DNA of 64,000 nucleotides from positions 78,077 through 142,076 of the forward strand of contig JAYZXF010000017.1 of assembly GCA_036141575.1 (NCBI GenBank). Reading direction: 5' to 3'. Position 1 is the stretch's first letter, and the number at the start of each line of letters is the position of its first letter. This stretch comes from Pseudomonadota bacterium. GTDB taxonomy: Bacteria > Pseudomonadota > Alphaproteobacteria > UBA2136 > JAPKEQ01. The notes under the pieces are model-generated. The model made no database searches and was not told the DNA's origin. It was given only the letters and a program-made list of their open reading frames with translations. Below, one piece after another: positions 1 through 64,000 of this stretch. Both the position numbers and the translations under genes were made by a program.

Positions 1-732
1 TTTATTGATCATCAATCCAGTGGTTTGCAGTCTGCTGCGTTTATTAACCATGACACAAAAAAGGTGATTATTGGTTTTGCATGCCTCAATGAGGCAAACG
101 CAACAGGCATTAAAGAAGCTTATGAAGCTGTTGGTAAAAATAGCCTCACTCAGGTAGAGATGGCGACACTTGAAGTACAGTACGCTATTGCAAACCTGAA
201 ACGTCATGCAGAAACAAAAGATTACGATATTGTGATTGCAGGGCAAAGCCTTGGCGGAAATGTGGCGAGCGGTATTGGTATGGAAGTGCTGAAACAGTTT
301 GATGGCGTTGAAATTCATAGCTATGACCCGCCAGTACTCCGTGTGAAGCCAAATTCTGCAACGCATATGGATCCATCTCTCCATAAAACATATGTGATTG
401 AAGGCAGTATTATTTCAGCAGAAGGTAGCTTTACAGACCGTGCAGGCCAGCTGCTTGGTCATGTAGATAAGGGTGCCAGTCGTGTAGGGACAGAAATTAT
501 TCTACCCGCAGCAGAATTACCAGAAGGTTCTTTAGAGTGGCGCATTGCTGAACGATTTAGAAAAGCCAACCCAATGGCGCGTTATAATGAGCATACTGCT
601 GGCTCTTTATTTGATGCTGCTTCGCGTGCCCATATTACCGGGCAAGAGCTCAAGGTCAATATCCATGAAATTGATATGGAAACAGAGCGTGATAGAGAAG
701 ACGCCATGGTAGAAATGGGTGCAAGGGGTTGA
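1..732 (+). CDS. alpha/beta-hydrolase, lipase class 3-like (5' end outside window)
   Basis: Frame is open from base 1 (FIDHQSSG...). GxSxG nucleophile elbow in 'DYDIVIAGQSLGGNVA'. The TTG at 25 has no RBS, so the true start is probably upstream of the window. Confidence 0.6.
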   Translation, partial: FIDHQSSGLQSAAFINHDTKKVIIGFACLNEANATGIKEAYEAVGKNSLTQVEMATLEVQYAIANLKRHAETKDYDIVIAGQSLGGNVASGIGMEVLKQFDGVEIHSYDPPVLRVKPNSATHMDPSLHKTYVIEGSIISAEGSFTDRAGQLLGHVDKGASRVGTEIILPAAELPEGSLEWRIAERFRKANPMARYNEHTAGSLFDAASRAHITGQELKVNIHEIDMETERDREDAMVEMGARG

Positions 733-818
733 TCGTCTAAGCAATCATTCATATACCTTTTATATAACTGTATAAGACTCTCTTCGTTCCTTTCCTTATC
801 TAAGCGAGGTAACTTCCT

Positions 819-1184
819 ATGTCTGCTATTCTTGATCGTGCTGCACAGATGAATTGGAATATTCAGGATATCAATCTGGTTGGCGCGTCCTTCAACCAGA
901 TTCAGGCTTACTGGGGCCAAGATCTTCTGGCTCATGAACACACTTTTCCTGAGCGCCCGTTCGGCTGGAACGTGCATCTGCTCAAGTATGTTTTCACGCA
1001 CAGCAACTACCACAATGCCGTGAATGCGTTGCGCTACATGGTACGCTGCGGCTTGGTTGTTGATTGCGGGAACGGCCAAATCCGCTCTGCATCTGGCAGT
1101 GCTACGCGGGATTTTCTGAACACGATGGTTGGCGCGCCGCCACCGCTTCAAGGCTCAGGCGTTCAGCCAGCACAAATGCACTAA
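819..1184 (+). CDS. hypothetical protein (121 aa)
   Basis: ATG ORF with 'gagg' about 10 nt upstream. Followed by hairpin 1196-1216. Visibly GC-richer than its flanks. Confidence 0.5.
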   Translation: MSAILDRAAQMNWNIQDINLVGASFNQIQAYWGQDLLAHEHTFPERPFGWNVHLLKYVFTHSNYHNAVNALRYMVRCGLVVDCGNGQIRSASGSATRDFLNTMVGAPPPLQGSGVQPAQMH

Positions 1185-1195
1185 CGATGCAAAAA

Positions 1196-1216
1196 GGCTC
1201 CCCCAAATGGGGAGCC
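1196..1216. terminator. bidirectional rho-independent terminator
   Basis: GGCTCCCC-caaat-GGGGAGCC between convergent genes. Confidence 0.7.
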
Positions 1217-1232
1217 TTCTGCATGTGATCGA

Positions 1233-1637
1233 TTATCCTTCTGTTTTGTGCATCTTTTGAGTGATGCTATCTTTCAGAAGTTTGTAAATTTCAGCAACCA
1301 TGCGAATGCTGATCTTTTGGTCATCAGAGCGATTGTCATTATCGCTGATGATATCTGCGCTATTTTGCCAGTGCATATGGGTTTTGCTGGTTTCATGGAG
1401 CATGCTGGCCACATCTGCGCGTTTGATTTCAAAAATAGGCGCAACGTCCAGCGGATCGCCACCTGAGAGCAAGTAAACCTCAAGGGTTTGTCTGAGTGTC
1501 AGCATGGCAGCCGCAGCGTTGGCTTGATTGCTTTCATTGCCATATTTATGGCGCCAAAGCACACGCATCAGGTCTGTTGCGCGGCGCCTTTCAATATGCA
1601 TATGCAGAGAGTTGAGCATAATTGTGGGTTGAGTCAT
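1233..1637 (-). CDS. hypothetical protein
   Basis: ORF 1233-1667. The first in-frame ATG is at 1637 (MTQPTIML...) and the codon at 1667 is TTG. The start is uncertain. Ends at the shared hairpin 1196-1216. Confidence 0.45.
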   Translation of the reverse strand: MTQPTIMLNSLHMHIERRRATDLMRVLWRHKYGNESNQANAAAAMLTLRQTLEVYLLSGGDPLDVAPIFEIKRADVASMLHETSKTHMHWQNSADIISDNDNRSDDQKISIRMVAEIYKLLKDSITQKMHKTEG

Positions 1638-1774
1638 TGGAAAGTCCGTACAATGAGGAAACGTCAAAAGAGATGTGGTGTGGGCTGAATGTAACGGCCT
1701 TTGGCTCTTGCAGCAACTTCTTTTCCTGAAAACAAAATCACCCCACGTAAAACGCAGGGTGAAAAATCGATTTT

Positions 1775-2488
1775 TTAAGGGTAGATCTGATCTCTGAAAT
1801 ATTCACGAACAATCGAGACAATTTCAGCTTTCAGGTTCCAGTAGGACTTAACCTGCGGATTGCTTTCTGCCTCTGCATGTGCACGGCAATTGCGAACCAG
1901 ATCCAGCAAGTTTGTCAGCAGTTCATTCGGCGTATCGCCAGGAACATTCATCATGTTCACCAGCTTTTCAGCGCTTCCTGCGGTGGAGATAAAGCTCTCT
2001 AGCCGTGAGCGAGCCTTCTTGAGGCTCCAAATACTGCCATCAATGTCCAGTTCAGGGTTATGACCATCCTCAAAGTGTCTGAGGAAGGTGGTCATGTATT
2101 GATCCTGCATCTGGGTGCTTTCAGGCTCTTTATCGGCATTCTCATCAAAGATGGTAATGGTAAAGCCAAGCACCATACCCAGATCCACAAGGTCTTGGAT
2201 AATGGTATTGCACACCTTCAGGTTTTGCGTATCGCCCATATAGGCAAGTGCCATTTGCTTTTCCAGCATCAGGCTGAGAGAACCATACAGAAAATTCACA
2301 GCATCAGGGTCACCAGCAAACGGGTTGGTTTCGCCTTTTTCATGGCTTGCGACCAGTGTGTCCAGCGCCTTTCTTGCAGATTGGCGTTTCAAGGACGCGG
2401 TACCCATTTGATCGTGGTAGAACTCTATGGCAGCATCGCCAAGGCGTTCAAAAACCAAGTTTGTCAGTTCAAAGAGGTTTTGAGACAT
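1775..2488 (-). CDS. hypothetical acidic helical protein (237 aa)
   Basis: ATG at 2488 with 'gaaagg' upstream. Lies 11 nt after the stop of gene 2500-2877, so probably the same operon. Hairpin plus T-run downstream. Confidence 0.6.
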   Translation of the reverse strand: MSQNLFELTNLVFERLGDAAIEFYHDQMGTASLKRQSARKALDTLVASHEKGETNPFAGDPDAVNFLYGSLSLMLEKQMALAYMGDTQNLKVCNTIIQDLVDLGMVLGFTITIFDENADKEPESTQMQDQYMTTFLRHFEDGHNPELDIDGSIWSLKKARSRLESFISTAGSAEKLVNMMNVPGDTPNELLTNLLDLVRNCRAHAEAESNPQVKSYWNLKAEIVSIVREYFRDQIYP

Positions 2489-2499
2489 CTGAAAACCTT

Positions 2500-2877
2500 T
2501 CAGGAAGGATCAAAGATAGAGGAAAGGCGGCATGATTCATCATAGTAATCACACAGCTTTTTAAAGAAGCTTAGCAGCTTGTTATAGAGAGACTCGCCAC
2601 AGGTTCCCGGAGGGGGGAGCACTTTGAGTGTTTCACCAATCACTTGGACCATAAGCCCGATGCGTTCAATGTTGGTTCGGAACTCATCGTCTTTTTCAAA
2701 CATATGCTCAAACGCAGGATGTTTGGCTTTCAGTGCAAGCGCTTTATCCATTTTTACAATGGCCAAGTCCAGTTTCAAGCTCGCAACGCTAAAATCCTCA
2801 GCTTTGATGAGGGTGAGTGACTCTCCCCAGAGTTCAATAGACTCTGCAGCAATAGCCATAATGTCAGTGGTTGACAT
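2500..2877 (-). CDS. hypothetical protein (125 aa)
   Basis: ORF 2500-2889. The ATG at 2877 has GAGG 7 nt upstream and the ATG at 2889 has none. Promoter-like TTGACG-17-TAGGGT at 2928-2956. Confidence 0.55.
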   Translation of the reverse strand: MSTTDIMAIAAESIELWGESLTLIKAEDFSVASLKLDLAIVKMDKALALKAKHPAFEHMFEKDDEFRTNIERIGLMVQVIGETLKVLPPPGTCGESLYNKLLSFFKKLCDYYDESCRLSSIFDPS

Positions 2878-2927
2878 GGTGGGCCTCATAAGTTGGAGAA
2901 AAAGAAAAACAGATATTGAATAAAGCC

Positions 2928-2956
2928 ACCCTACGAGTGGAAAATGTATACGTCAA
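2928..2956 (-). promoter_or_regulatory. shared promoter-like motif TTGACGTATAC-N-TAGGGT
   Basis: On the minus strand: TTGACG (2951-2956), 17-nt spacer, TAGGGT (2928-2933). Upstream of 2500-2877. Confidence 0.45.
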
Positions 2957-2963
2957 ATGAAAA

Positions 2964-2985
2964 GCAGCCCTTGAAAAAGGGCTGC
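2964..2985 (-). terminator. rho-independent terminator
   Basis: GCAGCCCTT-gaaa-AAGGGCTGC, A/T-flanked. Confidence 0.75.
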
Positions 2986-2999
2986 TTCGAAAAATCGAT

Positions 3000-3419
3000 T
3001 TATTTGCCTCCAGGGTTCAGCAGACCAGTCAGAAAGTTTTCAAAAATTTTCTGTTGTTGGGCCACATAGGCCTGAGCCAGCATGCCGGCCATCACAGACA
3101 TGTTCTTCAGCTGCTGCAGTTGTGCAGAACCGAGGCCATTGGCTTTGACGGTTTTTTCGAAGTCTTCAGCGAACTCGTTCACAGCGGCTTTGGCTTCTTC
3201 AAACATTTCCAGTGGCGAACGCGGACCTTGCGCCAGAGCTTTCATCAGCTCAAGGAAGTCAACATCGTCACGCTTCAGATACTCTTCCAGCAGAGCAATC
3301 AGCTCTTCTGAGGTGGTATTGGCGGCTTCAAATTCGCCTTCGCTACCATGTTCCGTCATGCGGCGGGTTGTCTCTTGAATAGCTTCCAAAAGCTCTTCAT
3401 TTGTGCGGGTATCAGTCAT
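3000..3419 (-). CDS. hypothetical acidic helical protein (139 aa)
   Basis: ATG at 3419 preceded by GGAG. Terminator 2964-2985 directly downstream. Confidence 0.6.
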   Translation of the reverse strand: MTDTRTNEELLEAIQETTRRMTEHGSEGEFEAANTTSEELIALLEEYLKRDDVDFLELMKALAQGPRSPLEMFEEAKAAVNEFAEDFEKTVKANGLGSAQLQQLKNMSVMAGMLAQAYVAQQQKIFENFLTGLLNPGGK

Positions 3420-3449
3420 CAAACTCTCCAGTCAATGGGGTGAGGGAAA

Positions 3450-3474
3450 CAGGCTCTTACTTGTTAAGAGCCTG
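3450..3474 (-). terminator. rho-independent terminator
   Basis: CAGGCTCTTA-cttgt-TAAGAGCCTG. Confidence 0.7.
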
Positions 3475-3481
3475 AACAGAT

Positions 3482-3883
3482 TTAGCCAATGCCGTTGGCT
3501 TCCAGGAAGGCGTCGTAGTATTTGGCGCGCTCTTCAAACAGGGCTTTGGTCAAAATCACAAGCAGCTGCATGGTGCTATTAACCACCTGCAGTTCAGCTT
3601 CGCCAGCTTCGCCTCTGGCCTGCAGTTTTGCTTTTTCTTCTGCATATTCTGGCAGGAGGTATTCCAGCTGTTGCAGAACCTCAAAAGCTTCACCACTGAA
3701 AACGGTTTGTGCAAGGTTCGAGACGGTGGTATTGGGCAGAGCTACATACTCCTGACAAAGTGCAACCAAATTGGCCAGAGGCTCAATTGCGCCAGCATCA
3801 TCGTCGCGTTCTGCAGCAGCCATCATATTGGAGGCTTCCACTTGAATTTTTGCCATCAGCAGTTCAGGGGATTGTTCAGACAT
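3482..3883 (-). CDS. hypothetical acidic helical protein (133 aa)
   Basis: ATG at 3883 preceded by GGAG (spacing about 7). Terminator 3450-3474 downstream. Confidence 0.6.
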   Translation of the reverse strand: MSEQSPELLMAKIQVEASNMMAAAERDDDAGAIEPLANLVALCQEYVALPNTTVSNLAQTVFSGEAFEVLQQLEYLLPEYAEEKAKLQARGEAGEAELQVVNSTMQLLVILTKALFEERAKYYDAFLEANGIG

Positions 3884-3921
3884 AAGAATCTCCATTGTCT
3901 AAAAAAAGGGAAGGGTGATAG

Positions 3922-3950
3922 ATCAAAATCACCCCTGTTGTATACGCCAA
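3922..3950 (-). promoter_or_regulatory. related promoter-like motif TTGGCGTATAC
   Basis: On the minus strand: TTGGCGTATAC (-35 at 3945-3950), 17-nt spacer, TTTGAT (3922-3927). Upstream of 3482-3883. Confidence 0.3.
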
Positions 3951-4029
3951 GGTGTTGCATTGTCAAACTTAAATGGGAAATGAAAAACAAAAAAGCTCCC
4001 CAAATTGGGAAGCTTTGCTTTCGAGTGAT

Positions 4030-4263
4030 TTAGAAGGACTGGCCAATGGCTTTGGAAAGCGTGATGGTGTTTTCAGTCTGCTGCTGGATGAGTGCTGCAG
4101 CCAGCTTGGCTGGTGGCGTTGGTGCAAAGTTCACCATCAGGGCACTGCATTGACGCATAGGCGTAAAAACAAGTTGTTCTTGCGCTTGCCGTGTTACGTT
4201 GGCGTAAGCCTGCGTGTAAGTATGCATGGCTTGAAGAGTACCCAAAGGCGTAAATAGAGTCAT
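4030..4263 (-). CDS. hypothetical small protein (77 aa)
   Basis: ATG with 'gagagg' upstream. Hairpin 3994-4014 right after the stop. Preferred over the overlapping ORFs 3973-4257(+) and 4073-4462(-). Confidence 0.45.
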   Translation of the reverse strand: MTLFTPLGTLQAMHTYTQAYANVTRQAQEQLVFTPMRQCSALMVNFAPTPPAKLAAALIQQQTENTITLSKAIGQSF

Positions 4264-4380
4264 AGAACCTCTCTGTAAAACGGTATGGTGGGTTGTTAGG
4301 AGCGCAGAAAGTAGGGGAAAGCAGGAGATCTGTCAATATATAAAAACAGCCCCCTTGCGAGAGCTGTCTTTGATTTCGAT

Positions 4381-4953
4381 TTAACCGAGGCCTTGGCCTT
4401 CTTCTGGCCAGAGGCGTGCACTGGCGCGGTCGCAGTTGCCAACATGGGCTGCAAGCGGGCAAGAGACACGGTGGGTGTTGGTGTAATCATCACCTTCACC
4501 ATGGGTATATTTCAACGCGTTCCACTCATTATCAGTCAGTTCAAAATCATAAGTTTTCATGAGCTCAAGAATGATACGCTTCTTAATGAATTCCCAATAT
4601 TTTGGAACAACATGTTGAAGCTCTGTATGCCAGTGTGCCACGCGCGGATCAGTAGGGTCTGCAAATTTGAAGATCTTCTCAATGTCATGGAAGAAAAACG
4701 TAACCGCAGCACTGCCTTTGGTAAAAGGCAGTGGACGAATCTGTTCCATGCCGTCATAGGTCACATCGTTAATGCGAAGGCCTTCTGCAATATGGTCTGC
4801 ATAGCCGCCAGGCCAAGCTTGGTGGTTATGGGTAGAGCCTGGAGCAGTATGGAAGAGGTCGTGGAAATCACGGTAAATTTGCAAGAGGACATTCTGGCGC
4901 GGATCATTGATCTGCTGAATGAGCCCTTTAAGCTTTGTGTCTAACAGAGACAT
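4381..4953 (-). CDS. HD-domain phosphohydrolase-like protein
   Basis: 'GGYADHIAEGL' followed by 'FFFHDIEKIFK', the H...HD metal-binding pattern of the HD superfamily. AAGGAG lies 6 nt before the ATG at 4953. Confidence 0.65.
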   Translation of the reverse strand: MSLLDTKLKGLIQQINDPRQNVLLQIYRDFHDLFHTAPGSTHNHQAWPGGYADHIAEGLRINDVTYDGMEQIRPLPFTKGSAAVTFFFHDIEKIFKFADPTDPRVAHWHTELQHVVPKYWEFIKKRIILELMKTYDFELTDNEWNALKYTHGEGDDYTNTHRVSCPLAAHVGNCDRASARLWPEEGQGLG

Positions 4954-5034
4954 AAGCATCTCCTTGTATAAAACGTGTTCAAAGATTGAAGAGTTCTTTT
5001 TTTATATCGTGGCTTTAAACATGTGGCAATGAAA

Positions 5035-5058
5035 AAGCCCCTTTATAGGAAGGGGCTT
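5035..5058 (-). terminator. rho-independent terminator
   Basis: AAGCCCCTT-tatagg-AAGGGGCTT. Confidence 0.75.
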
Positions 5059-5107
5059 TATCTCGATTTAGCAGTACTGCGTATGGTCTCCTAAGGTAAG
5101 GGTGGGG

Positions 5108-5461
5108 TTAGCCGCGGGCCAGCTCAAGGAACGTGCGCATGGCTTCTGCCAGCGGGTTCAAACCAATCAGAGCACCAGGGTTCTCAGTTTTGGTTCTTTC
5201 AATCAGATCCTCAAGGCCTTTCAGGCCTTTTTCGCCGGTTGCCAAGGCATGTGCTGGCATACCAATCATAGTGGCAATCTCTTCAGCGCTCACTTCACCG
5301 CGGACAATCATGTTTTTCACTTCGGAAAACAGGCCAAGGGCGGCTTCTGCAGTTGCAGTGAGCATAGCAAGATTATCGGCTTTGAGTGCTTTACTGGCTT
5401 CACGTACAGCCATTTGGGCTGCACCAAGAAAGTTTTCAGCTTTAGCAAGATTCATATTCAT
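5108..5461 (-). CDS. hypothetical helical protein (117 aa)
   Basis: ATG at 5461 with GGAG upstream. Promoter-like TTGACG-17-TAGGGT at 5516-5544. Terminator 5035-5058. Confidence 0.6.
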   Translation of the reverse strand: MNMNLAKAENFLGAAQMAVREASKALKADNLAMLTATAEAALGLFSEVKNMIVRGEVSAEEIATMIGMPAHALATGEKGLKGLEDLIERTKTENPGALIGLNPLAEAMRTFLELARG

Positions 5462-5515
5462 AGGAATATCTCCTGAGAAAAAAGGAAAAAGAAACAGATT
5501 TATAAAACAGAGCTG

Positions 5516-5544
5516 ACCCTACGGGGCAGAGTCGTATACGTCAA
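5516..5544 (-). promoter_or_regulatory. shared promoter-like motif TTGACGTATAC-N-TAGGGT
   Basis: On the minus strand: TTGACG (5539-5544), 17-nt spacer, TAGGGT (5516-5521). Upstream of 5108-5461. Confidence 0.45.
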
Positions 5545-5576
5545 GCGTAATGCTGAAACTTGAAGATGATCAAAAT

Positions 5577-5603
5577 AATACCCAGCCATATAGGCTGGGT
5601 ATT
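5577..5603 (-). terminator. rho-independent terminator after the RbcS-like gene
   Basis: AATACCCAGCC-atata-GGCTGGGTATT. Confidence 0.75.
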
Positions 5604-5636
5604 TCAAGCTTAAGCTTTATTCCAAGAGATATGAAG

Positions 5637-5951
5637 TTAGTTCATTTCCAGTGGAATTTTCACAAGGAAGCTCTGACCGTATGTTTTCTTCTTCGGATCA
5701 AATCCGCTGAGTTTAACGTACGAGTACGGGAAGCGACGGCTGCAAGCATCAACCTGCGTCATCACCCAGCTCGCGCTGACTTCTTTGTGCTCTGGAATTG
5801 GCCAGATTTTCCAGTACACCTCTTCAGGTGTTGGTGCATCTGAGAACTCAATCATTGGCACTTGGCCTTCTGCAAGCATGTTTTGTGCTTGCATGTGCAC
5901 TTGGTTACTCGTCAGAGGCGGTAGGAATGAAAATGTTTCAAAACGTCTCAT
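5637..5951 (-). CDS. RuBisCO small-subunit-like protein (RbcS/CbbS family)
   Basis: 'RRFETFSFLPPL', 'YWKIWPIP', 'YVKLSGFD' and 'SFLV' match hallmark small-subunit motifs. Lies 15 nt downstream of the RbcL-like gene. Terminator 5577-5603. Confidence 0.85.
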   Translation of the reverse strand: MRRFETFSFLPPLTSNQVHMQAQNMLAEGQVPMIEFSDAPTPEEVYWKIWPIPEHKEVSASWVMTQVDACSRRFPYSYVKLSGFDPKKKTYGQSFLVKIPLEMN

Positions 5952-5966
5952 TGTTTTTATCCTTTC

Positions 5967-7670
5967 TTAGTCATCCAAACCTGGACGAGTGTCATCAGTT
6001 ACGGGTTTCAGTGGGGTTACAACTTTTGGCGCTGTTGTTGTTTCTTCAATCTTAGCACCTGTTGCTGCGTCACCTTTCACAACACCAAACAGGAAGGCTC
6101 CTTCGTTCCAGAATTCTAGAGCGGCTTTCAGTTCGCTGTTGTAGCGGGCTGCACGTTGTAGAATTGTACGACCGTCAACACTTAGGTTATGACCTTCACC
6201 ACGGGCTTGTGCAATGGCTTCAATCGCCGTACGGCAAGCTGTTGCACCGCTGCCTAGGCCCCAAGGGTGACCCATTACTGATCCACCACACTGGATGATC
6301 ATGTCATCGCCCATTGCGTCCATCAGGCGAGGGAAGTGCCATGGGTTGTGTCCACCACCCACAGCAGGCCATACAGTGGCACCACCTACAGAGGGTTGGT
6401 CAAACATGATACCTGTTTCAACAGATGTTTTTGGTGCATCTTCAACAAGCATATCAACAATACCTTTCACGTGACGGCGGTTACCCGTATCACCACGCAG
6501 TGGACTACCGATACTTACCATGTCACAACCTGTGAAGCGAAGAAGCTTCGCAATCAGGCCTTCTGTCATTGTTGCGCTCATGAGGCTACGTCCGCCCATG
6601 GCACCAATAATCACATCGTTGTTCTGACACCAGTTCACCATGCTTGCAAGAGCACTCCAGCCGACAGCAGAGCTATCAACAATCATCATGTTGATGCCAA
6701 GCTCTTTTGCATATTCTGCACGAGCTGTCATATCTTCAACTGTTGGGGCACTAATGTTCACAGCGTGGTATTTCACTTCGCCCGTTTCTTGCTGTGCAGC
6801 AAAGGCAGCTTCAGCCACAAAACGGAAGCGACGGCGCCAGCTATTGTCTGGCAGGCTGTGCATCATGGTTGGGTCGGCAGTCATATCTACACCGCCTTTA
6901 AGTGTTTCGTACACCGCACGGCCGTACATCTTAGGTGATAGGCCGTTCATTGGGCGCATTGTGCTACTTAGCAGTGGGCGACCGTACTTGCTGGCAAGGT
7001 CACGCATACCAATCACACCGTATGAAGGTGTTTTAAATGTACGTGCAAGCCCAACAGGAATGCGGGCATCAACAATACGTGCACCTGTAGATGTAATAGG
7101 GGCACTGATCACGCTAATAAGGCTGACCATAGAGCCTGCTTCTACCATTTCTTGTGGGATGATCAGGCTTACGTTAACTGTAGAGCTATCTACGCGCTTT
7201 GTTTCAAGCAGTTTTACTTGTGGCACTGTCTCGTGGTCTACAAGAGAACCTGTCCAGCTTTCCACCCAGTCACCGTTTGCTGCGCTTACAAGAAGGTTAC
7301 CGCATTCGTTTTGGCTGAATGTTGTGTTCTCGTACTGGTAGCTAACAAGGATGTCTTGTTCTGGGTTAAAGCCTTGGTCTTCCTTACGGCGACCACGTGA
7401 GTCTGGCTTTTCATCAGTCGTTGGGGCTGCTACGGCTGCAAATGATGTCGTGCCGCCTGTTAGGCTGTCTAGCGATACACCAAGAACCGTGGCGATTTTA
7501 ACCACGTTATCTAGAGAAGGGCTTACTTGTCCGCCAAGGATGCGTGAGAGCGTTGCCATCGACACACCAGACTGGCGAGACAGGTCAGATGCAGACATGC
7601 CGTTCTTTTCCAAAATCTTTTTTAGAGCCTCAGGTAGGTTGTAAGGGCTCTCTGTTGTTTTCTTTGTCAT
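5967..7670 (-). CDS. XRE-family HTH fused to a RuBisCO large-subunit-like (non-catalytic) domain
   Basis: N-terminal Cro/C1 HTH ('MSASDLSRQSGVSMATLSRILGG'), then collinearity with Form I RbcL ('KYGRPLL', 'YGRAVYETLKGG', 'CGGSVMGHPWG'). Catalytic motifs are replaced, e.g. DFTKDDE becomes DMTADPT at 6867-6896. The ATG at 7670 has 'aaggaaa' upstream. Confidence 0.85.
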   Translation of the reverse strand: MTKKTTESPYNLPEALKKILEKNGMSASDLSRQSGVSMATLSRILGGQVSPSLDNVVKIATVLGVSLDSLTGGTTSFAAVAAPTTDEKPDSRGRRKEDQGFNPEQDILVSYQYENTTFSQNECGNLLVSAANGDWVESWTGSLVDHETVPQVKLLETKRVDSSTVNVSLIIPQEMVEAGSMVSLISVISAPITSTGARIVDARIPVGLARTFKTPSYGVIGMRDLASKYGRPLLSSTMRPMNGLSPKMYGRAVYETLKGGVDMTADPTMMHSLPDNSWRRRFRFVAEAAFAAQQETGEVKYHAVNISAPTVEDMTARAEYAKELGINMMIVDSSAVGWSALASMVNWCQNNDVIIGAMGGRSLMSATMTEGLIAKLLRFTGCDMVSIGSPLRGDTGNRRHVKGIVDMLVEDAPKTSVETGIMFDQPSVGGATVWPAVGGGHNPWHFPRLMDAMGDDMIIQCGGSVMGHPWGLGSGATACRTAIEAIAQARGEGHNLSVDGRTILQRAARYNSELKAALEFWNEGAFLFGVVKGDAATGAKIEETTTAPKVVTPLKPVTDDTRPGLDD

Positions 7671-7840
7671 TAAATTTTCCTTATATGGTAGCGAGCTACC
7701 ATTACGGTTATTCATTTACCTATTAAATGTAGTATCGCACAGGCTGTGCTTTTGCACAAATGGAAATATTGCAGATGTGGAAGAATTTCAAGGGCTGAAA
7801 TCAAAAAAATATCAAAAAAATAAAGGTGACTTTGTTTTTG

Positions 7841-7868
7841 TTGACAAATTAAAGGTGGATTGTATGCT
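7841..7868 (+). promoter_or_regulatory. sigma70-like promoter for 7917-8381
   Basis: TTGACA (7841-7846), 16-nt spacer, TATGCT (7863-7868). Confidence 0.45.
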
Positions 7869-7916
7869 GCCCTGCAACATTTATCTTCTCTTTCTTTTTC
7901 TAGGAGTACTTAATCA

Positions 7917-8381
7917 ATGGTATTCAGCTTTCTTGAGCCGTTGCTGCCTTATGTTGGTTTGGGGTTTCAAATCTTTGGAATGTGGATTGCTGCCTCGTGG
8001 CTTATGGAGCAGGCCTTCCTTAAAGTAAACGCTTTTTATGAGGCCCGGCAGCCTGAAAGGGACAAAGAGCGCTACCGGAAAAGCTTAGACCATTTTGCCT
8101 GCTATGATGAAGACATTGTTTCTGGAAATGGTGAACACTACAACCGGTTAACCATTGTGGAGCAGATTACAAAAACGCCTCGTAAGCAGAATTCGCGTTT
8201 TAAGCCTGTTGTAACAGAGGTGCGCTATACGTTTCTGACCCTGGATGAATCCGAATGGTTTTGGGAGGAGACGATGGAAAAAATGACGGCAGAGTCAAAA
8301 CCATACTCTAAAGAGCGTGTTGAACGCATGCTCGCGCGTTATAAAGCTGGCAAAATTAGACATGTTGATGCTGCAAAATAA
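7917..8381 (+). CDS. hypothetical protein with N-terminal TM helix (154 aa)
   Basis: ATG preceded by 'aggag'. Sigma70-like promoter at 7841-7868. Confidence 0.6.
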   Translation: MVFSFLEPLLPYVGLGFQIFGMWIAASWLMEQAFLKVNAFYEARQPERDKERYRKSLDHFACYDEDIVSGNGEHYNRLTIVEQITKTPRKQNSRFKPVVTEVRYTFLTLDESEWFWEETMEKMTAESKPYSKERVERMLARYKAGKIRHVDAAK

Positions 8382-8510
8382 ACAGTATATGGCCCCCCTT
8401 TACAGGGCGGTCTTTTTCTTTTGTGGTTGACAGGTCTGGGAAATCCAGTATATTCGCCCATTCTGAAATACTTATTGAGTACCTGTTTACCTTTTTATTT
8501 GTCACCTGCT

Positions 8511-8657
8511 ATGGAGGATAACTTGCTAACACCTGTTGCATTTTGCGTTGGACTGGCTTTTGGATATTTCGTGCTTCCGCTTTTGCTTGCCGCTCGGGCT
8601 TTGCCTGACTCAAGCCTAAGCCTGATGCCCGAAAAGGACGAAGAAGGCACGCCTTGA
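8511..8657 (+). CDS. possible small membrane protein (48 aa)
   Basis: First ATG inside ORF 8421-8657. One hydrophobic helix. No clear RBS. Terminator about 8685-8706. Confidence 0.25.
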   Translation: MEDNLLTPVAFCVGLAFGYFVLPLLLAARALPDSSLSLMPEKDEEGTP

Positions 8658-8769
8658 TGCCTGTATGTGATTGAATCGAAATGGAAGTCGCCCTGTTGGG
8701 CGGCTTTTTTATTTGTGTTACGCTCTATAAGAAATCAGGTTGGTTATAAATGACTAAGGGAATATCTTA

Positions 8770-9582
8770 ATGAGACACACAGTATGGATTGCGTCGTTGG
8801 CGCTTTTGTGTGCAGTAAATGCGCAAGCTTCAGAAGGAATTGCAAGGCAAATTCAGTCTCTTAAAACAGCAATGGATGGGTTTGCAGCAACTGCAAGAGC
8901 GCAAATTGCGTCCAATACAGCGAGTATTACTGAAAACGTAAGAATTATTGACTCTTTTGAGACCTGTGCTGAAAGCGGGATGATGTATGCCCCTGATGAT
9001 GTGACAGCGAATGCAGATGGCTGTAAGCGCGTCACCTCAACACAAGCGCTCAATGAAATTGATGTGTCAAGCCAGCTTGTGGCAACAGGCCGGTGGCTAC
9101 ACCCTTATAACTTTAGTGAGCATTCATCAAATGGGTCTCCATCAAAACGTGGCCGTTCTTATGCGCAGATTTATCGTATTAATGATCCTGATAATTATAA
9201 CAACTACCTGATTTCTGGTAATCTTTTTGGTGGTGGTAGTCGTTCTCATGATGAGGGTCAGTTCAGTTGTTGGAATGCTAATACTTATGTAAAGATTGGT
9301 AGTGGTTGGGTTTCTACAAACGGTGATTCTATTAAAATTGAACAGCTTGCCAATGTGTCTAAAACGCGTGTGGCAGGCCATGTTTATAATGGCACATTCC
9401 AAAACCAAATTGCGATTGTAAAGCGTACATCTCATAGCTGTTATAATAACGGAGGGGATTTAAATATGGGAATGAAGGTTAATTACATTACGTATCACAA
9501 TGGTATGAATGCACGTGCATCTTATCATGATAGTGACTCGCGAGCTTCAACACTGCGTGTGACAAACATTATTGGTTTTTAA
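8770..9582 (+). CDS. secreted coiled-coil protein, 'EGxxRQxxSLK' family (F1)
   Basis: Signal peptide ...AVNAQA, then 'SEGIARQIQSLKTAMDGF', a Cys loop 'CAESGMMYAP...DGC', and a C-terminal domain paralogous to 12170-13015. Confidence 0.75.
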   Translation: MRHTVWIASLALLCAVNAQASEGIARQIQSLKTAMDGFAATARAQIASNTASITENVRIIDSFETCAESGMMYAPDDVTANADGCKRVTSTQALNEIDVSSQLVATGRWLHPYNFSEHSSNGSPSKRGRSYAQIYRINDPDNYNNYLISGNLFGGGSRSHDEGQFSCWNANTYVKIGSGWVSTNGDSIKIEQLANVSKTRVAGHVYNGTFQNQIAIVKRTSHSCYNNGGDLNMGMKVNYITYHNGMNARASYHDSDSRASTLRVTNIIGF

Positions 9583-9633
9583 ATTAATGGAAGTTCCTAT
9601 AAATAAGCATGAAATGGGAGGTTTATAGATTTC

Positions 9634-10206
9634 ATGAGTAAAGTATTTAAAGGGAGTGCAGCTGTTGGCGCTTTAATGGCGGCGACAAGTGCTGCTGCAC
9701 ATGACCACGACTTTCCGAACTTGAATTACGATGCCAATGCACCTGTGCCTGATGGCATGAGCGAGGTGTGCTCTCCAAGTGATCTGGAATACTTGCAGTG
9801 GCAAGCCAATGATTTTGTGGTTGATAATCAAGTTCAGTTTCAGCCTAAAGATGATGCGGCACAGGGCTATATGCAAGCTTATGCCGAGCTCCATGAAGGG
9901 GACAATGCATTTGAGGCTTATAAAGGTTATAGTGATCGTGCTTTTGAGCACTATAAAGAGTTTGATAATGTTGCTAAGCAGGTTGAGCGCGGCATGGTCA
10001 GCTATGATGAAGTAGATCAACAGATTCTTGGTCGTATTAATGAGCTTGGTCACCTTGAGCAGTTTTATATTAATTCTATTCAGGCTGAGAAGATTGCAGC
10101 AAACTTTGAAATGCAGTACGGCGAGGGGTCTTTTGCCCGTTACGCTGGTATGCAGGTTGAAGTGGAGCTTGGAGAGCTCAACTGCGATATTGAAGCTGAG
10201 CGCTAA
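9634..10206 (+). CDS. secreted acidic hypothetical protein (190 aa)
   Basis: Signal-peptide-like N-terminus 'GSAAVGALMAATSAAA'. Terminator 10224-10245. Confidence 0.6.
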   Translation: MSKVFKGSAAVGALMAATSAAAHDHDFPNLNYDANAPVPDGMSEVCSPSDLEYLQWQANDFVVDNQVQFQPKDDAAQGYMQAYAELHEGDNAFEAYKGYSDRAFEHYKEFDNVAKQVERGMVSYDEVDQQILGRINELGHLEQFYINSIQAEKIAANFEMQYGEGSFARYAGMQVEVELGELNCDIEAER

Positions 10207-10223
10207 AGGATTTATCTAAAAAA

Positions 10224-10245
10224 AAGCCACCCCGAAGGGTGGCTT
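10224..10245. terminator. bidirectional terminator
   Basis: AAGCCACCC-cgaa-GGGTGGCTT with A-run and T-run flanks. Confidence 0.8.
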
Positions 10246-10275
10246 TCTTTATTTACGTCGATTTGCTTTGGCGTT

Positions 10276-10851
10276 TTAGTCGTTGTTGCCGAATGGGTTG
10301 ACGCCGCCATCTTCACCAGTCTCGAAAGTCTGGCTGGTTGCGGCGCTGACCACCGGAGCACAGACGCTGCCGGGCTCTTTTTGCTTCGGGTCGACCTTGG
10401 CCGGGAAGTTCATCAGGCCGTAGACCAGGTTGCCGGGGAATTTCTCCAGCGAGTTGGTGTAGGCGACGCACTTGTCAATCAGCAGTTTCTGCGCATTGGC
10501 GAAGGTGGTCCGGCCGATTTCGATCTGATCCTGAATGGTTTTGTACAGGGTCATGTCGACTTCGGGGTTGTCTTCGGTCAGGGCCAGCAGCAGGGCGCTG
10601 GCACCGCCATCACCGTAGCGGTTCTGGAGTGCACCAGAAATCACTTCTGCGACCGCGTCCTTGTAGGCATCGGCCACGCCAGCGGATTCGGTCACCGACT
10701 GAGCGAACGCGTTGTATTTGATTTTGTTTTCATCGTAGGTGCCCATGATGCCATTCTCATGGCTGATGCCGGTGTTGTACGTGGAAATGGCCACGCCACC
10801 TGCCAGAGCCAGAGGGACTGCGACGATTGCTGCGATAATAAGACCTTTCAT
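10276..10851 (-). CDS. membrane-anchored protein, distant LemA-like
   Basis: ATG at 10851 (MKGLIIAAIV...) with GGAG 7 nt upstream. N-terminal TM helix. The C-terminal 'RTTFANAQKLLIDKCVAYTNSLEKFPGNL' resembles the LemA tail pattern (weak). GC-rich. Confidence 0.55.
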   Translation of the reverse strand: MKGLIIAAIVAVPLALAGGVAISTYNTGISHENGIMGTYDENKIKYNAFAQSVTESAGVADAYKDAVAEVISGALQNRYGDGGASALLLALTEDNPEVDMTLYKTIQDQIEIGRTTFANAQKLLIDKCVAYTNSLEKFPGNLVYGLMNFPAKVDPKQKEPGSVCAPVVSAATSQTFETGEDGGVNPFGNND

Positions 10852-10942
10852 GATGATTCTCCATGATGTGAAAGGTTGAGAAGGAAGGGTGAAAGCTTGG
10901 CCGGAAAACCGCCCAAGCAAGTATTATATTTCCTGTGTGCTC

Positions 10943-11998
10943 CTAGAGGAAACGCACGTCGTTGCGATGGAAGTAACGGGTTAGACCGAGACTTGCGCCC
11001 ATCCCAACAAGGAAAAGCATGACCAGAGCCCATGTTGGTGGGTTGATCTGGGATTTGAGGTAGGCAAACTGTTTCATCTGTGGGCGTACAAAGTGTGCGT
11101 CCACCTCTTCGGAGATGGCGTGCACAATTGCATGCGGGTCAGAAATAGTGCCAATGTTTTGAAGTTCATCACGCAGATACACTGCCATTTCTTCGTTGCC
11201 GTATCCGCCAGCCCAAGTGAGCACATGGGCCCAATTGATAGTGTCGGTTGCGTCAACACTCAGAATAACCACCACATCATTCTTGTTGAGACCATCCCAT
11301 GCGGCTTCAACTTTGAAGACATATTCACGGGATTTCTCTGTGGTGATGATCAGGTTCACGTTGGCCTGTTTACTTGGGCCAAGGTGAATCAGTTCCTGAT
11401 TCAGCAGATCTTGCCAGTGGTCAGCATCTTTCAAGCTGAAGCCTGAAGTCAGCACCCGGTGTGCACGGTAGTAGTCGAACACGCGTGGGTACTCAGGCAC
11501 GTCGGCCAGATGCTCATAGTCCAGCATTTGCGTTTTGTAGAGGCTGCCGTTGGCGGCCTGTACGTAGTTATCATAGGTGTGCTCAGTTGCAGCAGGTTCA
11601 CCAATAACCACTTCCGTGAAACGGGGTGGCTCTTTGGTTCCCTGACGGTTGATACGCCGAATGTTGAAGTCGCCAACATTGGTGTAAACACGCCAGTCAT
11701 AGTCGTGAGAGTGCTCATAGCATGTTTGGCAGGTCTGTTTACCGTCTTTGTCGGTGACACAATTGCATTGGTAGCTGTGTTCGCAGGAAACGCGAACACG
11801 CTTTTTGTCTGCAATTGAGCCGTTCCAAATTTCGGTATCAGCCATCATGCCTTTTTCGGTCAGCTTGTAGCCGCCAAAAACCAGCGCTGTCACGAGAACG
11901 AGCTGCATGAGGATTTCTTGCCAGTTCAGGTCATACTTCAATGCTTTTGCAATGAGAGGTGTGAGAAGGGGCAAGAGAAGAAGCCATGCAAGATACAT
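10943..11998 (-). CDS. membrane protein with Cys-rich extracytoplasmic region (351 aa)
   Basis: AAGGAG RBS. N- and C-terminal TM helices. Cys cluster 'SCEHSYQCNCVTDKDGKQTCQTCYEH'. Confidence 0.65.
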   Translation of the reverse strand: MYLAWLLLLPLLTPLIAKALKYDLNWQEILMQLVLVTALVFGGYKLTEKGMMADTEIWNGSIADKKRVRVSCEHSYQCNCVTDKDGKQTCQTCYEHSHDYDWRVYTNVGDFNIRRINRQGTKEPPRFTEVVIGEPAATEHTYDNYVQAANGSLYKTQMLDYEHLADVPEYPRVFDYYRAHRVLTSGFSLKDADHWQDLLNQELIHLGPSKQANVNLIITTEKSREYVFKVEAAWDGLNKNDVVVILSVDATDTINWAHVLTWAGGYGNEEMAVYLRDELQNIGTISDPHAIVHAISEEVDAHFVRPQMKQFAYLKSQINPPTWALVMLFLVGMGASLGLTRYFHRNDVRFL

Positions 11999-12169
11999 GT
12001 GTTTTCTCCTTAAAATGTACGAAAGATTACAGTAGTGATGAAATTGTGATCATCCCTTTAATGAAATTCAAGGTTTTGGGTGTTTTTTTTAGGAGATATG
12101 AGCTTGTGTGTTAACCTATAAGAGAAAGCAGGGTTATAAAAAAGAGGGGTCCCTTACAAAGTGAGGCAT

Positions 12170-13015
12170 ATGCTTAAAGTATCAGCATTAACTGCTGTGT
12201 GTGTGATTGGAATCGTGAATTATGTGCAAGCGAGTGAAGGAATTGCTCGTCAAGTACAAGCCTTAAAGTCCTCTATGGATAGTTTTGCTGCGACTGCTCG
12301 TGCTCAGCTTGCTGCTCAGGCGGTAAGCATTACAGAGAATGTACGTATGATTGACGCTTTTAAAACCTGTGCAGATAAAAACATGCTGTATACGCCTGAA
12401 AATCAGGCGGCAGATGTGGATGGCTGTTCTGCGATGTCTGGCTCTGGGGAAGTAAATGAAATTGATATGGCAACAGAGGTTGTGCCAACAAACCAATATT
12501 TTAATGTGGAACATGGCAGGGAGCAAACTGGAGGCGGTGGAGTAACTCGTGGCTCTCCTGCACGTATCTATCAGATTAATGACTCTGGAAATTATCAAAC
12601 ATATCAAGTTGTCGGTAATATCCGAGGCTGGGGTTGGCAATGGGATGATGAAGATCATGCTTATGACCATTGTTATGCTTATCAGCCTTATGTGAAAATT
12701 GGCGGGAGATGGCATGTCTCTGACTCTGATACTGTGACAATCCGTACTGTTGCAAACCAAAATAAAACCATTCTAAATGGCCGTATGGTGAATGGAAGTT
12801 TTGATAAAAGAATAGCTGTTGCTAAAGGAACAGCTTTCAGATGTGGTCGTCGTGGGGATACAAATGCTTTATATCAGATTTTTAATGATATGCGTAAGAG
12901 CCATGTGACTTGGTCTGATGCTTTAGCTTCTGGTCAAAGGGCTTGTTCTCATCATGACCCTCTTAATTGCAGAAATAGTGCATCGCTTGGTATACACTAT
13001 ATTGTTGGCTATTAA
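12170..13015 (+). CDS. secreted coiled-coil protein, 'EGxxRQxxSLK' family (F2)
   Basis: ATG at 12170 with GAGG upstream (the ORF track starts at GTG 12161). Signal peptide, 'SEGIARQVQALKSSMDSF', Cys loop 'CADKNMLYTP...DGC'. Full-length paralog of 8770-9582. Confidence 0.75.
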   Translation: MLKVSALTAVCVIGIVNYVQASEGIARQVQALKSSMDSFAATARAQLAAQAVSITENVRMIDAFKTCADKNMLYTPENQAADVDGCSAMSGSGEVNEIDMATEVVPTNQYFNVEHGREQTGGGGVTRGSPARIYQINDSGNYQTYQVVGNIRGWGWQWDDEDHAYDHCYAYQPYVKIGGRWHVSDSDTVTIRTVANQNKTILNGRMVNGSFDKRIAVAKGTAFRCGRRGDTNALYQIFNDMRKSHVTWSDALASGQRACSHHDPLNCRNSASLGIHYIVGY

Positions 13016-13114
13016 GTTAAAAATTAAAAAAGAACTACCCAATTTTAAAAAACGCCTTTAGGTTAGAGATATCTTAAATCTTCTTTAATGTTTCCTAACT
13101 GACGAGGCGTTATC

Positions 13115-14146
13115 ATGCGCTATACAGTTCCTGCTGGGCGCAATGAAGCGCCCTATGCCCTATGGCATGAAAAAAGCATACAGGCGCGAAGCTGGTATTT
13201 AGCTTTAGGTATGATGTATCCCGTGATTATATGTATTGCCCTTGGGCTGCATGGCGGGGTAGGAACCTTTATGAGTGCCATTTTCTACGCAGTCTTGCTT
13301 TTTGGTGTTTCTCGCTTTCAAGCCTATAAAACGGTGCGCTCAGCACCTGAAGAATTTGCGCGTAAGGCTATTCCTGAAACCTCACCTCAATATCGTCAGG
13401 CTCTCCTTATGATTGAGGAGCTTTGCCAGCGTGCAGGTGTGGATTGGAGGCCTCAGCTTATTGTGTTTGAAAGTGAAGGCTTTGACGGTTTTGCAAGCCA
13501 TCCCCCTGGACGGGACCCCTATATTATCCTGAGTACAGGTGCTTTTCTTTATGGGAAGAGAAGTGTACGTGCTGTGATCGCTCATGAGCTGTCTCATATG
13601 CTGCACGGGGATATGACCCTTGTTGAGAGGGCAACCATCCTGCATATGGTGACAATGGCTATGCTTGCTCTTATTTTGTCTGTTCCAATGGCTATGGCTG
13701 GTGGAGAGTCTGCTGACAGTGTTTTCTTTCTTGTGTTTTTATTGGGGTTTACCTTCATCTATTTACGTGGATTGAAGATTGCGCTCAATACGCACTCACG
13801 CTACCGAGAGTATTTGGCTGATGGTGGTGCTGCCGCTTTAATTGGCTGGGAAAACCGTATGGATATGGCGGTTGCACTGCACTGGACTTTTGTTGCCTTT
13901 AAAGAGCTTCTGAAAAAGAAGGTGAGGCAAGGGCAGCTCTACAAAGATTTCCGTCACCCTCAAACTGGGGCACCCCCTAGAGAAGGATGGCTTGAAGACA
14001 TGCAACAAAAAGCGCTGGATGCGATTGATGAAATGGAGGAAACCTCTTCCATTATGAATACGCACCCAACCAATAAAGAGCGCTATGCTGCGCTCGATAT
14101 TACCGAAGACGAGCTGAAGCAAGCTCTTGAGGATCATGCGCTATAA
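13115..14146 (+). CDS. M48-family (HtpX-like) zinc metalloprotease, membrane
   Basis: HExxH motif 'AHELSHMLHGD' flanked by TM helices. Terminator 14156-14177. Confidence 0.7.
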   Translation: MRYTVPAGRNEAPYALWHEKSIQARSWYLALGMMYPVIICIALGLHGGVGTFMSAIFYAVLLFGVSRFQAYKTVRSAPEEFARKAIPETSPQYRQALLMIEELCQRAGVDWRPQLIVFESEGFDGFASHPPGRDPYIILSTGAFLYGKRSVRAVIAHELSHMLHGDMTLVERATILHMVTMAMLALILSVPMAMAGGESADSVFFLVFLLGFTFIYLRGLKIALNTHSRYREYLADGGAAALIGWENRMDMAVALHWTFVAFKELLKKKVRQGQLYKDFRHPQTGAPPREGWLEDMQQKALDAIDEMEETSSIMNTHPTNKERYAALDITEDELKQALEDHAL

Positions 14147-14155
14147 AAAATCGAG

Positions 14156-14177
14156 AAGCCCCCTGTGTTGGGGGCTT
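14156..14177 (+). terminator. rho-independent terminator
   Basis: AAGCCCCC-tgtgtt-GGGGGCTT followed by TTT. Confidence 0.8.
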
Positions 14178-14326
14178 TTTATTTGCGCGCTGCTGAAGTT
14201 TTTTTTAAATAGTTTTTTTCATTGAAAGGTATAGAGCGGCTCTGTAAAGTTGACGCATTCTATAGAAAATATGTCTTCCGTTTTCTTATCCTTGATCTGA
14301 GGTGTTTCTATTTTTGTGAGGTCATT

Positions 14327-14827
14327 ATGCTTAAGACCTGTCTGCGCGGCTTTTTGCTGCTCTCTTTTCTTGTTCTGTCTGCTTGTGCCGTCGCTATTCC
14401 TGAAGAAGACTGGTATATCACTCTTGCCAAACGCAATACACAAAACGGTGTTGTTACCATTACTGAAGATGATGGTGGGCTGGTTTATCCGCGTATTCAT
14501 TACATTGAAAATGTGATTGAGGCCCGTAACCAAAGTGTACGTATTATTGCACCTGAATGCATTTCGGCTTGTACGATGTATCTTGGGGTCAGCAATGTGT
14601 GCACTGCGCCTTATACTCGCTTTATGTTCCATGGCCCTTGGGATAGTTCAGTAGCTAACTATACTGAAACGCCTGCATTTCAGCATACGTCACGTGCCAT
14701 TGCACGTTACTATCCAGCGCCTATCCGTAGAGCCTTTATGAAAAGTTATCGTCATTTGGGACCCTATGAGTTTCATACAATTACGGGCGAAGAGCTTATT
14801 GCCGCAGGGCATATAAGAGCCTGCTAG
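14327..14827 (+). CDS. lipoprotein, unknown function
   Basis: ATG at 14327 with GAGG 6 nt upstream. Lipobox-like 'FLVLSAC'. Confidence 0.6.
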   Translation: MLKTCLRGFLLLSFLVLSACAVAIPEEDWYITLAKRNTQNGVVTITEDDGGLVYPRIHYIENVIEARNQSVRIIAPECISACTMYLGVSNVCTAPYTRFMFHGPWDSSVANYTETPAFQHTSRAIARYYPAPIRRAFMKSYRHLGPYEFHTITGEELIAAGHIRAC

Positions 14828-14843
14828 ATGAATCGAACACAAC

Positions 14844-14867
14844 AAAGCCTCCCAAATGGGAGGCTTT
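14844..14867. terminator. bidirectional terminator
   Basis: AAAGCCTCCC-aaat-GGGAGGCTTT. Confidence 0.8.
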
Positions 14868-14886
14868 GCTTTATCGATGAAAAGAG

Positions 14887-15465
14887 TTACATGCGGAAGC
14901 GGGTTGCTTCTTTCACTGTGCCGTAGACCCATTGGAACCACATGATGCCAGCCAGAGCCGGCAGAACCCAGTCCATTTCATTGGTGATAGCGTCAGCATG
15001 AACATGGCCAGATGCGGTGGTCAGCCAAAAGGCAAACAAGCCTGCCATCAGGTAGAGCTCATTGGGCTCCATGGCACGCACGGCGGTAATTGCACTGGTA
15101 AGCGCAATGGCGCCAATCCAGATCATAGCAAAGATACCAGCGTTTCCGAAGGTGTTCAGCATGTAGCCAGTACCAAAGTAACCTGCAACACTGATCGCGA
15201 TGGTCAGCAAAAAGCGCAGGCCCAGATTCTCCAGACGGGTAATCTTGGCAATCAGGCGGGCAGCACTGCCAACAACCCAGTCCCAGCCGATCAGAAAGAT
15301 GGTTGGAACCAGCTCGCCAGATGTTTTGTGGCTGGTGGTTGGGCGTTCTTCATCCAGTGTGGTATTGCCGACCAAACGGTCAAATAGGATGAACGCGCCG
15401 ATGATCAGGCCCACAAGAAGGAGCACAAAAAGGAAGGGGTTTGAGAAAATCACAACAGACCTCAT
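14887..15465 (-). CDS. polytopic membrane protein (192 aa)
   Basis: Five or six hydrophobic helices. TTGACA-17-TATACA promoter-like sequence upstream. Shares terminator 14844-14867. Confidence 0.6.
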   Translation of the reverse strand: MRSVVIFSNPFLFVLLLVGLIIGAFILFDRLVGNTTLDEERPTTSHKTSGELVPTIFLIGWDWVVGSAARLIAKITRLENLGLRFLLTIAISVAGYFGTGYMLNTFGNAGIFAMIWIGAIALTSAITAVRAMEPNELYLMAGLFAFWLTTASGHVHADAITNEMDWVLPALAGIMWFQWVYGTVKEATRFRM

Positions 15466-15569
15466 AGGTTAGGGAAGCGTTAATTCAGATGATAGATACT
15501 TTTTGTATACGTATTATGTATTTAAATGTCAAGGGGAGGTGAGAAAACAAATAAAATCAGAAAAATCTA

Positions 15570-15598
15570 TTGACTTTTTATCCTACTTCACCTAAATA
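15570..15598 (+). promoter_or_regulatory. sigma70-like promoter for rplM-rpsI
   Basis: TTGACT (15570-15575), 17-nt spacer, TAAATA (15593-15598). Confidence 0.45.
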
Positions 15599-15704
15599 CA
15601 CAGAACATGTGCGAAAACCCTAGCTTTTTAGGGGTATAAGAAATTATATAAGTGGCACAAAAAATATTTGTTAAAACGACCATTATAAAAGAGTAAAGAC
15701 CGTC

Positions 15705-16169
15705 ATGAAACTGACTGAAAGTTTGAAACCTGCAAACGCTGAAAACAACTGGTACGTTGTTGACGCGACTGATGTGCCTCTAGGCCGTCTATCAACTGTA
15801 ATCGCATCACACCTACGTGGTAAGCATAAGCCTAGCTTCACTTCACACGTTGACTGTGGCGACAACATTGTTGTTGTAAACGCTGAGAAAGTACGTCTTA
15901 CAGGCCGTAAGATGGGCACAATGGAATTCTTCTGGCACACAGGCTTCCCAGGTGGAATCAAATCTGTGATCGCAGGTAAAGAACTTGAAGGTAAGCACCC
16001 TGAGCGTGTTGTTCAGCGTGGTGTGAAGCGTATGCTTCCAAAAACTAAGCTTGGTCGTGCTCAGTTTGGTCGTCTATACGTGTACGCGGGTACTGAACAC
16101 CCACATACTGCACAAAAACCTGAAACTCTTGATGTAGCCGGCATGGTTGCTAAGAAAAACCACAAGTAA
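15705..16169 (+). CDS. rplM: 50S ribosomal protein L13
   Basis: 'WYVVDATDVPLGRLSTVIASHLRGKHKPSFTSHVDCGDNIVVVNAEKV' is the canonical L13 sequence. Confidence 0.97.
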   Translation: MKLTESLKPANAENNWYVVDATDVPLGRLSTVIASHLRGKHKPSFTSHVDCGDNIVVVNAEKVRLTGRKMGTMEFFWHTGFPGGIKSVIAGKELEGKHPERVVQRGVKRMLPKTKLGRAQFGRLYVYAGTEHPHTAQKPETLDVAGMVAKKNHK

Positions 16170-16184
16170 GCGGGGAATAAGTAA

Positions 16185-16610
16185 ATGAGCATTGCACAAA
16201 ACATTAAAGCCGCTAACAAAAAAGCTGGTAAGTTTTACTCAACGGGTAAGCGTAAAGACGCTGTCGCTCGTGTATGGCTAACTAAAGGTAAAGGTGAAGT
16301 GACAATTAACGGTCGCTCTATGGAAACTTACTTTGGTCGTCCAGTATCTCGTATGATTGTTAGCCAACCTTTCCAAACTGTGGAAATGGAAGGCAAATTT
16401 GATGTGAACGTAAACGTACACGGTGGTGGTCTATCTGGCCAAGCTGGTGCAATCCGTCACGGTATCACTAAAGCGCTTATCGAATACGATGAGAGCCTAC
16501 GTCCAGCACTTAAAGCACGTGGCTTTATCACTCGTGACTCTCGTGTTGTTGAGCGTAAGAAATACGGTCTTAAGAAGGCTCGTCGTAGCCCTCAGTTCTC
16601 GAAGCGTTAA
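16185..16610 (+). CDS. rpsI: 30S ribosomal protein S9
   Basis: '[12 protein letters not shown]', '[19 protein letters not shown]', and a C-terminal '[12 protein letters not shown]'. Confidence 0.97.
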
Positions 16611-16634
16611 TCTTTCGAGACCGACACATTCAAA

Positions 16635-16655
16635 AACCTCCGCACTGCGGGGGTT
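16635..16655 (+). terminator. terminator after rplM-rpsI
   Basis: CCTCCGC-act-GCGGGGG followed by TTTTTTG. Confidence 0.75.
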
Positions 16656-16745
16656 TTTTGTTGCTTAAATATTTTCATTTGTATACAGTGTGGAAGATTT
16701 CATCTTTATCTGACTTTTTTCTCGACTCTAACGGAGGATATATCC

Positions 16746-16994
16746 ATGTCGAATCTTTGGACCCTTGTTGAAAAACAAGAAGCCCGTGCCACAAACCCCA
16801 ACCGTACCCGCGCTGAAGAACTGATCAGCCATGGCCAAAAAACGGGGCGCCTGTCCAACTCGGACTACCGTGACCTGAAGAGCGCACTGCGTTCTGGCAA
16901 TCTGTGCTATGAAGATTTCGGTGTTCACAAAGGCAATGTGAATGACTGGAATGCACGCTGGATGGGCGAAAACGGCTGTGGTCCTCGCGACTAA
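16746..16994 (+). CDS. hypothetical small protein (82 aa)
   Basis: ATG preceded by 'acggagga'. GC-rich relative to flanks. Terminator 17017-17042. Confidence 0.5.
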   Translation: MSNLWTLVEKQEARATNPNRTRAEELISHGQKTGRLSNSDYRDLKSALRSGNLCYEDFGVHKGNVNDWNARWMGENGCGPRD

Positions 16995-17016
16995 GCTGTG
17001 CGTAATCGAAAAAAAG

Positions 17017-17042
17017 AACCCCGTAGCTTATGCTGCGGGGTT
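17017..17042. terminator. bidirectional terminator
   Basis: AACCCCGTAGC-ttat-GCTGCGGGGTT (one G-U pair). Confidence 0.75.
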
Positions 17043-17055
17043 TCTTCTTGTCGTT

Positions 17056-17580
17056 TTATTTTCCGCGCACGTGAATGATGCGGATAATGGATGTGTCGCT
17101 CAGATCAGAGACATCGCCAAGCGACATGACTTGGCGCCGAATGAGGTTTCGAAGAAGTTCTTCTTCTTTATAGCTCACATCAATGAAAGGGTTGTGGCTG
17201 CTTCCAGCTTTGAAAAAAGTGCCGCCATATTGGTTGTCTTTGAGGGCAATATAAAAATATTTATGAGTCGCCGATTTCAAAAACTTCATTTCTTCAGATG
17301 TAAAGGGCACCAGTTCAATGCCGTTGTCCTTAGATTTTTCTGCCATGGCTTGCATGTAGCTTTTACCCTCTACCACACGGCAGATATTGGGTTTAAGTGC
17401 GCTATAGCCAGCGTTAATGACATCGCACAGTGCTTGCCACTCTCTCGGCGGAATGGGTTTAAGTTCATCGCCTTTGTGGGCATCGCGGTAATAACCGTGC
17501 TCTTCATTCACAAAGTAGAAACGCTGATGCGTATAAATGCGGGCGTAAACCAAAAGGGCGTCGTTGTTGAGTCGTTTCAT
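17056..17580 (-). CDS. hypothetical protein, 'WQxLC' paralog family (A)
   Basis: ATG at 17580 (MKRLNNDAL...) with GGAG upstream. Motif 'REWQALCDVI'. One of three tandem paralogs. Confidence 0.6.
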   Translation of the reverse strand: MKRLNNDALLVYARIYTHQRFYFVNEEHGYYRDAHKGDELKPIPPREWQALCDVINAGYSALKPNICRVVEGKSYMQAMAEKSKDNGIELVPFTSEEMKFLKSATHKYFYIALKDNQYGGTFFKAGSSHNPFIDVSYKEEELLRNLIRRQVMSLGDVSDLSDTSIIRIIHVRGK

Positions 17581-17676
17581 GGAGAGGCTCCAGAGAAAAA
17601 GAAAATCAAAGATATGAGTTGCCTTATTTTTACAAGGAGTAGAGAGGCTTGGCAAGGTGTTTCCTGCAAAACAAAA

Positions 17677-17692
17677 CAGCCCCGAAGGGCTG
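17677..17692 (-). terminator. rho-independent terminator
   Basis: CAGCCC-cgaa-GGGCTG. T-run on the minus strand. Confidence 0.7.
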
Positions 17693-17703
17693 TTTAGGTT
17701 CGT

Positions 17704-18276
17704 TTATTGGTCCCAGTAGACCCGCTGGTGCGGTTCTTGGCTCCAATAGTCTTCAAATGTGCCACCTGTATGGAGCAGGCCACGTTTGACGAGCTGCTGA
17801 ATGCCTTGTATCTCTGTGGGAGAAAGCTGGCTTTCGCGACGGCGAGGGGAACCTTCCTCTACCTCATAAAACCAGTGATAAATGCCCGTTTCCGGCTGAA
17901 AAATGAGAGCGCTTGCTTCACGGTGCTGAATGGCACGCAGAAGAGGAATCACGTTCTGTTCTTCTTTGCTGAAGGCGCGAGGGGTCACAAATGGTTCAGG
18001 GTTTGCGTGGATATAGTTCCCCAAAATAACCTGAAAAAGGGGCAGGCCTTCTACGTAACGGCCTTTTGTTGAGAGGGTTGTGAGTGCGTTACAAGCAAAG
18101 GCTTCGCACAGCACTTGCCAGTCTCGCAGGCTAATAGCAGGCAGTTTGGATTCACCAAGATGACCCTGCTTTTTAGGCTGGTTGATGTAAACGCCATGTG
18201 AGACTGTGATGAAGAATTGAACATCCATCTCATGGATGCGCTTCACCATTTCAGCAACCGCTTGAGATTGAGACAT
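17704..18276 (-). CDS. hypothetical protein, 'WQxLC' paralog family (B)
   Basis: ATG at 18276 (MSQSQAVAEM...). Motif 'RDWQVLCEAF'. Own terminator 17677-17692. Confidence 0.6.
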   Translation of the reverse strand: MSQSQAVAEMVKRIHEMDVQFFITVSHGVYINQPKKQGHLGESKLPAISLRDWQVLCEAFACNALTTLSTKGRYVEGLPLFQVILGNYIHANPEPFVTPRAFSKEEQNVIPLLRAIQHREASALIFQPETGIYHWFYEVEEGSPRRRESQLSPTEIQGIQQLVKRGLLHTGGTFEDYWSQEPHQRVYWDQ

Positions 18277-18364
18277 GTGAGATCCTTTCAGAAAAGGGAG
18301 GGAGATGTAAGATGTTGGGATTGTATTCAGTTTGGTGGTGTTATGCAAGTACACAAATGAAAAA

Positions 18365-18380
18365 CAGCCCCGAAGGGCTG
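18365..18380 (-). terminator. rho-independent terminator
   Basis: The identical CAGCCC-cgaa-GGGCTG hairpin. T-run on the minus strand. Confidence 0.7.
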
Positions 18381-18392
18381 GTAATAATCGCT

Positions 18393-19121
18393 TCAATCAT
18401 CTGCCGTCCAGAACGAAAAGATGCTCTGAGCTTCGAGGTGATAGTAAGGGGTCTTTTCACCAAGGGTGACAACGCCTTTATCAATCAGGCTTTGTAGAAT
18501 GACCATTTCATTCTCATCAAAGTCAAGCTCAACGCCCCAGTCGCCTGCAAACCAAACACCATGGTAGGGTTTGTTGTCTCTCCATTTATGGATCAGGCAG
18601 CAGGCATTCATATGCTCTGATGTAGAGTAAGCGTCATGGTCTTCCATGAGGTGAGAGGTGTCTTCGCCTGCATCCTCTGCGGCGTAGTACTCCTTAATGC
18701 ACCCCCGCTTAACATGCTGACCAGCAGGGAAGTGCCGTACGCGCGGGCCTGCGCCTGTCATGGCTTTAAGGAGCATGATCTCATCATTGCTGAGAGCTGT
18801 TGGCGAGGCTGGAGGCGGCGTTTCGGGCCTGTCGAGCGCGGACGCCTCAAGAATTTGATAGAATGTGGCGCCTTGCTCTTTCATGAGGCTAAGCTTCCAG
18901 TTACTATTTAAATGGGCGCGACCATCAGAGATGATTTTGCAGAGAAACTGCCACTCTTCAAGTGTAACGGGGAGTAGGTCGTCTTCATTGACGGGCACAT
19001 TTTCTTGGGTGTTCTGTGCAGCAAGTTTATATGCTCTTGTGTCTGACACAAAGTAGTAGCACAGCTGTTTTTCAATGCTGGCAACAATGTACTCTTCAAG
19101 GGCGATGCCTGAAAGTTTCAT
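18393..19121 (-). CDS. hypothetical protein, 'WQxLC' paralog family (C)
   Basis: Motif 'EEWQFLCKII'. Own terminator 18365-18380. Confidence 0.6.
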   Translation of the reverse strand: MKLSGIALEEYIVASIEKQLCYYFVSDTRAYKLAAQNTQENVPVNEDDLLPVTLEEWQFLCKIISDGRAHLNSNWKLSLMKEQGATFYQILEASALDRPETPPPASPTALSNDEIMLLKAMTGAGPRVRHFPAGQHVKRGCIKEYYAAEDAGEDTSHLMEDHDAYSTSEHMNACCLIHKWRDNKPYHGVWFAGDWGVELDFDENEMVILQSLIDKGVVTLGEKTPYYHLEAQSIFSFWTADD

Positions 19122-19257
19122 AAGAGAGCCTCCAAAAGAAAAAGGGAAAAGATAGATTTTGTGTATCCCTTTGTTACCTGAGAGGTTTTATTTTGCCAAG
19201 TGAATTATTTGAAAATGAGCATGGAAAAATCGGCATAGTTTGTGTATCATCCGGCTC

Positions 19258-20031
19258 ATGGCATACCACATTACCATCTTCACACAAGATAACACCAGCA
19301 GAGGCGGGCGTCATTTTAAGATCCGTAAACCTTTGTTTTGGATATGCTTAATGCTGTTTTTGGTGCTGCCATCTCTGGCGCATTACACAATTATTTTCCA
19401 CATTATGCCAACGTACGCCGTTAAAAAGGCGCAGGGTATGGAAGAAGAGATTACAGGCCTAGCCAGTGGTGTATATACTCTGGAAGAAGAGAACACTCTT
19501 CTAAAGGCGAGGCTCAAGAGCATTACAACAGAGCTTGAAGAAGAGCAGGCTGTACGTAGTGAGCTTGCAGCCCGCATTGCCATTGCTGAAAATGCGCGTT
19601 CATCTTTTGCCAATAAAGCCCAGCAGCTTGAGCAAGAAGTGATTGATCTACGTGCCAGCACCAAGTTTTACGAAGATATTCTAAACCCATCAGAAACAGT
19701 GGGTGAGCTTCAATGTTATAACATTACCACCAGTCTGAATAAGGGAACGCTTAAGTATGGCGTCAATTTCCTCCATCAAAACCAGAACAATACAACGTCT
19801 AAAAAATATAAAATTGTTGTCAATGTGATGAGTGGTGTGAAAGCATCAGATCTTGAAAATATGGAAATTCAAGACGGCGATGATGTGAAAGAAGTGAAGT
19901 TCAAGAAGTCTTACACAATGAAGGGCAGTCTCGATGTGACTTTGCCTGATAATAAGCTCCGCATGCTTGATGTGCGTGCTTACAAAGATGGGACAAATGA
20001 GCTTGTCGGTCATTGCTGGAAAGCTTTCTAG
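19258..20031 (+). CDS. membrane-anchored coiled-coil protein
   Basis: First ATG in ORF 19240-20031. One TM helix ('LFWICLMLFLVLPSLA') then a heptad-rich segment. The start is uncertain. Confidence 0.55.
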   Translation: MAYHITIFTQDNTSRGGRHFKIRKPLFWICLMLFLVLPSLAHYTIIFHIMPTYAVKKAQGMEEEITGLASGVYTLEEENTLLKARLKSITTELEEEQAVRSELAARIAIAENARSSFANKAQQLEQEVIDLRASTKFYEDILNPSETVGELQCYNITTSLNKGTLKYGVNFLHQNQNNTTSKKYKIVVNVMSGVKASDLENMEIQDGDDVKEVKFKKSYTMKGSLDVTLPDNKLRMLDVRAYKDGTNELVGHCWKAF

Positions 20032-20129
20032 CATATATAAAAATCATCTTTTACACGCTTCATTGCTTATGTATTGGTCCATACATGGCGCTCTTTATCC
20101 TGCAAAAATTGCTTTTTTATATATGCTAG
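20028..20129. repeat. perfect 16-bp inverted repeat pair
   Basis: CTAGCATATATAAAAA (20028-20043) and TTTTTATATATGCTAG (20114-20129), 70 nt apart. The left arm contains the TAG stop of 19258-20031. Confidence 0.8.
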
Positions 20130-20140
20130 AAATATATTAA

Positions 20141-20345
20141 AAGAAGTCTTCGTGGTGCTTCATAAACGAGTGCGTAGTGAAGCGGAGCCAAAACCTTAAG
20201 AGGTTTTGAGCGGTTTAAAGCATTTAAAAATAAGGCGGAGCATTATTTTTGAAAGTAAGGGGTTTAAACCAAGACCATGCTTTGCGAGTTATCGCCTTTT
20301 TGGAGCAGCGTAGCGAATGAAAAAAGCGAGAACATGAAGCAAAGA
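20141..20345. repeat. structured intergenic repeat family, copy A
   Basis: Roughly 80% identical by eye to B 58370-58545 over about 180 nt. Hairpin 20188-20208. Confidence 0.75.
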
Positions 20346-20467
20346 ATTAAGAAATCTCTGATTGGAATTTATCCGCATATTTGCTATATTAAGAAGGTTA
20401 AGGGACGCGCATTCTGTAGCGTTCTTGGGGAAAAATAACAATTATAATGCGTTAAGGGAAACACTTC

Positions 20468-21058
20468 ATGTGGCCATTTAAGAAGAAAGAGAACACAGGC
20501 TCACTCGACATTGTAGAAGAGCCAGGTCTACACGACGGACACTGCTATATGGCAGGGAGCATGCGTGTAACCGGTGATGTTGTCTTTTCTGGTACATTCC
20601 GTATTGACGGCCGTATTGACGGTAAAGTTGGCGTACATGCAGGTAAAAACGGCTCTGTGATCCTCTCTAAAGGGTCTGTTGTTAATGGCCCTGTGCAGTG
20701 TAGCAATTTGGTGTGTGACGGTGCAATCCTTGGCGATGTAAATGTTTCTGGACGCTTAGAGTTACGTGCAAGCGCAGTCATCCGCGGTTCTGTACAGTAT
20801 GGTTCAATCCACATTGCTGAAGGGGCTCGCCTAGAAGGTCGTTGTGTTCAGCATAGCTCAATTGCTAAAAACTCTGGCCCTGTTCTGCAAAAGAAAGCGC
20901 CAACGCATGGCGGTTTTGAAAAGGCAGCAGAACAGCTTTCACAGCAAACACCTCGCGTGGTTGCAGGAACATCTCTAAATACACAAGAAACGCAGCAGAA
21001 AACGGCTTCAACAGCTGAAGCGCCAGCAAGTTTCCTGAAAAAAGCGCAGAATTCTTAA
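20468..21058 (+). CDS. bactofilin (polymer-forming cytoskeletal protein)
   Basis: Repetitive beta-helix pattern 'VTGDVVFSGTFRIDGRIDGKV...NGPVQCSNLVCDGAILGDVNVSGRLELRASAVIRGSVQYGSIHIAEGARLEG', typical of the bactofilin/DUF583 fold. Confidence 0.8.
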   Translation: MWPFKKKENTGSLDIVEEPGLHDGHCYMAGSMRVTGDVVFSGTFRIDGRIDGKVGVHAGKNGSVILSKGSVVNGPVQCSNLVCDGAILGDVNVSGRLELRASAVIRGSVQYGSIHIAEGARLEGRCVQHSSIAKNSGPVLQKKAPTHGGFEKAAEQLSQQTPRVVAGTSLNTQETQQKTASTAEAPASFLKKAQNS

Positions 21059-21061
21059 AAT

Positions 21062-21580
21062 ATGGCGTTTATCCTACCATTCAAGGGAACGCTTCCAGCT
21101 ATTGATGAAACAGCTTACGTGGCGCCAAGTGCCACAATTGCGGGTGATGTCCACATTGGGGCAGGGACCAGCATTTGGTTTAATGTTGCCATTCGTGGTG
21201 ATGTGCATCATGTGCGTATTGGTGAAAACGTAAACATCCAAGATGGCACGGTTTGCCATGTAACAAACAAAAAGTTCTCTCTTGAAATTGGTGACCGTGT
21301 CACGGTTGGGCATGGCGCTATCTTGCATGGCTGTGTGCTTGAAGAGGAATCATTTGTTGGTATGGGTGCAATTGTTATGGATGGAGCGCGTGTAGAAAGT
21401 GGTGCTATGGTTGCTGCTGGTGCACTCGTTAGCCCGGGTAAGGTTGTTAAAAAGGGCGAGCTTTGGAGTGGAATGCCAGCGAAAAAGATGCGTGATATGA
21501 CACAAGATGAGATTGACTATCTTCCTTGGTCAGCTGAGCATTACAGGGTGCTTGGTGCTCAATATAAGTCTGAAAGCTAA
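21062..21580 (+). CDS. gamma-carbonic-anhydrase-like / hexapeptide-repeat protein
   Basis: 'AYVAPSATIAGDVHIGAGTSIWFNVAIRGDVHHVRIGENVNIQDGTVCH' follows the left-handed beta-helix YrdA/PaaY pattern. Confidence 0.85.
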   Translation: MAFILPFKGTLPAIDETAYVAPSATIAGDVHIGAGTSIWFNVAIRGDVHHVRIGENVNIQDGTVCHVTNKKFSLEIGDRVTVGHGAILHGCVLEEESFVGMGAIVMDGARVESGAMVAAGALVSPGKVVKKGELWSGMPAKKMRDMTQDEIDYLPWSAEHYRVLGAQYKSES

Positions 21581-21685
21581 AAAGACTTAAAGTTTAAATA
21601 CTTTACCCTGTCAGGAATGGCAGGGTTTTGCTTTTTCTACACACTATAAATACTCAGGGTAGTTAGGTTTAGGAGGAATCTGCAC

Positions 21686-22255
21686 ATGCGTGATCAAAAT
21701 GGATACAGATCCGTAAAAGGAGAAATGGTCGTTGGATTTACCAACGACGGTAAGATGTATTCTACTCCTTTTAAGGAACATGACCCAAACTATGTTGGGC
21801 TTTCACATGAGGATAAAACAAGAGAACGTTACGTTGTGACGTTTAAAGAGCATGAAGATGGTAAGCTTGTTGTAAATTCACTTACACGTGACGATGCCTA
21901 TACAGATGAGATTAAAGCAGCCTTTGCAAGAGGTGAGGCCACAGAGCGTGATGTTGAGTATCATGTTAAGCCTGAAGGAAAAGAAATTCATGGTATGCTC
22001 CTTAAAGAAGGTCATGAAATTACCATGGTAGATCCAGATAAAGCAGGGGATTACCAAGCACAGCGAGAATTCGATGAAATGCGCGCAGATTTTAGTCAGT
22101 CACAGGAAGCTTTCGGTGAAAAAGTCCCTGTCACTGTAGATATGAATGAAATGGTTGTGACTCAATCACGCCAACAGTGGAGTGAAAGGGTGCACGGTAC
22201 AGAAGACCGTGATGCTGGTAACCAGCCAACTCGAGAATTTGAACAGTCTATGTAG
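21686..22255 (+). CDS. hypothetical acidic protein (189 aa)
   Basis: ATG with 'aggagg' upstream. Shares the module 'EDGKLVVNSLTRD' with the next gene. Confidence 0.55.
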   Translation: MRDQNGYRSVKGEMVVGFTNDGKMYSTPFKEHDPNYVGLSHEDKTRERYVVTFKEHEDGKLVVNSLTRDDAYTDEIKAAFARGEATERDVEYHVKPEGKEIHGMLLKEGHEITMVDPDKAGDYQAQREFDEMRADFSQSQEAFGEKVPVTVDMNEMVVTQSRQQWSERVHGTEDRDAGNQPTREFEQSM

Positions 22256-22276
22256 GCCTTAGGGAGGAACAGTAAA

Positions 22277-23194
22277 ATGTCTGAAAAGCACACAATGGTT
22301 TTTGAAAGAGATCTGGATAACGGAACTTTTGAAGCTTTGCACAAAGGTACAATGGAGCAGCGCGCAAAAGCGACTGAAGGTCAGGCTATGTCTGCTGCTG
22401 ATGCTCCAAACAAAGATACCTATTACATTACTGGTTCTAAAGGTGAGGATGGTGCATTTGTTATTGATGAAATTCATCGCTCTGGTGCATCTACAGTACG
22501 TTTTGCTCAACGCATGCAAGCTGATGAAGGCCTAAGCCAAGACCGTAGAAATGAAGAGTTTGAAGCTTATACACATCCAGAACATGTTGATGTTGAAGGT
22601 GTACGTTTTTCTGTTGGTGGCCCCATGTCTGGTGAGGTAAAGGACCTTGAACTTGCGACCTCTGACAGAGCGTATAAAACATTTGAAAATGCGGAGAAGT
22701 ATCTAGAGACTGCTGCCGTACATATTAACCATGGTGTTGGTGAAGCAGTACATGCGAATCAAAAAGCAGAGCGAGAGGCACCTGGACATGTATTTGAGAA
22801 GCAAATTGCATTTGGTCTAGAGCAAGATGGCCAGCTGTTTGCTGAAGAAGTATATAGCCAAGATCATATGCCTGGTAGAGATGAGTGTATGATGCAGCTT
22901 GGAAGAGATCATGACGGTCAAGTTGTTGTGACTCAGCTTTCTCGTAAAAGTGCTGTTTCAGGTGAGGAACCTCAGCTACAAGATTCAGTACATTTTATGG
23001 GGCAAAAGTTTGAGGTCGGCCAGCCGGTTGGAGAGCTAGAAGCGCATGGTAACTTTAGCCCGGAGCAAGCTGAAAAAGTACAGGCAGTGATGACGAATAT
23101 GCGTCATAGCTACATTCGTACAACAGGTGAAGCCCCAGAGCTTAAGCCGGGACGTGAGATGGAAATGCAAGTTGACGACGGTATGTCTCGTTAA
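22277..23194 (+). CDS. hypothetical acidic protein (305 aa)
   Basis: ATG with 'gggagg' upstream. Modules 'EDGAFVIDEIHRS' and 'HDGQVVVTQLSRK'. Terminator about 23208-23232. Confidence 0.55.
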   Translation: MSEKHTMVFERDLDNGTFEALHKGTMEQRAKATEGQAMSAADAPNKDTYYITGSKGEDGAFVIDEIHRSGASTVRFAQRMQADEGLSQDRRNEEFEAYTHPEHVDVEGVRFSVGGPMSGEVKDLELATSDRAYKTFENAEKYLETAAVHINHGVGEAVHANQKAEREAPGHVFEKQIAFGLEQDGQLFAEEVYSQDHMPGRDECMMQLGRDHDGQVVVTQLSRKSAVSGEEPQLQDSVHFMGQKFEVGQPVGELEAHGNFSPEQAEKVQAVMTNMRHSYIRTTGEAPELKPGREMEMQVDDGMSR

Positions 23195-23321
23195 TATCAA
23201 AATATTCAAAAGGCCTGCTCGTCAGGCCTTTTTTACGCCGAGAAGCTATTGCTTGCGTCAATGGCACTTTAGGCGTACCCTTTTAACCAATAATTTTTAA
23301 CAAGAAGAAGGCACATCTCTT

Positions 23322-24377
23322 ATGGATAAAGCAGCTCTTAAAACCACCGCAGATAATCTGGTGAAATCAGGAAAAGGTATTCTTGCCGCTGATGAAAGCA
23401 CAGGCACAGCTGGTAAGCGCCTTGCGAGCATTGGTATGGAAAACACAGAAGATAACCGTCGTGCAATGCGCGATCTATTCTTTAGCACAAGCGGTGCAGC
23501 TGAATACATTAGTGGTGTAATTCTATTTGATGAGACTCTTCGTCAAGAACGCCTAGACGGCAAAATGACATTTGCAACAGATATGATGGCGCATGGTGTC
23601 ATTCCAGGTATTAAAGTTGACCAAGGTCTAGAAGATGCTTTTAAGCCGGGTGAAAAAGTAACAAACGGCCTAGATGGTTTACCTGAGCGTTTGGCTGAGT
23701 ACTTTGAGCTGGGTGCACGTTTTGCCAAGTGGCGCAGCGTATTTAGCATTACAGATACGCTGCCAAGTGCTGAGTGTGTTGAAGAAAACTGTGACCGCCT
23801 CGCGCGCTACGCAAAAATGTGCCAGCAGGCGGGTATTGTGCCAATCGTTGAGCCTGAAATGCTGATGGATGCCGCAGATGCTGTTCATACAATTGACCAA
23901 GCTTACGCAGCAACAACACGTGTGCATAAAGCACTCTTTGCTAAACTTAAAGAGCATGGTGTTTACCTTGAAGGTGTTCTGCTAAAGCCGAGCATGGTCA
24001 TTGAAGGTCATGTGTGCGACGTGTGCGCGACAACGCAGCAAGTGGCAGAGATGACTGTTAAATGCCTGAAGGAAAGCGTGCCTGCAGACGTTGCTGGTGT
24101 TGTGTTCCTATCTGGTGGTCAAACAGATATCCAAGCAACTGAGCACCTGAACTTGATGAACAAACTTGATGGTGACCTACCTTGGCCACTCAGCTTCTCT
24201 TACGGACGTGCACTTCAAGGTGCGGCTCTACAAGCTTGGGGCGGACGTGATGATGCTGTTGAAAACGCGCGTGCAACATTCCTGCACCGCGCTAAAATGA
24301 ACAGCCTAGCCACAAAAGGCCTGTACACTGCAGATAAAGAAGACGGCCTTTGCCTTGGCAAATGTGCGTGCGCTTAA
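23322..24377 (+). CDS. fba: fructose-bisphosphate aldolase, class I
   Basis: 'ILAADESTGTAGKRL', 'IVPIVEPE', 'LEGVLLKPSMV' (Schiff-base Lys context), 'FLSGGQ' and 'SFSYGRALQ' are collinear with class I aldolases. Confidence 0.95.
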   Translation: MDKAALKTTADNLVKSGKGILAADESTGTAGKRLASIGMENTEDNRRAMRDLFFSTSGAAEYISGVILFDETLRQERLDGKMTFATDMMAHGVIPGIKVDQGLEDAFKPGEKVTNGLDGLPERLAEYFELGARFAKWRSVFSITDTLPSAECVEENCDRLARYAKMCQQAGIVPIVEPEMLMDAADAVHTIDQAYAATTRVHKALFAKLKEHGVYLEGVLLKPSMVIEGHVCDVCATTQQVAEMTVKCLKESVPADVAGVVFLSGGQTDIQATEHLNLMNKLDGDLPWPLSFSYGRALQGAALQAWGGRDDAVENARATFLHRAKMNSLATKGLYTADKEDGLCLGKCACA

Positions 24378-24515
24378 GTTCTTAAAGAACACAGAAAAGG
24401 GGCCTCATGGGGCTCCTTTTTTATGAATAGCATTTCAGTTTGACAGCGTCGTAGTGAATCTTTACGATGAGGGTGTATCTCAATCTAATTCTTTCTTTTT
24501 CTAAGGACTAACCTC

Positions 24516-24902
24516 ATGCCTTTAGGTTTTGAACGGTGGGAAGACGCGACGCTAGAGCAGCTTTATGAAGCGATTATGACGTATTTTGACGTAGTGCTCA
24601 AAGAGGCTGAAGAGCTTGACTTTGAAATATTTAGCGTAAGCGAAGACGGAGCTGTGACCCATAAAGGGACCACCACTTTAAATTTGATGTTTGTTTGCCT
24701 TGCTGTAGACGTGCTGCGTAAACATCACCAGATGAGCAGTGCCAGTGTGGCTCATGCTCTGAGTGATCTTGGTTATAAGCCGTGCCGCGAGGCCGTGCTC
24801 AAACTCATTGATGCTTATGATGGTGACGGTGTTGAATCAGAGTTCAAAGTAAGCCGTGATCGCGTATTTGACGTGGCACGCCTTTTGAGCTCTGCAGACT
24901 AA
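24516..24902 (+). CDS. hypothetical protein (128 aa)
   Basis: ATG ORF. Terminator 24911-24934. Confidence 0.5.
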   Translation: MPLGFERWEDATLEQLYEAIMTYFDVVLKEAEELDFEIFSVSEDGAVTHKGTTTLNLMFVCLAVDVLRKHHQMSSASVAHALSDLGYKPCREAVLKLIDAYDGDGVESEFKVSRDRVFDVARLLSSAD

Positions 24903-24910
24903 ATCGAGAA

Positions 24911-24934
24911 AAGCCCCTTTTGTGTAAGGGGCTT
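24911..24934 (+). terminator. rho-independent terminator
   Basis: AAGCCCCTT-ttgtgt-AAGGGGCTT followed by TTTG. Confidence 0.8.
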
Positions 24935-25015
24935 TTTGTTTGACGTTACATGAGTGGCTCGCTATGTTGAAATCAATTCTGATCTCTTATCTTTTGTTTT
25001 CAAGGAGTTTTTCTG

Positions 25016-25381
25016 ATGCAGTTTTCACTTCCTCAGAAGATTAAATTCGCACTTTTTGACCGTAAAGGCAAAAAGGCGGCTAAACGTATCCAAGTGTTGT
25101 GTGAGACAACAATGGATTTGTATAAATCTGGCCCGGGTCATGATAAGGGCATGTTCTTCGTTATGAGTACTATGGGTTTATCTCATGCTGTTGCTGTGCT
25201 GAGAGCTCGCTTTGGTGATGATGAATCCTTGCGTATGTTACGTGCCCAGAGCTATGCCATTGACGGTGATGATGTGGACAAGATTATTGCCACCTTGGAC
25301 GGTGTAAAAGAAGGTAATGCGGAGCGTGAGGCCATTGTGATAAACCTGACGTTTTTGCGTAGTGCCTTTAATGGGCAGTAA
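25016..25381 (+). CDS. hypothetical protein (121 aa)
   Basis: ATG with 'aaggag' upstream. Its stop overlaps the next start (TAATG). Confidence 0.5.
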   Translation: MQFSLPQKIKFALFDRKGKKAAKRIQVLCETTMDLYKSGPGHDKGMFFVMSTMGLSHAVAVLRARFGDDESLRMLRAQSYAIDGDDVDKIIATLDGVKEGNAEREAIVINLTFLRSAFNGQ

Positions 25382-25764
25382 TGGAGGGTCGTATCCAAGA
25401 ACGCCATGTGAAGGCGCTGATCCATTGCGCCAATGAAGCGTTTCGTCTCGCGAAGCAGCATCATTATAGGTTTTTCATCCCGCCTTACAAAGACACGCAA
25501 GCCCTCATGCATTTGCATTTTGTGCCTTTCTTTTATGAAGGGGCAGTCAACATTATGGGTGAAGCATTTGTAGAGAAGGAGCTTGCGATTTGTTTCCAGT
25601 ATCGGGGCAAAGACGTGAAGACCTTCAAAAGAGCTTATCAACGCCATCTGGAAGAGTTTCCTGATAAAGAAACACCAGAAGCTATTGCTGCGGCATATGA
25701 AGCCTTAAACCTGCTTGGAGCTGTTCTTCAGTCTCCCCATCGAAAGAAAAAGTCCCGTCAGTAG
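25381..25764 (+). CDS. hypothetical protein (127 aa)
   Basis: Translationally coupled to 25016-25381. A hairpin overlaps its stop. Confidence 0.5.
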   Translation: MEGRIQERHVKALIHCANEAFRLAKQHHYRFFIPPYKDTQALMHLHFVPFFYEGAVNIMGEAFVEKELAICFQYRGKDVKTFKRAYQRHLEEFPDKETPEAIAAAYEALNLLGAVLQSPHRKKKSRQ

Positions 25765-25788
25765 CGGGACTTTTTAAATTTTGAAGGC

Positions 25789-26373
25789 TTAGAACTCTTC
25801 AGGCATGTCATCTGTGAGTGAGTCCATCATCGGCTCATTCATTGGTTCCATCATCGGCTCCATCATTGAGTCCATGTGAGTATCCATAGAAACTTTATCA
25901 GGTGTAAGACCTGTCATTTCCATCATGCTGTCTTCCATCATTTTAAGCTCTTTACTGATTTCTTCCATTTGCTCGCTTACGTCTTCGCCGCGTGCTTCAG
26001 CTTCTTCAAGCTCTTTTGCTTTTATAGCAAGTTCATCAAGAACCTTCATCATGTCGTCAACAATGCTCAGGCTGCTGTTCAGTTCATCTAGGCTACCTTG
26101 TAGGTTATCTAACTGTGGGCCACCAATGGCGTCTAGGCTAATTGGAGCAGGGATTTCATTGTTCATGTAAACGCTTTGTTTTGCTTCAAGCTGGCCAAGA
26201 GATTTTGAGAAAATATCAAGGTTAGACTCAAGGCGGGTAATTTCTTGCTGAGCAATTTCAATTTTTACTTTCTGGCTCATCATTGTGAAGAGCAGGTAAG
26301 CGACCGCAATTGAAAGTGCCAGAATAATCACAGATACAATATTAATTTGGCGCTTTTCTGATTCGTAAGACAT
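25789..26373 (-). CDS. membrane-anchored coiled-coil protein with Met-rich acidic tail
   Basis: N-terminal TM helix 'INIVSVIILALSIAVAYLLF', a coiled coil, and a C-terminal 'MDSMMEPMMEPMNEPMMDSL'. Confidence 0.55.
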   Translation of the reverse strand: MSYESEKRQINIVSVIILALSIAVAYLLFTMMSQKVKIEIAQQEITRLESNLDIFSKSLGQLEAKQSVYMNNEIPAPISLDAIGGPQLDNLQGSLDELNSSLSIVDDMMKVLDELAIKAKELEEAEARGEDVSEQMEEISKELKMMEDSMMEMTGLTPDKVSMDTHMDSMMEPMMEPMNEPMMDSLTDDMPEEF

Positions 26374-26485
26374 GGTTTATGTTCTTTTTCTTGTTCAAAA
26401 TTAGGTTTGTTACCATACTAGTAAAAACGAATTTTCTTAAAAGAACAAGCGCCAATAGATAAATTGGCCAAGGGGAGAGATAAAA

Positions 26486-26818
26486 ATGCTACTCACAACA
26501 ACACCTTATGTTGAAGGTTACACCATTCGCCGTTACGGCCCAATGGTAGCCAGTGAAGCGGTCATGGGTACCAACCTGTTTAAGGATTACTTTGCAAAAG
26601 TACGTGATATTGTTGGTGGACGCTCTGGTGCGTTCCAAAATGCTCTTGCAGATGCGCGTGAATCTATTCTTCATGAAATCCAAGTGCAGGCTCAGCAATC
26701 TGAGTGTAACGCCATTATCGGTATTGATATTGACTACGGTGAGGTATCAGGTGGTGATAAGACAATGCTTCTTGTTGCTGCAACAGGTACAGCGGTTTAC
26801 ATTGAGCCGATTACTTAG
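26486..26818 (+). CDS. ybjQ: YbjQ/UPF0145 family protein
   Basis: 'TTTPYVEGYTI...VVGGRSGAF...NAIIGIDIDY...LLVAATGTAV' follows the UPF0145 pattern. Confidence 0.8.
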   Translation: MLLTTTPYVEGYTIRRYGPMVASEAVMGTNLFKDYFAKVRDIVGGRSGAFQNALADARESILHEIQVQAQQSECNAIIGIDIDYGEVSGGDKTMLLVAATGTAVYIEPIT

Positions 26819-26827
26819 TTTTTTGTA

Positions 26828-27100
26828 GCTTGCTTCCTGTCTTTTATTTTTCAAATATAAAATTTGTAAAATAAAATTCAACGCAAGCTAGAGTCTTGGT
26901 TTAAAACCTTCCTTGTAAAAACAGTACTCCGTCCTGCTTTTAGCTTTTTTAAACCGCCCAAAACGCCTGAACGTTTTGGTTCGGCTACTCGCCTCACACT
27001 CTCATAGGCCAACACTTCTATTGTGTCCTAGTACTTTGCGGAGCAAAGCGCAGCCGGCGCTTAAGGGCGCCGAGCGCAAAGGTACAAAGTAGGGTAAGCT
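26828..27100. repeat. structured intergenic repeat family, copy C
   Basis: Hairpin 26842-26876. Segment 26958-27040 is the reverse complement of B 58331-58409. Hairpin CCAAAACG/CGTTTTGG at 26958-26979. Confidence 0.75.
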
Positions 27101-27295
27101 GCAGAGCAGCCGTGCCTTTGCAAGATATAAATAAGGTGTTAAATGGCAGGCAGTGTGTCTGTGCGCAGGGCACCGCCTCAACCTGACAGGCCGAGAGTCA
27201 AGAAAGGAAAAAATAACCAAAACAGCTCTTGTCACTTAGGCAGATACACGTTAGTTTATTCCACATTCAAAAGTTTCAAAAATAAGGGATAAGTC

Positions 27296-27544
27296 ATGCA
27301 TATCGAGTCTGATCACGATAGACAAAAAGTAAAAGAATATTTCAAGCAAGCGCTGAACGTAAACCGCAGTGTTGAAGAAGCAAAAGCTGAACTGAAAGAT
27401 ATTCTAGACGTTCTTAACGAACAGCATGAAATCAAGCCATCAATTGCACGTAAAGTGATTAAAGCTATGGAGAAGGGCAACATGCCTGAGATCCGCCATC
27501 AGAACGAACAGTTCGAAGATCTTTACCAAGCAGTGATTCGCTAA
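27296..27544 (+). CDS. hypothetical small helical protein (82 aa)
   Basis: ATG with 'aaggga' upstream. Terminator 27567-27589. Confidence 0.5.
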   Translation: MHIESDHDRQKVKEYFKQALNVNRSVEEAKAELKDILDVLNEQHEIKPSIARKVIKAMEKGNMPEIRHQNEQFEDLYQAVIR

Positions 27545-27566
27545 GGTTGAATTGATCTTGACTTAA

Positions 27567-27589
27567 AAAGGCGCCACATTGGCGCCTTT
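27567..27589. terminator. bidirectional terminator
   Basis: AAAGGCGCC-acatt-GGCGCCTTT. Confidence 0.8.
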
Positions 27590-27608
27590 TTAAATGCGAC
27601 ATATCCCT

Positions 27609-27902
27609 CTATTGTAGTGGTATGCATGAGGATCCATTAAAAAGCATGCCATTATTGGCACATGAGTGAGAATGGCTCTGATTACTCGAGATGCGATCAG
27701 CATCAGCTCTCAAACTTGAGAGTTCTGTATCTAAGACATCAAGCTGACCTGCCAGCACGGTCTTCCAGCTTTTTAGAGCAATACTGAGCGTATTCACTTG
27801 TCTTGAAAGGTTTTCTGTTTCTGCTTTTTGTGCAAGGGCGTCTGCAGGGAATGCCAGCAGTGCCGGTGCTGTAAGTAGAATAAAGGCTTTCTTGAGTTTC
27901 AT
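27609..27902 (-). CDS. secreted minimal member of the 'xxSRQxxxL' coiled-coil family (F8)
   Basis: ATG at 27902 (MKLKKAFILL... signal peptide). 'ENLSRQVNTLSIALKSW', coiled coil, and it ends right after the Cys loop 'CANNGMLFNGSSC'. Confidence 0.6.
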   Translation of the reverse strand: MKLKKAFILLTAPALLAFPADALAQKAETENLSRQVNTLSIALKSWKTVLAGQLDVLDTELSSLRADADRISSNQSHSHSCANNGMLFNGSSCIPLQ

Positions 27903-27916
27903 ATCATGCACTCTTT

Positions 27917-28579
27917 TTAGCATTGCGTGCCGCTTGTGCAGCTTGCAGTTGGGTTTGAGATATTATTTGTATTGGCGTAGTTTAGATAATTGACTGTTTC
28001 TTCCACAGACATAGCACCTGTTGTGGCTTCATTAGAGCCTGCAATATGTTGGCGCACTTCTGCAGCGGCTTGCGCTGCTGTCATGCCTGAACCTTGAAGT
28101 CTGTCCATCTCACCTTGCCAAAAATGTGCTCCAGCTTGGTCTGGTGCGCGGCCGAGCTCATCGCTATAAATTGCGCAAAGCTCAGGTGATGCTGTGCATG
28201 TGTTTTGTGTTGGAGTTGGTGCTGAGGCAACAGTTGGTGCTGAAGCTGATGGGGCAGGCGCTGCGCTGGCTGTTGGTAGCCCTATGCAGTGCGAACCATT
28301 ATAAAGCATATGGCTGTTGGCACAGTCATATGCATTACTTTGTTGCTGAAGCAATCTATCTGCCTCTGTTCTCAATCCCGAAATACTATTGCTGAGTGCT
28401 GTAAGCTCACTGTTTACATTTTGACGAAAGCCGTCAATGGTATTTCTAAGTGAGCCAACTTGCCTAGAAACACCCTCAACAGGCGTGAGCTGTGCTTGAG
28501 ATTCTAGCGTTGTAAGTAGTAGTGTTGGTGTAATAGCAAGTAATGCTTTTCTAAGTAATGCTTTTCTGTTTTTTGACAT
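27917..28579 (-). CDS. secreted coiled-coil family member with DUF4214-like C-terminus (F7)
   Basis: Signal peptide, 'VEGVSRQVGSLRNTIDGF', Cys loop 'CANSHMLYNGSHC', an Ala/Pro linker, then 'IYSDELGRAPDQAGAHFWQGEM' (DUF4214-type motif). Confidence 0.7.
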   Translation of the reverse strand: MSKNRKALLRKALLAITPTLLLTTLESQAQLTPVEGVSRQVGSLRNTIDGFRQNVNSELTALSNSISGLRTEADRLLQQQSNAYDCANSHMLYNGSHCIGLPTASAAPAPSASAPTVASAPTPTQNTCTASPELCAIYSDELGRAPDQAGAHFWQGEMDRLQGSGMTAAQAAAEVRQHIAGSNEATTGAMSVEETVNYLNYANTNNISNPTASCTSGTQC

Positions 28580-28801
28580 ATCTAACCCCTAATAGTTCCT
28601 TAAGGTCTTATAGGTGCCACAACAACTATAGGTATCACTTTGCTGACAGTGTGAAATTTTATAAATAGTACATGTGTTGTGCTATTTTAAAGCTTGCTAT
28701 ACAAAATTCTCTCATGTATATGTTGAAGTACGCATAAAAACGCTCTATTGTGAGCACACTAAATTTTGGTTTCTAAAGATATATAAAAAAGAAATAACCA
28801 T

Positions 28802-29917
28802 ATGAGCTTAACATTTGGATTTGTAAAAGAAACAGCAAAAGGCGAGTGCCGTGTGGCGATGACGCCTGAAGGCATTGGTAAGCTTCTTAAAAGCTACCCA
28901 GACGCAAAGGCTGTGATTCAAAAAGGTGCCGGTGAGGGCGCAGATTTTTCTGATGACGCTTACAAGAAGGCAGGCGCGATTCTTGTTGCCAGCGCAGACG
29001 ATATCTACGCGACATCTGACATTGTGGTGCGCGTAACGCCACCAGCAATGGGTGTGGCTGCACAAATGAAAAAAGGTGCACTTCTACTTGGTAACCTAGA
29101 CCCATTTAACAGCACGAAGCTTTTTGCAGCTCTTGCTAAAAATAAAGTGAACGCGCTGTCTATGGAGCGCATTCCACGCACAAGCCGTGCACAGGCAATG
29201 GACACGCTATCGTCTCAGGCCTCACTTGCAGGCTACCGTGCGGTTATTGAAGCCTCTAGCCTCTACAAAGGCTACTTCCCACTGATGATGACCTCAGCGG
29301 GGAGCTCTCGCCCAGCAAACGTGATTGTGCTAGGTGTGGGTGTTGCGGGCCTTCAAGCCATTGCAACAGCGCGCCGCCTTGGTGCTGCTGTACAAGCGTT
29401 TGACGTACGCCCTGAAGTGAAAGAGCAGGTAGAAAGCCTTGGCGCTAAGTTTATTGATATTGACCTTGGTGAAGATGGTTCAGGTGAGGGCGGTTACGCC
29501 AAAGAGCTGAGCGCTGATGCCAAAGCAAAACAGCAAGCGGCTCTACAAGAGGTTCTGAAGAAGGCTGACGTTGTTGTGACAACAGCGCTGATTCCAGGCC
29601 GTGAAGCCCCTGAGCTGATTACAGAAGACACTGTAAAAGGTATGAAGGACGGTAGCATTATTGTAGATATGGCTGCTGCTGCAGGCGGTAACTGTAAGCT
29701 GACTGAAGCAAACAAAATTGTGATTCGCCATGGTGTTAGCCTTGTGGGTCACACTAACTACCCAAGCATGGCGGCAACGGATGCCAGCCACTTCTACGCA
29801 GGTAACGTACTGAACCTTATGGCGCTCCTTGTGAAGGATGGCCGTCTGGTTTACGACCGTGAAGACGATATTGTTGATGCGGCTCTGAGCGTGTTTGAAG
29901 GGAAGGTGGAATCATGA
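28802..29917 (+). CDS. pntAA: NAD(P) transhydrogenase subunit alpha part 1
   Basis: AlaDH/PNT fold with Rossmann motif 'VIVLGVGVAGLQAIATARRLGA'. Collinear with PntAA. Confidence 0.93.
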   Translation: MSLTFGFVKETAKGECRVAMTPEGIGKLLKSYPDAKAVIQKGAGEGADFSDDAYKKAGAILVASADDIYATSDIVVRVTPPAMGVAAQMKKGALLLGNLDPFNSTKLFAALAKNKVNALSMERIPRTSRAQAMDTLSSQASLAGYRAVIEASSLYKGYFPLMMTSAGSSRPANVIVLGVGVAGLQAIATARRLGAAVQAFDVRPEVKEQVESLGAKFIDIDLGEDGSGEGGYAKELSADAKAKQQAALQEVLKKADVVVTTALIPGREAPELITEDTVKGMKDGSIIVDMAAAAGGNCKLTEANKIVIRHGVSLVGHTNYPSMAATDASHFYAGNVLNLMALLVKDGRLVYDREDDIVDAALSVFEGKVES

Positions 29918-30351
29918 TGATGCCTTGGTATTTCTTTGCAAGCTGGGCTGTTGTTGGTATTGCCATCTTTAACATTGCAGCAAAAAGCATTACAGGCCTT
30001 ACGCCAGCGCTGTTTAACATGCTCTACAGTGGTGTGGTGCTACTTGTGTCTATTAGCTACTTTGCGTTTAGACACTTTACAGGTGAGGCACCGTTTAACG
30101 TGCCAACAGATGCAAAAAGCTGGATGTATGTGATTCTTGCTGGTGTGGGTGTAAACATGATTAACCTTGGTTATGCCGAAATGTATGGCCGTGGTGTTGA
30201 AATTAGTATCGGTGCCAATGCCATTATTATGGCCAGCCTCGTAACCGCCACTCTTATTGGTGTATTTGTATTTAAAGAGCAACTGTCGATGATGAAAGGC
30301 CTTGGTTTATTCCTTGGTGTCATCGCCCTTATTTGCTTCATGAAAGGATAG
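29914..30351 (+). CDS. small polytopic membrane protein inserted in the pnt operon (EamA/DMT-like, weak)
   Basis: ATGA overlap with the pntAA stop. Its stop lies 2 nt before the pntAB ATG. Four or five hydrophobic helices. Confidence 0.6.
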
Positions 30352-30353
30352 AG

Positions 30354-30677
30354 ATGATGGAACTTTCAATGCTAACCGTACTGATTATGGTTTTTGTTCT
30401 GGCCTGCTTTATTGGTTACTTTGTTATTTGGAATGTAACGCCAGCGCTTCACACGCCGCTTATGGCTGTAAGTAATGCCATTAGTGGTATCGTTATTGTG
30501 GGTGCCATTCTGGTGGCAGGTACAGTGGTTTACACAGATGCTCAAGTGATGGGTATCGAGCTTTACAAAATTATCGGTTTCCTAGCGGTCTTCTTTGCAA
30601 GCATTAATATTTTTGGCGGCTTTACAGTCACGCGCCGCATGCTTGCGATGTTTAAATCTAAGTCAAAACCACGCTAG
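30354..30677 (+). CDS. pntAB: NAD(P) transhydrogenase subunit alpha part 2
   Basis: '[23 protein letters not shown]' and '[14 protein letters not shown]' are canonical PntAB motifs. AAGGA RBS. Confidence 0.9.
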
Positions 30678-30689
30678 GACATGGCTGCA

Positions 30690-30790
30690 AATGATCGCTT
30701 GCTCCACTTCCGTTGCTCATGTATCTCAAATACACTGCGCTACGGCTCTCGCAAGCCCTCATTTTCGCTCATGCCTACCATATTTTGAAA
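30690..30790. repeat. possible degenerate family copy (E) in the pntAB-pntB spacer
   Basis: 'gcttgctcc...tcaaata' and 'cgctacggctc' resemble copies C/D and B. Weak. Confidence 0.3.
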
Positions 30791-30824
30791 TGAAATTAAT
30801 ATTAAACTGAAAAGTTAATTTGAT

Positions 30825-32240
30825 ATGCTAAATAGTTATTTTGAAACAATTAAAAACACTTTAAATCTAAATGCAGATGCCTTTGCGCTGCTGTATCTAG
30901 CTTGTGGTGTTCTCTTTATTCTTGGCCTGAAAGGTCTCTCACACCCACGCAGTGCTCGCCGTGGTAACTTGCTTGCGATGCTCGGTATGGGCCTTGCGAT
31001 TCTCACAACGCTGATGCATCCAAGTGTCACTGACTACACATGGATCGTTGCGGGTATTGTTGCTGGTGCCATTGTGGGTGTGCCGATTGCCCTTAAAATT
31101 AAAATGACCTCTATGCCGCAGCTTGTGGCAATCCTCAACAGCTTTGGTGGTCTTGCTGCAGCCCTTATTGGTATCGGTATGCACTTTGCGCTGGCTGGTG
31201 ACACAGCAGGGGACCGCACAGAGATCTTTATGGGTGCATGGATTGGTCTACTTACATTCAGTGGTTCTATCATCGCTTTCTCTAAGCTGAGTGGCTACAT
31301 GAAGAGCGCAGCGATTACCTTCCCAATGCAGCACGTGTTTAACCTACTTGTTGGTTTTGCGATGATTGCAACGGGTGTGCTCTACATTCAGCACGGTGAT
31401 GTCAACATGCTGTACGCATTTGCAGCCATCGCTTTTGTACTTGGTATTCTCATTATTATTCCAATCGGTGGCGCAGATATGCCAGTGGTTGTGAGCCTTC
31501 TCAACAGTTATAGTGGTTGGGCAGCTGTGGCAACAGGCTTCACGCTTGAAAACACGCTTCTTATCATCACTGGTTCTGTTGTCGGGTCTTCTGGTGCCAT
31601 CCTGACGTACGTAATGTGTAAAGCGATGAACCGTAGCTTCTTTAACGTTCTGCTTGGCGGTTTTGGTGCTGACGATGATGCAGGCGCAGCAGCTATGGCG
31701 ACAGGTGGTACAGTTAAGCAAGCCAGCGCAGACGATGCAGCCTTCATGATGGAAAACGCAAACAGCGTGGTTGTTGTACCGGGTTACGGTATGGCGGTGG
31801 CGCAAGCACAGCATGCTCTACGTGAGGTGATGGATATTCTGGATGAGAAGAACATTAAAACACGCTTTGCCATTCACCCTGTTGCGGGTCGTATGCCAGG
31901 GCATATGAACGTTCTTCTCGCTGAAGCAGATGTACCATATGAGAATGTGGCTGAAATGGATAATATCAACGCAGACTTCTCAACAACAGATGTTGTGTTG
32001 GTAGTGGGTGCAAACGATGTTGTGAACCCTGACGCCAAAAATGTGAAGAGCAGCCCACTATACGGTATGCCGATTCTTGAAGCGTACAAAGCGAAGACAG
32101 TTTACGTTGTAAAGCGTAGCATGAACGCAGGTTACGCAGGCGTAGATAACGCACTCTTTACAATGGATAACACCTCTATGATCTTTGGAGACGCCAAGGA
32201 AGTTGCAGAACGCCTTGCCGCCGCTCTTAAGATGAACTAG
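30825..32240 (+). CDS. pntB: NAD(P) transhydrogenase subunit beta
   Basis: 'VVVPGYGMAVAQAQH', 'FAIHPVAGRMPGHMNVLLAEA' and 'VLVVGANDVVNP'. Confidence 0.95.
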   Translation: MLNSYFETIKNTLNLNADAFALLYLACGVLFILGLKGLSHPRSARRGNLLAMLGMGLAILTTLMHPSVTDYTWIVAGIVAGAIVGVPIALKIKMTSMPQLVAILNSFGGLAAALIGIGMHFALAGDTAGDRTEIFMGAWIGLLTFSGSIIAFSKLSGYMKSAAITFPMQHVFNLLVGFAMIATGVLYIQHGDVNMLYAFAAIAFVLGILIIIPIGGADMPVVVSLLNSYSGWAAVATGFTLENTLLIITGSVVGSSGAILTYVMCKAMNRSFFNVLLGGFGADDDAGAAAMATGGTVKQASADDAAFMMENANSVVVVPGYGMAVAQAQHALREVMDILDEKNIKTRFAIHPVAGRMPGHMNVLLAEADVPYENVAEMDNINADFSTTDVVLVVGANDVVNPDAKNVKSSPLYGMPILEAYKAKTVYVVKRSMNAGYAGVDNALFTMDNTSMIFGDAKEVAERLAAALKMN

Positions 32241-32256
32241 AGAGATACAAAAGAAA

Positions 32257-32280
32257 AAGCCCCTGCAATAGCGGGGGCTT
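32257..32280. terminator. terminator after pntB
   Basis: AAGCCCCTGC-aata-GCGGGGGCTT. Confidence 0.75.
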
Positions 32281-32703
32281 TTATCGATCTTCAATGATCC
32301 AGAAAAATTTAGCAATTTCTGGAATCGGTTGGCCAAGGAGGCGTCTTTCAATGATGTGATCTGGCGCGTGCCCACTTATTCCAAAGAAATGGCAGGCGTC
32401 AAAATAGCCCATAAATCTAAGAATAAGAAGATGCCCAACAAACAAAAAGAAAGAGGGGACAATAAAAACCATAAGGAGTGCTTCACTATACCCAACAAGG
32501 AGGCTAGAAAAAATAAGCATCACCAGCAAAACACCTTCACCATAGGTTTTATATTTGCGAACTTCGAGGCCTTTTCGAATGGTCTTTTTATATTCAGGGA
32601 TTTTATCCCACATAAGGATTGCTCCTGAGACTTGGAAAAGGAAAACATATTTGAATGACTCGAGTGTAGGGGAGATAGGCTGGAATGAAAAGGGGAAAAG
32701 CAA
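32281..32703 (-). CDS. possible membrane protein (up to 140 aa)
   Basis: AT-rich ORF with two or three hydrophobic segments. Start is unclear. The antisense ORF 32329-32628 competes with it. Confidence 0.35.
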   Translation of the reverse strand: MLFPFSFQPISPTLESFKYVFLFQVSGAILMWDKIPEYKKTIRKGLEVRKYKTYGEGVLLVMLIFSSLLVGYSEALLMVFIVPSFFLFVGHLLILRFMGYFDACHFFGISGHAPDHIIERRLLGQPIPEIAKFFWIIEDR

Positions 32704-32743
32704 AACACCCCGCTTTTAGGCGGGATGTTCTGGTTGTCGAGTG

Positions 32744-33022
32744 TCAGGCGATGGCCCGGGCGATGGCAAATACATTGTAGTAATGCGGAATATCATACTG
32801 TTTGCACAGGGCATCTGCACGATTCCTAACGTGCATGAACTTGAGGTTCATGGCGAGTGCGGCCAAACCGGCAATCACAGCAATAGAGTTGTTGAAGCCC
32901 ATGAAGCTCAGAGCCACACTGATGGTCGCAATAACCACCAGAATGTAGGCGACAGTTTGAAACAGAACGCCTTTGGCGATGGCGCGACGATCTTCCATGG
33001 GGATGGGGTGTGCGTTGGACAT
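32744..33022 (-). CDS. small 2-TM protein, 'LCK..GI.P' paralog family (P1)
   Basis: ATG at 33022 with AAGGAGG 5 nt upstream. Two TM helices. Tail 'ALCKQYDIPHYYNVFAI'. Confidence 0.65.
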   Translation of the reverse strand: MSNAHPIPMEDRRAIAKGVLFQTVAYILVVIATISVALSFMGFNNSIAVIAGLAALAMNLKFMHVRNRADALCKQYDIPHYYNVFAIARAIA

Positions 33023-33151
33023 GTTGTCCTCCTTTTGAAAACGGTGCACTGAGTGAGAAAGTACCTATCATATGGTGATAGTTCTTTGAGAATTCAAGAC
33101 TTTCATAGATAGCAACACCCCACATAAATGCGGGGTGTTGTAGAAGTTCGC

Positions 33152-33430
33152 TTATTTGGATGTGCTTTTGATGACAGCAAAAACGTTCCAGTGGGGCTTG
33201 ATGCCGCGCTCTTTGCAGAGTTGGACGTATTTCCGGTCATTGCGGTGCGCATCCATTTTGATGCAAAGCGCGACGCCAATGATGAAATAGGGCAGGTACT
33301 GGTAGTAAATGCCGAACATCCAGTTGCTGAGCAGGTAGAACAGGGTAAAGCCGACCAGCGCGTAGTACATCAACAGGGTGCGAACACCTTTATTGAGCAC
33401 TTTGCGCTCAGACTTCGTGAGCTTAGCCAT
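33152..33430 (-). CDS. small 2-TM protein, paralog family (P2)
   Basis: Tail 'QLCKERGIKPHWNVFAV'. N-terminal 'LNKGV'. Clear paralog of P1. Confidence 0.65.
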   Translation of the reverse strand: MAKLTKSERKVLNKGVRTLLMYYALVGFTLFYLLSNWMFGIYYQYLPYFIIGVALCIKMDAHRNDRKYVQLCKERGIKPHWNVFAVIKSTSK

Positions 33431-33442
33431 AGGGATGATCCT

Positions 33443-33751
33443 TTAAAGCTTGATGCGAAAGGCTTTTACACCTTGCCAGATTGTGAGCACAGGGTTCCAA
33501 CCATACGTTTTGCATACAGAAAAGAAGTCTGTCATGGTGAAAACGCATGCAGTGACAGTGCTCAAGGCGATGGCAAGCGTGATAGTGTTAATCTTCAGGG
33601 CTTCCCAAATGCTTAAATCTGCAATGAAGCACATGTACAGCATTGAGATTACTGTCACAATGCACATTGCATGGATAGAAGCGGCAAAAGCAAATAACCC
33701 TTGCTTGAAAGCCTTGAACTCATCTTGCGAGAGAACTTCAGAGAGTTGCAT
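33443..33751 (-). CDS. small 2-TM protein, paralog family (P3)
   Basis: 'FKQGL' N-terminal motif and tail 'SVCKTYGWNPVLTIW'. Lies 12 nt upstream of P2. Confidence 0.6.
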   Translation of the reverse strand: MQLSEVLSQDEFKAFKQGLFAFAASIHAMCIVTVISMLYMCFIADLSIWEALKINTITLAIALSTVTACVFTMTDFFSVCKTYGWNPVLTIWQGVKAFRIKL

Positions 33752-33873
33752 GAGTTATCCTTTCAGGATGAAAACGGTGAACAGAATAGGTCGTATGCAA
33801 TATATGGTTCTTAAAATCTTTGTTTTCAAGCCTATAAAAGCAAAACACCCCCGAAGGGGTGGCTTGCTCGCTT

Positions 33874-34158
33874 TTATAGCCAGTTTGGAAGACCAAACTT
33901 ACGGAACAAAATTGCAAGATTTTCATTCCCTTTAAGGCCATACTCTTGGCAAGCTTCTTTAAAAAAGATGCTGCGGAGTTTCCAGTGGAAGAAAGCGAGT
34001 TGCGCAGCGATGCATAGCAGGATGGTCAGTGTTGCGGTAAGGCTCAACAGACCGAAGTAATTGCCAGCCACCATCATGGCACTCAGCGCAGAGCTGAACA
34101 TAAACTGCATAATTTTCAACTCAATTCCTTGTTGGATGGAGCTTTCAGTAATTGTCAT
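33874..34158 (-). CDS. small 2-TM protein, paralog family (P4)
   Basis: ATG at 34158 with GAGG 6 nt upstream. 'IQQGI' and tail 'EACQEYGLKGNENLAIL'. Confidence 0.55.
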   Translation of the reverse strand: MTITESSIQQGIELKIMQFMFSSALSAMMVAGNYFGLLSLTATLTILLCIAAQLAFFHWKLRSIFFKEACQEYGLKGNENLAILFRKFGLPNWL

Positions 34159-34286
34159 AACTGTCCTCAACGGTAAACAGGGTGATTTTATTAAATTATG
34201 GTTATGGTTTATGATTTTTCAATGTGAGGTAGCAGAATCTTTTTGAGTTGTGCTAAACTTTGCCAACTAAAAAAGAAAGAATAAAT

Positions 34287-34601
34287 ATGTCTCTCAAGCT
34301 GGTTTACACAACATGTAGCGCACAAGATAACCCTCATGCATGGGCAGAGGACCTCATTGGCCAAGGCCTTGCGGCTTGCGTAAATATTTTGCCAACGGTC
34401 GATAGTGTTTACATGTGGCAAGGCCAAGTGGCTGATGCCCAAGAACGCCCATTGATTATTAAAACACGTGCTGATAAGATCGCGGCGCTGGAAAATGAGA
34501 TCAAACGACTCAGCCGTAATGAAAACCCAGCCTTCATGATTTTAGATATGACAGCAGGAGAGGAATTTGGCACATGGATGCATCAGGTATTGGGTTCATA
34601 G
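34287..34601 (+). CDS. cutA: divalent-cation tolerance protein CutA
   Basis: 'LVYTTCS...LIGQGLAACVNILPTVDSVYMWQGQV...PLIIKT' follows the CutA1 pattern. ATG at 34287. Confidence 0.85.
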   Translation: MSLKLVYTTCSAQDNPHAWAEDLIGQGLAACVNILPTVDSVYMWQGQVADAQERPLIIKTRADKIAALENEIKRLSRNENPAFMILDMTAGEEFGTWMHQVLGS

Positions 34602-35059
34602 ACCAGCTTGTACTGCAAGGCTTTTTTAGAGGGACAATCGTAGCAGCGACTCTCATTATACTTTGCACATTTGTGCATTTCTATACGTTTGCATCACTTA
34701 ATAAAGTGTTGAAAAAGATTGAGAAGAAGCATCACCTTAAGCAAACACTTGTTTTGCTCTTCGCACTCTTTTTCGCGCATAGCATTCAGGTTTGGTTATT
34801 CGCTGGCGGTTATATGATACTGATCAACGGTTTTGAAATTGGCCATTTTGTGACAGAGAGTGGTGATATGTATCACGCAGGCTTTGTTGATGCGTTGTAT
34901 TACTCTATCGTGACTTATACCTCTCTTGGCTTTGGGGATATTATTCCAACACAGGCAGTGCGCCTTCTTACAGGAATTGAGGCCTTGCTTGGTCTCTTGA
35001 TGATTGCTTGGTCAGCATCGTTTACATACATCTCTATGGAAAAACGCTGGCGCAACTAA
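34574..35059 (+). CDS. two-TM potassium channel (Ion_trans_2-like)
   Basis: Selectivity filter 'TYTSLGFGD' between two TM helices. Overlaps the cutA 3' end by 28 nt. Confidence 0.8.
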   Translation: MDASGIGFIDQLVLQGFFRGTIVAATLIILCTFVHFYTFASLNKVLKKIEKKHHLKQTLVLLFALFFAHSIQVWLFAGGYMILINGFEIGHFVTESGDMYHAGFVDALYYSIVTYTSLGFGDIIPTQAVRLLTGIEALLGLLMIAWSASFTYISMEKRWRN

Positions 35060-35085
35060 GCGTAGAAGCTAAAAAAGAAGAGCAA

Positions 35086-35676
35086 TTATTGCTCTTCTTT
35101 TTCAGCCTTATCAAGATCAGGATTATAATTTGTAATACTAAACAGCTTTTTAGCAAGCTCAGGAGAGCAGGGCACAACATCACCAGATGCGATAAACTTC
35201 TTCAGTTTATCCTTGGCAATTTCAAGTGTTGGTGAGTTAGAAATCAGTTTTGTGAAGACCATGTTCTGCAGCTCGTTGAAGCGCTTTGTCATCACGTGAC
35301 CCGCATACTCAAGCAGTTTAATAGCGATCATTGGGTGTTCGCTACGAATCTTCAGGAAGTCATCATACTCAAGCATAAAGTACTTGGCTTGACGGCTGAC
35401 CAGAATGGTTGCGTTACGCTCTTGTTGAAGTAGAAGGTTACCTTCTCCAAGCAGAAGAGGGGCTTCAAGGCTGGCAACTTTAAGGGCCGCAAGGCGGTTA
35501 GAATATTGAACTTTACGGTAAATTTCATAGTTACCACTAATCAGAAAATAGAGGTCACGATCTGTCTGACCATATTCGATCAGAATAGACCCCACTGGGG
35601 CGGTCTTCGCTTTAAAGTACGGCTTTAGAATTTGTCCTTCTTCTGGAGTAAGGCCTGGTATGAGCTTTTCAAGCAT
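35086..35676 (-). CDS. cyclic-nucleotide-binding domain protein
   Basis: cNMP-binding beta-roll pattern 'ILIEYGQTDRDLYFLISGNYEIY...LLGEGNLL...RNATILV'. No obvious HTH. Confidence 0.7.
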   Translation of the reverse strand: MLEKLIPGLTPEEGQILKPYFKAKTAPVGSILIEYGQTDRDLYFLISGNYEIYRKVQYSNRLAALKVASLEAPLLLGEGNLLLQQERNATILVSRQAKYFMLEYDDFLKIRSEHPMIAIKLLEYAGHVMTKRFNELQNMVFTKLISNSPTLEIAKDKLKKFIASGDVVPCSPELAKKLFSITNYNPDLDKAEKEEQ

Positions 35677-35886
35677 CTTGTTTTTCTATCCCGTATTCAA
35701 TTAACCTGCCCATGATATTATGTTTCTTTCTCCAAATATCCAAGTAAAAATTTTTAACCCTAAAGAGTGGTTGTGCCCTATATGCAACGGATTTTTGCGG
35801 TTTTCGTTGTCTAAGTGCTTGCCAAATATCAGACTTCGCTGCATATTGTTCTGACAAATAATACGAAATGAGTACTCTATTTTATT

Positions 35887-36465
35887 ATGACTGAAGATGT
35901 AATGACAATCCGCACCGAGCGGACACCTAACCCTAACAGCCTGAAATACAAGCTAGGTAAACTCATTTTGCCGGGCGGTAGCGCGAACTTTCCAACACCT
36001 GGAACAGCAGAACGCTCACCTCTTGCAAAGCGTTTGTTTACAGTGTCTGGCGTAACAGGTGTGTTTATTGGGAGTGATTTCTTCACCATTACAAAAGATG
36101 AAGAGTTTCTATGGCCGGCCATTAATGAAGGGATTGCTCCAGTCCTTGAAGAGTTCTTTGAGAGTGGGGACCCTGTACTGCAAGGTTCAGCGGAAGCACC
36201 AAAGCTAGAAGATATTGGCGATGGCGACGCGGACCCTGTTGTGATTTCTAAAATTAAAGAGCTGATTGATACGCAAGTGCGTCCTGCTGTGGCACAAGAC
36301 GGTGGTGACATTGTTTACCGTGGTTATGATGAAGGTATTGTTTACCTAGAAATGCATGGCGCATGTAGTGGTTGCCCAAGCTCTAGCGTAACGCTTAAGC
36401 AGGGGATTGAAACCATGCTTCAGCATCACTTGCCTGACGATGTGAAGGAAGTACGAGCAATTTAA
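35887..36465 (+). CDS. NFU1/NifU-type Fe-S cluster scaffold protein
   Basis: Nfu_N-like 'IRTERTPNPNSLKY' and NifU C-terminal domain 'VRPAVAQDGGDIVY...MHGACSGCPSSSVTLKQGIE'. Confidence 0.88.
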   Translation: MTEDVMTIRTERTPNPNSLKYKLGKLILPGGSANFPTPGTAERSPLAKRLFTVSGVTGVFIGSDFFTITKDEEFLWPAINEGIAPVLEEFFESGDPVLQGSAEAPKLEDIGDGDADPVVISKIKELIDTQVRPAVAQDGGDIVYRGYDEGIVYLEMHGACSGCPSSSVTLKQGIETMLQHHLPDDVKEVRAI

Positions 36466-36470
36466 AAAAG

Positions 36471-36484
36471 CGCCCTTGCGGGCG
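36471..36484. terminator. terminator after the NFU-type gene
   Basis: CGCCC-ttgc-GGGCG followed by T9. Confidence 0.7.
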
Positions 36485-36529
36485 TTTTTTTTTGAAAAGT
36501 TAATTTTTAAACTAAGCAAATAAAACAAG

Positions 36530-38041
36530 CTATCTTTCTATAGCTTGTTCTTGGTCTTCTAACCAATCTGAAACCCGTACAGAACCATCAGGATAAGCTT
36601 CCGCCATTGGAGTATGATAAAAGTAAACAGTCTCTTCTGGCGGTGCACCTTCTAAGCTTTCAAGCTGGCTTGTATCAAAGTCAAGGCATCCAGTAATATC
36701 TTGGGCAACACCTTTCAAATCACGAATATTGGTTTTGCCAGCATAGTAAGCGCCCTTGACTACCTGTGGTCCTCCTTCTAGAGACTCAAGTGGGGTACAA
36801 GAGCAATCAAAAGAGCCCTCAACAATTTCTGGGCAGCCTTTTAAGGTTGTAAGCTGTGTTTCTGACAGGTTCAAACCTTTATTGCGGACATCGCGCATAT
36901 CTGGTAGCTGCATAATCTGCTGGCCTTTGAGGTCAATCACATCTGGCACATGAATTGTACCGTCTTCATGCTCCGTGTAAGGCATCTGGAAGAAATCTAA
37001 AAACTCTTCAGCTGTACAAGCACCATGGCGAATATAAGAAGGGATGAGCTTTGCTTTTTCACCTGTGACTGGTGTGAGCGTTCCTTCATCATTTAGCTTA
37101 AACTCGCTGATTCCATCTGTTTGTATGTTATTGATCTTTTTAAAGCTGCCTGTTAGGCCTGCATTATGTTCTGCACAAAAAGCATCCATGGCTTTACAGA
37201 AGTACATATCACTAATGCCGTAATCCTTATCAGCCAGTAGAGCAACTTGGCCTTCATGGTTCATAAAAGGTTTCAGCAGGATGCGAGACCTGGGGTTATG
37301 AAGGTCAGGGTCGCTCTTTGTGGTTAGGTAAGCGATCATGCTGCCTTCTTCTGCGAGGGGAATCAGTTTATCTGCGTAACCATCTTCTGAGCGTTCATCA
37401 ATGCAGCTTGTCCAACGGCGTGCTGTGCTGGCGCGGGCGATGTCACCCGGGTTACGGCTTAAAACCACCATACCATCTTTTTGTAGACCGCCTGTCGCTT
37501 TAGACCAGTCTTTTAGGAGGTCATCTTCACCAAGGCGTCTGAGAAGTTTGCCAACTTTGGTATTGTTCTTACCGCCGTCATCTGTGGCAGTGCGCTCTTC
37601 CATGTTTGTTTCGTAGCCGTGCTCAGCAAGGGCGTCTGTTACTTTACGAGATGTGCGTGTCATGAAAGGTGAATCTTCCACCTCAAACTCAAAGTAAAGG
37701 CGGTCATTGCCTTCACCAAAGATTTTCTCAAGGTGAGGGGCGCGTGACATGGGCATATTGCGCACATGATTCAGCGTTTTAGATTCAATATTTTCTGGAA
37801 GGTCTGTTATTTCTTGCTGAATAGCCTCAGTGTCAAGTTCTGCCATAGATGTGAGGGCTTGAACCGAAGGAAGCTTGCCTCTGCTTTCTAAAAAAGCATC
37901 CGCATACGCGAGGCTGTAATCCATGAGGGCGTCTTTTTTCTCAGGAAAGTGAGCGCATGCCTCATCTACGCGGCGTTCAATTTCATCCGCGACCTCAAAA
38001 CCAAGAGCCGTAACCTCTCTGTTTTCTAAGGGTTTTTGCAT
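36530..38041 (-). CDS. hypothetical protein with C-terminal LRR-like ~22-aa repeats (503 aa)
   Basis: C-terminal 'LTTLKGCPEIVEGSFDCSCTPLESLEGGPQVVKGAYYAG...LESLEGAP'. The central domain is unknown. Confidence 0.6.
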   Translation of the reverse strand: MQKPLENREVTALGFEVADEIERRVDEACAHFPEKKDALMDYSLAYADAFLESRGKLPSVQALTSMAELDTEAIQQEITDLPENIESKTLNHVRNMPMSRAPHLEKIFGEGNDRLYFEFEVEDSPFMTRTSRKVTDALAEHGYETNMEERTATDDGGKNNTKVGKLLRRLGEDDLLKDWSKATGGLQKDGMVVLSRNPGDIARASTARRWTSCIDERSEDGYADKLIPLAEEGSMIAYLTTKSDPDLHNPRSRILLKPFMNHEGQVALLADKDYGISDMYFCKAMDAFCAEHNAGLTGSFKKINNIQTDGISEFKLNDEGTLTPVTGEKAKLIPSYIRHGACTAEEFLDFFQMPYTEHEDGTIHVPDVIDLKGQQIMQLPDMRDVRNKGLNLSETQLTTLKGCPEIVEGSFDCSCTPLESLEGGPQVVKGAYYAGKTNIRDLKGVAQDITGCLDFDTSQLESLEGAPPEETVYFYHTPMAEAYPDGSVRVSDWLEDQEQAIER

Positions 38042-38188
38042 GGCCCGTTTGTCCTTTTCCTCGGTTCCATAAGTAAATAAGAAGGAAAACTGCCTATTTC
38101 AAGGGCAAAGCAATAAAAACTGCACTTGAAAAAATGGCGGATAACTCCCATAATATAAGTTAATAAATAACTCAAGAGGGATGAGAAA

Positions 38189-38656
38189 TTGGCTCATATG
38201 GATAAGGGCGCTATCGACAGACGCGGACTAGATGAAAGTACAGTGAACAAGCTCACTGAGGCTTACCGTATGGGTTGGCTCCATAATGTCCTGTCTCGTA
38301 TTACTCCTCTTACAATGCGTCGTCGTGATGATTACCTTAACATGGCAGACCTGTTTATTGATACACCTGAAGCAGCTCACAAGCTGTTAGATCGCTTTGA
38401 TGCAGACCTAGAAATGTTCTGCTCAGTGGCAGAAATTCAAGTAACAGAGCACATGACAAGCAAAACGGTTTCAGATGAGCTGAAAGCGCACGTTGAACTC
38501 TACAACGACATTGCTGGTGTTCTTTACGGTAAGTTTAAAGGTGACGTTGAAAAGCGTGATCCTATTCAAAGTCTCGCAATGACGCCGATTACAACGGATA
38601 GCACAAACCCGTTTATTGCAGAATTCATGAAAGAGAAATTCCCGAAAAAAAATTAA
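38189..38656 (+). CDS. hypothetical protein (155 aa)
   Basis: TTG at 38189 has GAGGG 9 nt upstream. The alternative ATG is at 38198. Confidence 0.5.
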   Translation: MAHMDKGAIDRRGLDESTVNKLTEAYRMGWLHNVLSRITPLTMRRRDDYLNMADLFIDTPEAAHKLLDRFDADLEMFCSVAEIQVTEHMTSKTVSDELKAHVELYNDIAGVLYGKFKGDVEKRDPIQSLAMTPITTDSTNPFIAEFMKEKFPKKN

Positions 38657-38724
38657 ACGGCGCCTTTAAGCGAAGTTTTATGGTATCTGTCTCGTGTTGT
38701 GATAATAAACTCTGCGCTCAGATT

Positions 38725-38890
38725 TTTCTTTGCTTGCTTTCCATCTTTTATTTTTCAAACATAAAGTCCAATGCAAGCTCTTGGAAAGCGTGAAGCATTC
38801 AACAGCATGGGCATTTTCAAGATAACCTTCACGGGGGCTATCATTTTACAAATTTTACATTTGAAAAATGATAGGGTGAGAGTGAAGAAG
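38725..38890. repeat. structured intergenic repeat family, copy D
   Basis: The left part resembles the left of copy C ('gcttgctttccatcttttatttttcaaacataaa'). Hairpin 38827-38887 is the reverse complement of the B hairpin, with different complementary outer stems. Confidence 0.7.
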
Positions 38891-38895
38891 AATAA

Positions 38896-40164
38896 CTATC
38901 TAAAATATCTACCCGCATGCAGTGTGAGGCCAACACCGACACTCCCAAACGCATCACCTGTTACCACATGTGCATGTGGAAAAGGCTCAAGCAGGGCTGC
39001 ACGAATCATTGGGAGTTTTGTTGAGCCACCAGTGAGGAATACGCTTGAAATTTGTTCGGCTGTCACGCCTGCATCATCAAGAGTTTCCTGTACTGTACGC
39101 TGCAATGAGTCACACGAATCAGACAAGCTCGGGCGAAGGTGATTGTTGTTTGTTACAGGAACACTTAGGCCTTTTTCAACAAAGTTCATATCAAGAATAT
39201 TCTCATCAGATGCAGACAGGGCAATCTTGGTTTCTTCAACCTTCATGGCCAGCGTGTGGCCGCTTTCATCCTCAAGAACGTTCAAATAGCGTTCAAGCTT
39301 GTCAGGGTCTAATGCATGGTTGAGTGTGTCTTCAACAAGGCGTACTGTCTTTTGGTTATACAGCGTGTGAATTTTTGGCCATGTCGCCAGCGTAAAGAAC
39401 AGCCATGGCGCAATTTCAATATCTTTATCAGAAAACGGTGCACGCATAAGGCCTTTATGACCAAGCTCAGGCATTGCACACATCAGGCTGAGAGCTTTAT
39501 CAAAGTCTGTACCACCAATATGTACACCGTGGTTAGAAAGAATGTCTTCTGAGCGGTTCTCTTTGTGTTTATGCTCTGGTGACAGGCGAATCACTGTAAA
39601 GTCAGACGTACCACCGCCAAGGTCAATAATCAGAGCGAGTTCTTCTTTCTTGAGCGTATCTTCGTAAGTATAAGCAGCGGCCAGAGGCTCAGGCAGGAAG
39701 GTTACATCTTTAAAGCCTGTGCTTTTTACAATCTCTTCCAGCATGTTTTGCGCCTCAGCGTCAGCCTTAGCGTCCCCATCAATAAAGAAGACCGGTCGAC
39801 CAATAGTTGCACGCGTGAGCTCTTCACCTGCGGTGGTGTCTACATGCTTTTTAATGTCGGCAATAAAGCTCCCAAGAATATCTGTAAAGGCAACTTGGCG
39901 GTTTCCAATACGTGTGCTTTCACGGGCAAGGTCTGTCCCTAGAATACTTTTAAGAGCGCGCATAAAGCGTCCATCATCCCCGCGTGTGTAGGCTTTTACA
40001 GCTGATCGACCAAAGCTTCTTGTGCTGTCATCATCAATAAAAATGGCACTCGGAATAGTGTTTTCATCGCCTTCCAAGTTACAAAGTGTTGCTGTGCCGC
40101 CTGTGAATAGGCCTGCTGTTGAATTGGATGTGCCGAAATCAATACCGCAAACTGGGGACGTCAT
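38896..40164 (-). CDS. Hsp70-family actin-like ATPase (YegD-like)
   Basis: Phosphate-1 'GIDFGTSNS', phosphate-2 'IIDLGGGTSDFTVI', and adenosine motif 'VFLTGGSTKLPMI'. No substrate-binding domain. Confidence 0.85.
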   Translation of the reverse strand: MTSPVCGIDFGTSNSTAGLFTGGTATLCNLEGDENTIPSAIFIDDDSTRSFGRSAVKAYTRGDDGRFMRALKSILGTDLARESTRIGNRQVAFTDILGSFIADIKKHVDTTAGEELTRATIGRPVFFIDGDAKADAEAQNMLEEIVKSTGFKDVTFLPEPLAAAYTYEDTLKKEELALIIDLGGGTSDFTVIRLSPEHKHKENRSEDILSNHGVHIGGTDFDKALSLMCAMPELGHKGLMRAPFSDKDIEIAPWLFFTLATWPKIHTLYNQKTVRLVEDTLNHALDPDKLERYLNVLEDESGHTLAMKVEETKIALSASDENILDMNFVEKGLSVPVTNNNHLRPSLSDSCDSLQRTVQETLDDAGVTAEQISSVFLTGGSTKLPMIRAALLEPFPHAHVVTGDAFGSVGVGLTLHAGRYFR

Positions 40165-40188
40165 TTGATAAGCCTTTCTTTGGAAAGC

Positions 40189-40527
40189 ATGGAAACTATC
40201 AAAGTTTCAGGCGTTTGTCATGAGAAAGTTCTTAAAAACGGTGAAGACTTCTTCTTTGAAGTGCCCAAGCACCCTGCCAACAAAATGTTTGCAGATCGCT
40301 TGCAGCACCTTGGCTTTGAGCGTTCCCCTCTGATTGCTCATGACGATTGTGATCGGTTCTATATGCCTGAAGGCACAGACTTGGCGCAAGTCACGCTGGA
40401 ATATCAGGAATACTTCAAAGCTGGCGAAGCGCCGACACCAGCCATTGTTCCACTGGGGCACTTGTCGCCCACGGTACAGGATAAGTCTCGTGGTATGGAT
40501 GTCGAAGACTGGCCGCCTGAGAATTGA
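40189..40527 (+). CDS. hypothetical protein (112 aa)
   Basis: First ATG of ORF 40165-40527. Terminator 40545-40571. Confidence 0.45.
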   Translation: METIKVSGVCHEKVLKNGEDFFFEVPKHPANKMFADRLQHLGFERSPLIAHDDCDRFYMPEGTDLAQVTLEYQEYFKAGEAPTPAIVPLGHLSPTVQDKSRGMDVEDWPPEN

Positions 40528-40544
40528 TTTGAAAACGAAAATAA

Positions 40545-40571
40545 AGGCACCCCGTCAGAAACGGGGTGTCT
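40545..40571 (+). terminator. rho-independent terminator
   Basis: AGGCACCCCGT-cagaa-ACGGGGTGTCT followed by TTATTTTT. Confidence 0.75.
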
Positions 40572-40624
40572 TTATTTTTGTGGGGGACTCATAAACCTTT
40601 AAGGTTGTAAGGGAGGTTCCTGTA

Positions 40625-41143
40625 ATGGGAGAAACTTTAGGCTATATATCACTTATCCTTTATGTAGTCGCATTATTATTTCATAAGCCACGCCATAGCT
40701 TTATTTGCTTTATTATCGCGAATCTCTTCTTTATTGCACAATGTATTGTTTCAGAAATGTATGTTGCAGTTATGGGACCTATTGGGCTAACAGCTCTTAC
40801 TGTCTTTATTTTAAATGTTAAGAAGAAAAATTGGACTGCTTATGTAAAAGGTTATGCAACTTTTACTGTATGTGTTGGGGTGTATTTTGCGTCTAGTGTA
40901 AGTGAGTATATTGTTGTAAGTGCTATGTGTATAGATGCTCTATCTCGCCTAGGTAGAGACCATTTTTACCTATTTAGAACCTTGTCTTCTTTAGGAAATA
41001 TACTATGGTTTACATCTTTTTACATAGAGGGAGTAACTTCTATTATGTTGATGAGCGCTTTGATGGTTTCTTTAAATGTGATTTATATGGTCAGACATGC
41101 GTTGAGAGATGAGGTGCTCTTTAAGCAAAAGGTAAATGAATAA
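40625..41143 (+). CDS. polytopic membrane protein in an AT-rich segment
   Basis: Five hydrophobic helices. 60-nt lines hand-counted at 27-37% GC. Confidence 0.55.
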   Translation: MGETLGYISLILYVVALLFHKPRHSFICFIIANLFFIAQCIVSEMYVAVMGPIGLTALTVFILNVKKKNWTAYVKGYATFTVCVGVYFASSVSEYIVVSAMCIDALSRLGRDHFYLFRTLSSLGNILWFTSFYIEGVTSIMLMSALMVSLNVIYMVRHALRDEVLFKQKVNE

Positions 41144-41268
41144 AAGCATGAGATGTTTTTGCACCTCTATTCAATTTGAAAACATTTATTTTAGAGTGAG
41201 ATACCTGTAAGTTTTATATTTATAGTATACTACATAAATAGATGTAAACGTTTATGAGGTAATTTTTT

Positions 41269-42108
41269 ATGAGGTTATTTGCAATTGTATGTATGTGTTG
41301 CGCACTGTTTGTCAGTGTGGCAGCCGTTTCTCAAACACGTGCAGGTGAAGGACTTTCACGCCAACTTCAATCTGTAAAATCAATGCTTGAGAGTTTCCGT
41401 AGCCATATAGATGGTGAAATCGCTCGTGTGGATAGTGAAATTAATACAGTGGATAGCAGAGTAGATGCTGCAAATACTAGAATGGATACCATGGACGGTC
41501 GTATGGATGGTATAGACACTCAGATTGGTGGCCTAAACTCGAGTATTAATTCACACGATAACCGTATTACAGCCCTAGAAAATGGGGAAACAGGTGTGCA
41601 AGTTTACAGAAACTGTGCACAACGTAATGTGACATGGGGCAGTGGAAATTGCCGAGGTACGCAGGGGCCCATTCCTCATGGCACAAGTATAACGGTTAGA
41701 GACACCGTTCAAGGTGATATTTGTACAAATAGATATCAATATGTTGGCTATGCTGTGTATAGTTGTAATGATGGTGTGGTAACGCGTAACGGGCAAGCTT
41801 GTCAGCGAACAGATTTCTACAATGAAAATCTATGTGAATCTGGCAGTGGTGGCGATAGCTATGCAAACTGTCAAGGTACAACAAGGACATGGTCAGAAAC
41901 GTATAATGGTCTAACTTCAACCTGTTCTGGATCAATTGGTTCTGTGCCACATGGTACAACCGCTACAGCAACAGACCCTAGAACTGGTTGTGACCGTCGA
42001 GACTTCACAGGTGGATCATCGACTTGGCTATGTGATAATGGTACTCTCAGAAGACAAGGTACTGCAACATGTAGAACCTGGGGCAGCTGGGGTAGCGACT
42101 GTCGATAA
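41269..42108 (+). CDS. secreted coiled-coil family member with 2 x 4-Cys modules (F3)
   Basis: Signal peptide, 'GEGLSRQLQSVKSMLESF', an Lpp-like repeat 'VDSEINTVDSRVDAANTRMDTMDGRMD', and Cys modules at 41614-41802 and 41869-42072. Ends in 'DCR'. Confidence 0.75.
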   Translation: MRLFAIVCMCCALFVSVAAVSQTRAGEGLSRQLQSVKSMLESFRSHIDGEIARVDSEINTVDSRVDAANTRMDTMDGRMDGIDTQIGGLNSSINSHDNRITALENGETGVQVYRNCAQRNVTWGSGNCRGTQGPIPHGTSITVRDTVQGDICTNRYQYVGYAVYSCNDGVVTRNGQACQRTDFYNENLCESGSGGDSYANCQGTTRTWSETYNGLTSTCSGSIGSVPHGTTATATDPRTGCDRRDFTGGSSTWLCDNGTLRRQGTATCRTWGSWGSDCR

Positions 42109-42288
42109 TTGAATAAATGAAAGCAGAAAAGGAGGGCACATGCCCTCCTTTTTGCAACAGGGGATATATTTATTTTTCTTGAAGTATCAATGTATTGCAA
42201 TTTTTACTCACCTATTTGTCAGGGATATGTTTATTTAAAGTTGTGGTTATATATATAAATAAAATGTGATTTATAAAAGGGGTTTAAA

Positions 42289-43374
42289 ATGAGAGCTTTT
42301 CCGATAGTAATGATTTTATCCTGTTTAGTTTTACTAACAGGCGTAGCTGGTGCGCAGAGCACGCGCTCTGGTGAAGGTATTGCAAGGCAGTTAATGTCTG
42401 TTAAAAGTATGATTGAAAATTTTGCTGATAACATCCGCACACGTGTGCAGACCGTTGAAAATGAAATGGATGCGGTAGAAACACGTATGGATACAGTGGA
42501 AGCTGATGTTGCAAGCGTACTTGCAACCGTTGCAACACATGAAACACGGTTGAGCTCGCATGATTCATCTCTATCTGGCCATGGTCGCCGTATTCGAGCA
42601 CTCGAAGAGCGCGAGCCAACAGGTGGTGGAGGTAGTACAGCACCAACACCAAGTGCGTGTAACGGTAGAAACATGTCATGGGGAGGGGGATGTAGTGCTT
42701 ATGTACAATCTCTACCTGATGGGGGTGCTGTCGTTCTGAGAGATCAAGTTGCTGGTGATGTATGTACAAATAGACAGCAGTATGTTGGTCAAGTTCGTGT
42801 GGCTTGTAACAATGGTCAAATTTCTACAAAGAACGCCTCTTGTGAGCTGAGAAACGTTTATAACGCAACTCAGTGTAGTGGTGGCACAACACCAACACCG
42901 AAGAAGAGATGTGCAGCAAAAGATGTGAGCTGGAAGAACAATGCTGGTACAGTCACATGTCGTGGTAGAATTGTTGCAGCTGATCATGATTCAACACGTC
43001 GTGTAACATTTGATAACAACAATACAAAACCTGGTGGAAAACGTATTACTGGTGCAGCAAACTTTATTTGTGACAACGGTGTGTTCAAACGTACATCTAA
43101 GAACTGTAAAGAAACTGTTAACCCTGAGCCTCCTAAGCCTTGTGCAGGCAAGTCTGTGAGTTGGACTAGTAATGGTGTTACATGTCGAGGAACTGTTTCG
43201 AATACGCCACATGGTTTAACTTCAAGTGTAACAGACCCTAACCGAACACGAGAGTGTGAGAACATTATAGATACAACAGGTAGCGCAAGCTTCAGGTGTA
43301 CAAATGGATCGTTCAAGAAGGTCTCTGGCTCTTGCAGGCAGGTACGGAGTCGTCGAACAGGTGACTGTCGATAA
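42289..43374 (+). CDS. secreted coiled-coil family member with 3 x 4-Cys modules (F4)
   Basis: Signal peptide, 'GEGIARQLMSVKSMIENF', a coiled coil, and three Cys modules between 42658 and 43335. Ends in 'DCR'. Confidence 0.75.
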   Translation: MRAFPIVMILSCLVLLTGVAGAQSTRSGEGIARQLMSVKSMIENFADNIRTRVQTVENEMDAVETRMDTVEADVASVLATVATHETRLSSHDSSLSGHGRRIRALEEREPTGGGGSTAPTPSACNGRNMSWGGGCSAYVQSLPDGGAVVLRDQVAGDVCTNRQQYVGQVRVACNNGQISTKNASCELRNVYNATQCSGGTTPTPKKRCAAKDVSWKNNAGTVTCRGRIVAADHDSTRRVTFDNNNTKPGGKRITGAANFICDNGVFKRTSKNCKETVNPEPPKPCAGKSVSWTSNGVTCRGTVSNTPHGLTSSVTDPNRTRECENIIDTTGSASFRCTNGSFKKVSGSCRQVRSRRTGDCR

Positions 43375-43434
43375 GGACTCTATAAAAGAAAGCGGCGCAA
43401 GAGCGCCGCTTTTTTGTAACTCGAACGGCTCGCT

Positions 43435-43992
43435 TTATTTACATGGATCTGATGAGTAAGAACAAACTGGATTAGAAATAACAAAGTCACCATTACGACA
43501 AGTTACTGTAGCAGAGCCTGAAATATGGTTACCACAACGTGGGCGTGGGTGGGTAACTGTTGCAGTATCACCTTCATTGGCACCCCATGCAGTACTTGTA
43601 CATGTTGGATTACCATAGGCACCAGTCCATTGCACAGGTCTGCTTGTACAGCCAGACACTGTTCCAGAGCTGCCTGTCATATCATCGTGGGAAACGCAGC
43701 CTCGTCCATCTGCATCTGGGTGTGTTGGCCAGTGAATGCTTGGATCACCAGATGTATTGATACATGCTGTTCGTTGGTTCTCTCGTGTTTCAAGATTTGT
43801 TACACTGTTTTCAACGTTTGTCATGCGGGGTCTCATATCATTTGCAAATGCTTCCATCATATTTTTAAGAGATGTAAGCTGTCTGCTGATACCTTCACTT
43901 GTACGTGTCTGTGCATCAGAGTTAGAAATAACGATGAGGGATGCTGTTGTGAGAATTGCCGTAAAAATGAGGCAAGATTTTTTCAAATTCAT
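43435..43992 (-). CDS. secreted coiled-coil family member with 1 x 4-Cys module (F5)
   Basis: Signal peptide, 'SEGISRQLTSLKNMMEAF', loop 'CINTSGDPSIHWPTHPDADGRGC', and one Cys module. Ends in 'DPCK'. Confidence 0.72.
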   Translation of the reverse strand: MNLKKSCLIFTAILTTASLIVISNSDAQTRTSEGISRQLTSLKNMMEAFANDMRPRMTNVENSVTNLETRENQRTACINTSGDPSIHWPTHPDADGRGCVSHDDMTGSSGTVSGCTSRPVQWTGAYGNPTCTSTAWGANEGDTATVTHPRPRCGNHISGSATVTCRNGDFVISNPVCSYSSDPCK

Positions 43993-44104
43993 AATCTTTA
44001 TCCTTTACTTTTACCGGTTGATGCTACGCCTGTGTATGGGGGTGGTCAAATTAAAAAATGAAAAAGACCTAGAAAAATCTAGGCCTTATCACGTTTAAGT
44101 TGTT

Positions 44105-45106
44105 TTATTGAGGTTCACCATTATGCTCTTTAGAGAGTGGGTATTTTCCTTTTTTGTCTGGAATAGAGCCGTGGACAAGAATACCGTTTGCATAGTAAGT
44201 GTGGTCACCATCTAGCATAAGGTTGTAGAGGCGGCGGTCTTCTTCTTCCTGTGGGACAATCATGATGGATTCAATAAGCTGACGCTTGCCTTGTGCCATA
44301 ATGAGTGTTTGGCCAATTTCAAGCTGACCAATGTTACCAGAAAGTTGGTCGTAAGCTTCTTTCTCAGCCATATCTGGGTTAAGGGCCTTCCAGCCGTCTG
44401 TTGTCATAAGAGGGTGGTTATCTGTTGTAAAGGCAGTTTCACCGTTAATCTCAATAAGGTGCTGGTTTTTACCTTTGCGCAGAAGAGGGCGGTCAAGGTC
44501 TAGCACGGTGTTAATTGCACCGTCACGGCCCATCAGCTTATCACCAATTTTAACTTTATGAATTTCAAGGTCACTACCATCCGCCATAAGTACTTTTGTT
44601 TCAGCCGTAAAGCATGAGCCGCGGCAAACTGCTGCACAATTTTCCATACTATTAGGCGTTAGGTTTGTATTACAGCGGCAGGCACATCTCCACCCCACCC
44701 AAACTTGGTCGCTTGGGCATGTAGGAGGCGTGTAGGTGCCACCACCTGTTGGGCCTTCAATATCTGTATGTGTTACACAGTTATTGCTATCAGCATCTGG
44801 ATGGTTTGGCCAATACAGGCTTGTTGTTGATCTGTTATGGCAGAACGTTTGCCTATTAATAACTGTCTGGAGGTCTGAAATATCCGTTTGTGCTGTTGAG
44901 AGCTGTGTTTCTAGAGTGCTAATTCTAGAGCTCATGCCAGTAGACATGCTTTCCATCATGTTTTTAAGGGAGAGAACTTGCCTTGAAAGTGCTTCACCCG
45001 CACTTGTTTGTGCCCATACATTGGCAGCTAAAATGATTGTGCAAAGAGAGAGAAAGATTGCAATGGATTTAAGTATTTTACCCTTGAAAAACATAGTGGC
45101 CACCAT
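44105..45106 (-). CDS. secreted coiled-coil family member with C-terminal Hint/BIL domain (F6)
   Basis: 'AGEALSRQVLSLKNMMESM', loop 'CHNRSTTSLYWPNHPDADSNNC', then Hint blocks 'CFTAETKVLMADG', 'TTDNHPLMT' and 'HTYYANGILVHGS'. The start is at 45106 or 45094. Confidence 0.75.
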   Translation of the reverse strand: MVATMFFKGKILKSIAIFLSLCTIILAANVWAQTSAGEALSRQVLSLKNMMESMSTGMSSRISTLETQLSTAQTDISDLQTVINRQTFCHNRSTTSLYWPNHPDADSNNCVTHTDIEGPTGGGTYTPPTCPSDQVWVGWRCACRCNTNLTPNSMENCAAVCRGSCFTAETKVLMADGSDLEIHKVKIGDKLMGRDGAINTVLDLDRPLLRKGKNQHLIEINGETAFTTDNHPLMTTDGWKALNPDMAEKEAYDQLSGNIGQLEIGQTLIMAQGKRQLIESIMIVPQEEEDRRLYNLMLDGDHTYYANGILVHGSIPDKKGKYPLSKEHNGEPQ

Positions 45107-45197
45107 ATGTAGTTGTTAATTATTAACAATAGCTTATGCATACCTGCACAAAGGGTCAATATTTTTTATATAGAGTAGAAAAAGAAAGAGAGAAGCG

Positions 45198-45527
45198 TTA
45201 CTTCTTGATACTGACAACAAGACTGTTTGTCGGTGCATCTTTAAGCTCTTCTTCAAGGACGATGTTTGTCTTGAGTTTGCCCTCAAGGATGTCGCGTAGC
45301 ACGATCAGGCGCTCAATAGATGTATTACGATCAGTATCATCAGGAAGGGCAACCATAAAGTAATCTGCTTTTTGCTCTTTTGCAGCCTTTAGGAATGCAC
45401 GCAGAGACTTTGCATCATCCTGTGCCACCCAGTGGTTGCTCTTTTGATATTGAAGCGTGTAAGACTCAGCAAAAGAAACAAAAGGAGCCAGCACCAGAAC
45501 AGTCAGTAAAGTGAATGTACGTTTCAT
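45198..45527 (-). CDS. small secreted protein (109 aa)
   Basis: Signal peptide 'MKRTFTLLTVLVLAPFVSFA'. Confidence 0.55.
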   Translation of the reverse strand: MKRTFTLLTVLVLAPFVSFAESYTLQYQKSNHWVAQDDAKSLRAFLKAAKEQKADYFMVALPDDTDRNTSIERLIVLRDILEGKLKTNIVLEEELKDAPTNSLVVSIKK

Positions 45528-45565
45528 ATGCGGTGGCTCCTTGTTTTTATTCTTTAAATCCAGTG

Positions 45566-47452
45566 TTATAGCGCGTTCAGACGGAAGTCTGGACCAAACA
45601 CCTGGCGGAGTAGGTTGCCGTTTGGCTTCACACTCGCTTCAGCGCGCTTTTTAACAATATACTGGAATTCAAGGTCTTGACGCAAGCTTGCAGATAGCTG
45701 CTGTTGCATGGCTTCAACTTGAGAGGCCGTTGGGTTTGGCGTATTTTTAGCGTTTAGCTTAAGCAGAGCGTAGCCTGTAGGCGTTGCAACAGGGGTTGCG
45801 TAAAACTCATTTGCATCGAGGCTAAACAGCTTAAGTAGAGCTGCCGCGTTCACCCACTGAGGTGCATTTGTACGGCTGCGCGTTACACCCATCACAGTAT
45901 CAAGAGGCTTTGTCAGGTTTAGTTCACGCTCAACCTGAGCAAATGTCTTACCTGCTTTAAGGTCGCTCAATGCTTTGTTTGTTGTACGCAGTAGCTTTTC
46001 TGTACGTGCTTCATCCTGAAGGGTATCAATAATATCAATTTGAGACTCTTCAAAAGATTTTGTACGGCTTGGCGTTACAGCTGTTACATGCACAACATGT
46101 AGAACGCTCTCATCTGTAATAGGGTCAGATACATCGCCATTATTGAGGTTGAAGATTTCATCACGTACCACAGCAGCAAGTTCACGCTCTGCTTGAGTAA
46201 TGCTATCAACTTTAGTCACTTCAAGGTTAAGGGCTTCTGCAATAGCGGCAACACTTTGGCCTTCAAGAACCATGGCATCAATTTCGTTCAGTGCATTGTC
46301 AAACGCGTTTGCAGCTTTATCTTCAGACATCATCGCAATGATCTCTTCACGTACGTCTGCAAGGGCAGGGATAGCCGGCGCTTTCACTTCTGTCACTTCA
46401 ATAAGGTGGAAACCAAATGGTGTTTCAACTGGCTCAGATACCATGCCTGTTTCTAGAGAGAAGGCTGCATCAGCAAATTCAGCAACCATGTCATCACGTT
46501 TGAAGAAACCTAGGTCACCGCCTTTAGCTTTACTAATTGGGTCATTACTGAATTCAGTTGCAAGTTCAGCAAAGTCAGAGCCATCTTTAAGTTGTTGGTA
46601 TAGCTTTTCAGCTTCAACGTAGTCAGATACAAGAATATGACGTGCTTTACGCTCTTCTTCAGTTGTAAAGTCTGTTTTGTTGGCTTCGTAGTAAGCCACA
46701 AGCTCTTCTTCAGGGATGTCTATACCTTCAGCAAGCATGTCGTAAGAAAGAGTGATCACATCAGCGCTACGCATTTCAGGTACAACAAATGAAGCTGTGT
46801 ACTTGTTGTAGTACTCACGTTGAGCATCTTCAGTTGGCACGTCTACGTCTTTAATATCAGCTGTGTTGATGTAAAATACGCTGAGGTCTAGGCTTTCTAG
46901 GCCTGTTTTAGCCAGCTGTGCAGCTGTCTGCTCTGAAACAGGTAGGTTTAGAAACGCACCACTCATAAGAGACTTGGTGAGGTCTTTACGGATTTGCGCT
47001 TCAAAGCTTTCAGTTGTGTAGCCTTGCGCACGAACCAGGTTTTTATACACAGTTGCGTCAAACTCACCGTTTTCGCCGTTAAATGCGCCTGTGTTTACAA
47101 TGCTGTTGTGCAGCTGTTGGTTTGAAACACGCAGGTCAAGGTCGCTCGCAGCACCTGTAATGAGGGTATCTGTAATCAGGCTCTCTAGAACTTGTCTATC
47201 AATGCCAGCAGCGCTAATAAGCTGTGGCTCAAGCTTACGACGGTATTGTTTTTCAAGCGCCTGTACGCGATCTCTAAACTGGCGGTTTACGTCGTAAACA
47301 GAAATGCCTTCACCATTCACTTCAACAGCTGTTGTGTTGTTTGCGCCTGTGAAAAAGTCACTTGCACCCCAAGCCACAAAGCTAAGAGCCAGAATAATAA
47401 GGAAGGCTTTAAAGAAATTTGAATTTGAACTATTGCGTAGAGCTTCTAGCAT
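45566..47452 (-). CDS. ppiD: periplasmic chaperone / peptidyl-prolyl isomerase PpiD
   Basis: ATG at 47452 (MLEALRNSSN...). N-terminal TM anchor. Parvulin motif 'ARHILV...GGDLGFF...FGFHLIEV'. The upstream ORF extension to 47572 is rejected. Confidence 0.85.
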   Translation of the reverse strand: MLEALRNSSNSNFFKAFLIILALSFVAWGASDFFTGANNTTAVEVNGEGISVYDVNRQFRDRVQALEKQYRRKLEPQLISAAGIDRQVLESLITDTLITGAASDLDLRVSNQQLHNSIVNTGAFNGENGEFDATVYKNLVRAQGYTTESFEAQIRKDLTKSLMSGAFLNLPVSEQTAAQLAKTGLESLDLSVFYINTADIKDVDVPTEDAQREYYNKYTASFVVPEMRSADVITLSYDMLAEGIDIPEEELVAYYEANKTDFTTEEERKARHILVSDYVEAEKLYQQLKDGSDFAELATEFSNDPISKAKGGDLGFFKRDDMVAEFADAAFSLETGMVSEPVETPFGFHLIEVTEVKAPAIPALADVREEIIAMMSEDKAANAFDNALNEIDAMVLEGQSVAAIAEALNLEVTKVDSITQAERELAAVVRDEIFNLNNGDVSDPITDESVLHVVHVTAVTPSRTKSFEESQIDIIDTLQDEARTEKLLRTTNKALSDLKAGKTFAQVERELNLTKPLDTVMGVTRSRTNAPQWVNAAALLKLFSLDANEFYATPVATPTGYALLKLNAKNTPNPTASQVEAMQQQLSASLRQDLEFQYIVKKRAEASVKPNGNLLRQVFGPDFRLNAL

Positions 47453-47566
47453 GAGTATGTACCCTAATTTTTTATCTTGTTTCAGTAGCTTCTTATGAAA
47501 AGCCGTGGCATGATGCCAACGTTTATAAAAAAATACAACGCCAAACAATAAAAAAGGTGCAAAAAC

Positions 47567-48337
47567 GTGCAAGATTTTGTGAGACCTCTGCTCGCTGGAA
47601 ACTGGAAGATGAACGGAAACGTTGGCTTTTGGCGCCAGCTGACAAGAGATATTGCAGAAACAACGCTTGATTTTGATACCTTAGATATGATGGTGGCTCC
47701 ACCGTTTGTTGGTCTTGGCACAGTCTCAGATGAAATTTCAATGAACATGGGCACAAGCCTTGCTCTTGGTGTGCAAAACATTCATGCCGAGAAAGAGGGG
47801 GCTTACACGGGGGAAACCTCTCTACCGATGCTACGCGACTTTAAAGTCTCTTACGCCATTGTTGGCCATAGTGAGCGCCGTGAAATGTTTGGAGAGAGCA
47901 GCATTGATGTGGCAACCAAAGCTCGTGCGTCTCTTATGGCTGGTGTCAAACCTGTTGTGTGTATTGGTGAGCCGCTCTCTATCAAAGAAGGCGGTAAAAC
48001 AGAAGATTACATTCTGCATGAACTTGCAGAAAGCTTGCGTGGTGTGTTTATTCGCAGTGCAGATGATTTGGTTGTCGCTTATGAACCTGTATGGGCCATT
48101 GGCAGCGGGCACGCAGCAACACCGCATGATATTGCGCCAGTTATGCTGTCTATCCGCAATTACCTTATTAGCAAATATGGTGAAATGGGCTCTGGCGTAC
48201 GTATTCTATATGGTGGTTCAGTTAAGCCTGAAAACACTGAAGAGCTGATGGCGGTGCCAAATCTAAACGGCTTCCTTGTGGGTGGCGCAGCATTGAAATC
48301 AGAAAGTTTTCTTGGCATTGCTGAGAAAATGCGTTAA
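47567..48337 (+). CDS. tpiA: triosephosphate isomerase
   Basis: 'LLAGNWKMNG', 'AIVGHSERR', 'VAYEPVWAIGSG' and 'ILYGGSV'. GTG start. Confidence 0.95.
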   Translation: MQDFVRPLLAGNWKMNGNVGFWRQLTRDIAETTLDFDTLDMMVAPPFVGLGTVSDEISMNMGTSLALGVQNIHAEKEGAYTGETSLPMLRDFKVSYAIVGHSERREMFGESSIDVATKARASLMAGVKPVVCIGEPLSIKEGGKTEDYILHELAESLRGVFIRSADDLVVAYEPVWAIGSGHAATPHDIAPVMLSIRNYLISKYGEMGSGVRILYGGSVKPENTEELMAVPNLNGFLVGGAALKSESFLGIAEKMR

Positions 48338-48413
48338 AAAACAAACCGACTTATATAGATAAGAGATAAAAAATTAGCCTAAAACGGCAGAATAAAAGGA
48401 TTTAGAGAACATC

Positions 48414-48818
48414 ATGCTTTACGATATTCTTATGCTAGCTCAAGTTATTATTGCAGCTTTTCTTGTGATTGTAATTCTCCTACAACGTAGCGACGGTGGT
48501 ATGGGTGCCCTTGGTGGTGAAGGTGGCGGCGCGCTTATGAGCGGTAAAGCTGTTGGTGACACTCTGACACGCGTAACAACATGGCTTGGTGTAGCGTTTA
48601 TGGGTATTTGCCTTGTTCTTGCAACACAAAGCAGCGGTAAAGGCGCTGAAAGCAGTGTTGTTGACGCAATGGTCGCTGAAGAAGCTGCTATGGAAGAGAA
48701 GTCAATGACGCCAACTATTCCAGCAGCAGTAACAGACGCTGCCACTGATGCGAAGGACGCAATCGGTGGCCTACTAGAAGGCGCTGAAGCAGCTCCACTG
48801 AACCCAGTTGATCAGTAA
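48414..48818 (+). CDS. secG: preprotein translocase subunit SecG
   Basis: 'IAAFLVIVILLQRSDGGMG...LTRVTTWLGVAFMGICLVLA'. Conserved tpiA-secG synteny. Confidence 0.85.
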   Translation: MLYDILMLAQVIIAAFLVIVILLQRSDGGMGALGGEGGGALMSGKAVGDTLTRVTTWLGVAFMGICLVLATQSSGKGAESSVVDAMVAEEAAMEEKSMTPTIPAAVTDAATDAKDAIGGLLEGAEAAPLNPVDQ

Positions 48819-48845
48819 TTTTCTTTAAAAGACGAGGGATACACA

Positions 48846-49646
48846 ATGGCAACTCCAAAACTCGTCGATTTTTACGAAAAGAAATATGAAAATGAAGCAG
48901 GTCGGGATTACACAATCCCGACCTTTGATTTGGTTAAAAACCCACATAACCGTTTTGAAGCTACAGTGGATGCTATCCACAAGCACTTTAAAGGCGGTAA
49001 AATTCTAGAAGTGGGTGCAGGTAGCGGTATCGTTGCCTCAAGCCTTCTTAAAACAGGTTTAGAGTTTGAGAGTTACACGCTTTCAGATCTCTCTTCTCCA
49101 CGTATTGAAGCCGCGAAGCAAGCCATTGGTGATGAGCGCTTTACAACGGCTGTACTGGACGTAGAAGGGGATAATTGGCCATTTAAAGAAGATGAAAAGT
49201 TTGACTGCATCCTTGTTGTAGCCCTTATTGAGCATCTGATTGACCCAATCAGTGCGATGAGCCGCCTGCGTAATCACCTGAGTGAGGACGGCTTTATGTA
49301 CGTTCTTACGCCTAACGTGGCCCGCTGGGTGAAGCGTATTCGCCTGATGGGAGGATATTTCCCAGCAACGGCAAGCCGTGATGAAGGCCTCACAACATAT
49401 GACGGCAAGCCTGTAAGCTTGCATGATGAAGGACACATCCATTATTTCACATATCGCTCTCTTGATAAGCTGCTCACCCAATATTGTGGCTTTTCTCACA
49501 CAGTGAAGGCGCCATACTTTGAGGGGACCCGTATGGGACCTAAAGGATTTGAGTCATTTATGGCACGTCTATGGCCTGAGATGTTTGCAGAACTTGCCCT
49601 TGTCGCTTACAATAAAGCCAATGGGGAAGAGTCTGAAACAGCTTAG
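48846..49646 (+). CDS. class I SAM-dependent methyltransferase
   Basis: Motif I 'ILEVGAGSGIVA' and post-I acidic 'LSD'. Rossmann-like layout. Confidence 0.75.
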   Translation: MATPKLVDFYEKKYENEAGRDYTIPTFDLVKNPHNRFEATVDAIHKHFKGGKILEVGAGSGIVASSLLKTGLEFESYTLSDLSSPRIEAAKQAIGDERFTTAVLDVEGDNWPFKEDEKFDCILVVALIEHLIDPISAMSRLRNHLSEDGFMYVLTPNVARWVKRIRLMGGYFPATASRDEGLTTYDGKPVSLHDEGHIHYFTYRSLDKLLTQYCGFSHTVKAPYFEGTRMGPKGFESFMARLWPEMFAELALVAYNKANGEESETA

Positions 49647-50175
49647 TCTATTACTGGGAGCATCTGCTCTCCTTTCTGGCTGTTTTCTCCTGCCACAAGA
49701 AACTATTCAAACCCGTAACAACTTTGGTAACTATAACCATGCACGCGATACATTTGATCGTGTAGTTCTTGGTTATACCAGTCGTGATGATCTTGAAATG
49801 TTTGGTTTTGCGCCTGGGCGTGCAGCAAACGTCCATGTGTTGAACTATTTGCAAGTGGCAAACCGTTTAAGTCCGTTACTACGTGGTAACCTGCCGTACG
49901 GGGTTCAACAGTGTTTTAAAGCACAAGACCATTGCCAAGCTTATGTGGTTTCTGTCAACGATATCAATAAGAGACGTTACGGTAACCCAGCGTTTGACCT
50001 TATGAATTTCCAACGTAAAACCCGTACAACAGGGTGGAAAATGGAAGCGATGTTTGTGATGGTTGGCGATATTGTTGTGCATAAGAGTTGGGATGGTACG
50101 CCTGAAATTGAAGAGTACCGTAAACGTACAAACCCACTGGGTCCTTTCCAGAACGCCAGGGGGCTTATTCGTTAA
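49621..50175 (+). CDS. lipoprotein, paralog pair member 1
   Basis: ATG at 49621, lipobox 'ALLSGC'. Shares 'NRLSPLL...YVVSVNDI..RYGN...KSWDGTP...NPLGP' with 50186-50752. Confidence 0.65.
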   Translation: MGKSLKQLSLLLGASALLSGCFLLPQETIQTRNNFGNYNHARDTFDRVVLGYTSRDDLEMFGFAPGRAANVHVLNYLQVANRLSPLLRGNLPYGVQQCFKAQDHCQAYVVSVNDINKRRYGNPAFDLMNFQRKTRTTGWKMEAMFVMVGDIVVHKSWDGTPEIEEYRKRTNPLGPFQNARGLIR

Positions 50176-50185
50176 TCTTTAGGGC

Positions 50186-50752
50186 TTAAGTGCCTGGAAT
50201 CAATCCACCTACATTTTGCATAGGGCCAAGCGGTTTCACTTTTTTCTCGTACGCCTTAATAGATGGCGTTCCGCTCCAGCTTTTATAGACAACGATGTCA
50301 TCTACAAAGAGCAGTGTACTTGAGGCTTTCCAGCCTGAAATCTCTGTATTACGCCTAAATGCGAGGAAATCGACAACAATATTACCGTATCGATCACGTT
50401 GAATATCACTCACATCAACAACGTAACCAACACATTTCAGCTCTGCATCGAGGCATTTTTTAACACCTTTTGGTAGTTTGCTCTGGAATAGAGGGCTCAT
50501 GCGGTTAATCACGTCTACATAATTGAGAATCTCTATATTGGGAAGATTATCTAAATCAATATCAAAATTTAAGAAATCAGCTTTTGAAGTTTTATCCACT
50601 TCAATAAGGTCATACGCGGCTTTTGCCGCTTCATAGCTTTCCCAAATGCTATCGGTATGTGTGCTTTGTTGAGGAAGTACTCCTCTACAACCCGTAATAG
50701 AAAGGCCTAAAATCAAACACATAGCCAAACGGCTTGTTAAATACCTCTGCAT
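50186..50752 (-). CDS. lipoprotein, paralog pair member 2
   Basis: Lipobox 'LSITGC'. 'NRMSPLF...YVVDVSDI..RYGN...KSWSGTP...KPLGP'. Convergent with its paralog. Confidence 0.65.
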   Translation of the reverse strand: MQRYLTSRLAMCLILGLSITGCRGVLPQQSTHTDSIWESYEAAKAAYDLIEVDKTSKADFLNFDIDLDNLPNIEILNYVDVINRMSPLFQSKLPKGVKKCLDAELKCVGYVVDVSDIQRDRYGNIVVDFLAFRRNTEISGWKASSTLLFVDDIVVYKSWSGTPSIKAYEKKVKPLGPMQNVGGLIPGT

Positions 50753-50848
50753 ATAGCATTTTCTCCCTCTTATTCTACAATCTTATGTATGTGAACAAAA
50801 ATGGTTCTATATATGTCATTTTGGCACAGTGCTTGTATGTAAAATCAC

Positions 50849-52951
50849 GTGATGGCTATAAAAAGAACAAGAAATATCGTCCTAAGCGCTGTTTTAACGG
50901 CGGTTTTCTTGCATTCTGAAAGCCTTTACGCACAAAATTTCCCAGATAGCGCTCGTACAGAAAGCATTCTAAAGAGCTTAGAGCCTGTCAAAACACCTGA
51001 TGCAGACCTTGAGAGAAGCACGCTTCCAGATAAACCTGAGCCTATAGCCACACAACCAAAGGCACAGGAAAAGTCTGACAGCGAGCCACAAAAGGCTGAT
51101 ACAAAAGATGAAAAACTTCCTGACGTAGAGACAGAGGATATCAGTAGCGGTCTTGGTATCGCCAAAATTCAAAAAGCTGTGCCGTCTGAGCCTGAGTTTG
51201 AGGTAAAAACCATTGAGGTGAAGGGAAGTACTGTATTTGATGAGCGGGCACTTCGTCCATACCTTGCTGCGATGGAAGGAGACTGGCAAACCTTGTCTAA
51301 ACTTAAAGGCCTAGCCGACACACTGACACGCTTGTACCAATCTGAAGGGTACATTTTGTCGCGTGTGGTGGTGCCAGCGCAGGAAATTACATCTGGCCAC
51401 GTTGTTCTACAAGCGGTGGAAGGCAGCATTCAAGATATTCACTTTGTGGGTGATCTCCCAGAAGAGGGACGCTTGATCCAGAAGTATGCAGAAGAAATTA
51501 AAAAGTCAGTGCCTCTTAACATTAAGCAACTTGAGCGCTCAACGCTTCTTATGAATGACCTACCGGGTCTGAGCGCAAAGGCGGTACTTAGCCCTGCAAA
51601 AGATGTGACACAGCGTTTTGAAACGGGTGTAGATACAACGCAGCAAAGCTATAAGCTTCGTCAAACGCTCAAAGCGATGGGGCTTACTGAAAACCAAATT
51701 GGTAACTATGTGGATATTGTTGGCGCTGTACAGGCTGCTAATGTGAAGCAAGTTCAAGCGACAGACCTATCTCTCATCCTGCAAGGTATGGGTATTCCTG
51801 ATAACCAACGTAAGATTCTTGTAAAGAAAGCTGTTGAAGCTTCAGACCGTAACCGCTTGCAAAGCAATACACAGCAAGTGACAGAAGCACTCGTGTCTCT
51901 ATCTGACCTCAATATTTACATTGAGAGCAAAGAGAAAACAGCAAGCCTAGCCATTGATAACTTCGGAACCAAGTTTGTGGGCCCAATTCAAGTGACGGGT
52001 GCGCTGAGTATTGCCCATGACGATGAGGCCCGTAGTGAAACCTCTCTAGGCTTTAGTACATCTGCTGATATGAAAGAGATGAAGTTTGGTGAAATTAAGC
52101 ACAAACGCCAAATTGGCGATAAAGGAACCACTGTAGAAGGGACATACAGTATTGCACGCTCTGAGCCGGGCAGCACGCTTGCTGACCTTGAGTTTGAAAG
52201 TGCATCTGATGTAATTGGCGTAACGGTAGAACATCCTGTAATCCGTAGCCGTAGTAAAAACCTAAAGGTTCGTGCCACAGCTGATGCGCGTAGCAGTGAG
52301 GTGAAAACACTTGGTGACCGCTTTAGTAAAGATACCACGCGTAGTGTGCGCCTTGGTGCAACATATGACTTTGCTGATGAGTACAAAGGAATCAACCTTA
52401 TTGATGTGGAATTGAGTAAAGGCCTAGATATTCTTGGTGGTGACGATAGATCAACAACGTCACGTGCAGATGGCCAGCAGGACTACACAAAGGTTGCTGC
52501 TCAGCTTTCGCGTCTGCAACGACTTGGTAAGTTTACCAACCTTCTCGCCACTGTACGCGGTCAGTATGCCTTTAACCCACTTCTAGCGAGTGAAGAGTTT
52601 AGCTTTGGTGGCGCGTCTCAGGGGCGTGGATTTGACCCAGCAGAGCTTACGGGTGACCATGGTATTGGCGGTACACTACAGCTTTCGTATGACTTGCCAA
52701 TGTGCCGTAAGTGCCTGAAAGATATTAGTATGTACGGTTTCTATGATGCGGGTATGGTCTGGGAAGAAAATGGCGGTACTGGTGATGATAGAAGCTTTGC
52801 TTCAAGTGCGGGTCTTGGTGCAAGTATGAACTTTACAGATAAGCTTAGCGGTAAGATTGAGTTTGCCAAGCCTTTGGTTGGTTCGCGTGGCAATGATAGC
52901 GAAGATGCAAAAGCACCTGTGGTGTTAATGCGCCTAAAAGGACAATTATAA
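50849..52951 (+). CDS. two-partner secretion outer-membrane transporter (ShlB/FhaC/HecB family TpsB)
   Basis: Signal peptide. POTRA 'IEVKGSTVF...LYQSEGYILSRVVVPAQEITSGHVVLQAVEG'. C-terminal beta-barrel. Directly upstream of tpsA. GTG at 50849 or ATG at 50852. Confidence 0.85.
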   Translation: MMAIKRTRNIVLSAVLTAVFLHSESLYAQNFPDSARTESILKSLEPVKTPDADLERSTLPDKPEPIATQPKAQEKSDSEPQKADTKDEKLPDVETEDISSGLGIAKIQKAVPSEPEFEVKTIEVKGSTVFDERALRPYLAAMEGDWQTLSKLKGLADTLTRLYQSEGYILSRVVVPAQEITSGHVVLQAVEGSIQDIHFVGDLPEEGRLIQKYAEEIKKSVPLNIKQLERSTLLMNDLPGLSAKAVLSPAKDVTQRFETGVDTTQQSYKLRQTLKAMGLTENQIGNYVDIVGAVQAANVKQVQATDLSLILQGMGIPDNQRKILVKKAVEASDRNRLQSNTQQVTEALVSLSDLNIYIESKEKTASLAIDNFGTKFVGPIQVTGALSIAHDDEARSETSLGFSTSADMKEMKFGEIKHKRQIGDKGTTVEGTYSIARSEPGSTLADLEFESASDVIGVTVEHPVIRSRSKNLKVRATADARSSEVKTLGDRFSKDTTRSVRLGATYDFADEYKGINLIDVELSKGLDILGGDDRSTTSRADGQQDYTKVAAQLSRLQRLGKFTNLLATVRGQYAFNPLLASEEFSFGGASQGRGFDPAELTGDHGIGGTLQLSYDLPMCRKCLKDISMYGFYDAGMVWEENGGTGDDRSFASSAGLGASMNFTDKLSGKIEFAKPLVGSRGNDSEDAKAPVVLMRLKGQL

Positions 52952-53016
52952 ACAACTGACAGGCGGAAACATTAATAAAACCGCTTATAAGAACTTAAGG
53001 AAAGTAAAACATTAAC

Positions 53017-56000
53017 ATGCTGAAAATGTTGAGGGAAAGTAAGAGTCTAACGGCCCGTTATATCCGTGGTCTGCTTTCTGCTGTGCTGACATTTTCACCG
53101 GTACTTTCTTATGCTGGCCCAACTGGCGCGGCAGTTCAAAGTGGCAATATCATTATTTCTCAGCCAGATGCAGCAAGTACACTTATCCAGCAAGGTACCC
53201 ATAAAGGGATCATTAACTGGCAAGACTTTTCCATTGGTGCAGGTGAGAGTGTTCAGTTCCAAGTGCCTTCAGCTCAGGCAAAAACATTAAACCGTGTAAT
53301 CGGTCATAATGTTTCTGATATCCAAGGCGCACTCAGCAGTAATGGACAGCTTTATCTTGTAAACCCGAACGGGGTGATCTTTGGGGCTGGCTCTCGCGTA
53401 GATGCGGCAGGCCTCCTGGTTACAACTTCTAATGTTTCAGATGAAGATTTCCTAAATAACTTTTTGAATTTACAAGAGGCTTCTGAAGGTTCTGCCATTG
53501 TGAACAATGGTGATATCTCGATTAAAGATGGCGGCTTTGCCTTGCTTGTTGCCCCACAAGTGGTGAACAACGGAACCATTATTGCGCGCTTTGGTAAAGT
53601 GGGTATTGGTGCAGGTTCTAAAGGAACCATTGATCTTTATGGTGATGGGTTGATTCAGTTTGAACCATCAAGCGATGTTGCAAATCTTGTGAATAACGGC
53701 GTCATTCGCGGTGGTTATGTAGAGCTAACCGCAGCAGATGTAGACGCCCTCCTTAAAGGTGTTGTGCGTGTAAACGGTTTTGTAAGTGCAGACCATGTGG
53801 TGATTGAAGGGGGCGAAAACTCTATTGTACGCCTGAATGGTTCAGTCATAGCGCAGCGTGAAGCTGAGCAAATTGGTGGTCGCGTAGATGTACTGGGTGA
53901 CCTAGTTTCTCTACTTGAAAATACTGATATTGATGTTTCTGGTGAACTTGGCGGTGGTCAAGTCCATGTGGGTGGAGACTACCAAGGTAAAGGTACGCTT
54001 AAAACAGCTACAACTACATATATGACTGCAGGCGCAGAGATTGATGCCAGTGCTATCCGTATGGGTGATGGTGGTAAAGTGATTCTTTGGGCTGATGGCA
54101 CCACACACTTTGCAGGCGATATTGTCGCGACTGGTGGTTCTGATGGCGGTGATGGTGGTTTTGTTGAAACCAGTGGTAAGGGGCAACTTGCCTACCGTGG
54201 TGCAGTGGATGTAACTGCTGAAAATGGTGATATTGGTTCACTGCTTCTTGACCCTGAAAATATTACAATTTCATCTGATCCATTTACACCAACTGATCTG
54301 GCAGGTGGTGTGTATTGGTTTGACCCAAGCGCCGTTGGTGGTGTGAACACAACGGGTAGCAATGTGACTCAGATTAATGACCTGATTCCAGGCGTGGGTG
54401 GTTCTAATAACGCCACGCAAGGCTCTGCAGCTCTTCAAGCTGAACTTGTAGCAGCAGGCCTTAACGGTCGTGATGCGCTCGATTTTGATGGCGCAGATGG
54501 TTATGACATGGCCAACAATGCATCTATCAACACCTCAGGAAGTACCGACCGTATTATCCTCATTGCCTTTAGAACAGGCGCAGACGTAACAAGCCAGCAG
54601 TACCTGTATGAGCAGGGTGGTGGCTCTAACGGTTATGGTATGTATATTGAGGCAGGGCAACTTGTTGTCGCGGGTTGGCGTAACAGTAGCGGTAGCTGGA
54701 ACAACTACGCAACAACTGCAGTTACACCAAATACCACTTACGTGGCAGGTTTAAACCTAGATAACAACACCATGAGTGCATGGGTAAACGGCGATAAGTT
54801 CCAAACATATAACAACACCAATGGCCAAAATGCCCATAGTGGTGGTATTGACCTCGGTCGTAACGGAGATACCCGTGACGCTTCAGGGAGCCTTGGCGCT
54901 TGCTGTAACTTCCTTGGTCAGATAGGTGAAGTAATTCAGTACAACACAGCCGCAACAGATGCTGAAATGCAGGAAGTGTCTCAGTATCTTGCGCTTCAGT
55001 GGGGTGCAACGCTAGATTCACCAGGCACAGATTACACAATTTCACTTGAGAACCTAGAGGCACAGCTTGCTGGCGCAAACATTACCCTTCAGGCTGAAGA
55101 TAACATCACCATTGATGATATTGCTGATGATAGCCTAGACCTTGCCATGGACGGCACAGGCAGCTTTACACTGATTGCTGATAATGATGCAGACGGTGTG
55201 GGTACCATTAGTATGGACGCCTCAGACGCCATTGTGACCCAAGGTGGTGATATCACCATGACGGGTGCCGTGATTGATGTGAATAATATTACAAGTAACG
55301 GCGGTGACGTAACACTCAGCGCAACAGCAGCCCTTACAGCCGATGTAATTAATGCCGGTGCAGGTAACATTGCCCTGACAGCTGACAGCAATAACGATAG
55401 CGCAGCTGTGGCTCTTACAACGTCTGATCTGACTGCTGATGGCATTACGCTAACTGGTGGGTCGGATAATGATGATATTCTCAACCTCTCTGGCACCATT
55501 AGCAGTGGAGCGGGGGGCTTAAGTCTCAATAATTTTGCAAGTGGTGACCTCGATAACGCCACAATTGATACAAATGGCCAAGCCTTTAACAGTGCCATTA
55601 ACTTTACGCTAAGCGGCGCAGGGGTAAGTACGATTCAAACTGGCGGTGGTGATATTACGCATTCTGGAACCTTTGATGGTACGGAAGGACTTATTTTAAA
55701 CGCTGGCGCTGGTAATATTGACCTCAGTGGTGCAGCTGGTGGTGGTACAGCTCTAACCAGCCTCACAGCAACAGGTTCTACTATTCAGCTGGATGATGTG
55801 ACAACGGTTTGGCATCAAAACTATACGGGTGCAACCACAACCAATGGCGACCTTGCTGCCACGGGTGCAGGTAATGTGCGCTTTGTAAATAATGTTACGT
55901 TGGGTGCGGATACCAACATCACAACCAATACTGGAGATATTGACTTTGGCGGCACGGTTGATGGTGGGCAAGCGCTTGTGCTAAATTCGACATCTGGTGA

Positions 56001-57291
56001 TTTGATTACGACAGGTGACTTTGGTGGCGGTGCAGCACTGACATCTTTGAATGTGGGCACAGCCAATGCCGACCTACAAGAAGTGACAACAACGGGCGGC
56101 ATTACAGTTTCTGGTATTACAACATATAACGATGACCTTAACGCTGGCGGCGCATTAAATCTATCAGGTACAGGTACGCTTGCTGCTGATACAGTCTTCC
56201 AAAGTACGGGCGGCGGTATTGTAACGCTTGGCGGCACTCTTAATGGTGCCCAAAACCTAACGGTTACAACAGGTGGGCTTTTAAATCAGGGCGCAACAAT
56301 TGGGGGCGGTACACGCCTTACAAGCCTTACTTTAAATGGAGCAAACACACAGCTTACCGGTGATATCTACACAGCGAATGCTCTCAGCTTTGGCCTGAAT
56401 ACCAACCTTGGTGCACGTGTGGACTCTCTAGATACGGTCATATTTAACAACGCCCTAACGCTTGCGGGTGCAAGTACTGTTGTAGGAGCTAATGGTATTA
56501 CCTTTAACGATACCGTTAATGGGGCACAAGATCTAACTGTAGAAAGTTCAGCAGGTGACATTAGCTTTGCAGGTAATGTGGGGAATAGTTCTGCCCTGAA
56601 TACGCTGACAATTACAGATACAGGCAACCTTACATTTGGTGCCGATGTGACCCTTGCAGCGCTTGACCAGCAAGCTGGCCGTGCAACAACAAGCCTTGGC
56701 TCTAACTTTAACAGTACTGGTAACGTAGATATTCTTGGTGTGAATATTAATGGTGATATTCTCAGCGCTGGGGATGTGATGTTTAATGTAACAGGGAGCG
56801 TCACAGGTCAATTGTTTGCAAACAGCTTTGCACTCCAAGCAGAAAACAGTGACCAAACCGGTGAAGTGAATAGTATTGGCGGCTTGGATGCTCTAAAAGA
56901 GATTCAGTTTACGCAGTTTGGTGCAGGCCCACACTTGTTTAACGGCTTTATTCTACCGTATGAAACCATTATTCAAGCCACATCTACTGGATATGAAACA
57001 ACGCAAATTAACCGTGCGGGTCGCTCGCTATCTGGTGGCTTTGTAAGAACCATTTCAGATCTACCAGATCTTGAGATTCTTAAGAGTGCAGGGCGTGCAC
57101 GTGTAAGCCGCATTGCGCCAACAGATGCCAGCTTTGCTAAACTTGCTCTAGGTTCAGATAATAGCCTCGTTGTGAACCCTTTCCTTATGGACTTTAGAAG
57201 TGTGGATATTGAACCTGGCACAGAGCTCTTCTATAACCCATACCCATACCTAGAAAAGAGCGTGTGGAACTGGCTCTCTTACAGAGACTAA
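53017..57291 (+). CDS. filamentous-haemagglutinin-like TpsA exoprotein with internal LamG-like domain
   Basis: TPS domain 'INWQDFSIG...LNRV...LSSNGQLYLVNPNGVIFG', beta-helix repeats, and a ConA/LamG-like insert around aa 480-650 ('LYEQGGGSNGYGMYIEAGQLVV'). Confidence 0.88.
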   Translation: MLKMLRESKSLTARYIRGLLSAVLTFSPVLSYAGPTGAAVQSGNIIISQPDAASTLIQQGTHKGIINWQDFSIGAGESVQFQVPSAQAKTLNRVIGHNVSDIQGALSSNGQLYLVNPNGVIFGAGSRVDAAGLLVTTSNVSDEDFLNNFLNLQEASEGSAIVNNGDISIKDGGFALLVAPQVVNNGTIIARFGKVGIGAGSKGTIDLYGDGLIQFEPSSDVANLVNNGVIRGGYVELTAADVDALLKGVVRVNGFVSADHVVIEGGENSIVRLNGSVIAQREAEQIGGRVDVLGDLVSLLENTDIDVSGELGGGQVHVGGDYQGKGTLKTATTTYMTAGAEIDASAIRMGDGGKVILWADGTTHFAGDIVATGGSDGGDGGFVETSGKGQLAYRGAVDVTAENGDIGSLLLDPENITISSDPFTPTDLAGGVYWFDPSAVGGVNTTGSNVTQINDLIPGVGGSNNATQGSAALQAELVAAGLNGRDALDFDGADGYDMANNASINTSGSTDRIILIAFRTGADVTSQQYLYEQGGGSNGYGMYIEAGQLVVAGWRNSSGSWNNYATTAVTPNTTYVAGLNLDNNTMSAWVNGDKFQTYNNTNGQNAHSGGIDLGRNGDTRDASGSLGACCNFLGQIGEVIQYNTAATDAEMQEVSQYLALQWGATLDSPGTDYTISLENLEAQLAGANITLQAEDNITIDDIADDSLDLAMDGTGSFTLIADNDADGVGTISMDASDAIVTQGGDITMTGAVIDVNNITSNGGDVTLSATAALTADVINAGAGNIALTADSNNDSAAVALTTSDLTADGITLTGGSDNDDILNLSGTISSGAGGLSLNNFASGDLDNATIDTNGQAFNSAINFTLSGAGVSTIQTGGGDITHSGTFDGTEGLILNAGAGNIDLSGAAGGGTALTSLTATGSTIQLDDVTTVWHQNYTGATTTNGDLAATGAGNVRFVNNVTLGADTNITTNTGDIDFGGTVDGGQALVLNSTSGDLITTGDFGGGAALTSLNVGTANADLQEVTTTGGITVSGITTYNDDLNAGGALNLSGTGTLAADTVFQSTGGGIVTLGGTLNGAQNLTVTTGGLLNQGATIGGGTRLTSLTLNGANTQLTGDIYTANALSFGLNTNLGARVDSLDTVIFNNALTLAGASTVVGANGITFNDTVNGAQDLTVESSAGDISFAGNVGNSSALNTLTITDTGNLTFGADVTLAALDQQAGRATTSLGSNFNSTGNVDILGVNINGDILSAGDVMFNVTGSVTGQLFANSFALQAENSDQTGEVNSIGGLDALKEIQFTQFGAGPHLFNGFILPYETIIQATSTGYETTQINRAGRSLSGGFVRTISDLPDLEILKSAGRARVSRIAPTDASFAKLALGSDNSLVVNPFLMDFRSVDIEPGTELFYNPYPYLEKSVWNWLSYRD

Positions 57292-57305
57292 GTACAGAAC
57301 ATGCG

Positions 57306-57329
57306 AAAGCCACCCCGAAGGGTGGCTTT
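57306..57329. terminator. bidirectional terminator after tpsA
   Basis: AAAGCCACCC-cgaa-GGGTGGCTTT. Confidence 0.8.
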
Positions 57330-57342
57330 CTTTTTATATCGC

Positions 57343-58062
57343 TTACGCCGCCTGAGCGTGCATGCTGTCGAAGTGTTCTTTGCGCAGATATTCCAGCAGC
57401 GGCCCGAAGACGTGGTCTCCATAGGTCGTGCGGTTCTCTGAGTTGGAACGGACGGCATCGTGCACCAGATGGCAAGCTTCCAGGCGTGCTTGGACGTGAG
57501 GCTTGCGATCTTTGGCGTTGTAGATGCACTCATCATCAGAGCTCAACTGTTGTGTGTAACGGCTGTAAGCCGTCATCACGAAGTTGAAGCGCTGACGCAT
57601 CATGTACGACATCATGGGGTTGGCCAGATGCACCATGGCATCAGCAACCCAGTCGGCGAACATGAAGGGAATGGTGTGGTCGTTGCGGCTGATCAGGTTC
57701 TCGTACTTGTCGAGGTGTGCGGCCATGGCGGCATCAACGCGTTTCTGTTCAGCAAGCAAGCGCGCCCGACGGGTGTCTTCATTCTCTTGCATGTCATCTG
57801 CAATTTGTGCGCAGATAGCATTGGAGAGGGGAGACGGGGTTGGCACCACAGTGGGCATCGACAGCCGGCGCAGTGCGGCCATGATTTGGCGTTTGGTATT
57901 ATCCGGAACGCTCATGGCGTTATAGAACACTTCAACACCGTAGTAGGTGAAGGTTGCGGTGTTCTCCGGCAACTGCGTAACAGCCTGTTTGGCTTCCTCC
58001 AGAAGTTCATCCAGAGCGCGCTGAGTTTGGCCGTAGCCAGACCAAAGTTTCATGAGAGCCAT
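57343..58062 (-). CDS. hypothetical protein (239 aa), GC-rich
   Basis: Long ORF with a GGAGG-type RBS ('caggaggccgct' before the ATG). A 60-nt line hand-counted at 57% GC. Confidence 0.55.
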   Translation of the reverse strand: MALMKLWSGYGQTQRALDELLEEAKQAVTQLPENTATFTYYGVEVFYNAMSVPDNTKRQIMAALRRLSMPTVVPTPSPLSNAICAQIADDMQENEDTRRARLLAEQKRVDAAMAAHLDKYENLISRNDHTIPFMFADWVADAMVHLANPMMSYMMRQRFNFVMTAYSRYTQQLSSDDECIYNAKDRKPHVQARLEACHLVHDAVRSNSENRTTYGDHVFGPLLEYLRKEHFDSMHAQAA

Positions 58063-58159
58063 AGCGGCCTCCTGTGTCTAAAGTGAAGTTAAAGATAGTT
58101 CTAGTGAATAAATTATGGTGATGGTGAGGTGTTTATTCAAGATGTGTTGTTTTTTTACT

Positions 58160-58545
58160 CTTCACTTTCATTCCACCATTTTTCAAATTTAAAATTTGTA
58201 AAATGGTGGACCCCGTGAAGTAAGTCTTGGTGCGCAAGTTTTTAAGTATTTTAGGTCTGCTTACATCCCTAAAATAGCTCTTGTGCACCGCCGTAGCGTC
58301 TGAACGCTACGGCTCGCTTTTTCAGCTCGCGAAGTACTAGGAGATAACAGAGATATTGGCCTGATAGAGTGTGAGGCGAATAGCCGAGCCAAAACCTTAA
58401 GAGGTTTTGAGCGGTTTGAAGCAGTTAAAAATAAGACAGAGGATTATTTTTACTATAAATGCTTTAAACCAAGACTGTACTTTGCGGGCTATCGTCTTTT
58501 TGAAGTAGTGAAACGAATGAAAAAAGCGAGAGCGTAAAGCAAAGA
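58160..58545. repeat. structured intergenic repeat family, copy B (longest)
   Basis: AT-rich hairpin 58173-58209 inside the outer stem CTTCAC/GTGAAG (58160-58220). Hairpin GCCGTAGCG-tctgaa-CGCTACGGC. Hairpin 58389-58409. Internal 9-bp inverted repeat 58223-58231 / 58468-58476. Homologous to copies A, C and D. Confidence 0.8.
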
Positions 58546-58601
58546 GAGAAAAAGAGAGTCTAGGAAGCGCCAAGGTGCAGGCTTGATCTCCAACATATAA
58601 A

Positions 58602-58626
58602 AAAGCCACGCAATTGGCGTGGCTTT
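58602..58626 (-). terminator. terminator after the DEAD-box helicase
   Basis: AAAGCCACGC-aattg-GCGTGGCTTT. Confidence 0.8.
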
Positions 58627-58645
58627 TTCTGGGGTTTAGGAACCG

Positions 58646-60676
58646 TTAGTTAAACACAGCAGTTGGGCCTTTGGCACCTGTGCCGCCTTTAAAACGTGCT
58701 TTTTTGAAAGCTGCGTTTGAGCCAGCGCCTTTGCTACCTTTAAAGCTACCGCCTTTGCCCTTAAATGGCTTGTTGCCAGCAGATGAACGATCATCGCCAT
58801 CACGCTTATTGAAGCCACCGCTCATGCGCTTACCAGCTGGTGTACCGCGTCCGCGTGTACCGTAAGTGCGTGCGCCATCATCCTTTTTGAATGGGCTCTT
58901 TTTACGTGTTGAGTCTGTTTGCGTCATGCGCTTCTTCTGCTTGTCGTGCATTTTAGCTGGTGCGCGAGACTCACTGCGATCTTCTCCGAAAGAACGGTTA
59001 CCATCGCGGTCGCCGAAGCTGCGCTTCTTGTCGCCGTAAGAGCGGTTACCATCGCGGTCGCCAAAGCTGCGCTTCTTATCGCCGAAAGAGCGGTTACCAT
59101 CGCGGTCGCCAAAGCTGCGCTTCTTGTCGCCGAATGAACGGTTGCCATCACGGTCACCAAAGCTGCGCTTCTTGTCGCCGAATGAACGGTTGCCATCGCG
59201 TTCGCCAAAGCTACGCTTCTTGTCACCGTATGAACGGTTGCCATCACGGTCACCAAAGCTGCGCTTCTTGTCACCGTAAGAGCGGTTGCCATCGCGGTCA
59301 CCAAAGCTACGCTTCTTATCACCGAAGTCGCGCTTGTTACCAAACTCACGCTTGTCGCCAAAGTCGCGCTTTTCAAATGAACGCTCACCATCTTTACGGA
59401 AGCTCTTACGCTCGCCGTCTTTTTTGAATGAACGTCTGTCATCTCTATCGCCGAAGCTACGCTTCTTATCGCCGTATGAATCACGGTTACCATCTTTAGC
59501 GCCGTAGCCGCCTTTGCGGTGTGATTTTGCCTTACGATCTTGGAATGTACGCTCTTTGCGAGGCTTAGATGTTGGTGCGTTAGATGTTTCACCACCCCAT
59601 ACAAGGCGTTCAATTGCTTTCCACTTGCCGTTTTCTTTCTTGGTAATGTACGCCAGAGCGTGACCCGTAGCACCGGCACGTGCTGTACGGCCAATACGGT
59701 GGATGTAATCTTCTGGGCATTGTGGAAGGTCATAGTTAATCACGTGCTGAATGTGAGGAATATCAAGACCACGTGCCGCAACGTCTGTTGCCACAAGGAT
59801 TTGGTATTTCTCTTTTCTGAATGCATCTGTTACGCGCTCACGTTTGTTGTGACGAAGGTCACCGTGGATTGCAGCTGCTTTAAAGCCTTCTTTCTTCAGC
59901 TTATCAGCCATGCGCTCAGTGCCGTACTTTGTCTTTACGAACATGATGATTGAGCCTTCACGGCCTGAGAGTTCACCAAGCAGGTCGTCGTACTTCTCAG
60001 CATCAGTCACGCGTTTTGTTTGGTGATCAATGTTTTCAGCAGGCTTTGTTGTTGCGCCAATGGCAATACGCTCAGGGTTGTTGAGGTAGTTCTTCGCAAG
60101 AGACATGATGTTCTTTGGAAGTGTTGCACTAAATAGAAGCGTTTGGCGCTCGGCTGGCATGTGGCTCACAATTTCTTCAATCTGAATGCTGAAGCCCATG
60201 TCGAGCATGCGGTCTGTTTCATCAAGAACCAGGAAGTGGCAGTTGTTAAGCTTGAGGCTGCGACGGTTCAGGTGGTCGTTAATACGGCCTGGTGTACCAA
60301 CAATAATACGTGGACGGAATGAAAGGCTTTTCAGCTGTTTGTGCATAGAGTCACCACCAATAAGTAGGCATGTGTTAATGCCAGAGCGGTGAGGGAGGAA
60401 GCCTTTAATGTTGTCTTGTACCTGCGCGGCAAGTTCACGTGTTGGTGTCACAACAATAGCTGTGTCTTCTTCGTTTTCAAGGAGGTGGTTCACCATCGGA
60501 ATACCGAAAGCACCTGTTTTACCCGTACCTGTTTGGGCAGAACCAAGGATATCGCGACCTTGCATCGCGAAAGGAATTGTTTTTTCTTGAATTGGAGTTG
60601 GAGATTCAAAACCCAGTTTTGTTAGGGCATGAGTCAAATCTTCAGAAAGCCCAAGTTGGGCGAATGTTTGCGTCAT
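58646..60676 (-). CDS. DEAD-box RNA helicase (RhlE-like) with repetitive basic C-terminal tail
   Basis: Q-motif 'GFESPTPIQ', motif I 'AQTGTGKT', motif II 'DETD', 'SAT', and 'HRIGRTARAG'. The tail has 7 x 'GDKKRSFGDRDGNRS[YF]'. Confidence 0.92.
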   Translation of the reverse strand: MTQTFAQLGLSEDLTHALTKLGFESPTPIQEKTIPFAMQGRDILGSAQTGTGKTGAFGIPMVNHLLENEEDTAIVVTPTRELAAQVQDNIKGFLPHRSGINTCLLIGGDSMHKQLKSLSFRPRIIVGTPGRINDHLNRRSLKLNNCHFLVLDETDRMLDMGFSIQIEEIVSHMPAERQTLLFSATLPKNIMSLAKNYLNNPERIAIGATTKPAENIDHQTKRVTDAEKYDDLLGELSGREGSIIMFVKTKYGTERMADKLKKEGFKAAAIHGDLRHNKRERVTDAFRKEKYQILVATDVAARGLDIPHIQHVINYDLPQCPEDYIHRIGRTARAGATGHALAYITKKENGKWKAIERLVWGGETSNAPTSKPRKERTFQDRKAKSHRKGGYGAKDGNRDSYGDKKRSFGDRDDRRSFKKDGERKSFRKDGERSFEKRDFGDKREFGNKRDFGDKKRSFGDRDGNRSYGDKKRSFGDRDGNRSYGDKKRSFGERDGNRSFGDKKRSFGDRDGNRSFGDKKRSFGDRDGNRSFGDKKRSFGDRDGNRSYGDKKRSFGDRDGNRSFGEDRSESRAPAKMHDKQKKRMTQTDSTRKKSPFKKDDGARTYGTRGRGTPAGKRMSGGFNKRDGDDRSSAGNKPFKGKGGSFKGSKGAGSNAAFKKARFKGGTGAKGPTAVFN
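58988..59323 (-). repeat. 7 x 48-bp in-frame tandem repeat inside the helicase gene
   Basis: Units 58988-59035, 59036-59083, and so on to 59276-59323, each encoding GDKKRSFG[DE]RDGNRS[YF]. Degenerate relatives extend to about 59500. Confidence 0.9.
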
Positions 60677-60869
60677 ATCAATTTTCTTTCATGTGCGGCA
60701 GGATGTCTCCCTGCGGCATGTCTCAGTTTTGGGGTATGCGACCGAGAGCGAAAACGATTTTTATTAAGACGCAAGCGGTGGCATCAGTGGCATCTATTGC
60801 CGACTGGAATTATTTTTTGTTGAAGAAGGCGGGGGCACTTGCTCCCGCCTTTTCACAAAGGGAAACGAA

Positions 60870-61076
60870 TTAGTTTACCTGTAGGTTTGTCGCAGAAGTT
60901 TTGCCGCGACTCTCTTCAAGTTCAAATGATACTTTTTGACCATCTTCTAGAGTTTTCAGGCCAGCTTTTTCTAGAGCTGTAATGTGCACAAACACATCGT
61001 TGCCGCCGTCTTCAGGTTGAATGAAGCCGTAGCCTTTAGTTGTGTTAAACCATTTTACTGTGCCAGTTGTAGACAT
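60870..61076 (-). CDS. cspA: cold-shock protein (CspA family)
   Basis: '[31 protein letters not shown]'. Confidence 0.95.
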
Positions 61077-61261
61077 TATCTTAGTACTTTCTTTGCAGGA
61101 GAGGTATTTTCCTGCGGATCTTTAATTGATGAGTCTATTCTTGATCTTTTGGATTACCTTTACCCTGAGATCATTTTCCTAAAATAGGAGCCTGAAAAAA
61201 CTCTACTGACTCTGTGTATAGGCTATGTTGAATACAATTACAAGGGAGGAATGAAAATTAA

Positions 61262-61657
61262 TTATTCGCCCATGACAGAACTAATGAGTTCTACAACGCC
61301 AACAACGCCAAGCATATGGCCGTGTTCCGTTACAACAGGTAGGTGACGAATTTTATTTTTAGACATCAGAAGAAGAGCTTCTTGTGCGTCCGTTAAAGGC
61401 GGGGCAACAATCAAACTCTCTGTCATAATTTCATGAATGGAGATTTCGGCAGCTTCTTTACCAAACTTACCTACGGCTTTTACAATGTCGCTTTCGCTGA
61501 CCATGCCAACTAGGTCGCCGTTGTTTTCAGTTACAAGAATAGCCTTACGCTTCGTGTCCAGAAGTTTGTCGATAATATCGCTGAGCTTCTTATGCTCATT
61601 AATGGTCATCAGGCCCAGATTTTGTTTTTGGAGGACCTGGTCGAGAGTTGTACTCAT
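61262..61657 (-). CDS. CBS domain pair protein
   Basis: Two CBS repeats ('...AILVTENNGDLVGMVSESDIV...', '...IRHLPVVTEHGHMLGVVGVVEL'). Confidence 0.8.
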   Translation of the reverse strand: MSTTLDQVLQKQNLGLMTINEHKKLSDIIDKLLDTKRKAILVTENNGDLVGMVSESDIVKAVGKFGKEAAEISIHEIMTESLIVAPPLTDAQEALLLMSKNKIRHLPVVTEHGHMLGVVGVVELISSVMGE

Positions 61658-61665
61658 TGACGCGT

Positions 61666-61971
61666 TTACCTTTCTGCGCTTTTTACTTCGAGGGCATCAG
61701 CCATTCTTGTTATATCAGAAAATGAAATTTGTTTAACGCTGTCGTCGGCACGCTTTTCAATGTAGCCAATACCACGGCGGAAAATATCTTCTTTAAATTC
61801 TTTTAAAAGGGCGTCGCTTTTGCATTCAAACTGCATAATCCACCCGAATGGATTTTTATTACATTCTTCAAACCATGTACGAACAGGTGCATCAAAGCCA
61901 TGTTTGAACTCAACTTGAATAGTTTCAGTTCTTTCAACACGTTTGAGACGATTCCTGAAAACAGCTTCCAT
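61666..61971 (-). CDS. hypothetical protein (101 aa)
   Basis: ORF ending 8 nt upstream of the CBS gene start. Probably co-transcribed. Confidence 0.5.
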   Translation of the reverse strand: MEAVFRNRLKRVERTETIQVEFKHGFDAPVRTWFEECNKNPFGWIMQFECKSDALLKEFKEDIFRRGIGYIEKRADDSVKQISFSDITRMADALEVKSAER

Positions 61972-62151
61972 GCTTCGTTTTCGACCTTATTTAATTGAAT
62001 ACTCTGAAAGTGTAGCATCCCCTGACGGCATGACAATCTTTCCATATATATTTATGGGGGTAGAGAGTAATGAAAAACTCACGGTGTGTGTTATGTATGC
62101 AAAAAGCCCCTCGTTAGAGGAGCTTAATGCATTTTCGATTCCTGACAGGCT

Positions 62152-62868
62152 TTATTTGTTGCCAATCAGGCAGAGAAGCAAGATGAACTTGAAAGCATCA
62201 CTTTCAAAAACGCTGTCATCAATAGCGCCAATGATACCTGCGCCTGCAACGCATTCTTTCTGCTTGTCTGTCAGATTATTCCAACGCCCATAGTTGCCAC
62301 CTCGCTGTCTGCGATCGTAGCGACGGTCATAGCCAAGTTCACGAACTTCACCATTGCTGCAGTTGGTGGTATTGATCCGGCAGCTGGTGCGCACCTCATA
62401 GAGGTTGCCATTGCGACGGGCAAACTTGACCCACGCAGACTCACGGTTTCCGCGAATCCTATAATTGCGTTGGCTGATATAGCGGTCATCTGTATTGATG
62501 GGCTTGCGGGCCACGGTGCCGTTGCCAGTGTATGGCGTGGGCTCAGGTACAGATGTTGCGCCGCGAAGCTCTACCACGGTATTTTTGGCCGAACAGCGGC
62601 GGGGTTGGTCTAGTTGGCACCATGTGTAACGCTTGTAGCGAGACCCATTGGGACGCTCCCAAACAATATGCGCTGTTTCGTAGCGTTTGCCGTCTGTGGA
62701 GCTTCTGAACGTGCGATACCCTTCTTGCCGAATCAATTGGTGATTGGAATGAAGGCGCCAGTTGTAGATGCCGTTGTTGCCGATATTGGCGGCAGCACTT
62801 GTTGCAATGAATGCGGTTGCCAGGCTTGCAAGCACTGTGAGTGTTCTCAAAAAGCGCATGAAATGCAC
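62152..62868 (-). CDS. secreted hypothetical protein (238 aa)
   Basis: Signal peptide 'LRTLTVLASLATAFIATSAAA'. Arg/Tyr/Asn-rich body. Confidence 0.55.
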   Translation of the reverse strand: MHFMRFLRTLTVLASLATAFIATSAAANIGNNGIYNWRLHSNHQLIRQEGYRTFRSSTDGKRYETAHIVWERPNGSRYKRYTWCQLDQPRRCSAKNTVVELRGATSVPEPTPYTGNGTVARKPINTDDRYISQRNYRIRGNRESAWVKFARRNGNLYEVRTSCRINTTNCSNGEVRELGYDRRYDRRQRGGNYGRWNNLTDKQKECVAGAGIIGAIDDSVFESDAFKFILLLCLIGNK

Positions 62869-63021
62869 TCCTTTGTCTGAAAAATGAAAGAAGAGATAGG
62901 TGTATTTAAGAGTGTTATAGGCCTGAATACTCTTTTTTGCAAGGGCTTCGCAGATTGTGTGCCTATCTTCATCATAGGGTTACCTCAACCATATAGATGT
63001 AAGAAGATAGGGAGAATACAT

Positions 63022-64000
63022 ATGCCTGCTGTTGTTGTTGCGGCTGCTGGATACGCAGCTGCTCAAGGAGCTGCCGCTCTTGGACTCAGTGCAGCCACTG
63101 CTGCTTTTGCTGCTACTGCTGCCAGTACTGTGGTTGCAGCCTCTATGGCGCCAAGCAGAAGTGCATTAACTGGAAATCCTGGCCTTTCAACAACACTTAG
63201 AAGCAGCACCGAGAGCCATAAGGTGATTTATGGAACAGCCCGTACCGGTGGCGTGATTGTGCATATTAATACGGCAGATTCAACCGTGTACCCTGTTATG
63301 AATATAGAGGGGGAGGAAGAAGATTTCCTATATAAGCGTACCAACGGTATCCTTTATATGGTTGTGGCCTTTGCAGGCCATGAGGTTGAGAGTCTAGAGA
63401 CGATTTACCTTGATGGTATTCCCCTTACATTAGATGCAGAAGGAAATGTGACCAATACAGACTTTATTGGCCCAACAGATCAACATCTTGTGAATGTGAA
63501 GTTCTATACAGGGGAGAGTACTCAAACCGCAGATCCTGATATGATCCGTGATTTAGAGGAGTGGACAGACGCACACCGTCTGCAAGGTATCGCCTATGCC
63601 CGTATTAGACTTATCTATAATGATAAAGCCTACCCAAACGGTATTCCAAACATTACCGCTAAGATTAAAGGCAAGAAGCTTTATGACCCACGCACAGGCA
63701 GTACGGCTCACTCAGATAACTGGGCCCTTGCTGTAAGAGACTATCTAACGAACCCTACATATGGCCTTGGGTGTCATATCGATGAAATTCATGAAGACTC
63801 TATTATCGCCAGTGCAAATATCTCAGATGAGAGTATCCCCCTTAAAGAAGGAGGCACGATTAAGCGCTACACAGTGAATGGTGTTCTGGATACAGGGAAT
63901 ACACCGCTTATGCTCCTTGAAACTCTTACAGGGGCAGGTGCGGGTGCCTTGCCATATATTGATGGAACCTTCCGTGTGCTTGCTGGGGTATATGATATGC
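63022..64000 (+). CDS. phage tail / host-specificity (protein J, Phage-tail_3-like) protein, 3' end outside window
   Basis: My own translation; the ORF is absent from the track because it runs off the window. 'agggag' RBS. Ala-rich hydrophobic N-terminus, then 'VIYGTARTGGVIV', 'IYLDGIPL', 'WTDAHRLQGIAYARIRL', 'NITAKIKGKKLYDPRTG' and 'NWALAVRDYLTNPTYGLG'. Confidence 0.7.
   Translation, partial: MPAVVVAAAGYAAAQGAAALGLSAATAAFAATAASTVVAASMAPSRSALTGNPGLSTTLRSSTESHKVIYGTARTGGVIVHINTADSTVYPVMNIEGEEEDFLYKRTNGILYMVVAFAGHEVESLETIYLDGIPLTLDAEGNVTNTDFIGPTDQHLVNVKFYTGESTQTADPDMIRDLEEWTDAHRLQGIAYARIRLIYNDKAYPNGIPNITAKIKGKKLYDPRTGSTAHSDNWALAVRDYLTNPTYGLGCHIDEIHEDSIIASANISDESIPLKEGGTIKRYTVNGVLDTGNTPLMLLETLTGAGAGALPYIDGTFRVLAGVYDM

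Follow-up and report, generated by a model that had tools for sequence, protein, structure and literature searches.

An uncatalogued, sushi-like cysteine-rich repeat domain in secreted proteins of an alphaproteobacterial gene cluster

The cysteine-rich module encoded in tandem within a small gene cluster of an alphaproteobacterial genome proves to be a real domain: a sushi-like, extracytoplasmic repeat that is so far uncatalogued. The DNA analysed, hereafter the window, is a 64,000-nucleotide stretch of a metagenome-assembled genome (MAG) deposited at NCBI as "Pseudomonadota bacterium" (locus tags VX730_08120-08145), in which the four adjacent genes F3, F4, F5 and F6 encode paralogous secreted proteins (Table 1). 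We hold it to be reasonably probable that the modules are sushi-like extracytoplasmic beads on leader-coiled-coil proteins, and that their C-[RK] ending is both the end of the fold and the point of fusion to a Hint domain.

All four proteins start with an AxA/Q-type signal peptide (a slash marks a cleavage site or junction), followed by a leader of consensus Q-[ST]-R-x-[GS]E[GA]-x-[SA]RQ-x3-K-x-M-x-E and a heptad-rich helix; AlphaFold models residues 2-104 of F3 as one helix (pLDDT ~90). Beyond the leader, F3 has a long helix and two modules, F4 a coiled coil and three modules, and F5 a short helix, a two-Cys "WPxHP" mini-loop and a single module, while F6 passes through a coiled coil, a mini-loop and a degenerate Cys-rich segment to a Hint domain and a conserved 20-aa tail. 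The mini-loop, C-x-N-x4-S-[IL]-[YH]-W-P-x-H-P-x-A-[DN]-x3-C, is common to F5, F6 and the related proteins P0060, P0095, P0105 and P0118, and is missing from F3 and F4. The GenBank model of F4 (MEC9292353.1, 326 aa) begins at Met36, leaving out the signal peptide and GEG leader (42289-42393), and this start is probably mis-called, since orthologs conserve both elements.

The cluster lies in a housekeeping gene context free of prophage: it is bordered by PpiD and a conserved secreted protein of 110 aa at one end and by an Hsp70-like gene at the other. These flanks are kept in four lineages, where the number of paralogs ranges from 2 to 5. The small secreted protein (109 aa in the window) adjoins PpiD in all syntenic loci examined, its versions in the window and in a sister MAG (L001) sharing 96% identity. 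A 172-aa multi-pass membrane protein on the opposite side of the cluster is only 55% identical between these two genomes and missing in one syntenic lineage; neither protein has a Pfam match.

Table 1. Coordinates of genes and features in the window
Feature	Position	Strand	Description
Leader paralog	8770..9582	+	SEGIARQ at 8830-8850; different ~170-aa head, without Cys module
Second leader paralog	12161..13015	+	SEGIARQ at 12233-12253; 38% identical to the 8770-9582 protein
Membrane protein	40625-41143	+	172 aa, multi-pass
F3	41269..42108	+	279 aa; MEC9292352.1, "hypothetical"; ends ...SDCR
F3 leader motif	41344-41364	+	GEGLSRQ
F3 module 1	41614..41835	+	aa 116-189, six Cys
F3 module 2	41869..42105	+	aa 201-278 plus terminal Arg279, six Cys
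F4	42289..43374	+	361 aa; MEC9292353.1, "hypothetical"; ends ...GDCR
F4 leader motif	42370-42390	+	GEGIARQ
F4 module 1	42658..42876	+	aa 124-196, six Cys
F4 module 2	42910..43107	+	aa 208-273, core four-Cys form without C3 and C6
F4 module 3	43141..43371	+	aa 285-360 plus terminal Arg361, six Cys; copy modelled by AlphaFold
F5	43435..43992	-	185 aa; "hypothetical"; ends ...DPCK
F5 module	43438..43650	-	aa 115-184
F5 mini-loop	43696-43764	-	two-Cys WPxHP
F5 leader motif	43879-43899	-	SEGISRQ
F6	44105..45106	-	333 aa; MEC9292355.1, "Hint domain-containing protein"
F6 tail	44108-44167	-	20 aa, conserved
F6 Hint domain	44168-44614	-	Cys165-Gly313; Pfam Hom_end_hint, TIGRFAM intein_Cterm
F6 degenerate segment	44615-44719	-	Cys-rich; ends C161-R-G-S164
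F6 mini-loop	44777-44842	-	WPxHP
F6 leader motif	44978-44998	-	GEALSRQ
Secreted protein	45198-45527	-	109 aa

The initial annotation had reported six copies of a four-Cys module in F3, F4 and F5, together with the endings SDCR, GDCR and DPCK; the copies, at the positions first given, and the endings are both confirmed. The core of ~57-60 aa reads C1-x6-W...C2...[H]G...V-x-[DN]...G-S-A-x-[FY]-x-C4-x-[ND]-G-x-[LWF]-x6-8-C5. The consensus first proposed captures a real pattern but is a little too strict at three copies, as the [VMT] position is R in F3 copy 2, and [HD]G is replaced by HD in F4 copy 2 and by EG in F5. Similarly, C1, C2, C4 and C5 do form a universal four-Cys core, to which five of the six window copies add two further Cys, C3 between C2 and C4 and C6 10-12 residues past C5; the "terminal" Cys of the shared ending is C6 of the last module, followed by one basic residue. 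F6, the fourth member of the set, shares the leader, retains the beginning of a module in degenerate form (CPSDQVW) and reads ...VCRGS ahead of its Hint domain.

A profile built from the window copies and the F4 ortholog, searched against 1.84 billion representative proteins, matched 183 independent cluster representatives at E<=1e-3, far above chance, 62 at E<=1e-10 and 5 at E<=1e-30, with E-values down to 1e-55 against unrelated proteins. The clusters are at 50% identity and almost all metagenomic, and all those checked are annotated as hypothetical. A word-indexed homolog search returned only F4 and one ortholog with F4 as query, and nothing with the module alignment, a poor yield that we attribute to the tool's own limits, given the success of the exhaustive profile search. 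Local re-scanning of 151 module-bearing proteins gave 647 domain hits, 468 of them near full length (median 59 aa) and 358 of these with exactly four Cys, and the longest tandem array comprises 27 matched stretches in P0004 (2198 aa).

Extracytoplasmic signals are common in the family: in 126 of the 151 proteins the N-terminus includes a hydrophobic stretch resembling a signal peptide or a pilin, and at least 20 carry the prepilin motif G-F-T-L-x-E, confirmed by matches to TIGR02532 and GspG/H-like models. The window proteins, with their ordinary AxA/Q signal peptides, do not have the G/F-T-L-x-E of type IV pilins and pseudopilins. Other domains partnering the module are RCC1 repeats and PKD. 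The family appears to be bacterial, judging from its Sec and prepilin N-termini and with taxonomy known for a minority of the hits. One prepilin-type member with at least seven modules, the 889-aa P0009 (L008 8001-10670), has mobile-element and defence genes as neighbours, namely ArdC, a Hachiman-like HamA with a DEAD helicase, ParB and HTH_17.

In an alignment of 136 non-redundant copies, A6, conservation reaches 100% for C1, C2, C4 and one Gly, 99% for C5 and the Trp after C1, and at least 98% for the Gly of C-x-[ND]-G. The Cys spacing holds well beyond the window, across 136 diverse copies, and the median core of 59 aa with four invariant Cys is what a sushi domain of ~60 aa would show. None of the Pfam, NCBIfam and PHROG models covers it, be the query a window protein, a single copy or a protein with many copies. 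Foldseek searches of PDB and BFVD gave no significant solved or viral structure, and literature searches found no description of the family. The label "novel-looking", first given from the window copies, is therefore supported.

Modelling F4 module 3 with A6, AlphaFold predicted five beta strands, arranged as two hairpins and one more strand, at a pLDDT of 82. For F3, AlphaFold run on the single sequence gave no useful model of the modules. In the F4 module 3 model, C4 and C5 sit on the same hairpin but not in register to pair, which makes a bond between them improbable; pairing may instead run across the hairpins, the predicted pairs being C1-C4, C2-C5 and C3-C6. Sushi domains have the disulfide topology I-III and II-IV. 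Searching the A6 profile against all PDB sequences returned 23 matches at E<=10, of which 20 are CCP/sushi proteins, among them HpARI, with three CCP-like modules (E 2.3e-6), Factor XIII B (E 0.004) and Factor H (E 0.06), and the reversed profile of the same 136 sequences returned none at E<=10. The matching region, G-S-A-x-[FY]-x-C4-x-[ND]-G-x-[LWF]-x6-8-C5, is the Cys III-IV part of the sushi domain.

These matches, the empty reversed search and the three single copies of 136 with Pfam Sushi hits (all at E>=0.05) would also fit an ordinary Sushi/CCP member (PF00084) that the models simply missed, leaving nothing new. We consider this improbable, since the Pfam gathering threshold is not reached in the window proteins or in proteins with 7-27 modules, even with up to 27 copies to sum. 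Moreover, the invariant Trp lies after Cys I, the position equivalent to the sushi Trp holds L in 32%, W in just 23%, F in 21% and Y in 9% of copies, and the C-P-x-P start is absent. We conclude that the module is a divergent sushi/CCP-like domain that fails formal Pfam membership and differs in the hallmark Trp. Pfam SCPU, hit by 12 of the 136 single copies (best 7.6e-4), was rejected, as the hits do not recur in multi-module proteins; Csu-type structures are also absent from the PDB searches.

The variation in copy number among neighbours had been taken as a sign of recent module shuffling, and this does not hold. The module copies are just 26-49% identical at the protein level and no DNA repeat longer than 50 nt is present at the locus, so the duplications are old and recent duplication is rejected, while the same architectures persist in MAG GCA_035092205.1, whose orthologs are 84-89% identical. 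On a longer time scale the number of modules did change: P0003, a protein of the alphaproteobacterial MAG ANT-120, has four modules, of which the first and the fourth correspond to F3 modules 1 and 2 (61% and 63% identity, respectively). The genes are under purifying selection: dN/dS against the orthologs in GCA_035092205.1 is 0.09-0.17 (0.16 for F3), which rejects diversifying selection, and is 0.03 for both the flanking Hsp70-like gene and the 109-aa secreted protein gene. Besides, dS against the sister MAG L001 is 0.34 and 0.10 in the module parts of F3 (41614-42105) and F5 (43438-43650), much lower than the 1.1 and 0.68 of the respective leader-plus-stalk parts; codon constraint could account for the low module values, as could inter-lineage recombination or gene conversion. 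In the ANT-120 MAG (L007 6213-7394 and 7564-7944), the counterparts of the Hint paralog and of F5 occur as split or truncated reading frames, which could be assembly frameshifts or pseudogenes.

Modules of the leader family were compared across the window, two syntenic MAGs and the relatives P0003, P0060, P0095, P0105, P0118 and P0134. C3 and C6 are jointly present in 13 distinct modules, jointly absent in three and never found singly. The Cys count is even in all mature window proteins (12, 16, 8 and 8), the additional Cys of F6 being the Hint catalytic Cys165. On the strength of this co-occurrence and the even counts, we infer a C3-C6 disulfide that would pin the tail onto the domain, in a part of the model where the tail and C3-loop have a pLDDT of 61-74. 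All eight Hint-less members end in C-[RK]-stop (SDCR, GDCR, DPCK, SDCR, QHCR, GECR, GDCR and GDCR), the residue after an internal C6 is E, S or E, and the junction reads C-R-G-S/C-F-T-x-[DE]-T in each of the four paralogs with a Hint domain (F6, P0060 and two from MAG GCA_035092205.1).

The Hint domain of F6 matches Hom_end_hint at 4.2e-13, scoring 50.2 bits where the cutoff is 32.1, and intein_Cterm with 23.6 (cutoff 15.6), resembles inteins and matches the solved BIL domain 2LWY at 4e-4. Cys165 and TTDNH, the TxxH block, are invariant in the four paralogs, all of which have LVHG-S, with Gly for Asn, where a splicing intein has His-Asn and a Cys, Ser or Thr extein residue. Only a 20-aa tail, [IV]PDK-x-GKYPL-x2-EHNGE, kept in the four paralogs compared, follows the domain, with no cargo downstream. 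Because Cys1 and TxxH are retained and HG replaces HN, the domain should cleave at its N-terminus alone, a prediction based on the Hint chemistry reviewed in PMC7765530, and the predicted product ...CRGS should be nearly the same as the ends of the Hint-less proteins. Searches 3' of the F3, F4 and F5 stop codons found no Hint remnants; terminator-like hairpins are present there. In a neighbour-joining tree of the leader-to-mini-loop region, a short alignment without support values, Hint-bearing and Hint-less proteins interleave, which suggests that Hint has been repeatedly gained or lost at the same boundary. In the unrelated 310-aa protein P0170, a four-Cys module-like segment is directly fused to Hint (...SATC-PGVT/CFTAGTKV), and module-Hint pairing therefore recurs beyond this lineage.

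The initial annotation had suggested that the terminal Cys-basic dipeptide is a processing or attachment signal, and part of this survives. A signal for enzymatic trimming, lipidation or covalent anchoring, on which Hint paralogs would converge through a thioester, could account for a C-[RK]-stop kept down to ~30% identity when internal C6 residues are followed by E or S, for the C-R ahead of every G-S/Cys-Hint junction, and for the interleaving of both protein types, with gain or loss at exactly that boundary. However, the Cys co-varies perfectly with C3 and keeps the Cys number even, as a disulfide partner would, and the chain stops one residue past it, without the hydrophobic or charged tail of a sorting signal, so that LPXTG, PEP-CTERM and GlyGly-CTERM do not fit. 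Among the genes of the syntenic loci, none is recognised by Pfam as sortase-, exosortase- or transpeptidase-like, and the junctions GRGT/C and PGVT/C of remoter Hint relatives show that C-R is no requirement of Hint. We therefore think an attachment signal unlikely; the idea is weakened for the Cys, best read as structural, and the terminus is still a conserved boundary abutting a putatively autoprocessing domain in paralogs.

A more elaborate version, for which we see a slightly smaller chance still, is a bacterial Hedgehog-like system in which the paralogs would co-assemble through leader and coiled coil, the thioester of an F6-type Hint would covalently attach the C-terminal ...C-R-G-S of the fibre to an envelope nucleophile, and the Hint-less C-[RK] end would be the matching element for recognition or docking. 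Independently of this, the module would represent a large bacterial branch of the sushi superfamily, used to build giant type-IV-pilin-like adhesins. Far less credible are Lpp-like tethers, periplasmic trimeric coiled coils with a C-terminal basic residue cross-linked to peptidoglycan: the long coiled coil with I/V-rich a/d positions, the C-terminal K or R, the adjoining gene for the periplasmic chaperone PpiD and the fact that Alphaproteobacteria are not known to have classical Lpp would suit them, but there is no lipobox and cleavage is of the AxA/Q type, seven of eight ends are Arg, without the epsilon-amine that the Lpp linkage uses, and Lpp has none of the bulky Cys-rich heads of 70-240 aa. 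Finally, a Cys/Ser/Thr-rich chance or low-complexity pattern, for which only the S/T/G/N-rich composition speaks, is refuted by the E-values to 1e-55, the empty reversed profile, the pLDDT of 82 and the purifying selection.

The leader and stalk are also found outside the cluster. Two further window proteins (Table 1) have the same signal peptide, leader motif and a two-Cys mini-loop, and their ~170-aa heads have no Pfam hit and are unrelated to the Cys module. Across these six window proteins, one leader-plus-stalk bears at least three kinds of head, which, by analogy with fibre proteins, supports a model of a common docking or stalk part with interchangeable heads. Sub-cutoff Pfam and PHROG matches to XhlA, Baculo_PEP_C, DUF1664 and a phage "adhesin" all fall within the coiled coil and were rejected. 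A scan of genome contigs for the leader motif produced 36 pattern matches, of which none was confirmed, and the Hint-paralog alignment found one syntenic MAG.

Returning to the sushi-like bead, the module would be a small, disulfide-stabilised all-beta domain that bacteria may use as a repeatable unit, for binding or as a spacer, in secreted fibres and adhesin-like proteins, many of them starting like type IV prepilins. The Sec-exported proteins of the alphaproteobacterial lineage studied here would have a variable head of one to four beads, borne on the shared leader and a long coiled-coil stalk. The lineage-specific C3-C6 pair would staple the C-terminal tail back, so that D-x-C-[RK] may be just the fold end, and the same end is the fusion point of Hint in paralogs (...C-R-G-S/C-Hint). 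A domain family missed by current protein-family libraries would let curators annotate hundreds of giant secreted or pilin-like proteins and, if the sushi link holds, would extend a fold regarded as typically animal to a broad range of bacterial surface proteins. The C-R/G-S/Cys-Hint junction offers a clean and testable example of a secreted bacterial protein that carries Hint at its C-terminus with no cargo downstream, in a Hedgehog arrangement.

Compared with sushi/CCP/SCR domains (PF00084; complement factor H, factor XIII B and HpARI modules), the module stays below the Pfam threshold everywhere, has its invariant Trp after Cys I rather than between Cys III and IV, shows a mid-module [H]G and V-x-[DN], has no CPxP start and, in the window lineage, carries the predicted extra C3-C6 pair. 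Among BIL and Hedgehog-type Hint domains (Amitai et al. 2003; Dassa et al. 2004; as reviewed in PMC7765530), B-type BILs appear to share with F6 the Cys1 nucleophile, the TxxH block, the missing C-terminal Asn and a variable secreted protein, and Hedgehog likewise places Hint at the C-terminus of a secreted passenger; unlike either, F6 has after its Hint only the 20-aa tail, and no toxin, extein or sterol-recognition region. Although phage tail fibres and collectin-like proteins have no sequence or fold relation to the window proteins, with PHROG hits confined to the coiled coil and no prophage context, they follow the same logic of an N-terminal docking part, a coiled-coil stalk and a variable C-terminal head.

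Follow-up and report, generated by a model that had tools for sequence, protein, structure and literature searches.

Bacterial intein-like (BIL) domains cleave themselves, and those of type B, found in secreted bacterial proteins, do so without splicing and lack the canonical C-terminal His-Asn (PMC4031507, PMC7765530). An A-type BIL is recognized by the presence of this His-Asn without a nucleophile at position +1 (PMC4031507, PMC7765530), and B-type BILs are defined by having no similarity to intein block G (PMC4031507). HINT peptidases stand just before the toxin domains of Sec- and T5SS-exported toxins, from which they would free the toxin (PMC3482391), and earlier work had pointed to Hint-like domains at the C-terminus of secreted bacterial proteins (PMC2362128). 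BIL domains are among the least understood of the Hint families, and their purpose in secreted bacterial proteins is largely conjecture. Here we describe one such protein together with the compact and coherent subclade to which its Hint domain belongs, a subclade whose members have lost the splicing half of the active site, have kept the thioester-forming half, and end in a new conserved tail.

The window, that is, the whole stretch of 64,000 nucleotides which was analyzed (GCA_036141575.1, JAYZXF010000017.1:78077-142076), contains an ORF (44105..45106, minus strand) specifying a 333-aa putative secreted precursor of an uncultured alphaproteobacterium; its features and those of its surroundings are collected in Table 1. 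The identical protein is present in NCBI from a Pseudomonadota MAG, where it starts at Met5 (329 aa) and bears the name "Hint domain-containing protein." ORF 44105–45106 is one of four paralogs forming a secreted cluster (41269–45106) between ppiD and a gene for an Hsp70-like protein. Synteny is found in two related alphaproteobacterial MAGs, and both the copy number and the number of modules in the cluster differ among the three related MAGs. Paralogs bearing a Hint domain number two in GCA_035092205.1 (393 and 324 aa) and one in ANT-120. The ortholog of the Hint gene in the ANT-120 MAG comes as two separate ORFs (L006 6213–6659 and 6912–7394), which might reflect a frameshift, a pseudogene or an error of assembly.

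Table 1. Positions of the Hint gene, the segments of its product and neighboring features, in nucleotides of the window.
Feature	Position	Strand	Basis
Paralog without Hint domain, 279 aa; coiled coil and two Cys-rich modules, end ...SDCR	41269..42108	+	Alignment
Paralog without Hint domain, 361 aa; coiled coil and three Cys-rich modules, end ...GDCR	42289..43374	+	Alignment
Paralog without Hint domain, 185 aa; same signal peptide, motif and HPDAD module, end ...DPCK	43435..43992	-	Alignment
Terminator-like hairpin and T-run directly after the stop codon of the Hint gene	44064..44087	-	Consensus match only
C-terminal tail, residues 314–333, SIPDKKGKYPLSKEHNGEPQ	44108..44167	-	Clade motif, dN/dS, homolog identity
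End of block G, His312-Gly313 (His-Asn in inteins and A-type BILs)	44168..44173	-	DNA read and alignments
Hint (bacterial intein-like) domain, residues 165–313	44168..44614	-	HMMs, AF2, Foldseek, family profile
Block B Thr228-Asp-Asn-His231 (TxxH)	44414..44425	-	T228 nearly invariant, H231 invariant
Predicted scissile junction Ser164|Cys165	44612..44617	-	Cys165 invariant
Cys-rich region, residues 88–164, 8 Cys, end ...AAVCRGS	44615..44845	-	Sequence, alignments
Long alpha-helix, residues 37–87, probably a coiled-coil stalk	44846..44998	-	AF2 (H37–87, low pLDDT)
Family motif GExxSRQxxSLKNMxE	Directly after signal peptide	-	Common to all paralogs in alignment A2
Sec-type signal peptide, residues 1–32	45011..45106	-	Read by eye: basic n-region, hydrophobic core, ...NVWA|QTS
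Conserved 109-aa secreted protein, no family match	45198–45527	-	Between ppiD and cluster, 3/3 related genomes
ShlB/FhaC-type transporter with POTRA domains, 700 aa	50849–52951	+	Two-partner secretion pair
TpsA with TPS domain, 1424 aa	53017–57291	+	Two-partner secretion pair, syntenic in related MAG contigs

The carrier is a member of a lineage-specific family of secreted coiled-coil and Cys-rich proteins, and its N-terminal family is essentially confined to one lineage, with three matches in 5.8 billion sequences. A family search of the Hint protein gave no significant match N-terminal of the Hint domain, the coiled-coil families of Pfam matching its helix only weakly; in one paralog a weak match to the PHROG "adhesin" family lies within the coiled coil. 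The Cys-rich modules of the cluster follow the pattern C...SW...C...PHG...C...CNNG...C, and the Cys-rich region of the Hint protein includes a module, CxN...WPxHPDADxxxCVxHxD, which recurs in the 185-aa paralog. The position of the terminator-like hairpin suggests that the Hint gene is transcribed apart from the paralog downstream. No conserved accessory gene was found in the neighborhood of the Hint gene, nor did neighborhood comparison reveal any link between the Hint protein and the two-partner secretion pair. A defense system was considered and rejected, PADLOC returning only homing-endonuclease models which match through their intein blocks.

Residues 165–313 are a genuine Hint domain, the match being far past chance. 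Pfam, TIGR01443, the AlphaFold2 (AF2) model and Foldseek agree with the initial annotation in this respect, and the interval it had proposed maps exactly onto these residues. Hom_end_hint (PF05203) matches residues 165–206 [4.2e-13, 50.2 bits versus a cut-off of 32.1] and NCBIfam TIGR01443 (intein_Cterm) residues 294–312 [23.6 bits versus 15.6]. The protein is also matched, under the cut-off in every case, by the PT-HINT, Hint, Vint, Hint_2 and Intein_splicing families of Pfam; Hint, Hint_2 and Intein_splicing had been named beforehand as the models to search with. The AF2 model, for which the alignment input was 13 homologs, has a mean pLDDT of 73–95 in blocks of ten residues over positions 161–310 and is poor elsewhere. 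Foldseek comparison with PDB gave ranks 1–4 to BIL2 of the Tetrahymena BUBL1 locus [best E 1.6e-11], after which came the gp41-1 and DnaB inteins, the Clostridium thermocellum BIL and Hedgehog 1at0; the matches range in E-value from 1.6e-11 to 1.4e-5 and in target-normalized TM-score from 0.69 to 0.83. With the family profile (alignment A3) BUBL BIL2 [3e-18] and the C. thermocellum BIL [2lwy, 1e-16] are again found before all inteins. Both of these references are A-type BILs according to Dassa et al. 2004. Since the solved BILs lie far ahead of any intein in the family profile, the family is A-type-BIL-like in the sense of the reviews (His-Asn and no +1 nucleophile).

Among 1.84 billion cluster representatives, searched exhaustively with HMMER, 3809 proteins matched at E<=1e-3 and 79 at E<=1e-30; residues were counted after re-alignment of 161 proteins containing 288 Hint domains. 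Block G ends in His-Asn, mostly followed by Lys, in 213 of the 252 related domains in which this block is aligned. Such HN-type domains come from Saccharibacteria and other CPR bacteria, Bdellovibrionales, Rickettsiales, Pelagibius and others. Behind them stand Cys-rich or Gly/Ser-rich segments, more Hint domains or only a few residues, and the 213 lack the conserved tail motif described below. The phage genome collection yielded a single match, an ordinary intein in an NTPase.

Two further observations concern these relatives. Multi-copy BIL arrays are present in two giant proteins, a 4122-aa open frame of Mucilaginibacter angelicae (L047) and P0017 (4119 aa), each with at least five HN-type Hint domains, of which at least two stand back to back with linkers of 4–6 residues (...LVHNKGGDS|CF...). 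Of 28 BIL-type Hint domains, 12 give a match in the block B region (HPF.T..GWKS..P) to the Pfam AXH family, the module of Ataxin-1 and HBP1 [best E 6.6e-22], the matching relatives in alignment A3 being P0011, P0012, P0164, P0167 and P0176, and the family profile in turn matches Ataxin-1 AXH chains in PDB [3.5e-6]. These sequence matches suggest that AXH may derive from a BIL-type Hint domain; in the searchable literature no paper was found which names both "AXH domain" and "intein."

The strings upon which the initial annotation had based its assignment are all present as quoted. Block A, with the Cys1 nucleophile, is CFTAETKVLMADG at residues 165–177, the codon of Cys165 (44612–44614) being gca, in reverse complement tgc; block B, with TxxH, is TTDNHPLMTTDGW at residues 227–239; and blocks F/G are YNLMLDGDHTYYANGILVHGS at residues 294–314. 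The DNA likewise bears out that His-Gly replaces the usual His-Asn, and that a tail of 20 residues is all that follows the domain. Among the related domains the N-terminal set of residues is close to fixed: Cys1 is found in 260 of the 260 aligned at that position, the block B His in 270 of 274, and Thr or Ser at the block B position in 261 of 273. At position -1, where our protein has Ser, the 288 domains have Ser 108 times, Gly 37 times and Thr 34 times.

Within this family the domain of ORF 44105–45106 belongs to a distinct subclade of about 22 rare, uncharacterized protein clusters, the tail clade, whose members carry the motif [VI]PDxxGx[YF]x[LMIV]xxx(E)HxGE after the Hint domain. The alignment covers 20 sequences of the tail clade, and in each of them the Hint domain is the terminal one, behind cargo of varied kinds. 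Ten of the clusters were looked up, and each has a single member, with source names of at most "hypothetical protein" and no taxa; a homolog search with the clade profile returned only short proteins (135–295 aa), many of them on short contigs, and little was gained. Cys1-Phe2 and T-[DN]-N-H-P are invariant in the clade. The position of the Asn is occupied by Gly or Ser and never by Asn in the sequences aligned, the penultimate residue of block G varies (H, Y, L, M or I), and at position 314 clade members have G, N, V, F or Y where the Hint protein has Ser. The Asp of block F (D299) is not conserved across the clade either, this segment reading DGD, GGN, EGN or SDD. In the subclade immediately around ORF 44105–45106 the penultimate His is still conserved, though it would be unneeded without the Asn. 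The fixed N-terminal residues and the varied C-terminal ones of the clade are what would be expected if the N-terminal reaction alone had been retained.

The cargoes of the tail clade are mutually unrelated, except that a Cys is located 2–5 residues before Cys1 in every member with a recorded junction. Several of them carry segments resembling phage tail fibers [PHROG tail fiber, 7e-11 and 3e-7], and a search of the viral structure library gave as its best matches phage proteins labeled "Hint domain containing," one of them with collagen repeats. The "fiber-family" label which had been given to ORF 44105–45106 is thus better suited to the relatives of its Hint domain than to the protein itself, for which the N-terminal search gave nothing significant. 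One clade member, P0007 (L083 8376–9353), lies directly upstream of type IV pilus genes encoding a PilB-like T2SSE and a PilC-like T2SSF protein.

Given the fixed N-terminal residues, the discarded C-terminal ones and the terminal position of the domain, we propose autocleavage at Ser164|Cys165. The precursor would be exported by Sec and then fold, its C-terminal 169 residues comprising the Hint domain and a dedicated 20-residue tail. Cys165, helped by Thr228 and His231 of block B, would attack the carbonyl of Ser164 in an N-S acyl shift, and resolution of the thioester would part a coiled-coil, Cys-rich N-fragment of ~130 residues (about 33–164), with the end ...CRGS, from the Hint and tail by-product. 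The domain would be limited in this way to the first step of the intein and Hedgehog reactions; with Gly313 in place of the Asn, succinimide formation, C-terminal cleavage and splicing should be excluded. A cut before Cys165 in ...AAVCRGS|CFTA would leave a product whose end nearly coincides with the C-R or C-K end of the paralogs. Cys165 is the ninth Cys of the mature protein and the sole Cys of the Hint domain, and with eight upstream the number is odd, which leaves one free, unpaired Cys. Maturation by this route, with release of the N-fragment, is in our judgment probable. The points that we count against it are the variable Asp of block F, the conserved penultimate His in the protein's own subclade, and a Hint domain and tail which are more conserved than the cargo. 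In addition, the catalytic Cys could be blocked by a disulfide in the oxidizing periplasm.

The conservation of Hint domain and tail deserves consideration. Relative to an 83%-identical ortholog (L003) the dN/dS of the whole gene is 0.096, that of the Hint domain 0.094 and that of the tail 0.057; relative to paralogs of ~48% identity, the Hint domain is ~70% identical and the N-terminal regions or cargo 30–47%. Low dN/dS and high identity imply that the Hint domain and tail are under purifying selection, being maintained and not decaying. Their conservation goes beyond the obvious need of a single-turnover leaving group, and hints at an additional role. The tail itself is 55–84% identical in the homologs P0002–P0007. 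It is hydrophilic, the AF2 block means falling from 68 to 46 and 33 over residues 311–333, and no Lys is conserved in it across the aligned clade members.

One such role would be ligation. An acceptor, an amine or hydroxyl belonging to a component of the cell envelope, a paralog or a target surface, would attack the Cys165 thioester, so that the N-fragment became covalently attached through its C-terminus, as happens with cholesterol in Hedgehog, and the tail would serve in recognition of the adduct. There are precedents in that BIL2, the best solved relative, forms an isopeptide bond with Lys (PMC8616854), and in that Hedgehog-type proteins have an adduct or sterol recognition region after the Hint domain (PMC2362128). 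The low dN/dS of the tail, its company with an Asn-less Hint domain across unrelated cargoes, and the conservation of both above the cargo would fit well with this idea. However, no acceptor was found, the tail is 20 residues long, hydrophilic and modeled with low confidence, and neither a conserved accessory gene in the neighborhood nor a conserved Lys in the tail came to light; we consider ligation unlikely. Its most ambitious form, in which Hint domain and tail together make up an extracytoplasmic, ATP-independent ligase that passes a fiber-like C-terminus by way of the thioester to a defined acceptor (an envelope component, a partner paralog, or an amine on the surface of prey or host), the tail again recognizing the adduct, strikes us as quite improbable. 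Were it true, one would have a bacterial counterpart of Hedgehog cholesteroylation or of the "ubiquitination by splicing" of BUBL, and a means of covalent anchoring or adhesion at the tip of a fiber.

The conservation of Hint domain and tail relative to the cargo would also suit a Hint domain without catalysis, a lasting module at the protein's tip that serves in structure, in binding or, like an intramolecular chaperone, in folding. The loss of the C-terminal catalytic residues and the variable Asp of block F agree with such a role, and the AXH-like matches make inactive Hint derivatives plausible. But Cys1-Phe2 and T-x-N-H-P, invariant in the tail clade and near-universal in the relatives, are hard to explain without acyl-shift chemistry, and Cys165 is the only unpaired Cys. 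Because Cys1 and TxxH are invariant a non-catalytic role is the less likely one, and we regard it as very doubtful.

The intein-type blocks A, B, F and G are recognizable, and Ser314 could be a +1 nucleophile, so one might think of a true (mini-)intein or a splicing A-type BIL by which the N-fragment is joined to the tail, perhaps with His328-Asn329 as a displaced His-Asn. This dipeptide is conserved in the closest homologs and looked suggestive in a first alignment of 13 sequences. It was rejected after the clade had been widened: the dipeptide then reads HN, HE, HS, HD or HK, or the chain stops at the His, so that Asn329 gives way to E, S, D or K or is missing, and the His and GE alone persist. 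Moreover, position 313 is Gly or Ser clade-wide, position 314 is S, G, N, V, F or Y, and the domain is terminal and not inserted at a conserved site of a conserved host, the carrier being lineage-specific. Splicing of this kind is hardly credible, and the earlier opinion that it was unlikely can be endorsed on the Gly/Ser at 313, the variable 314, and the lack of a conserved host protein or of a C-extein beyond the 20-residue tail. Barely conceivable, finally, is a PT-HINT releasing peptidase which frees a C-terminal polymorphic toxin: PF07591 comes near its cut-off of 27.7 (26.0 bits with the full protein, 29.2 with the domain alone), HINT peptidases have their precedent upstream of exported toxin domains (PMC3482391) and the two-partner secretion pair is 6 kb off, but this reading is rejected because toxin and immunity genes are absent, the Hint domain being followed by 20 residues with no toxin domain, no immunity-like gene lying downstream, the next gene being a paralog of the N-terminal region, and PADLOC and Pfam revealing nothing else.

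It is already known that C-terminal Hint-like domains exist in secreted bacterial proteins (PMC2362128), and the present gene has its Hint label from automatic annotation. A coherent Asn-less subclade with a tail motif on fiber-like cargo appears, from the searchable literature, not to have been described before. The Hint-less paralogs, which end near the predicted end of the product, are a natural control, and this makes the locus a clean system for asking whether a bacterial Hint thioester serves simple maturation or covalent attachment. If cleavage is all that takes place, the domain would be a new but ordinary addition to the self-processing repertoire. Even so, it might be of practical use as a naturally C-cleavage-dead, thioester-generating tag of 149 residues.

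How does the predicted autocleaving domain compare with the systems already described? To the Peptidase_S74-type domains of phage tail fibers and tailspikes the likeness is in position and logic only, namely that of a self-removing distal domain of fiber-like proteins. Fold and chemistry are unrelated, the Peptidase_S74 type being a protease with a Ser-Lys dyad as against the Hint thioester. With Hedgehog and other Hog proteins the domain has in common the order of secreted cargo, Hint domain and short C-terminal region, a small residue before the Cys-Phe of the junction, the lack of a C-terminal Asn with use of the N-terminal reaction only, and the structural match to 1at0 [1.4e-5]. Unlike a Hog domain, it matches PF01079 at 22.3 bits versus a cut-off of 29.7 and over residues 155–240 only, its host is bacterial with no known lipid acceptor, and the 20-residue tail has neither the size nor the sequence of the Hog sterol or adduct recognition region.

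Functionally, B-type BILs are the closest description of the tail-clade domain. Pfam Hint_2, which we take to be the B-type BIL family, matches the Hint domain at 16.9 bits versus a cut-off of 28.4 and over the first 40 residues only. The dissimilarity to intein block G by which the type is defined does not hold here, blocks F/G being recognized by TIGR01443, PT-HINT and Intein_splicing. A-type BILs (2lwy; 6tmm/6y75) give the best profile and structure matches, and share Cys1, TxxH and an intein-like block F/G with our domain. They too are found in variable, non-conserved, secreted proteins and not in conserved housekeeping ones, which has its parallel here in the signal peptide, the copy-variable paralog cluster and the diverse cargo. 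They differ in the conserved His-Asn that characterizes the type, for the Asn is Gly in the present protein and Gly or Ser across the tail clade, where the His is dispensable as well, and in that the tail-clade domain is always last and is then followed by a conserved tail motif of 15–20 residues. By its sequence, then, the domain looks like an A-type-like BIL which has secondarily lost its Asn.

Follow-up and report, generated by a model that had tools for sequence, protein, structure and literature searches.

The intergenic block at positions 58160-58545 of the window (the whole stretch of DNA analysed, 64,000 nt long, with a G+C content of 45.5%) belongs to a repeat family that we interpret, with a probability of roughly 0.65, as a new family of small, non-coding, non-autonomous, MITE-like mobile DNA elements from an uncultivated proteobacterial lineage. 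The kind of element, a small MITE-like bacterial repeat, is well known. The sequence family itself appears to be undescribed so far, and no publication was found for the sequence accession numbers. Its unusual features are a unit with five helices, the replacement of whole stems with complementarity kept, inverted dimers centred on TA, and the rebuilding of stop codons. With this reading, odd intergenic blocks would be explained as one selfish element.

One unit in several arrangements

The preliminary description had presented the block as a mosaic of modules recurring elsewhere in the window. That it represents a non-coding, highly structured repeat family is confirmed by stops in every frame and by covarying hairpins. 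The mosaic, in turn, does not hold: self-BLAST, nhmmer and a covariance model reduce the modules to one unit of about 215 nt, which occurs in both orientations and was defined here by aligning the copies of the window with copies fetched from other genomes. What had been called modules 1 and 2 are not separate elements; they are the P5 and P3 hairpins of one inverted left-hand unit. The block claimed at 58160-58545 is real, but its limits had to be moved, the true extent being slightly wider (58124-58560).

The unit is made, in this order, of a 5' core with a mini-hairpin, P3, GAGCGG, P4, CCAAGAY, P5, and a tail. The 5' core reads ..GGCCTGATA-GAGTGYGAG, followed by the mini-hairpin GGC-GAATA-GCC and by GAGCC. 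P4 is GGTTTAAAGCA...TGCTTTAAACC with a variable tip, and P5 has a 6-bp outer stem around an inner hairpin, module 1 being one of the P5 types. The tail is purine/A-rich and ends in C; its length varies from 8 to 36 nt, and its last 10-15 nt are poorly conserved. Units range from 160 to 221 nt, with 36-44% G+C. They contain no open reading frame, and a small protein was rejected as a candidate, since stops occur in all six frames. We found the family at four loci in the 64 kb, in both orientations, and counted about 17 distinct copies across the loci examined, arranged as monomers, as head-to-head inverted dimers with a central TA, or as fragments.

At locus B, the whole insertion is 437 bases long (58124-58560) and consists of two diverged units placed head-to-head, with their tails outward. 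It is preceded by TG (58122-58123), which is TA with one change, and followed by TA (58561-58562), the two halves of a putative target duplication. The left unit, wBL (58124-58337, minus strand), has a short "L-type" head, GTACTTCGCGAGC..GCGAGCC, and is recovered by nhmmer (E = 1.8e-8) and by the covariance model (141 bits, E = 2e-24); the profile search places this second, diverged minus-strand unit at 58145-58348. Its P5 (58160-58220, minus strand) corresponds to module 1, with an outer stem CTTCAC/GTGAAG (58160-58165 / 58215-58220) around an AT-rich inner hairpin, and the motif CCACC...GGTGG stands at 58173-58209 as quoted previously. Its P3 (58290-58313, minus strand) is of the GC-rich class and corresponds to module 2, quoted correctly as GCCGTAGCG-tctgaa-CGCTACGGC.

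The two arms share a central TA (58338-58339) in the junction GTAC-TA-GGAG, and this centre is found again in two other dimers, that of locus C and the one that the sister strain L020 has at locus A. The right unit, wBR (58340-58560, plus strand), is full length (covariance model, 189 bits, E = 2e-33). On the plus strand, it carries the mini-hairpin GGC-GAATA-GCC (58375-58385) inside the conserved 5' core GAGTGYGAG..GAGCC; a P3 with the loop TTAAGR (58389-58409), which is module 3 as originally given, CCAAAACC-ttaaga-GGTTTTG; a long P4 hairpin, GGTTTGAAGCA..TGCTTTAAACC, with a variable tip (58413-58470); a P5 with the outer stem CTTTGC/GCAAAG and an inner hairpin of the beta type (58480-58544); and a purine-rich tail whose last base is C (58545-58560). 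A 9-bp inverted repeat, AGTCTTGGT/ACCAAGACT, had been proposed to close a large domain. The repeat exists (58223-58231 / 58468-58476), but the long-range helix does not stand, as the pair is simply the CCAAGAC motif of the two inverted arms.

Self-BLAST of the window ties block B to 20168-20345, 26819-27056 and 38723-38895 (E from 1e-39 to 1e-4). The copies A, C and D named in the preliminary description are thus recovered by self-BLAST, nhmmer and the covariance model, with E-values from 1e-34 to 1e-3 and with search extents of 20149-20353 (plus) for A, 26815-27021 (minus) for C, and 38719-38847 (minus) and 38770-38900 (plus, partial) for D. They lie in differing gene contexts, as had been stated. 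Copy A is a monomer upstream of a bactofilin gene (unit wA, 20149-20353, plus strand). Locus C combines the unit wC (26818-27028, minus strand), whose last base supplies the G in the TAG stop codon of a YbjQ-like gene, with an internally deleted second arm (27031-27131, plus strand) that retains an L-type head, P3, a P4-like stem, CAAGAT and a tail; TA is found at the centre (27029-27030) and at the flank (27132-27133). Locus D consists of two partial units in inverted orientation: D' (38719-38800, minus strand) has only P5 and the tail, with a deletion in the inner hairpin, and D (38817-38896, plus strand) has CAAGAT, P5 and the tail, its terminal C38896 being the G of the TAG stop of an Hsp70-like gene. 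The tentative copy E (30690-30790) is absent from the BLAST, nhmmer/profile HMM and covariance-model searches. We attribute it to chance, given that about 12 matches like the 11-mer that it shares would arise at random in DNA as long as the window.

Compensatory changes in the hairpins

The hairpins of the family keep strict Watson-Crick complementarity through compensatory changes. This had been proposed for module 1 from three pairs of arms (CCACC/GGTGG, CTATC/GATAG and TTTTA/TAAAA), which we find to be correct, and the covariation of the stems is genuine across the family, far above the shuffle controls. In a MAFFT alignment of 10 units covering 32 pairs of the mini-hairpin, P3 and P4, 87.6% of the cells are paired, against 71.2% after shuffling, and 22 of the 32 pairs have changed on both sides. 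None of 500 shuffles reaches the observed value on four of five measures, the fifth, the count of pair types, being reached in 126 of 500. As a control, sliding the 3' partners by 1-3 columns makes pairing fall to 29-52%. A model-based alignment of 24 distinct copies, which is fitted to the covariance model and favours the model's own structure, has 91% of its cells paired against 69% in shuffles and double changes at 27 of 32 pairs, with 0/500 shuffles reaching any of the five measures.

The signal extends to individual helices. In the P5 domain of the module-1 type, the outer helix is 100% paired and four of its six pairs are compensated; the curated P5 outer stems of the family are CTTTGC/GCAAAG, CTTCGC/GCGAAG, CTTCAC/GTGAAG, GCTTGC/GCAAGC, GCTCGC/GCGAGC and TCTTGT/GCAAGA. 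All three pairs of the mini-hairpin covary (GGC/GCC, ACC/GGT, GCC/GGT), and the loop-adjacent pair of P3 occurs in all four Watson-Crick forms among the copies. Minimum-energy folds of eleven units converge on one architecture despite differing stem sequences, and the two arms of block B fold as single-stranded DNA far better than dinucleotide shuffles (z = -8.6 for wBR and -8.0 for wBL). A long-range helix suggested by RNAalifold (GUGYG with UGCG) was dropped because it competes with the well-supported outer stem of P5. Orthologous resident copies diverge by 0.7-3.2% between strains, which is not above the surrounding genome, and their between-strain changes follow no clear compensatory pattern.

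Constraint at the RNA or the DNA level

Covarying helices of this kind could belong to structured non-coding RNA genes or to cis-acting RNA elements (a small RNA, a stabiliser of mRNA, or a terminator), with the helices selected as RNA. Five helices with extensive covariation and the conserved loops TTAAGR and GAATA speak for this, as does the presence of one copy inside the pnt operon, where it must be co-transcribed. There are also precedents, since the action or the conservation of ERIC and bcr1 repeats lies at the level of RNA (PMC2229807, PMC3184786), and base-pair compensatory changes were reported in bcr1 (PMC3184786). We nevertheless regard the RNA explanation as unlikely. The non-Watson-Crick cells of the stems are 8 G-T, 7 A-C and 32 others, so that wobble pairs are not enriched among them, and G-U pairs in the minimum-energy folds number 37 for one strand and 36 for the opposite one; stability favours the plus orientation in 8 of 11 units, by a small margin. 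Searches against Rfam gave no match over the whole window at gathering thresholds, and only noise for 58060-58660 at E <= 10. We found no conserved promoter or terminator within the units, their orientation relative to neighbouring genes is mixed, and copies differ between near-identical strains.

The earlier claim of selection on structure, as an RNA or at the level of DNA, therefore keeps its first half, as the covariation is real, but loses the RNA option, which is unsupported by Rfam, by promoters or terminators, by strand asymmetry, by G-U enrichment or by orientation. For this reason we read the covariation at the DNA level, as the sign of a mobile element whose hairpins are either constrained as DNA or generated by a process acting on DNA. 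Strong covariation of helices in a repeat family does not by itself mean RNA, and wobble enrichment together with strand asymmetry can separate RNA-level from DNA-level constraint.

Several more specific candidates were rejected. A small RNA gene was discarded because the terminators beside the copies in two other genomes (L004 and L005, see below) belong to adjacent genes. A guide RNA was discarded because the interior of the units matches the flanks of other loci (8.3 nt) no less well than their own (7.6 nt). A group II intron, suggested by the 5' GAGTGYG, was excluded by the small size of the unit and by the lack of a domain V or Intron_gpII match. Finally, the "CT core" of IS110 bridge RNAs does not apply, CT being absent from 2 of the 4 empty sites.

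Gain and loss of units at TA dinucleotides

We compared the window with syntenic DNA of the sister strains L007, L020, L025, L026 and L021 (about 95-96% identical to it), drawn from a 1.26-Mb contig of GCA_035092365.1 and from other strains, and of the congener L023 (about 79-87% identity). Even at about 95-96% identity, strains differ by the gain or loss of units, which sit between TA dinucleotides. At locus B, the window without 58124-58562 reads GGTGA-TG-GGAAGCGC, and L007 reads GGTGA-TA-GGAAGAGC; the latter has the same flanks and a different inner segment, and the insertion is absent, with an intact TA. The flanks rejoin precisely at TA, and the dimer of block B is therefore a discrete insertion there, with TG on one side and TA on the other. 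Only L021 carries a unit of about 215 nt inside the pnt operon, where it separates the stop codon of one cistron from the start codon of the following one; this site is empty in the window and in L020, and the junction of this unit (L021b) has a discrepancy of 1-7 nt. Another unit, of about 165 nt, is found only in L020 upstream of pntA, where the window and L021 are empty; here a single TA in the empty state contrasts with TA on either side of the unit in the filled state. At locus C, TA occurs on both flanks (26816-26817 and 27132-27133), and L023 is empty there (GAGC-TA-AGCC).

TA (or TG) is thus present on both sides at four filled sites and as a single TA at the empty ones, in a sample of four filled/empty comparisons of which one is imperfect, with TG for TA, and L021b is ambiguous. 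The check for a MITE origin proposed in the preliminary description was positive for TA flanks and for filled and empty sites, the duplication of the target being putative over the four sites compared.

Locus A has a monomer in the window and a different inverted dimer in L020 and L026. More generally, sites A and B hold different family members in sister strains, a pattern that could also come from recombination or gene conversion between copies.

Such exchanges bring in another explanation, in which the repeats are DNA sites maintained by the host, in the manner of BIMEs or RIMEs, for a nucleoid protein, gyrase or a regulator, and spread by recombination or gene conversion. The presence of different members at the same intergenic site in sister strains and of partial units in mosaic arrangements is in line with it, as are the symmetric, strictly Watson-Crick palindromes, one of which, the AT-rich ATTTTNCAAAT/ATTTGNAAAAT, resembles an operator. 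Yet the filled and empty forms of site B are clean, with flanks that rejoin precisely at TA, one insertion lies inside an operon, and the family is absent from L023 over 21 kb of synteny and present in other MAGs. We thus consider maintenance by the host rather improbable.

Still further down in plausibility is a SINE-like element that would spread by retro-mobility, with RNA as its intermediate. It would account for purine/A-rich 3' tails of variable length, for the several 5'-truncated copies (D, D' and the L-type arms), and for monomers that lack terminal inverted repeats. However, 3'-truncated and internally deleted copies exist too (in L004 and in the second arm of locus C), the copies are flanked by an unvarying TA and not by variable duplications, pairing shows no strand asymmetry, and we saw neither a promoter nor a reverse transcriptase nearby, making this explanation very improbable.

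Insertions on stop codons

Units often sit exactly on a stop codon. Four independent tails (wC, wD, L007b and L020A1) end exactly at the stop of the convergent gene, and all four abutted stops are TAG. Since TAG accounts for 17 of the 73 stops in the window, the chance of observing 4/4 is about 0.003. The two orthologs available in L023 have TAA at the same codon. This would be explained by insertion between TA and A, the terminal base of the element giving the G, and the TAG/TAA pattern fits insertion into TA with a terminal base that rebuilds the stop. In our proposed mechanism, units ending in ...C|TA that insert in the TA of a TAA stop would rebuild TAG, so that insertions on TAA stops would be tolerated. 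The ends of Correia elements also create stop codons. Insertions can accordingly sit on stops (TAA to TAG) or between the cistrons of an operon without destroying genes.

Comparison with known families and candidate enzymes

Bacterial MITE-like repeats commonly have TA termini, target duplications and stem-loops (PMC2229807). ERIC, bcr1, RUP, Correia, CIR and RPE repeats are all small and non-coding, with TA ends, strain-variable occupancy and stem-loops (PMC2229807, PMC3184786, PMC10969869), and the present family shares these traits. Its copies are, as in MITEs, small, non-coding and dispersed, with filled and empty sites between related genomes, but conserved terminal inverted repeats are lacking among the copies and no parent IS is known. 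In addition, five helices and their loops are conserved between hosts to a degree that most MITE interiors do not reach.

The closest parallels differ in instructive ways. ERIC/IRU and the bcr1 repeats of Bacillus are likewise intergenic, non-coding and patchy between strains, with short direct repeats at their ends (TA in ERIC) and stable stem-loops (PMC2229807, PMC3184786). They have no sequence similarity to our family, however, and each forms one long imperfect palindrome, whereas the unit described here is larger (about 215 nt, with a dimer of 437 nt) and has five separate helices. Their conservation is attributed to RNA, while the pairing statistics of our family lack an RNA signature. 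RUP (Streptococcus pneumoniae, linked to IS630-Spn1) and Correia/NEMIS (Neisseria) resemble it in being non-autonomous, in inserting at TA with duplication, and in being moved in trans (PMC2229807). They differ by well-conserved terminal inverted repeats of 9-26 bp, where our termini are variable and our monomers have no such repeats, and RUP has a known parent IS, in contrast with this family. CIR, found in the Alphaproteobacteria Caulobacter and Brucella, is also bounded by TA, lacks terminal inverted repeats, and forms separate stem-loops in its 5' and 3' halves (PMC2229807). It is set apart, by description, by its length of about 110 nt and by an exposed GANTC methylation motif that is not conserved here.

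In the mechanism that we favour, a transposase encoded elsewhere would move the units in trans, as DNA, into TA targets, duplicating TA or apparently so. The hairpins would be kept because the enzyme, or an intermediate of transposition, needs folded DNA, with no transcript needing them; only copies with intact DNA hairpins would then propagate or, alternatively, intrastrand templated repair would keep the arms complementary. Duplication of TA is the signature of IS630/Tc1-mariner-type enzymes. An enzyme of this type would be our leading guess for this reason and because of the precedents of RUP, which is linked to IS630 and TA targets, and Correia (PMC2229807). The earlier statement that no transposase lies nearby was borne out by Pfam scans of the window and the syntenic loci: neither the 64-kb window nor the related loci, which add up to about 150 kb, contained a transposase or an autonomous parent element, and no transposase or reverse-transcriptase domain was found in the window, in the syntenic loci, or in the genes beside the copies of L004 and L005.

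The termini fit this guess poorly. The monomers L020p and L021b have unrelated 5' and 3' ends and no terminal inverted repeats, with only a terminal G...C in common, and the inverted arms of the dimers differ from each other over the last 10-20 nt. Variable termini, variable tail length and the lack of terminal inverted repeats in monomers thus agree poorly with an IS630-type enzyme, and poorly conserved tails of variable length are not what a DDE transposase usually acts on. The main alternative is therefore a transposase that recognises hairpins in single-stranded DNA.

Following this alternative, the same element would be moved as single-stranded DNA by an HUH/Y1 enzyme, in the style of IS200/IS605-PATE or REPIN/RAYT systems. 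Insertion would occur 3' of a short target (..TA), the element having its own ..CTA at the right end, and the duplication would be only apparent. We give this a clearly smaller but appreciable chance. Monomers without terminal inverted repeats, variable termini next to subterminal hairpins conserved by Watson-Crick compensation, and the strong folding of each arm of B as single-stranded DNA (z about -8) are what such an enzyme would predict, and the apparent TA...TA flanks fit it equally well.

The known systems of this kind are nevertheless only partly alike. IS200/IS605 PATEs and the guide-RNA scaffolds of TnpB and IscB share the lack of terminal inverted repeats, the subterminal hairpins and a structured non-coding end, but no TnpA, TnpB, IscB or Y1 gene was found in the window and related loci, and no Rfam model of an omega RNA or IS605-type motif was matched. 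When set against IS200/IS605-type elements, the TA flanks are compatible, whereas the left and right end hairpins are dissimilar and both orientations occur within 64 kb, which leaves no strand bias. REP/REPIN, BIME and rhizobial RIME repeats are similar in their palindromic inverted doublets, their mosaics and their hairpins kept by compensatory change, and in all of them, as here, selfish spread is likely. REPs, however, are G+C-rich sequences of 20-40 nt that carry a GTAG/CGTC tag (PMC3733652) and adjoin RAYT genes, none of which applies to our family. Membership in REP/REPIN was thus rejected, the units being of about 215 nt (5-10 times the size of REPs) and 36-44% G+C, with no tag and no Y1 gene seen.

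A further reading makes the ~215-nt unit the active nucleic acid in its own right, in a mobile element defined by its structure and devoid of terminal inverted repeats. It may take two forms: a folded single strand that an enzyme would recognise purely as such, or a structured RNA, transcribed from the unit, that would help to direct its insertion at TA, in a SINE-like or bridge-RNA-like manner. If true, it would explain the five helices and their loops conserved across hosts, the complementary swaps of whole stems, and the variable termini with purine-rich tails, but we see it as a long shot compared with a MITE-like element moved in trans.

Relatives and distribution

The family has a patchy distribution. 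A pattern scan of one genome per species, over 185,579 species, identified only two other MAGs that carry it: L004, labelled as Alphaproteobacteria ANT-120, and L005, labelled as Magnetococcales, which has two copies. No copy was found in 21 kb of syntenic DNA of L023, nor in the searched loci of the relatives L033 and L035 (63% identity in PntA). Searches of the block against plasmid and phage collections, with BLAST in distant mode, gave no match, and patterns of modules 3 and 1 had no match in viral contigs. A pattern of the CCAAGA region had 43 matches in viral contigs, all in one unrelated conserved phage region where nhmmer detected no element, and the single match in a metagenome scan (L006) was attributed to chance.

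In an exact-protein look-up, the flanking gene (239 aa) matched nothing but short contigs from Logan and from MAGs. Those short-read contigs terminate within the repeats, and the family would account for the breakpoints of short-read and MAG assemblies in this lineage. It also supplies markers for telling strains apart in an uncultivated group, most of whose proteins have no known domain. A homolog with 97% identity was found on a 1.26-Mb contig of GCA_035092365.1.

Repeat units at contig ends and in sister strains

The hairpin-rich repeat family is a systematic breakpoint for assemblies, since in this lineage the ends of contigs, both short-read and MAG, fall repeatedly inside its units. Two contigs (L001 and L003) terminate at position 58415 of the window, within the head-to-head dimer of locus B, and four others (L013-L016) begin within wA, the unit at locus A. 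The contig of L005, a MAG labelled Magnetococcales, likewise begins at a repeat unit.

Further sequence belonging to the family, or resembling part of its unit, occurs in two sister strains. Opposite window position 38676/38677, near locus D, the syntenic DNA of L020 differs from the window by an insertion of 78 nt (L020 19530-19607), bounded by TTTATG direct repeats. It holds a fragment similar to the CCAA-TACTTTGCG segment of the unit, a resemblance which suggests that insertions near locus D are nested or fragmentary. The other strain, L007, in which the B site is empty, has a degenerate member of its own about 12 nt from that site (L007 9723-9910, minus strand). This member shares the 5' core and TTAAGA loop of the family, but its P3 is GC-rich (GCCGGC/GCCTGC) and its 3' part differs.

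The terminator-like hairpins of the window may constitute a second small repeat class. An unlinked pair (AAAGCCACCCCGAAGGGTGGCTTTC...), at 10223-10255 and 57306-57338, shares 94% identity over 33 nt, and further GC-stem terminator hairpins occur at 5028, 17673, 18361, 24904, 32250, and 33842.

Coding content of the window

Gene content differs among the strains. Two stretches present in the window's strain (L027) are missing from both L025 and L026: a 281-aa paralog (12170-13015) of the ORF at 8770-9582, with about 61% nucleotide identity to it, and a 190-aa ORF (17704-18276). A 121-aa ORF (24945-25381) is missing from L020. L025, L026, and L027 all keep a fusion of a Cro/C1-type HTH with a RuBisCO large chain, which in the window is a 582-aa protein (5967-7715, minus strand) with an N-terminal HTH followed by the catalytic domain; a homolog of the RuBisCO small subunit (5637-5951, minus strand) adjoins its gene.

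Domain databases represent this lineage very poorly. At E <= 0.01, the majority of ORFs in 1-5516, 7917-15465, 16942-19121, and 40189-43992 lack a Pfam match (9 out of 10 in one scanned set, for instance), and the nearest PntA outside the clade is 63% identical. Three adjacent paralogous coiled-coil ORFs (41269-42108, 42289-43374, and 43435-43992) give weak Baculo_PEP_C/DUF7310 matches, and segments recur among them (pairs 41698/42739 and 42347/43919). Nearby, a 333-aa protein (44105-45106, minus strand) matches Hint/intein-like domains (Hom_end_hint, PT-HINT) and has no recognisable host extein domain. Finally, the DEAD-box helicase gene at 58646-60676 (minus strand) contains, in the part encoding the C-terminus, 7-9 tandem 48-nt (16-codon) repeats of 73-93% identity (58935-59510).
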